A stretch of 32,000 nucleotides of DNA, from assembly GCA_000091165.1 (NCBI GenBank), contig FP565575.1, forward strand, positions 1,650,001 to 1,682,000, written 5' to 3'. The translations under genes were made by a program, and so were the position numbers. Source of the stretch: Candidatus Methylomirabilis oxygeniifera. Its GTDB lineage: Bacteria > Methylomirabilota > Methylomirabilia > Methylomirabilales > Methylomirabilaceae. Shown piece by piece: positions 1-32,000 of the stretch. Position 1 is the stretch's first letter, and each line of letters opens with the position of its first letter. A model generated the notes under the pieces. That model was not told where the DNA came from. It did not search any database and saw only the letters and a list, made by a program, of their open reading frames with translations.

Positions 1-1112
1 TCTTCTTCAATCGCATCGAGCAGGAATCGAGTAGTTTCTTCAACCTGGCCGACGGTCAGGGCAGCCGCGGCGACTTGCAGGCCAATACCCGGGGGCACAT
101 TCGTAATATCGGGGGTCGCGTGCGGGAGGAGGTCCAGTTCTCGCCGCAATGGACCGGATACCTCGGGGTAGGCGTGGAGGGCTCGGAGATTCGGGCCGAA
201 GTCCGATCCCGCAACAGCACGACCGCCCCGCTCAGCAGGATCGAGGTAAGACGTGAATTCATGAGTGTCGCGCCGGAGGCAGGGGTCATCTACCGCGTGA
301 ATCCGGACCTCCAGCTCCGCGGACGGGTGGCAACCGCTTACGGCATCCCGGGAATCGGCAATCTGACGACAGCCACGACGGGGCTCGCCGGGAACAATAC
401 CGGCTTGAAGCCGCAGCGGAATGTCGGGGTGGAGCTGGGGTTCGATCTCCGACCCCTGCCGACGGTCACGGCGAGCCTGACCGGCTACTACGAATTCTAT
501 TTCAACGAATTCATTACACAGTCGCCCGGTGCCGGCCTCTCCTCCTTTACCAGCAACGCCCCCAACGCCGAGCATCGCGGGATCGAGGCGGAGCTGGCTT
601 GGCGGCCCTTCGCGGGGGCAAAGGTGTCAACCTCATATACCTTCAACGACCACATCTACACAGAGTTCACCGAGAATATCTGCTCCAGTACCACGTGCAA
701 GAGTTTCGATCGGAGCGGCAATAAGATCCCGGGCGTTGAGCGCCATATCCTGAACGCGAGGATCGCGTATGACACCAGCCATCACAGTGAATGGTGGCGT
801 GGGGTGGGCGGCTGGTTGGAGGTTAACTGGCTGGACGATTTCTACGTGAACAACAGCAACACGCTAAAGACGTTGCCCTACCAACTGGTGAACCTGAATC
901 TCCATTACGACCGGGAGGTCACGATCCCATTCGCCCGATCGCTGTCGGCCTTCTTTGAGATTCAGAATCTGTTCGACGCGACGTACATCGCCAGCGCCAA
1001 CGTCGTCGCGGATTCGCTCAGCGATACGCCGGCCAATCTGGCGACATCGAAGCAGGCGTTTTTTGCCGGTCAGCCCAGATCCTACTTTGCCGGCCTTAAG
1101 CTCAGGTTTTAG
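1..1112 (+). CDS. TonB-dependent outer-membrane receptor, C-terminal part (5' end lies outside the window)
   Basis: Frame 3 is open from nt 3 with no stop before the listed TTG at 75, so the gene enters from the left edge. The sequence is beta-barrel-like with alternating aromatic strands. It ends ...SYFAGLKLRF* with the terminal Phe typical of TBDR/OMP barrels. A PepSY-TM gene, a common partner, follows directly. Confidence 0.75.
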   Translation, partial: FFNRIEQESSSFFNLADGQGSRGDLQANTRGHIRNIGGRVREEVQFSPQWTGYLGVGVEGSEIRAEVRSRNSTTAPLSRIEVRREFMSVAPEAGVIYRVNPDLQLRGRVATAYGIPGIGNLTTATTGLAGNNTGLKPQRNVGVELGFDLRPLPTVTASLTGYYEFYFNEFITQSPGAGLSSFTSNAPNAEHRGIEAELAWRPFAGAKVSTSYTFNDHIYTEFTENICSSTTCKSFDRSGNKIPGVERHILNARIAYDTSHHSEWWRGVGGWLEVNWLDDFYVNNSNTLKTLPYQLVNLNLHYDREVTIPFARSLSAFFEIQNLFDATYIASANVVADSLSDTPANLATSKQAFFAGQPRSYFAGLKLRF

Positions 1113-1122
1113 GGGAATAGAG

Positions 1123-2784
1123 ATGGTCAGAAAGTCGGGTGTTCCCTCCAATGGACGCGGCAAAGGGGTCAGTGTGCTGAAACGGGAATCAGTCGGATTT
1201 CCGAGTCGCGCGAACGTGACGTCAGGTCCCTCCGGCGTCACCACGGCACCGCTTCGGAAAAAGACTCGCCGGCACCGGAGGGTGACCCTCGTCAAGCTCC
1301 ATAAATGGGTGGGCTTGATTGCAGCCGTCTGGCTGTGCGTGCTTGGGGCAACCGGCTTTCTCCTTGATCACAAGGAGTGGCGATGGATGATGTTTTCGAC
1401 CGTTCCGGAACGACTTGTGCCTGAATCGGTCAAAAGCCTCAGTCGGAATACGATTCAGATCTTCCAGGTCAATCCGGATCGGCCGATGCATCAGGTCGCG
1501 GCGGGAGTGCGAGGGTTGTGGGTCACGGAGGACGGGGCCAAGAGCTGGCAGCAAACACGGGTGATTGGGGATGAGGGCGGGCGTCTTCAAGTCTTTGCGG
1601 TTGAACCGGACCCGGAGTACGGTTGGAATCGGCTCTGGATCGGGACCGACGATGGTGTGTGGATGTCTGCTGATGGCGGCAAGACGCTGGTGAAAGCCGG
1701 GATGGAGGGACAGCGAATTACGGCGCTCACGGCTGGGGCGAGCCATGGGGAGCTGTACGGGGTAGCTGACCGAAGCCGAGTTTTCCAACTGCTCACCGGG
1801 AGACCGAATGATCCGCTCTGGCTTCAATTGGAGACGCCGCCGAACGACGCGCTGCCGTCTGAAATCTCCCTGCGACGACTGATCATCGACCTGCATGTTG
1901 GGAAGGGACTCTTCGCCGAAACCACCTCTCTCCTGCTTAACGATCTGGCCGGCCTCGGTTTGTGCGCCTTGGCACTGAGCGGTGTCTTCTATTGGGGGCT
2001 CCCGAAGTACTGGCGACGTCGCCGTCAACAGGGCGATCAGGTCCATGTCGGGACCAAGCGTACAACGCTTGTCTGGCTCTTTCGACTCCATGGCCCTCTG
2101 ATCGGGCTCTGCGCCGCCCTGCCGCTCCTCTATCTCGTCATCACCGGCATCTTCTTTGGGCATTTCAAGGAGTTGGGCGAATGGATGCGGCGAGCACAGG
2201 TCTCTTCGACCTTCTACCCACCTGTATACCATCTCAATGTGTGGGATGGGTGGATTGAGGCGGTCGTCGGCTATCCGGGCCAACCGGAGAAACTCTCTAT
2301 CGGGACGCGGGTCGGGTTGTTCACATCCGAGGACGGGGGACGTACCTGGTCGGCAGAGCGGGCCGGCAACGAACGTATCACGGCGGCCCGACGGCTTCGC
2401 CGCTTCGGCGAGGCGCTCTACATCGGCGACTGGATGGGCGTTAACAGTTATCTGAAACAGCAAGACGGAGCCGGGTGGCTCAAGCTCTCGGATAAGCATG
2501 CCCACATGGCGGGTGACATTACGCGGCTGGGAGACGGTCAGCTCGGATGGCTCCATCATGGAAAAACGGTAGCGATCACGGATCAGTCCGGTCAGGTTCA
2601 TGGTCAGATCGAGCTGACTCAGCCTCAGGCGGATGGGGTGCCGTGGTACTACGTCCTGAGGCAGCTTCACGACGGCCTGATCTTCTGGCAGCACTGGAAG
2701 TGGCTGAACGATCTCTTTGCGGTCCTGGCCGTGACGCTAGTCGTGACCGGGCTAATCCGCTGGTGGCGGGTCAAGTGGCTCTAA
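1123..2784 (+). CDS. PepSY-associated TM-helix protein (PiuB-like) with Asp-box/BNR-like motifs in the periplasmic loops
   Basis: ATG at 1123, 11 nt after the TBDR stop, is preferred to the in-frame upstream start at 955, which overlaps the TBDR. PepSY_TM-type helices are present: HKWVGLIAAVWLCVLGATGFLLDHKEW, DLHVGKGLF...LSGVFYW and LHDGLIFWQHWKWLNDLFAVLAVTLVVTGLIRWW. Asp-box-like motifs: TEDGAKSW, SADGGKTL, SEDGGRTW. Confidence 0.7.
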   Translation: MVRKSGVPSNGRGKGVSVLKRESVGFPSRANVTSGPSGVTTAPLRKKTRRHRRVTLVKLHKWVGLIAAVWLCVLGATGFLLDHKEWRWMMFSTVPERLVPESVKSLSRNTIQIFQVNPDRPMHQVAAGVRGLWVTEDGAKSWQQTRVIGDEGGRLQVFAVEPDPEYGWNRLWIGTDDGVWMSADGGKTLVKAGMEGQRITALTAGASHGELYGVADRSRVFQLLTGRPNDPLWLQLETPPNDALPSEISLRRLIIDLHVGKGLFAETTSLLLNDLAGLGLCALALSGVFYWGLPKYWRRRRQQGDQVHVGTKRTTLVWLFRLHGPLIGLCAALPLLYLVITGIFFGHFKELGEWMRRAQVSSTFYPPVYHLNVWDGWIEAVVGYPGQPEKLSIGTRVGLFTSEDGGRTWSAERAGNERITAARRLRRFGEALYIGDWMGVNSYLKQQDGAGWLKLSDKHAHMAGDITRLGDGQLGWLHHGKTVAITDQSGQVHGQIELTQPQADGVPWYYVLRQLHDGLIFWQHWKWLNDLFAVLAVTLVVTGLIRWWRVKWL

Positions 2785-2930
2785 CGACAGGACGAACTGG
2801 CACTGCACCGCTGAGGTTATGAAATCGCGGAATAATCTTGCGAAGCGCGAGTACACGGCTCGACGGCTTGCGCCCTCGCATACCACGGTGGACTGGAACG
2901 TTCGTGTGCCTCCCTCTCACGTGCGCTCTA

Positions 2931-2958
2931 CAGGGAGCGGTCAAACGACCGCTCCCTG
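2931..2958 (+). terminator. Perfect 12-bp GC-rich hairpin (cagggagcggtc-aaac-gaccgctccctg) downstream of the PepSY-TM gene; possible terminator
   Basis: The stem and loop were read directly from the sequence. There is no clean U-tract after it (cccaccgctcttgat), so terminator function is uncertain. Confidence 0.35.
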
Positions 2959-3000
2959 CCCACCGCTCTTGATATCCGCTCCACTCGCGCTGATCGAGTA

Positions 3001-3105
3001 GAACCGGACCTGGGACGCCACACACAGCGAAGACCGATCGAATTTGCCGGTCGCCGGACCGTCAGCAGGTGAAACGGGAGAGCTTCCTGTGGCACCCGTG
3101 TAGGA
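3001..3105. repeat. Copy A of a 105-bp conserved non-coding element (partner at 27564-27668)
   Basis: Aligns by eye base for base with 27564-27668. The 3' core cgtcagcaggtgaaacg..ag.gcttcctgtggcacccgtgtagga is nearly identical. It marks the left end of the segmental duplication. Confidence 0.7.
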
Positions 3106-3140
3106 ATCCGTAGACATCTCTATCCGATAATGGTTACATT

Positions 3141-3165
3141 AGTGACAAGAAGTTCAGGCATTAAG
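3141..3165 (+). pseudogene. 3'-terminal relic of the class II cytochrome c gene (compare 28189-28215)
   Basis: agtgacaagaagttcaggcattaag matches agtgccacaagaaattcaagcattaag (..DKKFRH* versus ..CHKKFKH*). The rest of the roughly 480-bp gene is absent from this copy. Confidence 0.5.
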
Positions 3166-3194
3166 GAAAACGGCGTATCCCTGGTAAGTCGGTG

Positions 3195-3260
3195 ATGAAG
3201 TGTGTGTTCGGCCTGACCCGTCGAGACGCCTTGGGTAGTCCCTCGGCATCAACCCGATAA
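3195..3260 (+). pseudogene. Fossil of the 5' end of the radical SAM gene; now a 21-codon ORF (MKCVFGLTRRDALGSPSASTR*)
   Basis: atgaagtgtgtgttcggcc... aligns with the start of the intact radical SAM gene at 18632 (atgaagtgcgtgtttggccc...). It is frameshifted after about codon 6. Its stop TAA (3258-3260) abuts the Shine-Dalgarno sequence of the LTXXQ gene. Confidence 0.7.
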
Positions 3261-3276
3261 CAAGGAGGACATGACA

Positions 3277-4020
3277 ATGAAACTGTTGGTGGGATTGCTG
3301 GTGGCAGCTTTGCTGGTGATGGTTCCAAGAGTGCAGTCGGTGTCGGCTGAAGAGGGGTCACGGGGTATGGGTGGAATGAAAGAGTCGTGTGACAGCCGCG
3401 AGGCAGAACACGCTCAATATCGCCATTATGGCCATTACCCCTACCATCTGATCAAGTATGCGAAAGAGATCGGTCTAATACCGGACCAGGTCACCCGCAT
3501 CAAGAAGATTCGACTCGAGTTTGAGCGTGCCTGTCTTCGGGCCAGGGCTGAGATCGGCGTCAGCGACTTGGAAATTGCGGCATTGATGGACGATGAGAAG
3601 GCCACTTTCGCAACGATCGAGGCAAAAGTGAAGCAACGCGCAACCGCGGCGACCGGCCTCCAGGTTGCGGCAATCAAGGCCAAACGGGATGCCATGGCGC
3701 TCCTGACCGCCGAACAGCGTGAGAAGGATCAAGCGATCCACGAGAAGATGATGGAGCAAATGCAGGAGCGAAGAGGCGGAATGGGCGGTGGCAGCATGAT
3801 GCAGGGCGGTGGTATGGGCGGTGGCCGAATGGGCGGTGGTATGGGTGGCGGGATGATGGGCGGCGGTCGGCGTGGTGGAGGTATGGGCGGTGGTATGGGT
3901 GGTGGCATGATGCAGGGTGGCGGACAGATGGAAGGCGGGATGGATCACGATATGACGCAGGGCGACCAGGATGACTCTTCGCAACAAAAGGAATCACAGG
4001 GCGAGCACCAGGGTCATTGA
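3277..4020 (+). CDS. Periplasmic LTXXQ-motif (Spy/CpxP/ZraP, heavy-metal-resistance-like) protein with a Met/Gly-rich (MGGG)n C-terminal tail, copy 1
   Basis: AAGGAGG at 3262-3268 gives 8-nt spacing to the ATG at 3277; the ATG at 3271 is only 2 nt away. The start aligns with paralog 28358. Signal peptide MKLLVGLLVAALLVMVPRVQSVSA. LTXXQ-like motifs LIPDQ and LLTAEQREKDQ. The tail is GGMGGGSMMQGGGMGGGRMGGGMGGGMMGGG.... Confidence 0.8.
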   Translation: MKLLVGLLVAALLVMVPRVQSVSAEEGSRGMGGMKESCDSREAEHAQYRHYGHYPYHLIKYAKEIGLIPDQVTRIKKIRLEFERACLRARAEIGVSDLEIAALMDDEKATFATIEAKVKQRATAATGLQVAAIKAKRDAMALLTAEQREKDQAIHEKMMEQMQERRGGMGGGSMMQGGGMGGGRMGGGMGGGMMGGGRRGGGMGGGMGGGMMQGGGQMEGGMDHDMTQGDQDDSSQQKESQGEHQGH

Positions 4021-4104
4021 GTTCGCTACACTCCGTCTGCGTCTGCTACATGAGATAGGGAGATGTTGGCAGCCGATCGGCGCGATAGGCATAAACGACG
4101 TAGG

Positions 4105-4320
4105 ATGAGAACGTCCACACGCTTTTTGTGTGCCGCATCGACGAAAATCGTTGTGCCGGGCCTGCTCCTGGTCCATAGGTCACTGCACGAGCAGGCCCGG
4201 CACGCACATCTCCAAGACCATCCCCTCTCTCGAACATTTTCCTTCCGGTTCGTTAACTTCGCCGCCAAAAGACGTGTGGTCGAACGATGCACACCTGGAT
4301 TGAGAAACAACGATATCTGA
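4105..4320 (+). pseudogene. Decayed copy of the small membrane-anchored protein gene (intact paralog 29341-29649)
   Basis: MRTSTRFLCAASTKIVVPGLLLVH.SLHEQARHA aligns with MRKSTLFLFAVSTEVVVLGLLLVHASLSEQARHA. About 35 codons are then missing. After QDHPLS a 2-nt loss shifts the frame relative to the intact copy. Confidence 0.65.
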
Positions 4321-4568
4321 TCGACTTGACCCTCTCCTCGTTTCTAAGGCGAAAGGTCAAGCACGTCGGCCCGTTGATCCTCTACGCGCTGATGGTCTTC
4401 ATCCTCGCCTCAGTTACGTTCTTCGCCTACACGATCACAAAAGAAGCCTCGGCGAAGGAGTTCCTGGAGGATCACAAGGAAACACGCATTCTGCGGTTTG
4501 CAGACGCGACGGCAGAGGTGATCGACGCGCTCGACGCGGCCCAGCAACCGAGGGGGAGGAAGCGATGA
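4287..4568 (+). pseudogene. Truncated 5' fragment of the FtsX-type permease gene (intact paralog 29633-30877)
   Basis: The first ~55 codons (MHTWIEKQRYLIDLTLSSFLRRKVKHVGPLILYALMVFILASVTFFAYTITKEAS) match the N-terminus of the 414-aa permease. Homology stops at about 4452. The ORF then runs into unrelated sequence and stops at 4568. Confidence 0.7.
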
Positions 4569-4593
4569 AGGAGGACAAGAAAGGGAAGAATCT

Positions 4594-5769
4594 GTGACAT
4601 TTTTGACCAGGCACCGCAAGCGGCTCATTATCGCAACGCTGGTCCTCGGGCTCCTCGTCGTGGGGCTCAGGCTGACCCTGTTGGCTCCATACCGGATCGA
4701 GTCGGCCGGCCTCGAACCTCATGATCTTCAGCGCGAAGCATTCGGTGTGGGGACGGTTGAGGCGAAGGTCGTCGTCAGCATCGGCAGCAAGATCACCGGG
4801 CGCGTAACGGCGCTCAATGTTGACCAACCGGATCGGGTTCGCAAAGGGCAACTCCTTGCCACCCTCGAAAACCAGGATTTCCATGAGCAGGTGGCCCAAG
4901 CGGAGCACGACCTCGCGCGCACGGCAGCCGACCTGGTGGCCAACGACGCAGCAATCAGGCAGGCCGAAGCCAACCGGGCGCTTGCCCGGAAGAACTACGA
5001 GCGGTACCAAAGCCTCTCCCAGGAAGGGGCTGTGTCGCGGCTCGACTTCGAGCAAAAGGAGAATGAGCATATCGCCGCACAGGAGGCCGTCAATACCCTC
5101 CTCGCCCAGCGAACGTCGCTCGAGAAACAACAGAAGAAGGCATCGGCAAACCTGAATTTTGCGAAGGCCAAGCTGACCGACACCATGGTGCATGCCTCCT
5201 GCGATGGTGTGGTGGTAACCCGCGAGGTCGAGGTGGGCGATGCCGTGGTTGCGGGTGCCCCCATCTTCCGCATCGCCGACTGCCACACCATCTGGGTCCG
5301 GGCTCATGTCGATGAGACGGTCGCCGGCGCGATTGCCGTGGGCCAGCCGGCCCGGGTCATCCTGCGGTCTCGCCCTGAGCAGAGCCTCCCAGGCCAGGTC
5401 GTTCGGGTGGAGGTCGAGAGTGATCGGGTGACCGAGGAGAAGGCAGTCAATGTGACCTTCTCCGTGCCCTCCTCTATCCCACCCATTGGGGAGCAAGCGG
5501 AGGTTTACATCATCACAGGGCAGAAAACCCAGGTTTCCGCGCTGCCACAGAAGGCATTGGTCCCCATTGGGAAATCGTATGGGGTCTGGCTCATCCAGGG
5601 TGGCCGGGTTCACCTGCGCCAGGTACAGGTCGGGATCTCGGACCCCTCCGGCTGGATCGAGATTGTCGGTGGGTTGGACAGCACTGACCGGGTCGCACTT
5701 GCCCCGCCAGAGATCATGCTGCGGCTCAAGGACAACGCCCGAGTCGCGGTGAGCACGGCAGGGTCATGA
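4594..5769 (+). CDS. HlyD-family membrane fusion protein of a DevBCA/MacAB-type ABC exporter
   Basis: N-terminal TM (RLIIATLVLGLLVVGL), a long coiled-coil region and lipoyl/beta-barrel-like segments (GRVTALNVDQPDRVRKGQLLATLE ... CDGVVVTREVEVGDAV). Its stop overlaps the next start (ATGA at 5766). Confidence 0.85.
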   Translation: MTFLTRHRKRLIIATLVLGLLVVGLRLTLLAPYRIESAGLEPHDLQREAFGVGTVEAKVVVSIGSKITGRVTALNVDQPDRVRKGQLLATLENQDFHEQVAQAEHDLARTAADLVANDAAIRQAEANRALARKNYERYQSLSQEGAVSRLDFEQKENEHIAAQEAVNTLLAQRTSLEKQQKKASANLNFAKAKLTDTMVHASCDGVVVTREVEVGDAVVAGAPIFRIADCHTIWVRAHVDETVAGAIAVGQPARVILRSRPEQSLPGQVVRVEVESDRVTEEKAVNVTFSVPSSIPPIGEQAEVYIITGQKTQVSALPQKALVPIGKSYGVWLIQGGRVHLRQVQVGISDPSGWIEIVGGLDSTDRVALAPPEIMLRLKDNARVAVSTAGS

Positions 5770-6968
5770 ACCTGGCCATTCGCGACATCAGGCATAACAA
5801 AGACCGATTTATCCTCACCTGTCTGGGCCTGGGGCTGCTGATTTCCGTCGTCATGGCGATGAGCGGCATCTATGCGGGCCTCATTACCGACGCAACTGCG
5901 CTTCTCCGCCAAGTCGATGCGGACATCTGGGTAGTGGAGAAAGACACCTTCGGACCCTTCGCCGACGACTCCCGCATCCCGGAAGATCTGCAGTACAACA
6001 TCCGGTCAGTCCCCGGGGTGGTGCAAGCCGCACCCCTCTCTTTCCGCAATATGCAGCTCGATTACCACGGACGGACCCTGAGGTTCTATCTTGTCGGCTA
6101 CCGCTGGGACGGCATCGGCGGCCCGCGCCATCTGATCGCCGGCCGACAGATCGGGCGTAAGCATTACGAGCTGGTGGCTGACCAGAAGCTCGGGCTCAAT
6201 CTCGGTGACGTCCTCCATCTGGGGCTGCACGATTACACCGTGGTGGGGCTGACCATGAACATCGTCTCGCCGGCCGGCGATCCGGTCATCTACGCCTCTC
6301 TGGCCGATGCCCAGGAACTCTCATTCCAAAAGAACAATGAAGCGATTCGGAATGAGCGGGCCCGCCTGGCCGCACGCCTGAAAGACTTTGAGAAGAAAGC
6401 GCCCGGTCTCGCCCATGAGCTCGAGACTACGGTTGAAGAGATCGTAGGCAACACGCACATCGTCAACGCCGTCATCGCCAGAATCGATCGCCGAGAAACC
6501 CCCGAGGCCGTGGCCGCCAGAATCCTCCGGTGGACCCACTACACCGCCCTGACCAGTGCGCAGGAAGAGGAGATCCTCACGAAACACGTGATTGAGAAGC
6601 CCCGGCGACAGCTCGGGCTCTTCCGGATCATCCTGCTCGTCATCTCGGCTGTCATCATCGCGCTCATCGTCTACACGCTCACCATCGAGAAGATCCGGGA
6701 TCTCGCGACGTTGAAGCTGATCGGTGCGGCAAATCGTCGGATCGTCGGGCTGATCATGCAGCAATCTCTGGCGATGGGCATCCTGGGCTACCTCATCGGG
6801 GCTACCCTCATTTATGCGACCTACGATAAGTTTCCCCGGCGCATTGTCCTGCTTCCGATCGACATGGGGGTCTTGTTTATCATCGTCATCGCCCTCTGCG
6901 CAGTCGGAAGCCTCCAGGGGGTGCGGACCGCGCTGAAGGTTGATCCATCGGTCATATTGGGGACCTGA
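5766..6968 (+). CDS. FtsX/MacB-family ABC exporter permease (DevC-like)
   Basis: N-terminal TM (FILTCLGLGLLISVVMAMSGIY), a large periplasmic domain and three C-terminal TMs containing the LKLIGA motif. It lies between the MFP and the ATPase. Confidence 0.85.
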   Translation: MNLAIRDIRHNKDRFILTCLGLGLLISVVMAMSGIYAGLITDATALLRQVDADIWVVEKDTFGPFADDSRIPEDLQYNIRSVPGVVQAAPLSFRNMQLDYHGRTLRFYLVGYRWDGIGGPRHLIAGRQIGRKHYELVADQKLGLNLGDVLHLGLHDYTVVGLTMNIVSPAGDPVIYASLADAQELSFQKNNEAIRNERARLAARLKDFEKKAPGLAHELETTVEEIVGNTHIVNAVIARIDRRETPEAVAARILRWTHYTALTSAQEEEILTKHVIEKPRRQLGLFRIILLVISAVIIALIVYTLTIEKIRDLATLKLIGAANRRIVGLIMQQSLAMGILGYLIGATLIYATYDKFPRRIVLLPIDMGVLFIIVIALCAVGSLQGVRTALKVDPSVILGT

Positions 6969-6969
6969 G

Positions 6970-7656
6970 ATGGAGCCGGTAGTCCGCGTACGCAAGCTCA
7001 CGAAGGTCTATGGGAGCGGGGATACGGCGGTCACGGCTCTGGCAGACGCCGGCCTGGAAGTATTTCCCGCCGAACTTGTCGCCATCATCGGACCAAGCGG
7101 ATCGGGGAAAACGACGCTTCTGACTGCCATCGGGTGCGTCAAGGAACCCACGAGCGGCTACATCGAGATCGACGGTCGGGTGGTCTTTGACAACGGCTGG
7201 CATAAGGTGGACCTCCTCCAACTTCGCCGCGAAAAGATCGGGTTCATCCTTCAATCGTTTAACCTCCTCCCCTTCCTGACCACCCTGGAAAATGTGCTCA
7301 TCGCTATGGACCTGGTGGGCAAGCGGGGGAAAGAGGCCAGAGAGAGGGCGACCGGCTTGCTTGACTATCTGCAAGTAGCGCACCGCCTCGGTACGTACCC
7401 GGAGAGCCTTTCCGGCGGGGAGAAGCAGCGGGTCGCCATCGCCCGAGCGATGGCGAACGACCCCAAGATCCTCCTCGCGGATGAGCCTACGGCTCAACTT
7501 GATACGGAACGGGGGAAGACCGTGATGAGCCTCATGAAAAAGCTGGCCAAGGAGAAGCGCTCCGCCGTGATCGTCGTCACGCACGATCGCAGGATGGTAG
7601 AGGACTTCGATCGCATTTACATGCTGGAGGACGGGAGGATGCTGAATCATCAGTAA
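6970..7656 (+). CDS. ABC transporter ATP-binding protein (MacB/LolD/DevA-like)
   Basis: Walker A GPSGSGKTT, signature LSGGEKQRVAIARA, Walker B LLADEPTAQLD, H-loop VTHD. The ATG at 6970 directly follows the permease stop; the listed start at 6940 would overlap it. Confidence 0.9.
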   Translation: MEPVVRVRKLTKVYGSGDTAVTALADAGLEVFPAELVAIIGPSGSGKTTLLTAIGCVKEPTSGYIEIDGRVVFDNGWHKVDLLQLRREKIGFILQSFNLLPFLTTLENVLIAMDLVGKRGKEARERATGLLDYLQVAHRLGTYPESLSGGEKQRVAIARAMANDPKILLADEPTAQLDTERGKTVMSLMKKLAKEKRSAVIVVTHDRRMVEDFDRIYMLEDGRMLNHQ

Positions 7657-7818
7657 TAGGGACTATCCAATCTATTCTGAAACGAGGTCGCGAGGAGTTC
7701 GGACACTGGTGCAATGTCTGGGAGCGTGGGCGGTCATGCCTCGATGTGAAGCAGGGAACGTGTGCGACGCACTTGCGGACGAGTTCCGCCGAGCCTCCTC
7801 ACGATAAGGCAGCAACCA

Positions 7819-8370
7819 ATGAATCGGCCATCGCTACCCGAAGAAGAGAGGGATCGCTTCGCCCGGTCGCTACTTCAGCACCTTGATGCCCTCTATAGCT
7901 TCGCCTGGTGGCTGACGCATCGCCGGGAAGAGATCGACGATCTGGTCCAGGAGACCCTCCTCCGCGCTATGCGGTCCGCCCACCAGTTTCAGTCTGGAAC
8001 CAATCTGAAGGCATGGCTCTTTAGTATATTGAAGCATGAGTGGTTCCGGCGCGCGGGACTGACCAGGCGGGAGGTTGCAGCCGATTCTTTCTCGGACAAC
8101 GAAGAGGCTCCGGATCGGGAGTGGGCGATCGAGACCGACGTCATTCGCTCAGCACTCCAGAAGGATCTGGATGAGGCGCTTCGCACGCTCCCTGAAGAAT
8201 ACCGGAGCGCGGTCCTTCTCTTTGATCTGTATGAGTTTTCGCTGAAGGAAACGGCTCAGATCCTGGCCGTACCCGACGGAACCGTAAAGTCTCGTCTGGC
8301 CAGAGGCCGTCAGATGTTGCGTGGTCGGCTGCTGGCATATAGCAGAGGGTCCGGCAATGTTGAGTTGTGA
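7819..8370 (+). CDS. ECF (sigma-70 family, RpoE-like) RNA polymerase sigma factor
   Basis: Region 2 DDLVQETLLRAMR...KAWLFSILKHEW and region 4 HTH ETAQILAVPDGTVKSRLARGRQML. The start could instead be the GTG at 7762. Confidence 0.85.
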   Translation: MNRPSLPEEERDRFARSLLQHLDALYSFAWWLTHRREEIDDLVQETLLRAMRSAHQFQSGTNLKAWLFSILKHEWFRRAGLTRREVAADSFSDNEEAPDREWAIETDVIRSALQKDLDEALRTLPEEYRSAVLLFDLYEFSLKETAQILAVPDGTVKSRLARGRQMLRGRLLAYSRGSGNVEL

Positions 8371-9160
8371 GACAGTCAAAGATTCGTTGGATGCGATGCG
8401 GGACGGCACCCTCGGCCTGCCGGAGGCGAGTGAGGTGCGTGCGCACCTGGCGATCTGCCGATCCTGTGCGAGGGAGTGGGAGGTGACGGAGGCGCTGCGT
8501 GCGGTCATTCGCGACCGAGCCAGCGCACCCGTCGCCCCGGCCGCTTTCCATGCCGCGATGGCGCGCCTGGTAGAGCAGCAAGCGGCGCCCATGGGCTGGT
8601 TCGCTCGCTTCCAGGAGGCCTGCCGTCTCCGGCCCATCACAGCGATGGCCCTCACGGCGGCGATGGTGCTGCTCATCCTGGTCCCGCTGAATCTGCATAT
8701 GCTGTCCAAGTACGAAACTATTCTACCCCTGGTTGAGGAGTCGGTAAATGAGCACATTCGACTCACGCTTCGCGAGGCGCCGCCTGAGATCCCGACCAGG
8801 GAGTTGCAACCACTGCCTGTCAGACATCAACAACGGCTTGAACTTTCCCAATCGCTCTCCTTTCCCGACGATCAGGAGTATCGCCTGGTCGGGGGACAGG
8901 TAAGCTACCTGCTCCATCGGAAGGCGCTGACTGTGGCCTACTACCATCGGCCTGATCGGCCGATCACGCTACTGGTCTTACCCGGCGCAGGGATTCGGCT
9001 GCCGGACCGGTCGGTGAGCCTGAAGGGGAAAGTCTATTGGACCATTCATCACGGTTTTCGGACCGCACACTGGCGGCAAGGGCCGCTGATCTATTCGCTC
9101 GTCTCCGATTCCGGCGAAGCTGACCTGTCTCCTCTCATTGAAAAGCTTCGGCACAAATAG
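8357..9160 (+). CDS. Membrane-spanning anti-sigma factor (zf-HC2 type)
   Basis: The ATG at 8357 overlaps the end of the sigma gene. H-x3-C-x2-C motif HLAICRSC, a single TM (ITAMALTAAMVLLILVPLNL) and a periplasmic domain of about 140 aa. Confidence 0.75.
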   Translation: MLSCETVKDSLDAMRDGTLGLPEASEVRAHLAICRSCAREWEVTEALRAVIRDRASAPVAPAAFHAAMARLVEQQAAPMGWFARFQEACRLRPITAMALTAAMVLLILVPLNLHMLSKYETILPLVEESVNEHIRLTLREAPPEIPTRELQPLPVRHQQRLELSQSLSFPDDQEYRLVGGQVSYLLHRKALTVAYYHRPDRPITLLVLPGAGIRLPDRSVSLKGKVYWTIHHGFRTAHWRQGPLIYSLVSDSGEADLSPLIEKLRHK

Positions 9161-9241
9161 GATCGGGCTGCACGATTGCGACAAGCCGGATCACGCCTTA
9201 CCGAGCAACGCATTGCCGCCCCAGCTTCGGTTACCTTCTGT

Positions 9242-9303
9242 CGATTTCCTGGAACCTCTTGCCCCCTTCAGGGCTTTTATACATAGAAGGGAGGTGAGAA
9301 GAG
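9242..9303 (+). promoter_or_regulatory. Conserved 5' leader (copy A) of the small membrane-protein gene; includes TGGAAC, an AT-rich block and a strong SD
   Basis: cgatttcctggaacctcttgcccccttcagggcttttatacatagaagggaggtgag is nearly identical to 18228-18286. The promoter type is not assignable from sequence. Confidence 0.4.
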
Positions 9304-9501
9304 ATGATGTGGGAGGGATTGTTCTCTGGCTGGCTCTCTGAGCCTCACGTCATGACCATCCTGTTTACCTGGTTTGTACAGGGCGTGTTTTGCTACAGCA
9401 TGTTCGTATTGCCCTACGGGCGAGAGCGGAAGGCGCAGGCAAGAGAGGCTGCGGAGGCTAAGAGGCCCACGGCGGTTGCGGGACGTCCGATCGCGGCTTG
9501 A
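9304..9501 (+). CDS. Small single-pass membrane protein (65 aa), paralog A
   Basis: Strong SD (gaagggaggtgag). One hydrophobic helix (MTILFTWFVQGVFCYSMFVLP) followed by a basic tail. Paralog at 18287-18499; the conservation is biased towards retaining the amino-acid sequence. Confidence 0.6.
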   Translation: MMWEGLFSGWLSEPHVMTILFTWFVQGVFCYSMFVLPYGRERKAQAREAAEAKRPTAVAGRPIAA

Positions 9502-9992
9502 GCGACCGTGGCTCCGACACCCAACGTGTACGCTGATGCGCTCTCTCGGCAAGGCGTGAGAAGGAGAGACAATTGTGAAGGAGGGGTCGATCCCGCGGTT
9601 CACGGGGACCGGCCTCTTTTCGCATCCTTTGCCTAATCGTCCGACCGGTTTCTCCGGCTCGCCAGACTGAGCCTGAGTGAGGAGAGGCAAGTCCGATGGC
9701 GATGACCACCATTGGTCGGTTGGAGCGCCTGCTGGCCGTGTGTGTGCTGAGTTCCCGCGCATTACTCATCCAACTGACGCCCGCCCGCTCTATCCGCGGT
9801 CAGAAGCACTCACGCGCCATACCGTTCACCTGCCGGAGGCGGAAAAGGACCCTCGCCAAGCGCTTTGCGTTGCATCCGTCAGCAGGGGTGACCATTACCG
9901 TTGGGCAGGAAGACGACCGAGGCATATATTATTTGTGAGGTGAGCGATAACTCCCAGCGCTGGTAGAGCGCTGGTTAACAGGGAGGTGAGAA

Positions 9993-10472
9993 ATGGAAGG
10001 CCTGAAGAAGATTCGCTTGATTTTCATGCTGCTCTTCGCGATCACCGTAGCAGGAACCGTATATGCTGATTACCTGTCCGCAGAGGAGATCAAGGTTCGT
10101 CAACCAACCCAGGGTGAGATCGGCGCGATGGTCAGGTGTGCGACGATGAACGTAAAGTTTCAAGTCGCCAGCGATACGCCGGTCATCGATTACAAAGGAA
10201 AGAGCTATTTTTTCTGCTGTGAGACCTGCATGGACGCCTTCAAGAAAGATCCTGACAAGTACGCAGCAGCAACGTGGCCCATCGAGGCCTTGAAGACTCG
10301 TCAACCAACCCAGGGTGAGATCGGCGCGATGGTCAGGTGTGCGACGATGAACGTAAAGTTTCAAGTCGCCAGCGATACGCCGGTCATCGATTACAAAGGA
10401 AAGAGCTATTTTTTCTGCTGTAAGCCTTGCATGGAAACCTTTATGAGGGATCCTGATGTGTACGTAAAATGA
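9993..10472 (+). CDS. Exported protein with two tandem YHS/TRASH metal-binding domains
   Basis: SD gggaggtgag and signal peptide (IRLIFMLLFAITVAGTVYA). RCATMNVKF...VIDYKGKSYFFCC.xCMxxFxxDPDxY occurs twice and matches the YHS pattern (C-x2-M ... Y-x-G-x-x-Y-F-F-C-x2-x-C ... DP..Y). Confidence 0.8.
   Translation: MEGLKKIRLIFMLLFAITVAGTVYADYLSAEEIKVRQPTQGEIGAMVRCATMNVKFQVASDTPVIDYKGKSYFFCCETCMDAFKKDPDKYAAATWPIEALKTRQPTQGEIGAMVRCATMNVKFQVASDTPVIDYKGKSYFFCCKPCMETFMRDPDVYVK
10098..10220 (+). repeat. Intragenic direct repeat, unit 1 (123 bp, identical to 10299-10421)
   Basis: Base-by-base comparison shows no mismatch. The offset is 201 bp (67 codons). Confidence 0.95.
10299..10421 (+). repeat. Intragenic direct repeat, unit 2 (123 bp, identical to 10098-10220)
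   Basis: As for unit 1. The flanking codons of the two YHS domains are clearly diverged. Confidence 0.95.
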
Positions 10473-10582
10473 GGCTCACGGGAACCGGAATCATTGCCAC
10501 GAGAAATACGAAAGGGTCAGAGCCGGGATAGTTGTCGGACCAATGGCAGACAACGAGCATATGAGCGGCCGAGCGCCGAGCC

Positions 10583-10621
10583 TGATCAACGGTATGCCCT
10601 CGCACGGCATACCGTTGATCA
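10583..10621. repeat. Perfect 16-bp inverted repeat with a 7-nt spacer (tgatcaacggtatgcc-ctcgcac-ggcataccgttgatca)
   Basis: Read directly from the sequence. It lies in the 670-bp non-coding gap between the YHS gene and the RND operon. No U-tract follows. Confidence 0.9.
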
Positions 10622-11145
10622 CGAGAACCGGGAAAGCCTCAGTTCAAAGTGCGGGTCATAGCAATACGCAACAAATATCAGGAATCGCATTGCTCAAGAC
10701 CTTCGACTTCCGTTGTGAACAATTGTTGATACTTGCGCGTCAGCCGTTGTTCACGACTGTTCTCCTGGTCTTCCTTTCATTACCTCAGCACTACTCTCAA
10801 ATTCTCCCAACCCTGGATCACCTCTTATGACATGTCTTGCCTTCCTACCATCCAAGGGGTAACCTATCTACATCATGCGATCCCTCCTTTGGGCGCGCGG
10901 GTGATGGACCAATTTTACGTTAGCACACACTCACGACGCCGTTATAACGGTAATCCGAGCGCAACAGGGAACCGAGGTCCGCGTCGAAGCGGGTTTTCGT
11001 TCCGCTCGACAGGAAGTCGGTTCAGCTATACAGGGACCTCTCGCTCCGCTGAGTCTCGTCGGACGGAGCCCCCGACGACAAGGGCAAGTGCGCGTTTTGT
11101 CACAAGCCCCGCGGTGAATAGACGATATGGGTATGGAGGTGAGGG

Positions 11146-12507
11146 ATGAGGGCGGAAAAGAGCGTCCTGGCGTGCGGTGTGATGTTGGTGGTAGCCTTCG
11201 GTCCCGGCGTTGCGGGCGCCCAGGAAGAGGCGCGAGGCATGACGCTTCCCCGCGCCATCGAGATCGCCCTGGAGAAAAGCCCCCTCCTTCAGACTGCCCG
11301 ACATCGGGTAGGCGCGGCCGTCGCCGGTGTAGATCGGGCCAGGGCCGGCTTCCTCCCGAAACTGAATCTCAGCGAATCGTTCACCCGCTCCGACGATCCG
11401 GCATTTGTCTTCAGCTCGAAACTCAGCCAGGGCCGATTTGCCCAGGACGACTTCCAGATAGGGCGCCTGAACGATCCGAGTGCCATGACCAACTTCCGAA
11501 CGATCCTCGCGTTGTCCCAGCCGCTCTATACCGGCGGCAAGGTCTCGATCGGATTCGAACAGGCGAAGCTGAACCGGGAGGCGAGCGCACAGGGCCTCGA
11601 CCGAACCAGGCAGGAGGTGGTCTTCCACGTGGCCAGGGCGTACGACGGCGTCCTGCTGGCCCAGACCGATCTGGAGGTGGCAACGGCCGCGATCCAGGCG
11701 GCGGAGGCCAACCGGGATCTGGCCAGTATCCGGTTCGAGACAGGGCTGGTGGTCGAATCCGATCTGCTGTCGGCTGATGTCCGCCTGGCCCGTCTGCAGG
11801 AGCAGGCCATTACGGCCCGGAACACGCTCACCCTTGCCAAAGCCGCGTTGAACGACGTGATGGGCTTCCCGTTAGACCAGCCGTTCGACGTCACGGATCG
11901 ACTGACTCAGAGGGCAACTCGTTCTCAGGAGCTGACCGAATTGGAACGGCTTGCGCTGGAGCGGCGCCCTGACTATCGGCGGCTGGGCTTCGAGGAAGGG
12001 GCGCTCAACCGGGGGATCGGGTTGGCTCAGGCCGAATTCCTGCCGACCGTGGGCGCCACCGCAAGCTATGAGCTGAACCATCTGAAGTTCGCCGCCGATG
12101 GCCGGGACAGTTGGTTTGTCGGGGTCGCCTTTCAGTGGAATCTGTTCAACGGCCTGGAGGATCGCGCGAAGGTCGCGGAAGCCCAGGCCCACTTTTCAGA
12201 GATCCAGGCCGTTCGGACCAGGATGGCCAGCCGGATTCGACTCGAGACCAAGGAGGCGTTTCTGGCGCTCAAGACCGCCGAAGCGCGGATCGGGGTGGCG
12301 CAACGGGCGGTGGGCCAGGCCGAAGAGGCGTTGCGCATCGTGAAGGATCGGTATGAGGCGGGTCTGACCACAATCGTCGATCTCGTCGCCAGTGAGGCCG
12401 CCCTGACCCAGTCAAGAGGCAACCTCGCCCAGGCCCTGTATGATCATAACGTGGGTCTCGCAGCCCTGGAACTGGCGGTGGGAACCATCGGCAAAGAGTC
12501 ATTCTGA
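11146..12507 (+). CDS. TolC-family outer-membrane efflux protein (OEP family)
   Basis: SD ggaggtgaggg, signal peptide (ACGVMLVVAFGPGVAGA) and the two-fold repeated OEP architecture with typical LTL..A...AL..NP.L, Q...Y..G and A...L...LG motifs. It is the first gene of a TolC-MFP-RND operon. Confidence 0.85.
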   Translation: MRAEKSVLACGVMLVVAFGPGVAGAQEEARGMTLPRAIEIALEKSPLLQTARHRVGAAVAGVDRARAGFLPKLNLSESFTRSDDPAFVFSSKLSQGRFAQDDFQIGRLNDPSAMTNFRTILALSQPLYTGGKVSIGFEQAKLNREASAQGLDRTRQEVVFHVARAYDGVLLAQTDLEVATAAIQAAEANRDLASIRFETGLVVESDLLSADVRLARLQEQAITARNTLTLAKAALNDVMGFPLDQPFDVTDRLTQRATRSQELTELERLALERRPDYRRLGFEEGALNRGIGLAQAEFLPTVGATASYELNHLKFAADGRDSWFVGVAFQWNLFNGLEDRAKVAEAQAHFSEIQAVRTRMASRIRLETKEAFLALKTAEARIGVAQRAVGQAEEALRIVKDRYEAGLTTIVDLVASEAALTQSRGNLAQALYDHNVGLAALELAVGTIGKESF

Positions 12508-12526
12508 GAGGTTGGGGGAGTTCAAC

Positions 12527-13722
12527 GTGCGAGGTGCAAAGCGGTCCCTTGCTCTTATTGCAGGCTTGCTTTTCGTTGCGGGATGCTCCTCAAGGGAGGA
12601 GGCGCCGAAGACCGAAGAGAAGCGGTCGGTCGTCACCGGGGTAAAGGTTGAGACGATCGGACTTCAGCCATTCCCGGAGGTGATCAGAGCGTCAGGGACG
12701 GTACAGTCGAGGAGGCAGAGCGTGCTCTCGGCGAAGATTACGGCCTCGGTCGTGGCCGTCCCTGTCACAGAGGGTGACCGGGTGAAGGCCGGTCAGGTAC
12801 TGGTGGAACTTGACGACCGGGATGTGAAGGCCCAGCGCGGGCGGGCCGAAGCCGGGCTTCGCGAGGCAAAAGATGCGCTCGAAGAGGTCGAGGCGGTCAT
12901 CCTGGCGCAGGGGAACGCCATTGATGCCGCAAAGGCTCAGGAAGAGCTGGCGCTGGCCACGCTTGCCAGATACAACACCCTGCTGGAGCGTCGCTCCGTC
13001 GCGCCTCAAGAGTTCGACGAGGTGGCCGCCCGGTCTAAGGCCGCATCGGCCGAACTGCAAAGGGCCCGGGAGGTGCGGATCTCTCTGTCCGCCAGGAAGA
13101 GCCAGACGTTGGCAAAGATCGACCAGGCTCAGGAGGCGCTGCACCACGCTCAGGCGGTCTTCGGCTACACGACGATCCGGGCTCCCTTCGACGGAATCAT
13201 CGTCGCCAAGAATGTTGAGGTCGGCAACCTTGCCGCCCCCGGTGCGCCTCTCCTGACGGTAGAAGACGAGCGATATCGCCTCGAGGCCACTGTCCAGGAG
13301 TCGGAGATCAGGAAGATTCGGATCGGGCAGCAGGCGGAGGCCGAGATCGATGCTATCGGCCGAACGCTGTCCGGTCCCATCGTCGAGATCGTCCCGGCGG
13401 CCGATCCTCAAAGCCGGACATTCACCGTGAAGATCGACCTGCCCCACACGCGGGGCCTTCGATCCGGCTTCTACGGACAGGCCCGCTTTGCCGTCGGCCG
13501 GCAACAGGCGCTGGCGATCCCTCGCAAGGCGGTCGTCGAGCAAGGTCAGCTTGAAGGCGTCTACGTCCTCGATCAGGACAACATCGCGCGTCTCCGGCTG
13601 GTGAAAACGGGCAAGGTGTACGAGGATCAGGTTGAGATCCTAACCGGCCTCAGCGCGGGCGAGCGCGTCATCGCGGAAGGGGTAGAACGGGTCTCCGACG
13701 GCAGCCGTGTGGAGAAGGGAGG

Positions 13723-13726
<4 letters not shown>
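12527..13726 (+). CDS. RND efflux periplasmic adaptor (membrane fusion protein), lipoprotein
   Basis: GTG at 12527 with SD gggggag 6 nt upstream. Lipobox LFVAGC. HlyD-type lipoyl, hairpin and beta-barrel segments ([15 protein letters not shown] ... [16 protein letters not shown]). Its stop overlaps the RND start. Confidence 0.85.
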
Positions 13727-17028
<3,302 letters not shown>

Positions 17029-17039
17029 CAACCGGAGCG

Positions 17040-17586
17040 CCGTCGCTTGCGATCATAAGCCCGCGCCGTGTAGACTTGACAAGCGTTCGAAAAGACCCGA
17101 GAACCGCCCCAGTCGTAAGACATTTCGGACCGTGACATGCCAATCAATACCGAGGACCTTCGCCCTTATTCGTACACGGGTTCGACCTCAGCGCGGGAGA
17201 TGCCTACGTCGACCTGCACTGGCGTCTCTCACGCCACCCCCCTCCACCTTGATGAGACGAAGATCTGGACGCGGCGAGACTCCTATCCTGTTGATGGACG
17301 GTCGTACGCGGTGCTGTCCGACGAGCACGAGGTAGTGTTCGCCGCGCTGTCACTGGTCCGGAACCTCGGGGCAGGTAAGGCCAAGCTTATCAAGGTACTC
17401 GACCTGATCCAAATCGTCGCCGCGACCGATGCGACGATCGACTGGGACACGCTCCTCGAGGACGGCCGCCGAGACGGTACGTTCAACATTTTGGTAAACG
17501 TCCTAGCGCTCTACCTTGAGGTTACTGACGCCCAAGACCTCGCGCCGCGCCTGGCCAACGCGCTCGCGTGGCACACCGATCGCTGA
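17040..17586 (+). pseudogene. Degraded 'uncharacterised nucleotidyltransferase' (NTP_transf_5-like) gene
   Basis: Frame 3 reads ..RRVDLTSVRKDPRTAPVVRHFGP*(TGA 17133)HANQYRGPSPLFVHGFDLSAGDAYVDLHWRLS, where DLHW is a family hallmark. The homology then continues in frame 1 (HLDETKIWTRR...LSDEHEVVFAALSLVRN...IKVLDLIQIV...IDWDTLLEDGRRDG...). The gene therefore has an in-frame stop, a frameshift near 17230 and a truncated N-terminus that abuts the RND stop. Confidence 0.5.
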
Positions 17587-18227
17587 CTACCGGTGTATCC
17601 GGCCGACTCGCCGCTATGCTTCAGGCCCGTTCACTTCAGCTTGGGCAACAGACTCTGGGCAGCGCGAGCCTACGATACGACGCGGACTCGGTGGCCCCTG
17701 TTGTGGGCGGTGTCATTACCGTTTCGTCAAGCGGTGTACCGATGGCGGCGACTCTAAAGAGTATATGAAGGGGCTTCCGACCGCGCGTAATGAGAGGATC
17801 GGGCCATGAGCTTGTTCTCGGAGCGCATTCGGACAAGACAACGCGGTCGACGTTTCCGACAATGAGTCAGCATCACAGCCGCTCAGCAGCGGACCGCGCT
17901 CCACCCTGTGCGGTCGGCACGGCATCGCGCGTTCACCGAGATGGGGTGCTGGTTTGCTTGGTATGAGACGTAACGGGTATGGCAGCTGATGGGGAGGCGC
18001 CAACGAGCCATCCGCTTGGCTGGGCAATGAACGACTGGACATCACTGAGGCGCTAACAGGGGGATGGGGCAAATCAGATGATCAAAGTGGGCCAAATCAA
18101 GCTGTCAAACCCACACCGTTCCTGTAGTACCGGTCGGGCATCCGGTAATCCGGATAAAGAGCAGTGAGATCGGGACAGCCGCCAGTTCGGCGCCTCGGTG
18201 CTTTCCCATCCCTGGGTCTCCTCGTGC

Positions 18228-18286
18228 CGATTTCCTGGAACCTCTTGCCCCCTTCACGGCTTTTATATGTAGAAGGGAGGTGAGCG
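18228..18286 (+). promoter_or_regulatory. Conserved 5' leader (copy B) of the small membrane-protein gene
   Basis: cgatttcctggaacctcttgcccccttcacggcttttatatgtagaagggaggtgag matches 9242-9303 apart from a few substitutions and a short indel next to the start codon. Confidence 0.4.
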
Positions 18287-18499
18287 ATGATGTCGGAGGC
18301 ATTGTTCTCTGGTTGGCTCTCTGAGCCTCACATGATTACGATCCTGTTTACCTGGTTTGTGCAGGGCGTGTTTTGCTACAGCATGTTTGTACTGCCCCAC
18401 AAGCAGGAGAGGGAGGCAATGAAAGCTGAGAAGCCTGCGCCGGTTGAGGAGTCCCGCAAGGCGGCTTGGGGGACCGGAGCGGCGGCATCCAGTGCATAA
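18287..18499 (+). CDS. Small single-pass membrane protein (70 aa), paralog B
   Basis: MMSEALFSGWLSEPHMITILFTWFVQGVFCYSMFVLP aligns with paralog A (9304). The C-terminal tails diverge. Same SD. Confidence 0.6.
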   Translation: MMSEALFSGWLSEPHMITILFTWFVQGVFCYSMFVLPHKQEREAMKAEKPAPVEESRKAAWGTGAAASSA

Positions 18500-18579
18500 G
18501 GCCTGGAGTAGCTAAGCGCCAAAGAGGGGCCGATTCCGCACATCGAGGGGATCGGCTTTCATTTGTGTGAGGGAAAAAG

Positions 18580-18608
18580 TTGACGATAGTCCTTCCTGGG
18601 CGGACAAT
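18580..18608 (+). promoter_or_regulatory. Candidate sigma-70 promoter for the radical SAM gene (TTGACG-N17-GACAAT)
   Basis: -35 TTGACG at 18580-18585, a 17-nt spacer and -10 GACAAT at 18603-18608. SD aggag at 18621-18625 and ATG at 18632. Based on the sequence pattern only. Confidence 0.35.
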
Positions 18609-18631
18609 ATGAGACCTCAGAGGAGTCAGCA

Positions 18632-19576
18632 ATGAAGTGCGTGTTTGGCCCGGTCCCATCGAGACGCTTAGGGCAGTCCCTCGGCATTGATCCGATTCCG
18701 TTTAAGACGTGTAATTGGAATTGCGTCTACTGCCAACTCGGGCGAAGCACACCCATGATCAACGAACGGCGCGACTACGTTCCGCCGGACGACATTATCG
18801 CGCAGGTGAAAGAAGCCCTCGCCGTTCATCGACCGGGAGAGATCGACTGGGTCACGTTTGTCGGATCTGGAGAGCCGACTCTTCACGCCAGCCTGGGCAA
18901 GATGATCAGGCAGGTCAAGGTCCTGACGGACATCCCGGTTGCGGTGATCACGAACGGTTCGTTGCTGTATCGTCCCGAAGTCAGAGAAGAGTTGGCAGCA
19001 GCCGATGCGGTGCTTCCCACCCTTGATGCGGGAACCGAATCGCTCTATCGCAAGATTAATCGTCCCTGGCCGGATCTGAGCTTCGAGCGTCTGGTCGATG
19101 GGTTGATCGCCTTCCGACGTGAGTTCTCCGGTAAGATGTGGATTGAGATCATGTTGATCAAGGGGGTCAATGACACAGAGACCGCCTTGAAAGACCTTGC
19201 GGCAGTGCTCCGTCGTATCGGACCGGATGAGGTTCACATCAACCTGCCGATTCGACCCCCGGCCGAACCGTGGGTTACGTCGGCTGATGAGGAAGGATTG
19301 GTCCTAGCCTCTGCTCTGCTGGGCGGGATCGCCCGTGTCCTGGTTCCGGCGGAGGGAGCGTTTGATCTGTCCGGCTATGGCAACGTGGTTGATGCCGTTG
19401 TCGGCGTGATCACTCGGCATCCGATGCGTGAAGACGACCTCATCAAGACGTTGGACCGCTGGACACCGGGACAGGTCGAACAGGCGCTCGCTGAGCTGGC
19501 TGCAAGCGGTCGAGCCCAAGTCGTGGTCCGCTATGGCAGGCGGTTCTGGAGCTATGTCGGCGCCCACTATGCGTGA
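18632..19576 (+). CDS. Radical SAM enzyme (single CX3CX2C cluster; COG0731/TYW1-like N-terminus)
   Basis: MKCVFGPVPSRRLGQSLGIDPIPFKTCNWNCVYCQLG carries the CNWNCVYC 4Fe-4S motif. A GSGEPTL SAM-binding motif is present. There is no second Cys cluster, so it is not SPASM type. Confidence 0.85.
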   Translation: MKCVFGPVPSRRLGQSLGIDPIPFKTCNWNCVYCQLGRSTPMINERRDYVPPDDIIAQVKEALAVHRPGEIDWVTFVGSGEPTLHASLGKMIRQVKVLTDIPVAVITNGSLLYRPEVREELAAADAVLPTLDAGTESLYRKINRPWPDLSFERLVDGLIAFRREFSGKMWIEIMLIKGVNDTETALKDLAAVLRRIGPDEVHINLPIRPPAEPWVTSADEEGLVLASALLGGIARVLVPAEGAFDLSGYGNVVDAVVGVITRHPMREDDLIKTLDRWTPGQVEQALAELAASGRAQVVVRYGRRFWSYVGAHYA

Positions 19577-19629
19577 GTACACAGACGCCCTGGCAGAGGC
19601 ATTGATGCACTCGACATTGCTTCGACAGT

Positions 19630-19720
19630 CCCCTCACCCTCGCCCTCTCCCCAAAGGGGCGAGGGGCACCCAAAAAGCTCTCCTCTCCCCCGATCTGGGG
19701 GAGAGGATTCAGGTGAGGGG
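19630..19720. repeat. Nested REP-like palindromic element (two GC-rich hairpins enclosed by an outer stem)
   Basis: Outer stem: cccctcacc (19630-19638) pairs with ggtgagggg (19712-19720). Hairpin 1: ccctcgccc (19637-19645) pairs with gggcgaggg (19657-19665). Hairpin 2: an 11-bp perfect stem, tcctctccccc (19681-19691) with gggggagagga (19697-19707). It lies between the radical SAM gene and the ZIP gene. Confidence 0.8.
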
Positions 19721-19777
19721 GTGCAAGGAACAGGCTTTCATGCGCATGGGCGCGCCCACGGCGCATGCGGTATTCCC

Positions 19778-20524
19778 ATGACATTGCTGTGGATACTGGC
19801 TTTTGCCGTATTGGGGAGCGTTGGAGCAGTCGCGGGCGCGGCGACGGTGCTTCTGGTTCCTGAGAAGATGCGCGCAACGCTGATTCCATATCTCGTCAGT
19901 TATGCGACCGGCGCATTGCTCGGCGCGGCGCTGCTCGGCTTACTGCCCCATGCCATCGAACACCAACCTGCGGAGGCGATGCTCGCGACCGTACTCGCCG
20001 GTTTGTGCCTGTTCTTCGTGCTGGAGCGGATCGTCATCTGGCGACATTGCCACGTCGTCGGACATTGTGACGTACACAAGACGTCGGGTTACATGATTCT
20101 GGTTGGAGACGCGCTGCACAATTTCGTGGACGGCGTCATGTTGGCCGCGACGTTTCTCTCCTCGGTCCCGCTCGGGATTGCCGCCGGCCTGGCTGTCATC
20201 GCACATGAACTGCCGCAGGAGGTAGGCGACTTCGCCATCCTGCTGGACAGCGGACTGAAGCGGAAACAAGCCTTTCTGTTGAACCTCCTCTCCTCCGTGC
20301 CGACGTTACCCGGCGCGCTGCTGGGCTACTTTGCGCTGTCGCAGACGGTGGGAAGCGTTCCGTATGTCCTGGCGATCGCAGCCGCCAGCTTTTTGTACAT
20401 CGGTCTCGCCGATCTGGTGCCCGGACTCCAGGGACGCATCGGGCCTGAGACTGGGTGGAGACAATTTCTACTCATGCTGACCGGCGTCGGGACCATTCTC
20501 CTGGTCCAGCGCCTGCACGGCTGA
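19778..20524 (+). CDS. ZIP-family divalent metal transporter (copy 1)
   Basis: ZIP signature HELPQEVGDFAILL, HNFVDG and a His/Cys loop (HCHVVGHCDVH). About 8 TM segments. The ATG at 19778 is preferred to the listed upstream start at 19721. Confidence 0.85.
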   Translation: MTLLWILAFAVLGSVGAVAGAATVLLVPEKMRATLIPYLVSYATGALLGAALLGLLPHAIEHQPAEAMLATVLAGLCLFFVLERIVIWRHCHVVGHCDVHKTSGYMILVGDALHNFVDGVMLAATFLSSVPLGIAAGLAVIAHELPQEVGDFAILLDSGLKRKQAFLLNLLSSVPTLPGALLGYFALSQTVGSVPYVLAIAAASFLYIGLADLVPGLQGRIGPETGWRQFLLMLTGVGTILLVQRLHG

Positions 20525-20532
20525 AGGGCAAC

Positions 20533-21231
20533 GTGGCCTGTGTGGGCAATGATCTTACTCGAAGGCCTCCCCACCCGTTTGACGACCCGGCGGTATCCGA
20601 GACCTATGAGTCCTGGTATACGGGTACCGGAGTTCACGCGGAGGAGCTTGAACGACGCTTGCTCGAGCGGCTGCTCGCCCGATATACATGTGTCCGCAGG
20701 GTCTTGGACATCGGCTGCGGCACCGGGCACTGGACCCGCTGGCTGGACAATGCAGGGCCGGCTGTGTACGGAGTGGATCTTTCACGGGCCATGCTGCGCG
20801 AAGCTCAGCGCATGGGTACGCGTCGGTGTCTGCAAGCGGACGCGCAGGCCCTGCCGTTTCCGGACAAGACCTTCGATCTGGCGATGATGGTCACGACGTT
20901 GGAATTCGTTGCGAACCCACTGCGAGCGCTGGAGGAAGCGATCAGGGTCACCCGGAAGGGGGTCATCCTCGGCGTCCTCAATCGTCTGAGCCTGCTCGCG
21001 GCACGGCGTCGGTTTTTCGGAGAAAGCCTGTGGACAACAGCACGGTGTTTTAGCGTCCGGGAACTTGAGCGCCTGGCTCGCCGGGCAGGCGGACGACGAG
21101 TTCGAGCCACGGCTTGGCGCACAACTCTCTGGCCCATCGAGGCGGTGCCGGACCTTCCGCTTCCGTGGGGCGGCTTCATCGGGATGGCCGTGTCGCTTGA
21201 TGGGTCGCAGGAAGAAGAGGGCATCGCATGA
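20533..21231 (+). CDS. Class I SAM-dependent methyltransferase (Methyltransf_11-like)
   Basis: Motif I VLDIGCGTGHWT and post-I/II ALPFPDKTFDLAMMVTTLEFV. The likely start is the GTG at 20533 or 20542, just after the ZIP stop; the listed start at 20455 overlaps the ZIP gene. Confidence 0.8.
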   Translation: MACVGNDLTRRPPHPFDDPAVSETYESWYTGTGVHAEELERRLLERLLARYTCVRRVLDIGCGTGHWTRWLDNAGPAVYGVDLSRAMLREAQRMGTRRCLQADAQALPFPDKTFDLAMMVTTLEFVANPLRALEEAIRVTRKGVILGVLNRLSLLAARRRFFGESLWTTARCFSVRELERLARRAGGRRVRATAWRTTLWPIEAVPDLPLPWGGFIGMAVSLDGSQEEEGIA

Positions 21232-21509
21232 CAAGGATTGCGGCACAGGTCAGCCTGTATCCGCTTAGACAACCCCATCTGTCTCCGGCCATCGACCAGA
21301 TGCTCCGAATGTTTGAGCAGCACGGTTTGACGGTTAAGCCCGGCGCCATGAGTACGCTGATTACCGGCAGTGAGATGGAGGTCTTTGACGGACTCAAAGA
21401 GGCGTTCCTATGGACCATGAGTCAGGGGGAGACGGTGATGGTCGTCACCCTGTCGAACGCCTGCTCAGGACTGGACACCCCTGAAGACACCGGTCCACGC
21501 GACCGATGA
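21228..21509 (+). CDS. MTH1187/YkoF-like (DUF77, thiamine-binding-protein fold) small protein
   Basis: The N-terminal pattern AQVSLYPL and a length of about 93 aa are typical of the DUF77 family. ATGA overlap with the methyltransferase stop. Confidence 0.6.
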   Translation: MTRIAAQVSLYPLRQPHLSPAIDQMLRMFEQHGLTVKPGAMSTLITGSEMEVFDGLKEAFLWTMSQGETVMVVTLSNACSGLDTPEDTGPRDR

Positions 21510-21672
21510 TGTCCGGGAAGTACGTCATCGGCTATCCTATACTGAGCCATCGGGGTCTGGGAAGCGGAGCCACCCGGCAGCGAGTCGCAAACCCGCCGCG
21601 GGTGGGTTCCCGCCATCACGAGCTTTGGCTGCTGAAGAAGAGGCGACGAGATAACAAGGATGCCCGGACCGG

Positions 21673-22431
21673 ATGGTGAGCAAGGCACACGCGGCCATCG
21701 TCCTGCTATCGCTGTTGTCGTGCGTGACAACCGGCCTGGCTGTAGCGTTGGCGCTCAGGTTGCGCGAAAACGCCACGGCAATCGCCGGCGGCATCGGATT
21801 CTCCGCAGGCATCATGATCCAGATCTCGGTGCTGGAGCTCCTACCGGAATCCGTTGGCGCGATGGGGACCGCCGCGACTGTCGGCAGTACAGGTGCGGGC
21901 GTGCTACTGGTTTGGCTCGTCCACTTCATCATCCCGCACACGCACCTCGTTGAGGAGAAGGGGATAGCGGACAAGGCGCTCATCCGGTCCGCATACCGCG
22001 TGGTTTTCGGGCTGATCCTGCACGATGTGCCGGAAGGTTTCGCCTTGGCCAATGCCTATGTGGCGTCGCCGACCCTCGGCGTACTCGTGGCGCTGGCCAT
22101 CGCGCTGCACAATCTGCCGGAGGAGTTCGCCATGTCGGTGCCGGCGGTGATGCTCAAGAGCAAGGGCTTTCTCTTCGGCGCAGCGCTGCTTTCCGCACTG
22201 GCAGAACCTGCAGGCGCGATCATCGGAATCGCGGCGGTGGGGATCGCGCCTGCGCTCAATGCCCATTTCCTCGCGTTGGCCGCCGGAGCGATGATCTTCA
22301 TCTCGTTCCATGAGCTATTGCCGATGGCGCGGCGTTACCGCCATATCGGCGCATTTGTGTGGGGCGTTGCGCTCAGCGTGTTGTTCCACATACTACTTGC
22401 TGGCATGACCGCAAGACTGCTGCTGCCATGA
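21673..22431 (+). CDS. ZIP-family metal transporter (ZupT-like, copy 2)
   Basis: LHDVPEGFALA and LHNLPEEFAMS motifs. Multi-TM. The subfamily differs from ZIP copy 1. Confidence 0.85.
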   Translation: MVSKAHAAIVLLSLLSCVTTGLAVALALRLRENATAIAGGIGFSAGIMIQISVLELLPESVGAMGTAATVGSTGAGVLLVWLVHFIIPHTHLVEEKGIADKALIRSAYRVVFGLILHDVPEGFALANAYVASPTLGVLVALAIALHNLPEEFAMSVPAVMLKSKGFLFGAALLSALAEPAGAIIGIAAVGIAPALNAHFLALAAGAMIFISFHELLPMARRYRHIGAFVWGVALSVLFHILLAGMTARLLLP

Positions 22432-23672
22432 ACATCGAGCGCTGGCGCTGGTATTCGATCGCGGTCACTGTGCTGCTCCCAGCCCTGCACGGACTCATTG
22501 CCGCGGCCTCCCGCAGTCTGGCTGTCGTCGCGGAGCCGGTCCACAACCTCGTGGATTTCCTCACGGCAGTAGCCATGCTCGTGGGGCTCACGCGGGCCAT
22601 GCGCAAGTCCGAGGCCTTTCCTTATGGCCTTTGCAAGGTGGAGAACCTAGCACCGGCCGGCCTCTCCGGCACGGTCTTTGTCAGCGTCTACGAGATCGCG
22701 CGCGCGGCCCTCCTCGCCCCTTCCACGCCGGTTCAGGAGGACCCTTGGATGCTCGCCCTGCTGATGGTCACCGCAGCCATTCCGTTCGCCTTCAGTCACT
22801 TCGATCTGCGCGCCGGACAGGCCGCCAACTCGTCCGTCCTGATCGCCGATGCCCGGGAGTACCACGTGCATGTGTTCACCATCGGGCTCGCGCTGTGGCT
22901 ACTGATCAGCGGCCTGCTGGTCGAGACGACGCTGGCCGCTGAAACCCGTGCAACACGAACATCGCTGCGCATCACGGTGGTGTATAACAACGTGCCGCAC
23001 GCGCCCGGCCTCGCGACTGCCTGGGGCTTCGCGGCGATGGTCGCTGCCGGCGCCGATACCGTCTTGTTCGACACCGGAGGCGATGGCCCGACGCTACTTG
23101 CCAACCTGCGAAAGCTCGACATCGATCCGGACTCGGTCGATGCGATCGTGCTCTCGCACATCCACGGCGATCACACCGGCGGGCTCGACGATTTTCTGGT
23201 GCGCCGGCCGAACGTCACGGTCTATCTGCCGCAGTCATTTCCGGAGACCTTCGTGCGCGCCGTGGAGCGCCGCGGGGCGCGGGTCGAGACCGTGAGCGGG
23301 CCGCAGCGCCTGTTCGGGAATGTGTATACCACAGGCGAGCTGGGCGACGGCATCCGGGAGCAAGCGCTGATCATCGATACGTCCTTTGGTCTGGTGGTCA
23401 TGACCGGTTGCGCACACCCGGGTGTTGTCGAGATTGCCAAGGCGGCGCGCGCGTATCTGGGTAAGGAGATCCGCCTGCTGATGGGCGGTTTTCATCTGTT
23501 CGACCGCCGCCCGGATGAGAGTCGCGCGACCATTGAAGCGCTGCGTAGGGTCGGCGTGCGCAAGGTCGCGCCCAGCCACTGCACCAGCACTGAGGCGACC
23601 GGAATGTTCCGTACTGCCTGGGGCGATAACTTCATCGAAGGCGGCTGCGGCGCCGTGATTGAGCTGCCATGA
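22428..23672 (+). CDS. Chimeric protein: truncated cation-diffusion-facilitator (CDF) membrane domain fused to an MBL-fold metallo-hydrolase domain
   Basis: The N-terminal ~175 aa carry CDF TM2 and TM5 signatures (VHNLVDFLTAVAMLVGL..R...AFPYGLCKVENLA; VLIADAREYHVH) but lack TM6 and the cytoplasmic CTD. The C-terminal ~245 aa are MBL fold (LRITVVYNN..., LSHIHGDHTGGL, CAHPG, SHC). The ATG at 22428 overlaps the ZIP2 stop (ATGA). Confidence 0.7.
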   Translation: MNIERWRWYSIAVTVLLPALHGLIAAASRSLAVVAEPVHNLVDFLTAVAMLVGLTRAMRKSEAFPYGLCKVENLAPAGLSGTVFVSVYEIARAALLAPSTPVQEDPWMLALLMVTAAIPFAFSHFDLRAGQAANSSVLIADAREYHVHVFTIGLALWLLISGLLVETTLAAETRATRTSLRITVVYNNVPHAPGLATAWGFAAMVAAGADTVLFDTGGDGPTLLANLRKLDIDPDSVDAIVLSHIHGDHTGGLDDFLVRRPNVTVYLPQSFPETFVRAVERRGARVETVSGPQRLFGNVYTTGELGDGIREQALIIDTSFGLVVMTGCAHPGVVEIAKAARAYLGKEIRLLMGGFHLFDRRPDESRATIEALRRVGVRKVAPSHCTSTEATGMFRTAWGDNFIEGGCGAVIELP

Positions 23673-23839
23673 GCATACGCGAACAATCCGTGAGCCGCCC
23701 ACCGGCCGCGTTGCCCGCCGAGCTGCCGAGCGAGACGCGCGCAACGCTGATTCCGCACCTCATCAGTTATACAACCGGCGCACCGTTCGGCGCGGCTGCT
23801 CGCTCAGTATACGGCGGGGGCTCAGGACCTCACGTGTAA
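23669..23839 (+). pseudogene. 56-codon fragment of a third ZIP transporter gene
   Basis: ..SETRATLIPHLISYTTGAPFGAA.. aligns with EKMRATLIPYLVSYATGALLGAA near the N-terminus of ZIP copy 1, then terminates. The ATG overlaps the preceding stop (ATGA). It is too short to appear in the ORF track. Confidence 0.55.
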
Positions 23840-23893
23840 TCCTGTCAAATATGGGTAACACATTCGCCCTACCGGATAGGACCGTCAATAGCC

Positions 23894-26038
23894 CTAAAAC
23901 TCATACCTGGTGATGAAAGCGTCTCCAGTCCCCTTGAGTGCAGAGCCCAATGCCCCCGAGGTTGCGGGAAAGTCAGACGACTTGGCGCCCCCGGTTACAT
24001 ATACATGGCCTTCCTTGTCCACCGCGATGGCTTCGCCCCAATCATGCTGATTGCCCCCTAGGAAAGTGGAGTAGACGAGGCTAAAGCCGGTAGGGACAAG
24101 CTTCGTCACAAAAGCATCCCCCCAGCCGTTGTACGAGGTATCGATTGCTCCAGGCGTTGTGGGGAAGTTGAGCGACTTTGTCCTGCCTGTCACGTAGGCA
24201 TGACCTTCGTCATCTATGCCGATGCCGAACCCTATGTCGTACTCATTCCCGCCGAGGTAGGTAGAGTAGGTGAGGCTAGCGCCATTGGGGGCGAGTTTCG
24301 TCACGAAGGCGTCTCCATGGCCCTTGGATGAGGTATCGCGCGCTCCGGAGGTCGTTGGGAAGTCGTCCGAAAGCGTTCCTCCCGTCACGTAGGCATGACC
24401 CCCTGTGTCCACGGTGATGCCGTGACCCCAATCTGACCGACTTCCACCAAGAAACGTCGAGTAGACCAGGGCGGCGCCGGTAGGGGCAAGCTTCGTGACA
24501 AACACATCCCTGTCGCGGTACGGTTTGGTATCGAACGCTCCGGGAGTCGTCGGGAAGTTTAAAGAGAGGGTTTCTCCCGTTACATAGGCGTGTGCCTCGT
24601 TATCTATGGCAATACCATAACCCCAATCATACCGGACTCCGCCCAGGAAGGTGGAGTAGATGAGGCGCGCGCCGTTGGGGGCGAGCTTCGTGACGAAGGC
24701 ATCTCTGTCACCGTTGAAAGAGGTATCGAACGCTCCAGGAGTCGTCGGGAAGTTGGCGGAGCGTGCCCCGCCTGTCACGTAGGCATGGCCCTCCGTGTCC
24801 ACCGCGATGCCGTGCCCCCAGTCATCGCCGCTGCCGCCCAGGAACGTCGAGTAGATCAGGCGCGCGCCGTTGGGGGCGAGCTTCGTGACGAAAGCCTCCC
24901 GGTCCCCATTGTATTTCCGGCTGAAAGCCTCGCGTGTGGTGGGGAAGTTGGGAGACCTGGTCTCTCCCGTCACGTAGGCATGACCCCCTTCGTCCACGGT
25001 GATGCCGTGACCCCAATCATCGCTACTCCCACCCAGAAAGGTAGAGTAGACGAGACTGGCGCCGTCGGCAGCCAGCTTCGTCACGAATACGTCAGCAGCA
25101 CCGGCATACTTCGAATGAGCCGCTCCCTTGGACGCGGCGAAGTCAGACGATTCGGTCCTTCCCGTTACGTAAGCGTGGCCCTCCGCATCTACGGCAACGG
25201 CGAAGCCTATTTCATCTCCGCTTCCTCCGAGAAGGGTGGAGTAGACGACCACCGGGTCTATCACCAGTGCTCTGTTTGTATCGTAGGCGCCTACGTGGAA
25301 CCCGACGTGATGCGGCCCCTTGATCACATAGCCGCCCGAGACAGCTCGTCTTGTTCCCTCCATCTCCTGATAGAGCAACGGCTTCTGAAGGCGAATGTGT
25401 CCATCAGCGGTATGCAAGACCAGGTCACCCCGAGCATCTAAGCTGAGGCGCGTAGCGCCCTCGAAACGCAGTGTGATGGCTTTCGGATCCGCTCCTGGTG
25501 CGACGAGCAAGTCATATTCCAGTTGACCTTGGGTACCGTAGTAGACGAGATTGATACCTGGGTACACACTTTGATTGTGCACCTTGGCGTAGATAGGGAT
25601 ATCGGCGCGCCACGTGGTAGGATCGTTACCGCGAAGGTAGTGGACTCTGCCTGGTAACTTCTCGATCCCCACCACCTGGCGCCCAGAGTTGGCGCCCACA
25701 AGCTCCATCCGCAGAATCGTAGGGCCGGGCTGGGGGCTTGGCCGTTTCGGCGGCCGCAGGACCAATATGGCCCTGGTGTCGGTCAAAAAGATGGTGTAGT
25801 TCTGGCCGCGAGCCAGGAACTTCACTTGGGGGTCGGTCTGACCATGGTTAGCCTCGAAGTAGATAGGCAACTTACCGTATGCCGCTCCCGGATTGGCCTC
25901 AGTGGCTGTGTTGAAACCGGCCATGGAACCGGAAGAGACCGCAGGCGATGCCTGAGCCGGCAGGATCTGACAGTTCAGCATGGCAAGGAATCCAACCATC
26001 AGTCCGACTCGAGTTGTCGCGCGATCGATTACGTCCAT
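23894..26038 (-). CDS. Secreted SBBP (beta-propeller) repeat protein, seven repeats
   Basis: Signal peptide (VGLMVGFLAMLNCQILPAQA) and an N-terminal LPIYFEANHGQTDPQVKF domain. There are seven units of Y-S-T-[FLY]-L-G-G-x-x-x-D-x-G-x-x-I-x-V-D-x-x-G-x-x-Y-V-T-G-x-T-x-S-x-[ND]-F-P-T-T. Confidence 0.85.
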   Translation of the reverse strand: MDVIDRATTRVGLMVGFLAMLNCQILPAQASPAVSSGSMAGFNTATEANPGAAYGKLPIYFEANHGQTDPQVKFLARGQNYTIFLTDTRAILVLRPPKRPSPQPGPTILRMELVGANSGRQVVGIEKLPGRVHYLRGNDPTTWRADIPIYAKVHNQSVYPGINLVYYGTQGQLEYDLLVAPGADPKAITLRFEGATRLSLDARGDLVLHTADGHIRLQKPLLYQEMEGTRRAVSGGYVIKGPHHVGFHVGAYDTNRALVIDPVVVYSTLLGGSGDEIGFAVAVDAEGHAYVTGRTESSDFAASKGAAHSKYAGAADVFVTKLAADGASLVYSTFLGGSSDDWGHGITVDEGGHAYVTGETRSPNFPTTREAFSRKYNGDREAFVTKLAPNGARLIYSTFLGGSGDDWGHGIAVDTEGHAYVTGGARSANFPTTPGAFDTSFNGDRDAFVTKLAPNGARLIYSTFLGGVRYDWGYGIAIDNEAHAYVTGETLSLNFPTTPGAFDTKPYRDRDVFVTKLAPTGAALVYSTFLGGSRSDWGHGITVDTGGHAYVTGGTLSDDFPTTSGARDTSSKGHGDAFVTKLAPNGASLTYSTYLGGNEYDIGFGIGIDDEGHAYVTGRTKSLNFPTTPGAIDTSYNGWGDAFVTKLVPTGFSLVYSTFLGGNQHDWGEAIAVDKEGHVYVTGGAKSSDFPATSGALGSALKGTGDAFITRYEF

Positions 26039-26321
26039 GTTTCTCCTCCTGGTTGGAGTATCCAGATTCGCCCTCCAGACGAGGGCAGTTGGGCCAAGAG
26101 AAAGACCTACCGCTCTCTTACTCCATGCTCCCCGTTCTTCGGAAGAGCAATGGTTTCCCAGTTGAGGAATTCATTCTGATAGCATCCACCTCCAATGGTC
26201 AAGCGAATTCAGTGCGGCACATAGAGCCTCTCTGTGGGGTAGCATGATGTCAAGCAGCAGTAGGCGATGGGTGTCTCTCAGGCCCTGTTTAGGGCCCTAT
26301 TTTTTCAGGACCTCCCGCTCG

Positions 26322-26350
26322 TTGACAATGCCGCACAATAGTTGTATATG
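26322..26350 (+). promoter_or_regulatory. Candidate sigma-70 promoter (TTGACA-N17-TATATG) for the 26370 gene
   Basis: Consensus -35 at 26322-26327, a 17-nt spacer and -10 at 26345-26350. SD-like aaggtg at 26358-26363. Based on the sequence pattern only. Confidence 0.35.
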
Positions 26351-26369
26351 TTTAAACAAGGTGTCTTTC

Positions 26370-26675
26370 ATGAGCCGTTTGCCTCTCAAATCGATTGCGT
26401 TCGCGCTGGCGGTGGCCGTGCTCCTCCTACTGGGCGCGACCACGGGCGGCGCGTTTGCGCACGAGGTCCAGCACGCGGCCCACCACACGGCCGGTATGCA
26501 TGCCACGCCCATCTGCGCGTGGATGTGCGCCACGGCCGGCGCGGTCATTACGCCAGCGATCCAACCGGCTCAGTTCACGCTTGTTCAAGACACCGTACCG
26601 CCCTTCCTCAGCCCCCTGCGCTTATCTAAGTACTTGTCGCGCCTTCAAGCGCGGGCTCCTCCCGTTCTCTCCTGA
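26370..26675 (+). CDS. Small exported His/Cys/Met-rich protein (about 101 aa), function unknown
   Basis: The ATG at 26370 follows the candidate promoter and SD. Signal peptide LKSIAFALAVAVLLLLGATTGGAFA, then HEVQHAAHHTAGMHATPICAWMCATAG. The listed start at 26244 would add a non-signal-like extension. Confidence 0.55.
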   Translation: MSRLPLKSIAFALAVAVLLLLGATTGGAFAHEVQHAAHHTAGMHATPICAWMCATAGAVITPAIQPAQFTLVQDTVPPFLSPLRLSKYLSRLQARAPPVLS

Positions 26676-26878
26676 TCCTGTCCCACGTAGACCGAGTCCG
26701 GCACCAGGAGCGGCCCTTCGCCCTGGGTCTCGGGTATCCGTTTCCATTCATGGGAGTGAGTAGCATCACATCCGGCAGCGGTGAACGGGAGTCAGTAGAA
26801 GCGCAGCACCCTGAGTCAGCAGATGCAGCTATCGAGCGAAGTCAATCCAAGGCGCAACAAATGTAAAAGGAACCAGTC

Positions 26879-27508
26879 ATGACCAATAGTGTCAGATATT
26901 TAGTCATCCTCGTATGGGGATCAGCCATACTGTTCAGTACGAACCTCCACACTGTGTGGGCAGGCGGAGGCTGTGGGGGAATGGGAATGATGGGTGGCCA
27001 CATGCACGAGGGCCACGAACAGAGTAAAACGGACGAAGACGCCGGCCATACGCTCACGCATCTCCTCACACATGGGCAGGAGATCGGCCTCACATCGGAG
27101 CAGATCGGTGAGCTGAAAACCATGCAGCTTAACCTGAGTCGAGCCCAAGCCAGAGCGGAGGCCGACATCAAAGTGGCAACCCTTGAATTAAACGCGATAG
27201 CTGAGGATGAGCGGGCGGACTCGGCAGCGATCCAGGCCAAGGTGGACCAACTCAAGAAGGCGGAGGGCCATCTTCAATCTATGGCGATCAGGTCGGGGCG
27301 AAGCGCGCTGGCGATATTGTCTCCTGAACAGCGCGAGAAAGACGACGCACTGCGGAGGGAGATGATGGAAAGCATGAAAGCGGGGCAGGACCAGCATAGC
27401 GGTGGAATGGGTGGAATGCGAGGCGGAGGGCGTATGGGTACGGGTCGCAGCAAGGGTGGGAAAGACGAAGGAGTCGGAAAAGCGGAGACGACTGCACACC
27501 GACATTAG
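26879..27508 (+). CDS. Periplasmic LTXXQ-motif protein with Met/Gly/His-rich termini, copy 3 (diverged)
   Basis: Signal/anchor (YLVILVWGSAILFSTNL), then GGGCGGMGMMGGHMHEGHE. LTXXQ-like motifs LTSEQIGELK and LSPEQREKDD. The tail is SGGMGGMRGGGRMG. Confidence 0.75.
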   Translation: MTNSVRYLVILVWGSAILFSTNLHTVWAGGGCGGMGMMGGHMHEGHEQSKTDEDAGHTLTHLLTHGQEIGLTSEQIGELKTMQLNLSRAQARAEADIKVATLELNAIAEDERADSAAIQAKVDQLKKAEGHLQSMAIRSGRSALAILSPEQREKDDALRREMMESMKAGQDQHSGGMGGMRGGGRMGTGRSKGGKDEGVGKAETTAHRH

Positions 27509-27563
27509 GCCATTATTCAATGAGTGCGGGAAGGTCGCCTGGAGTGGCCGCGCTGGTCGAACA

Positions 27564-27668
27564 GAACCAGAGCTTGGACGCCACACCCAGCAAAGACCGA
27601 TTAACCTTGTCAGCCGCCAGATCGTCAGCAGGTGAAACGATAGGGCTTCCTGTGGCACCCGTGTAGGA
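27564..27668. repeat. Copy B of the 105-bp conserved non-coding element (partner at 3001-3105)
   Basis: See copy A. It lies 67 nt upstream of the cytochrome gene. Confidence 0.7.
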
Positions 27669-27734
27669 CAAGACGGCACCACGACCCTCATGAGTCATTG
27701 AGAGCGGACACGAACAAGAGGAGAAGAAAGAACG

Positions 27735-28214
27735 ATGCACAAGATTCTGATTGCCGTTGTCACCATTACATTGCTGACGGCAGGCTTTTCCTTTGCCGTA
27801 GATTATCACCAGATGCATAATGAGATGATGCAGAAGCAAGGCGGACCAACTACAGACGGCCGGACGGAACTGCGCCATATCCCGGCCCCGATGAAGATCA
27901 TGCATAAAGCGATGATGCGGCAGCATCTGGATCATGTGAGCCAGATTACAGCGGCCTTGGCGGCCAATGATCTGAACAAGGCGGCAGAGATTGCTGTAAC
28001 GAATCTTGGCTGGAGTCAGGAACGAGCACAGGAGTGTTCAGTATTTGAACCGGTGAAAAGCGGGTCGGATTACACAACACTCGCCGCTGCCATGCACAAG
28101 AAGGCCGACGAACTGGCCGACGCTGCAAAGTCCGGATACCGGGACAAGGCCTTCCAAGCCCTGGCGGAGCTGATTCACAACTGCAATGAGTGCCACAAGA
28201 AATTCAAGCATTAA
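27735..28214 (+). CDS. Class II c-type cytochrome (cytochrome c-prime / c556-like four-helix-bundle type)
   Basis: Signal peptide (ILIAVVTITLLTAGFSFA). A single CxxCH heme motif lies at the extreme C-terminus (NCNECHKKFKH*), as in class II cytochromes c. The mature N-terminus is Met/His-rich. Confidence 0.7.
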   Translation: MHKILIAVVTITLLTAGFSFAVDYHQMHNEMMQKQGGPTTDGRTELRHIPAPMKIMHKAMMRQHLDHVSQITAALAANDLNKAAEIAVTNLGWSQERAQECSVFEPVKSGSDYTTLAAAMHKKADELADAAKSGYRDKAFQALAELIHNCNECHKKFKH

Positions 28215-28242
28215 GACAAACACACCACCCCGAGGAGAGCCG

Positions 28243-28335
28243 GTGACGAAATGTGTGTTCGGTCCGGTCCCCTCGAGATGCCTTGGGCAGTCTCTCTGCA
28301 TCGACTCGATTCCGTTCACAACCTGTAAACTGTAG
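28243..28335 (+). pseudogene. Fossil of the 5' end of the radical SAM gene; now a 30-codon ORF ([30 protein letters not shown])
   Basis: By eye, 24 of 29 aligned residues are identical to the N-terminus of the intact enzyme ([29 protein letters not shown]). The ATG has become ACG, with a GTG one codon upstream. SD gaggag is retained. It stops 22 nt before the LTXXQ start. Confidence 0.75.
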
Positions 28336-28357
28336 TCCAGAAAATGAGGACACAACG

Positions 28358-29086
28358 ATGAAACTATGGACGGGAGTACTGGCGGCAGCGTTGTTGATCG
28401 TGGCTTCTGAGGCGCGGTTAGTCATGGCCCAAGAGAGGGGACGGCATATGGGCGAGATGAAGGAGTCGTGCGAAAGCCGCGACGCAGACAGCCCTCGATA
28501 TGGCCATTACCCTCACCATCTGCTCAGGCATGCGAAAGAGATCGGCCTGGCAAAAGATCAGATCACACGACTCAAGACAATCAGACTCGATTTTGAGCGT
28601 GCCTGTCTTCGGGCCGGGGCCGAGATTCACGTGAGCGACCTGGAGATCGAAACGCTGATGGACGATGAGAAGGCCACCCTCGCAACGATCGAGGCAAAGG
28701 TCAAGCAACGCGCGACCGCGGCGACCGCACTCAGGATCGCAGCGATCAAGGCCAAACGGGACGCCATGGCGCTCCTCACTGCCGAACAGCGAGAGAAGGA
28801 TCAAGCGATACACGAGAAAATGATGCAGCAGATGGGTGGGATGGGTGGTGGAATGATGCAGGGCGGTGGGATGGGCGGTGGGCAGATGGGTGGTGGGATG
28901 AGGGGCGGCCGGAGAGGTGGCGGTGGGATGAGGCACGGCGGCGGGATGGGTGGTGGGCAGATGGGTGGTGGCATGGGTGGCGAGATGATGCAAGGTGGCG
29001 GGATGATAGATGATGGCATGATGGAGGGCGAGCAGGACGGCTCTTCGCAGCCGGAGACAACAGAGGGAGAGCATCAGGGCCATTGA
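28358..29086 (+). CDS. Periplasmic LTXXQ-motif protein with (MGGG)n tail, copy 2
   Basis: The ATG at 28358 aligns with the start of copy 1. Signal peptide MKLWTGVLAAALLIVASEA. The LLTAEQREKDQAIHEKMM core is close to copy 1. The tail is MGGMGGGMMQGGGMGGGQMGGGM.... Confidence 0.8.
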   Translation: MKLWTGVLAAALLIVASEARLVMAQERGRHMGEMKESCESRDADSPRYGHYPHHLLRHAKEIGLAKDQITRLKTIRLDFERACLRAGAEIHVSDLEIETLMDDEKATLATIEAKVKQRATAATALRIAAIKAKRDAMALLTAEQREKDQAIHEKMMQQMGGMGGGMMQGGGMGGGQMGGGMRGGRRGGGGMRHGGGMGGGQMGGGMGGEMMQGGGMIDDGMMEGEQDGSSQPETTEGEHQGH

Positions 29087-29131
29087 GTTCACGACAAACC
29101 GCCCGCCTCATGAAGCAATAAAGATGTTAGG

Positions 29132-29305
29132 AGTGTCCTGAGTCAGAAGTTCGATAAAGACGTTGACGCCCCATATGTCGTCATTCCTGCAAAAGCAGGA
29201 ATCCAGAACTCTTATTATTTCCTGGATTCCGGCTCGCGCCCGCTCTCCGGGCCTGGTCGGAATGACGTCGGGAAAATATGCAACGAATTTCAAAAACAGG
29301 ACAGT
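29132..29305. mobile_element. MITE-like 174-bp insertion with imperfect terminal inverted repeats
   Basis: It is present here but absent from the paralogous segment (around 4060-4075). The 22-nt ends match in inverted orientation at 16 of 22 positions (agtgtcctgagtcagaagttcg versus the reverse complement of cgaatttcaaaaacaggacagt). It is more AT-rich than its flanks and has internal overlapping hairpins. No second copy was seen in the window. Confidence 0.4.
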
Positions 29306-29340
29306 AGCCGATCGGGGCAATAGACATAAACAGGCGTAGC

Positions 29341-29649
29341 GTGAGAAAGTCCACACTCTTTTTATTTGCCGTATCGACGGAAGTGGTCGTGCTGGGCCTG
29401 CTCCTGGTCCATGCGTCACTGAGCGAGCAGGCCCGGCACGCCAGCCTCCGACAGAATGCCGAAATGGTGAGACGCCTCGGCCTGACCGATCTCGCCCTTT
29501 TTCCGGAGGCCCGATACACGAGACATCTGTCCCAGGCGGACTGGCATTCCGCGTTCCAGGACCATCCGCTCTCCCTCGAACACTTTCCTTCCGGTTCGTT
29601 GACGCTGCCGCCGAAAGACGTATGGTCAAACAATGCGCGCCTGGATTGA
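29341..29649 (+). CDS. Small N-terminally anchored membrane protein (102 aa), function unknown
   Basis: GTG start and TM (LFLFAVSTEVVVLGLLLV). It overlaps the FtsX permease start by 17 nt, consistent with translational coupling. A decayed paralog lies at 4105-4320. Confidence 0.6.
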   Translation: MRKSTLFLFAVSTEVVVLGLLLVHASLSEQARHASLRQNAEMVRRLGLTDLALFPEARYTRHLSQADWHSAFQDHPLSLEHFPSGSLTLPPKDVWSNNARLD

Positions 29650-30877
29650 GAAACAACGATATCTGATCGACTTTACCCTCTCCTCGTTTCTGAGGCGAAA
29701 GGTCAAGAACGTCGGCCTGTTGATCCTGTACACGCTGATCGTCTTCATCCTCGCCTCGGTCATGTTCTTCACCTACACGATCAAAAAAGAAGCGTCGGTC
29801 ATCCTTCGCGCATCCCCGGAAATCGTTGTTCAGAAGATGCTAGCGGGAAGACATGATGTATTCCCCGTCGGTTACATCGACCGCCTGAAAACCATTCGCG
29901 GGGTCGCCTCGGCGGAGGGCCGCCTCTGGGGCTATTACTTCGACCGGCATGTCGCAGCCAACTATACCTTCCTTGTCCCTTCAATGTCGGCCCTGGACGA
30001 CACTGACGACACTATTGATGCCGAAGACCAGGAGTCTCTCGAATTTGACGCCTCATCCGTCGAGCCGCTCTATCAACTCGATCTGACGGCGTTGATACCG
30101 GGCACCATCATCATCGGACAAGGAATTGCACGCATTCGACATGCAAGCGTCGGCGATTCCCTCTTCTTTCTCGCGTTCGACGGCACCGTGTTGGATTTAC
30201 GGATCGGCGGTTTTTTGTCCTCCAGATCGGAACTGGTGTCGTCCGATCTCATCTTGACGACCGAGGCGGACTTTCGACGGCTGTTTGGAATCCCTCACGA
30301 CGCCGTAACGGACGTTACCGTATCGGTTCGAAACCCGAGAGAGATTCCAACTATTGCCGGGAAGATCGCGCGACTTCTGCCCGATGCCCGGCCCATTACT
30401 CGGGACGAAATCCTGAGAACCTACGATTCAATCTTTAATTGGCGCGGGGGAATGATGCTCGTCATCCTGGCCTCCGCCGTACTCGCGTTTGTCATCTTTG
30501 CATGGGACAAGGCCTCCGGCTTGAGCGCCGGGGAGAAACAGGAAATCGGCATTCTCAAGGCCATCGGCTGGGAAACCTCGGACATTATCGAGATGAAGTT
30601 CTGGGAAGGAGCGGTGGTGTCGCTGACCGCCTTCTTCACCGGGGTCATCCTGGCCTATCTCCACGTCTTCTTTTTCTCGTCGGTGGTGTTTGAGCCGGCC
30701 CTCAAAGGATGGTCGACCCTCTACCCGCAATTTCATCTGACTCCATTTATCGACGTCGGACAACTGACCACGCTCTTCTTCCTGACGGTAGTCCCCTATA
30801 CCGCCGCCACCATCGTGCCGGTCTGGCGCGCCGCAACAATCGATCCCGATACGGCGATGCGCCGCACAGGGGAGTAA
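29633..30877 (+). CDS. FtsX/MacB-family ABC transporter permease
   Basis: N-terminal TM, an extracytoplasmic domain of about 220 aa and three C-terminal TMs containing ILKAIGW. No adjacent MFP or OMF gene. Confidence 0.85.
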   Translation: MRAWIEKQRYLIDFTLSSFLRRKVKNVGLLILYTLIVFILASVMFFTYTIKKEASVILRASPEIVVQKMLAGRHDVFPVGYIDRLKTIRGVASAEGRLWGYYFDRHVAANYTFLVPSMSALDDTDDTIDAEDQESLEFDASSVEPLYQLDLTALIPGTIIIGQGIARIRHASVGDSLFFLAFDGTVLDLRIGGFLSSRSELVSSDLILTTEADFRRLFGIPHDAVTDVTVSVRNPREIPTIAGKIARLLPDARPITRDEILRTYDSIFNWRGGMMLVILASAVLAFVIFAWDKASGLSAGEKQEIGILKAIGWETSDIIEMKFWEGAVVSLTAFFTGVILAYLHVFFFSSVVFEPALKGWSTLYPQFHLTPFIDVGQLTTLFFLTVVPYTAATIVPVWRAATIDPDTAMRRTGE

Positions 30878-30880
30878 CCG

Positions 30881-31561
30881 GTGATCGAACTGATCAACGT
30901 CACAAAAACCTTTAATGCCGGAACGCCGAGCGAATGTTCCGCTTTGAACGGGATTACCTTGACGATCAGCGACAAGATGGCGACGGTACTGGTCGGTCCA
31001 AGCGGGTCCGGCAAAACGACGCTGCTCACCATCATCGGCTGTATGGCAAGACCATCGGCCGGCCGCGTCACGCTCAACGGACGGGAAATTACCTCGCTCC
31101 CGGAACGGTTTCTGACCGAGATTCGACGCAAGACCTTCGGGTTCATTTTTCAGCAGCCGAACCTGATCAAAGGCATCACCGCGCTGGAGAATGTCATGTT
31201 GCCGGCGTACCCGGCCGGAACGGAACACGCGGCGCTCCGGGAACAGGCAATACGACTGCTCCAAGGGCTTCAGCTTTCCGAGAAGGCGGCATCGAAGGTC
31301 GAGTGGCTCTCCGGTGGGGAGGCGCAACGGGTCTCCATCGCCAGGGCGTTGATCAACAATCCGTCCGCCATTATTGCCGACGAGCCGACCGCGCACCTTG
31401 ACACAAGCTTGTCCCGCCGGTTTTTAGAGATTGTGGAGCGGTTCAAGGCGGAGGGGAAAACGATCTTGATGACCAGCCATGATCCGCTGATCTATCAGTC
31501 TCGCGTCGTCGATCGCGTGGTGCGGCTTCGAGATGGAAAGGTCGAAGAGGCAGGAGGATGA
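30881..31561 (+). CDS. ABC transporter ATP-binding protein
   Basis: Walker A GPSGSGKTT, signature LSGGEAQRVSIARA, Walker B IIADEPTAHLD, H-loop TSHD. The GTG start lies 3 nt after the permease stop. Confidence 0.9.
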   Translation: MIELINVTKTFNAGTPSECSALNGITLTISDKMATVLVGPSGSGKTTLLTIIGCMARPSAGRVTLNGREITSLPERFLTEIRRKTFGFIFQQPNLIKGITALENVMLPAYPAGTEHAALREQAIRLLQGLQLSEKAASKVEWLSGGEAQRVSIARALINNPSAIIADEPTAHLDTSLSRRFLEIVERFKAEGKTILMTSHDPLIYQSRVVDRVVRLRDGKVEEAGG

Positions 31562-32000
31562 TTCTCCACCCGGCAGTCATCGCCAATGTCGTGTCCTCTT
31601 TGATTATCAGCGTCACGATCGTGTATGCGGCGGTGTACGGCGTACAGATTCTGTTGAAGTGGGATCTTCAAAGCGGCGATGAACTTCAGTTGCGTCTCGA
31701 ACGACGGACGTATCTGATTTCAACCCTGCTGAGCTTTATTTTAGTCCTGGAGCTGACGTCGCTGTTTCTCTTCGTCTTTACCGCGGATACCCTCTGCCCG
31801 CTCTTCGTCGGCGCCATGTGCGCGGCTGGAACGCTGAACGTGAATGCGTTCGGCTACCCCACCCTGTTGATGAAAATGGTCAATTTTCTTCTCGCCGGGC
31901 TCTGGCTTGTCCTCAATTATGCCGACAACCAGGCGTACGATTATCCGCTGATCAAAAAAAAATATCTGCTGCTGGCCGTCATCGCGCCGCTGAGCGTCCT
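31558..32000 (+). CDS. Polytopic membrane protein, function unknown (3' end outside the window)
   Basis: The ATG overlaps the ATPase stop (ATGA), and frame 1 stays open to the window end. My translation is MILHPAVIANVVSSLIISVTIVYAAVYGV...LLSFILVLELTSLFLFVFTADTLCPLFVGAMCAAGT...MVNFLLAGLWLVL. It has at least 3 hydrophobic helices, with a Cys pair (C-x8-C) inside one of them. Confidence 0.6.
   Translation, partial: MILHPAVIANVVSSLIISVTIVYAAVYGVQILLKWDLQSGDELQLRLERRTYLISTLLSFILVLELTSLFLFVFTADTLCPLFVGAMCAAGTLNVNAFGYPTLLMKMVNFLLAGLWLVLNYADNQAYDYPLIKKKYLLLAVIAPLSV

Follow-up and report, generated by a model that had tools for sequence, protein, structure and literature searches.

A close described counterpart of the locus considered here is the NosDFYL machinery of Pseudomonas stutzeri (PDB 7osf-7osj, 7znq), which delivers copper to N2O reductase. 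NosL passes copper to NosD of the NosDFY ABC complex, whose cytoplasmic ATPase drives periplasmic copper hand-over and not transmembrane transport (PMC13068155). Both systems contain a NosL-family Cu(I) chaperone, and an ATP-driven hand-over is also proposed here. In contrast to NosDFYL, the present operon lacks NosD, NosF and NosY (which have a different ABC fold) and NosZ. Its permease is of the FtsX/MacB type, its NosL carries a cleavable signal peptide without a lipobox, an outer-membrane barrel bears a further NosL domain as a fusion, and two additional families without assigned function are present, the anchor protein and Mem331. The source organism, Methylomirabilis oxyfera, is devoid of nosDFYZ (PMC3198195).

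A similar parts list is found in the fetMP-fetABCDEF (P19) system of Campylobacter jejuni, where metal acquisition depends on all of its parts, namely a metal-binding protein of the periplasm, a Cys-rich membrane protein with eight helices, an ABC permease/ATPase of unknown substrate and periplasmic thioredoxins (PMC6083913, PMC10783030). The likeness of the two systems, which includes an eight-helix protein with conserved periplasmic Cys motifs, is architectural; FetA has DUF2318 and YHS domains, neither of which is matched by Mem331. Unlike the operon described here, fetMP-fetABCDEF is an iron system with an Ftr1-type permease and without NosL.

The structural neighbours of the permease are type VII ABC proteins (MacB, LolCDE, FtsEX, HrtBA, YbbAP, BceAB), with which it has in common an FtsX domain of four helices, a large periplasmic domain that follows the first of these helices and precedes the second, and an ATPase resembling LolD/FtsE. 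No described member has a partner set like that of anchor, Mem331 and NosL. Finally, two genes upstream of the operon resemble the ZraP/Spy/CpxP proteins (PF13801) in their LTXXQ motifs and their Gly/Met/His-rich tails, of which E. coli ZraP has a similar one. ZraP-like proteins are tied to metal excess in E. coli. The (MGGG)n tails of the present proteins are much longer, and their linkage to an ABC operon is confined to NC10 and one Nitrospirales MAG.

Organization of the locus

The window, i. e. the whole analysed stretch of 32,000 nucleotides, stems from a contig of Candidatus Methylomirabilis oxyfera (source-contig locus L001). An ORF check of 26370-32000 recovered all eight co-directional genes that an earlier note on this DNA had listed (Table 1). 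The short gaps and overlaps claimed there are exact for the tightly packed genes 5-8: the anchor and FtsX genes overlap by 17 nt, 3 nt separate permease and ATPase (TAA-CCG-GTG), and the ATPase and Mem331 genes share an ATGA overlap. Genes 1-5, in contrast, are spaced by 203, 226, 143 and 254 nt.

Table 1. Features of the locus, in window coordinates.
Feature	Position	Strand	Basis
Small exported His/Cys/Met protein, 101 aa	26370-26675	+	ORF; signal peptide, then HEVQHAAHH...CAWMC
LTXXQ/ZraP-like periplasmic protein 'a', 209 aa, Gly/Met/His-rich ends	26879-27508	+	LTSEQ and LSPEQ motifs
Cytochrome c′-like (class II) haem protein, 159 aa	27735-28214	+	PF01322; C-terminal CNECH
LTXXQ/ZraP-like protein 'b', long (MGGG)n tail	28358-29086	+	Weak PF13801; coding repeats
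Single-pass anchor protein, 102 aa, opens the conserved core	29341-29649	+	No Pfam family; synteny
FtsX-family permease, 414 aa, type VII ABC, LolC/MacB-like periplasmic domain (predicted)	29633-30877	+	PF02687
ABC ATPase, 226 aa, LolD/FtsE/MacB-type	30881-31561	+	PF00005 (ABC_tran)
Mem331, N-terminal 147 residues; eight-helix membrane protein	31558-32000	+	331 aa in source contig
Decayed second copy of the locus	2986-4573	+	blastn segments, translations

The window end cuts the Mem331 gene after 147 of its 331 codons (full-length gene, L001 11926-12921). In the source contig, the operon runs on in the order anchor, FtsX, ABC ATPase, Mem331, soluble NosL and a NosL-outer-membrane-barrel fusion. 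Genes 5-8 (29341-32000) are the first four genes of this conserved, translationally coupled operon, and the eight genes are not one conserved system but a core operon plus lineage-restricted add-ons. The earlier statement that the motor has neither a membrane-fusion nor an outer-membrane partner stands for the former; for the latter it is true inside the window only, the last gene of the operon being the NosL-barrel fusion.

The conserved core operon

The synteny sample comprised 80 loci from other species, with neighbour counts given over 84 loci. Anchor, FtsX and ABC genes lie immediately upstream of Mem331 in 65 of 68 evaluable loci, and the anchor gene directly precedes the FtsX gene in 66 of 68. 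NosL adjoins the module in 57 of 60 loci (28 downstream, 29 upstream), and the order NosL-anchor-FtsX-ABC-Mem is kept even around Mem331 homologues of only 30-34% identity. The core operon is widely conserved and pairs a putative ATP-driven envelope motor with the copper chaperone NosL and a new Cys/His-rich membrane protein; carriers include Methylomicrobium lacus, Methylobacter tundripaludum and Pelotalea chapellei. The gene combination had been suspected in the earlier note to be undescribed, and a full-text literature search found no published description.

No Pfam family matched the anchor protein or five of its homologues, whose conserved motif reads LTDLxLFxEAxYTRH...FQDxP...EHFPxG. The permease matches PF02687 with 31.7 bits and reaches 45.9 bits against TIGR02212 (lolCE; cut-off 362), which places it outside that family. 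Its ATPase partner, with intact Walker A, Q-loop, LSGGE signature, Walker B and H-loop, matches PF00005 with 108.8 bits and the FtsE, LolD and MacB models with 175-180 bits, each under its cut-off. The pair scores far under the curated cut-offs for LolCE, LolD, FtsE and MacB. A Foldseek search with the AlphaFold2 model of the permease (pLDDT 65.8) gave LolE, LolC and MacB as top matches, besides HrtB and YbbP; the periplasmic domain aligns to those of LolC/LolE with a TM-score of 0.61 (target-normalised), and identity to solved structures, of which LolF, LolC and LolE are nearest, is 10-18%. The permease is therefore predicted to adopt a LolC/MacB-type (type VII) fold outside the Lol, MacB and FtsEX families, which agrees with the MacB/FtsEX-style motor originally proposed. 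Conserved Cys, His or Met residues, and hence conserved metal ligands, are missing from its periplasmic domain. Genes for an adaptor or membrane-fusion protein, LolA/LolB, a kinase or a hydrolase activator were not found in the neighbourhood.

Mem331 represents a family of 965 clusters at 50% identity, and none of 92 members matched Pfam or NCBIfam. Its AlphaFold2 model is confident (pLDDT 88.7, pTM 0.88) and has no fold match in the PDB. Invariant residues are M87-C88, C168-C169 and H250-H251-C252-x-x-C255 (HHCxxC), the latter two motifs falling beyond the window end. The "Cys pair" first assigned to this protein holds only in part, as its first member, C80, is conserved in only 77%, and M87-C88 is the invariant motif inside the window. 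All three motifs sit in K/R-poor loops and are predicted to face the periplasm, based on the positive-inside rule and the AlphaFold model only.

The soluble NosL matches PF05573 with 122 bits. NosL177 aligns with the NosL of the P. stutzeri NosDFYL structures (E 1e-9), and the CxxCGM and GxMG motifs are present in both; C47, C50, M52, M130 and H150 are each at least 90% conserved. Frequent neighbours are a TlpA-like thioredoxin (49 of 84 loci) and a DsbD_2-cupredoxin fusion (about 24 loci), and in other genomes also cupredoxin alone, SCO1/SenC and CopC/CopD.

Proposed function

The core operon may encode a NosL-centred Cu(I) relay that works in the periplasm and is driven by ATP. We consider this reading somewhat probable; copper as substrate, topology, physical complex, mechanism and direction are all deduced from the observed gene content, synteny, family assignments, residue conservation and predicted folds. 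NosL-family proteins would pass Cu(I) between the barrel in the outer membrane and an inner-membrane complex, where cytoplasmic ATP hydrolysis by the type VII motor (FtsX and ATPase), probably joined by the periplasmic domain of the anchor, would force a periplasmic hand-over. A putative thiolate/imidazole site of Mem331 at the periplasmic face could serve as acceptor or conduit. A Cu(I)-type role had been suggested before and is still the best-supported reading, yet it now rests on NosL, because NosL and not the LTXXQ proteins is the conserved partner. Conceivably, those members of the NosL family that are encoded away from nos clusters bind a different thiophilic metal.

By analogy with the passage from NosL to NosDFY, we tentatively favour that copper moves inward, either to be acquired or to reach copper enzymes. 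Several points speak against the proposed relay, namely that the known type VII ABC systems act outward or within the periplasm and not as importers, the periplasmic domain of FtsX without conserved ligands, the local context in Methylomirabilis, where uptake-type genes (TonB-dependent receptors, ZIP) are mixed with efflux-type ones (RND, CDF), and the metal-excess link of the ZraP-like proteins.

Alternatively, the operon could serve Cu/Ag detoxification, with the motor charging NosL with Cu(I) from the periplasm or the membrane and the NosL-barrel expelling it, much as in a Lol-like relay that runs outward and needs no membrane-fusion protein. The known MacB-type systems work outward, the soluble NosL and the outer-membrane NosL domain mirror the homologous pair LolA/LolB, and in Methylomirabilis the operon is found among RND, CDF and ZraP-like genes. 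We nevertheless regard this as rather unlikely, as resistance genes are not near most loci of other phyla, TlpA, SCO1 and cupredoxin neighbours typify copper-enzyme biogenesis, and one copy in the M. oxyfera genome was allowed to decay.

A periplasmic thiol/disulfide or electron relay, in which Mem331 and thioredoxin/DsbD-like partners move reducing power, or a relay whose cargo is another thiophilic species, is quite unlikely. It would make use of the five invariant Cys in the predicted periplasm-facing loops of Mem331 and of the frequent TlpA-like and DsbD_2 neighbours, and has a precedent in the Fet model, where the ABC transporter is proposed to be a route for reducing power (PMC10783030). 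The NosL partner, however, is near-universal and thioredoxin is not, and the paired His beside CxxC together with the invariant Met-Cys of Mem331 seem better suited to metal ligation than to pure redox chemistry.

Accessory genes and the second copy

Genes 1-4 are best explained as periplasmic metal or stress proteins whose recruitment to this site, within a larger island for metal homeostasis, is restricted to NC10 and some Nitrospirota. The small His/Cys protein belongs to no Pfam or NCBIfam family; a paralogue of 110 aa with VCAWVH is encoded downstream of the operon (L001 15012-15344). The cytochrome c′-like protein barely passes PF01322 (26.9 bits, cut-off 26.5) and matches solved cytochromes c′ weakly in sequence (E 0.5). 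Neither protein was found in the other loci except that of Nitrospira defluvii (L004), where a homologue of the former (35% identity) is encoded between the NosL and NosL-barrel genes and a cytochrome-like match (28%) lies about 9 kb from the module.

Proteins 'a' and 'b' score 20.5 and 17.5 bits against PF13801 (Metal_resist), below the cut-off of 29.2. An orthologue of 'a' directly precedes the anchor gene in the Nitrospirales MAG (L087), and its N-terminus backs the start at 26879; the public gene call begins 102 nt later. The (MGGG)n stretches of 'b' are genuine tandem coding repeats, as had been noted, and in L085 and L086 the anchor or FtsX gene is preceded by an orthologue of 'b'.

The duplication formerly placed at 3001-4452 is real and longer (2986-4573), but a decayed remnant and not a working duplicate. 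Only the LTXXQ-b paralogue (3271-4020) is intact, while the ORF at 4287-4568 is an in-frame deletion chimera of the FtsX N-terminus and the NosL C-terminus. The blastn segments of the second copy (72-88% identity) correspond to 27549-27668, 28195-29109, 29306-29441, 29555-29798 and the NosL 3' end (L001 13349-13479). The duplicated unit reached from the spacer (27549-27668) 5' of the cytochrome c′ gene as far as NosL and included LTXXQ-b. At the matching genomic position, M. lanthanidiphila (L085) has an intact operon. The duplication speaks for a unit within Methylomirabilis only, and the cytochrome gene is missing from the copy.

The earlier note had taken all eight genes as one system, with the ABC/FtsX motor working on, or together with, Met-rich LTXXQ chaperones. 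Indeed, three Methylomirabilis lineages, both paralogous copies of M. oxyfera and the one Nitrospirales MAG have an LTXXQ gene directly 5' of the anchor gene, and LTXXQ-b was part of the ancestral duplicated unit. In none of the other loci was an LTXXQ homologue found beside the module, neither the second copy nor the loci of Methylomirabilis relatives have the cytochrome c′ gene, and 254 nt separate LTXXQ-b from the tightly coupled operon. By the standard of the earlier note itself, the lack of conserved co-occurrence of the module with the LTXXQ and cytochrome genes refutes the eight-gene version; a partnership of motor and LTXXQ proteins is very unlikely. Least credible of all is that the pair simply belongs to a type VII system already characterised (LolCDE, MacAB-TolC, FtsEX or a peptide module of the Bce type), as suggested by the nearest solved relatives and by public annotations of the permease as a "lipoprotein release" or "antimicrobial peptide" permease, given the low identities, the curated models all missed by far and a gene neighbourhood that holds, in place of the usual partners, NosL, the anchor and Mem331 as fixed ones.

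The gene module and its boundaries

Eight co-directional genes that an earlier note had grouped into one candidate envelope system were borne out by ORF listing and translation (see Table). The protein labels given there match the Pfam and NCBIfam scans, and the Gly/Met-rich tails of the LTXXQ proteins are genuine tandem coding repeats. The junctions had been described exactly: the anchor and FtsX genes share 17 nt, the ATPase gene has a GTG start 3 nt past the permease TAA, and the last gene, preceded by GGAGGA, begins in an ATGA overlap. Short gaps throughout, as also claimed, are not found for genes 1-5, which are spaced by 143-254 nt; tight coupling is therefore seen only in genes 5-8. Promoter and terminator scans gave nothing better than shuffled sequence, and an Rfam scan found nothing. 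Public annotations of the proteins are generic ('hypothetical protein', 'lipoprotein release permease').

The last gene encodes an eight-helix membrane protein of 331 aa (Mem331). Only 19 nt downstream of it, just outside the window, lies a gene for a 177-aa NosL-family protein (NosL177; PF05573, 122.4 bits). This is overlapped by 4 nt by a likewise external gene for a 458-aa protein, termed NosL-barrel, which joins a NosL domain at the N-terminus (PF05573, 70.2 bits) to an outer-membrane barrel at the C-terminus (PF13557). Beyond these lie a gene 1 paralogue and genes for a TonB-dependent receptor, an unknown protein of 288 aa and a small metal-binding protein of family PF16785.

Mem331 has thousands of homologues (6060 matches; 965 clusters at 50% identity) and occurs in at least 512 species-representative genomes. 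When 14 proteins of the M. oxyfera locus were compared with 80 of the Mem331 loci by tblastn, anchor, FtsX and ABC genes were found immediately 5' of Mem331 in 65 of 68 evaluable loci, and NosL adjoined in 57 of 60. The side on which NosL is located varies: in Methylococcales, Nitrosomonas, Nitrospira and NC10 it is downstream, with the NosL-barrel fusion coming after it, and in Geobacteraceae, other Desulfobacterota and Thermodesulfovibrionales it is upstream. Even around three Mem331 homologues with 30-34% identity, the order NosL-anchor-FtsX-ABC-Mem is retained. LTXXQ homologues, on the other hand, were found next to the module in Methylomirabilis and a single Nitrospirales MAG only. Outside the source genome, tblastn gave one weak match each for the His/Cys protein (35%, beside the module) and the cytochrome-like protein (28%, ~9 kb from the module), both in N. 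defluvii. The eight genes are therefore a conserved core of five to six genes with add-ons confined to a few lineages, not one conserved system as had been supposed, and the presumed link of the LTXXQ proteins and the cytochrome to the motor is lineage-specific at best. The boundaries of the system had been drawn wrongly because its key partner NosL lies beyond the window.

A TlpA-like thioredoxin is a frequent accessory gene (49/84 loci), as is a conserved fusion protein of ~435 aa encoded upstream of the anchor gene in Methylococcales (L003-L032). The latter combines a DsbD_2 membrane domain (FHCVGMCGP, ICGPL) with a C-terminal cupredoxin_1 domain (WSCWMGM); in Nitrosomonas the cupredoxin domain occurs alone. 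In one 30%-identity version of the module (L088), two NosL genes are directly preceded by genes for SCO1/SenC and for a protein of 552 aa that contains a c-type cytochrome domain, a loose echo of the cytochrome beside the M. oxyfera operon.

Table. Features of the module, its decayed copy and their surroundings. L-numbers denote the source locus (L001) and homologous loci.
Feature	Sequence	Coordinates	Strand	Remarks
Eight-gene stretch	window	26370-32000	+	
Small His/Cys protein (gene 1)	window	26370-26675	+	no Pfam or NCBIfam family
LTXXQ-a and LTXXQ-b (genes 2, 4)	window		+	PF13801 (Metal_resist) weak, 20.5 and 17.5 bits, under the 29.2 cut-off; LTXXQ motifs visible in sequence
Cytochrome c′-like protein (gene 3)	window		+	PF01322 a marginal pass, 26.9 vs 26.5 bits; CNECH 6 residues from C-terminus; weak sequence match to solved c′ proteins (E 0.5)
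Anchor (gene 5)	window	29341-29649	+	no Pfam or NCBIfam family
FtsX permease (gene 6)	window	29633-30877	+	PF02687, 31.7 bits vs 25.5 cut-off; C-terminal FtsX four-helix domain present
ABC ATPase (gene 7)	window		+	ABC_tran, 108.8 bits; full set of catalytic motifs
Mem331 (gene 8)	window		+	no Pfam or NCBIfam family; truncated by window end
Sigma-54 promoter-like element	window	28285-28300		GGGCAGTCTCTCTGCA; ~55 nt upstream of LTXXQ-b
Weaker counterpart	window	3233		before LTXXQ paralogue
TonB-dependent receptor (C-terminal part), then PepSY_TM protein	window	75-2784		directly upstream of decayed copy
Decayed copy	window	2986-4573		
LTXXQ paralogue	window	3271-4020		sole intact gene of decayed copy
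FtsX-NosL chimera	window	4287-4568		in-frame, 93 aa
HlyD/MacB/ABC set	window	4594-7656		separate from the module
Tandem YHS protein	window	9993-10472		exported, 159 aa; two near-identical YHS/TRASH repeats of ~60 aa each; local GC dip (0.515 vs ~0.60)
Small His/Cys protein	L001	15012-15344		
Small His/Cys protein	L085 (M. lanthanidiphila)	2166-2465		
Small His/Cys protein	L004 (N. defluvii)	12241-12519		
SCO1/SenC and 552-aa cytochrome-domain protein	L088	677-2898		

The ABC motor and its membrane partners

The motor of the operon is a member of the type VII ABC superfamily that belongs to none of its described subfamilies. An AlphaFold2 model of the permease is of moderate quality overall (pLDDT 65.8), with values of 70-90 over most of the periplasmic domain except for a disordered acidic insertion. 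This insertion (residues ~117-155, pLDDT 26-31) is present in the type found in M. oxyfera and Methylococcales and is missing in the 375-378-aa homologues of the Desulfobacterota type. Foldseek retrieved LolE, LolC, MacB, HrtB and YbbP as structural neighbours at 10-18% sequence identity, and the large Porter/Sabre-type periplasmic domain between helices 1 and 2 matches LolC/LolE with a target-normalised TM of 0.61 (probability 1.00). Among homologues, this domain contains no conserved Cys, His or Met, which fits a force-transmitting role better than metal binding.

Assignment to a described subfamily fails on both profile scores and context. FtsEX is rejected by TIGR02673 (180.1 vs a cut-off of 264.85) and by the fixed neighbours NosL, anchor and Mem331; LolCDE by TIGR02212 (45.9 vs 362.45), TIGR02211 (179 vs 307.75) and gene context; and MacB by curated cut-offs that are far from reached as well as by gene context. 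The HlyD-type membrane-fusion adaptor gene expected next to a MacAB-TolC tripartite pump was found neither in the operon nor in the Pfam-annotated homologous loci.

The anchor is predicted to be a signal-anchored protein of ~100 aa; it has a periplasmic motif that is conserved, and it matches no known family. Apparent anchor-FtsX fusion proteins were rejected as ORF-extension artefacts. For Mem331, a confident AlphaFold2 model (pLDDT 88.7, pTM 0.88) shows eight long helices whose connecting loops hold short elements, and Foldseek matched it to no PDB structure (best E 0.17, TM ~0.2). A Pfam search of 92 family members likewise matched no family. Lys/Arg residues are abundant in loops 1, 3, 5 and 7 (means 1.7-2.8) and scarce in loops 2 and 6 (0.02 and 0.65), while loop 4 (31 residues) has a Lys/Arg mean of 1.7 with acidic residues outnumbering basic ones. 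The positive-inside rule would thus place all of the invariant M87-C88, C168-C169 and H250-H251-C252-P-F-C255 on the periplasmic side. An ATPase-Mem331 fusion (P0162, 561 aa, from an ENA metagenome contig) would indicate direct contact of the two proteins if real; it was discounted because it stems from a single contig and, given the ATGA overlap, one base error would fuse the genes.

Relationship to NosDFYL and fetMP-fetABCDEF

The CxxCGM and GxMG motifs of NosL are at least 90% conserved and can be aligned with those of NosL in the P. stutzeri NosDFYL structures. NosL177 and its Pelotalea homologue are predicted to carry cleavable signal peptides without a lipobox. NosL has a single characterised role: it passes Cu(I) on to an ABC complex, at the periplasmic part of the latter, and the complex then metallates NosZ (PMC13068155). 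The module resembles this system in its NosL-family chaperones, two of them here, and would work in a similar way, but neither NosD, NosF/NosY nor the client NosZ was found in the 21-kb source locus. As M. oxyfera lacks nosDFYZ altogether (PMC3198195), its NosL must serve something else, and the fixed neighbours are the obvious candidates. The parts list also recalls fetMP-fetABCDEF, where metal uptake requires each of the following: a metal-binding protein in the periplasm, a Cys-rich membrane protein with eight helices, an ABC transporter and thioredoxins. The operon is nevertheless a member of neither group; for the DUF2318 and YHS domains of FetA, none of the 92 Mem331 members gave a Pfam hit at E up to 1.

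Literature searches on NosL pairings and on the Campylobacter fetMP/P19 analogue retrieved no description of a NosL-FtsX/ABC-membrane-protein module. The suspicion that an unrecognised combination of genes is present was well founded: the module is real and apparently undescribed. It includes two protein families that are unclassified and probably belongs with the ABC-driven metallochaperone machineries of the periplasm, and the copper-type chemistry guessed in the earlier note is plausible.

Proposed function and direction of copper flow

We infer a mechanism in which the type VII ABC motor and the anchor could power, through ATP, an exchange of Cu(I) between NosL and the Mem331 Cys/His site. 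NosL-barrel would tie this exchange to the outer membrane, and the thioredoxin and DsbD-like partners may hold periplasmic thiols reduced. Copper could conceivably flow outward, in detoxification: the operon here sits among efflux genes, and the type VII ABC systems known to us act outward. We favour inward flow, for acquisition or enzyme metallation, by analogy with the hand-over from NosL to NosDFY and with the architecture of fetMP-fetABCDEF, and because the neighbours TlpA, SCO1, cupredoxin and CopCD are of the biogenesis type.

To our knowledge, copper acquisition and routing for copper-dependent enzymes are largely unknown in most gammaproteobacterial methanotrophs, ammonia oxidisers and NC10 bacteria. 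The module, found in at least 512 species genomes, is a concrete and testable candidate for this role. Between Methylococcales, Nitrosomonas, Nitrospira and Methylomirabilis, its proteins share 62-77% identity, and such striking conservation across unrelated methane and nitrogen oxidisers makes copper supply to copper monooxygenases worth testing. In its most far-reaching form, which we regard as rather unlikely in full, the proposal is an envelope-spanning Cu(I) acquisition pathway from NosL-barrel via soluble NosL to the motor with its new-fold Cys/His membrane protein. One variant would have spread horizontally among methanotrophs, nitrifiers and NC10 and would provide copper for enzymes that include the particulate methane monooxygenase and the ammonia monooxygenase. 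The proposed function of the module would add the loading of metal chaperones to the tasks of type VII ABC 'mechanotransmission' motors. The module also accounts for nosL genes earlier taken as denitrification leftovers.

Decayed duplicate and genomic surroundings

The decayed second copy aligns with the main locus in five collinear pieces of 72-88% identity, the last of which has its counterpart beyond the window, at the 3' end of NosL. The cytochrome c′ gene has been lost from it, as have the central part of the anchor gene and everything from about FtsX codon 56 through about NosL codon 140. The resulting chimera joins an FtsX N-terminus (~55 aa) to a NosL C-terminus (~40 aa), and the 10-nt overlap of the two blastn segments at the junction suggests a deletion of ~3.2 kb at short microhomology ('KEAS/DEAS'). 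At the equivalent position, M. lanthanidiphila has an intact operon with ZIP upstream and an HlyD/MacB/ABC set and ECF sigma genes downstream; M. oxyfera therefore once had two full copies and is now losing one. The argument that the locus forms a unit is thereby supported for the stretch from LTXXQ-b to NosL, and only within the genus Methylomirabilis.

The remainder of the window forms an island of metal-homeostasis genes. Besides a TonB-dependent receptor with a PepSY_TM protein, a pairing that recalls copper-receptor loci such as Pseudomonas oprC, it encodes the HlyD/MacB/ABC set, an ECF sigma/anti-sigma pair, the tandem YHS protein, an OEP/adaptor/RND set, two ZIP transporters and a CDF transporter. 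The small exported His/Cys proteins near the module form a family without a Pfam or NCBIfam match, and an R-(A/S)-P-P motif was read in the C-terminal region of three copies.

Regulation

When upstream regions were aligned across Methylococcales, little of informative value emerged except for one sigma-54-like -24/-12 element (GGCAT-N5-xTGC). It is found in 17 loci (L005-L037), in most cases ~180-240 nt before the anchor gene; the background frequency is 0.02 per 400 nt. In Pelotalea, an NtrC-type activator and a hybrid kinase are encoded directly upstream of the operon, which together with this element suggests signal-dependent expression. The sigma-54 promoter-like sequence before LTXXQ-b in M. 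oxyfera has the correct GG/GC spacing and matches 8/11 consensus positions; E. coli zraP is sigma-54 dependent.
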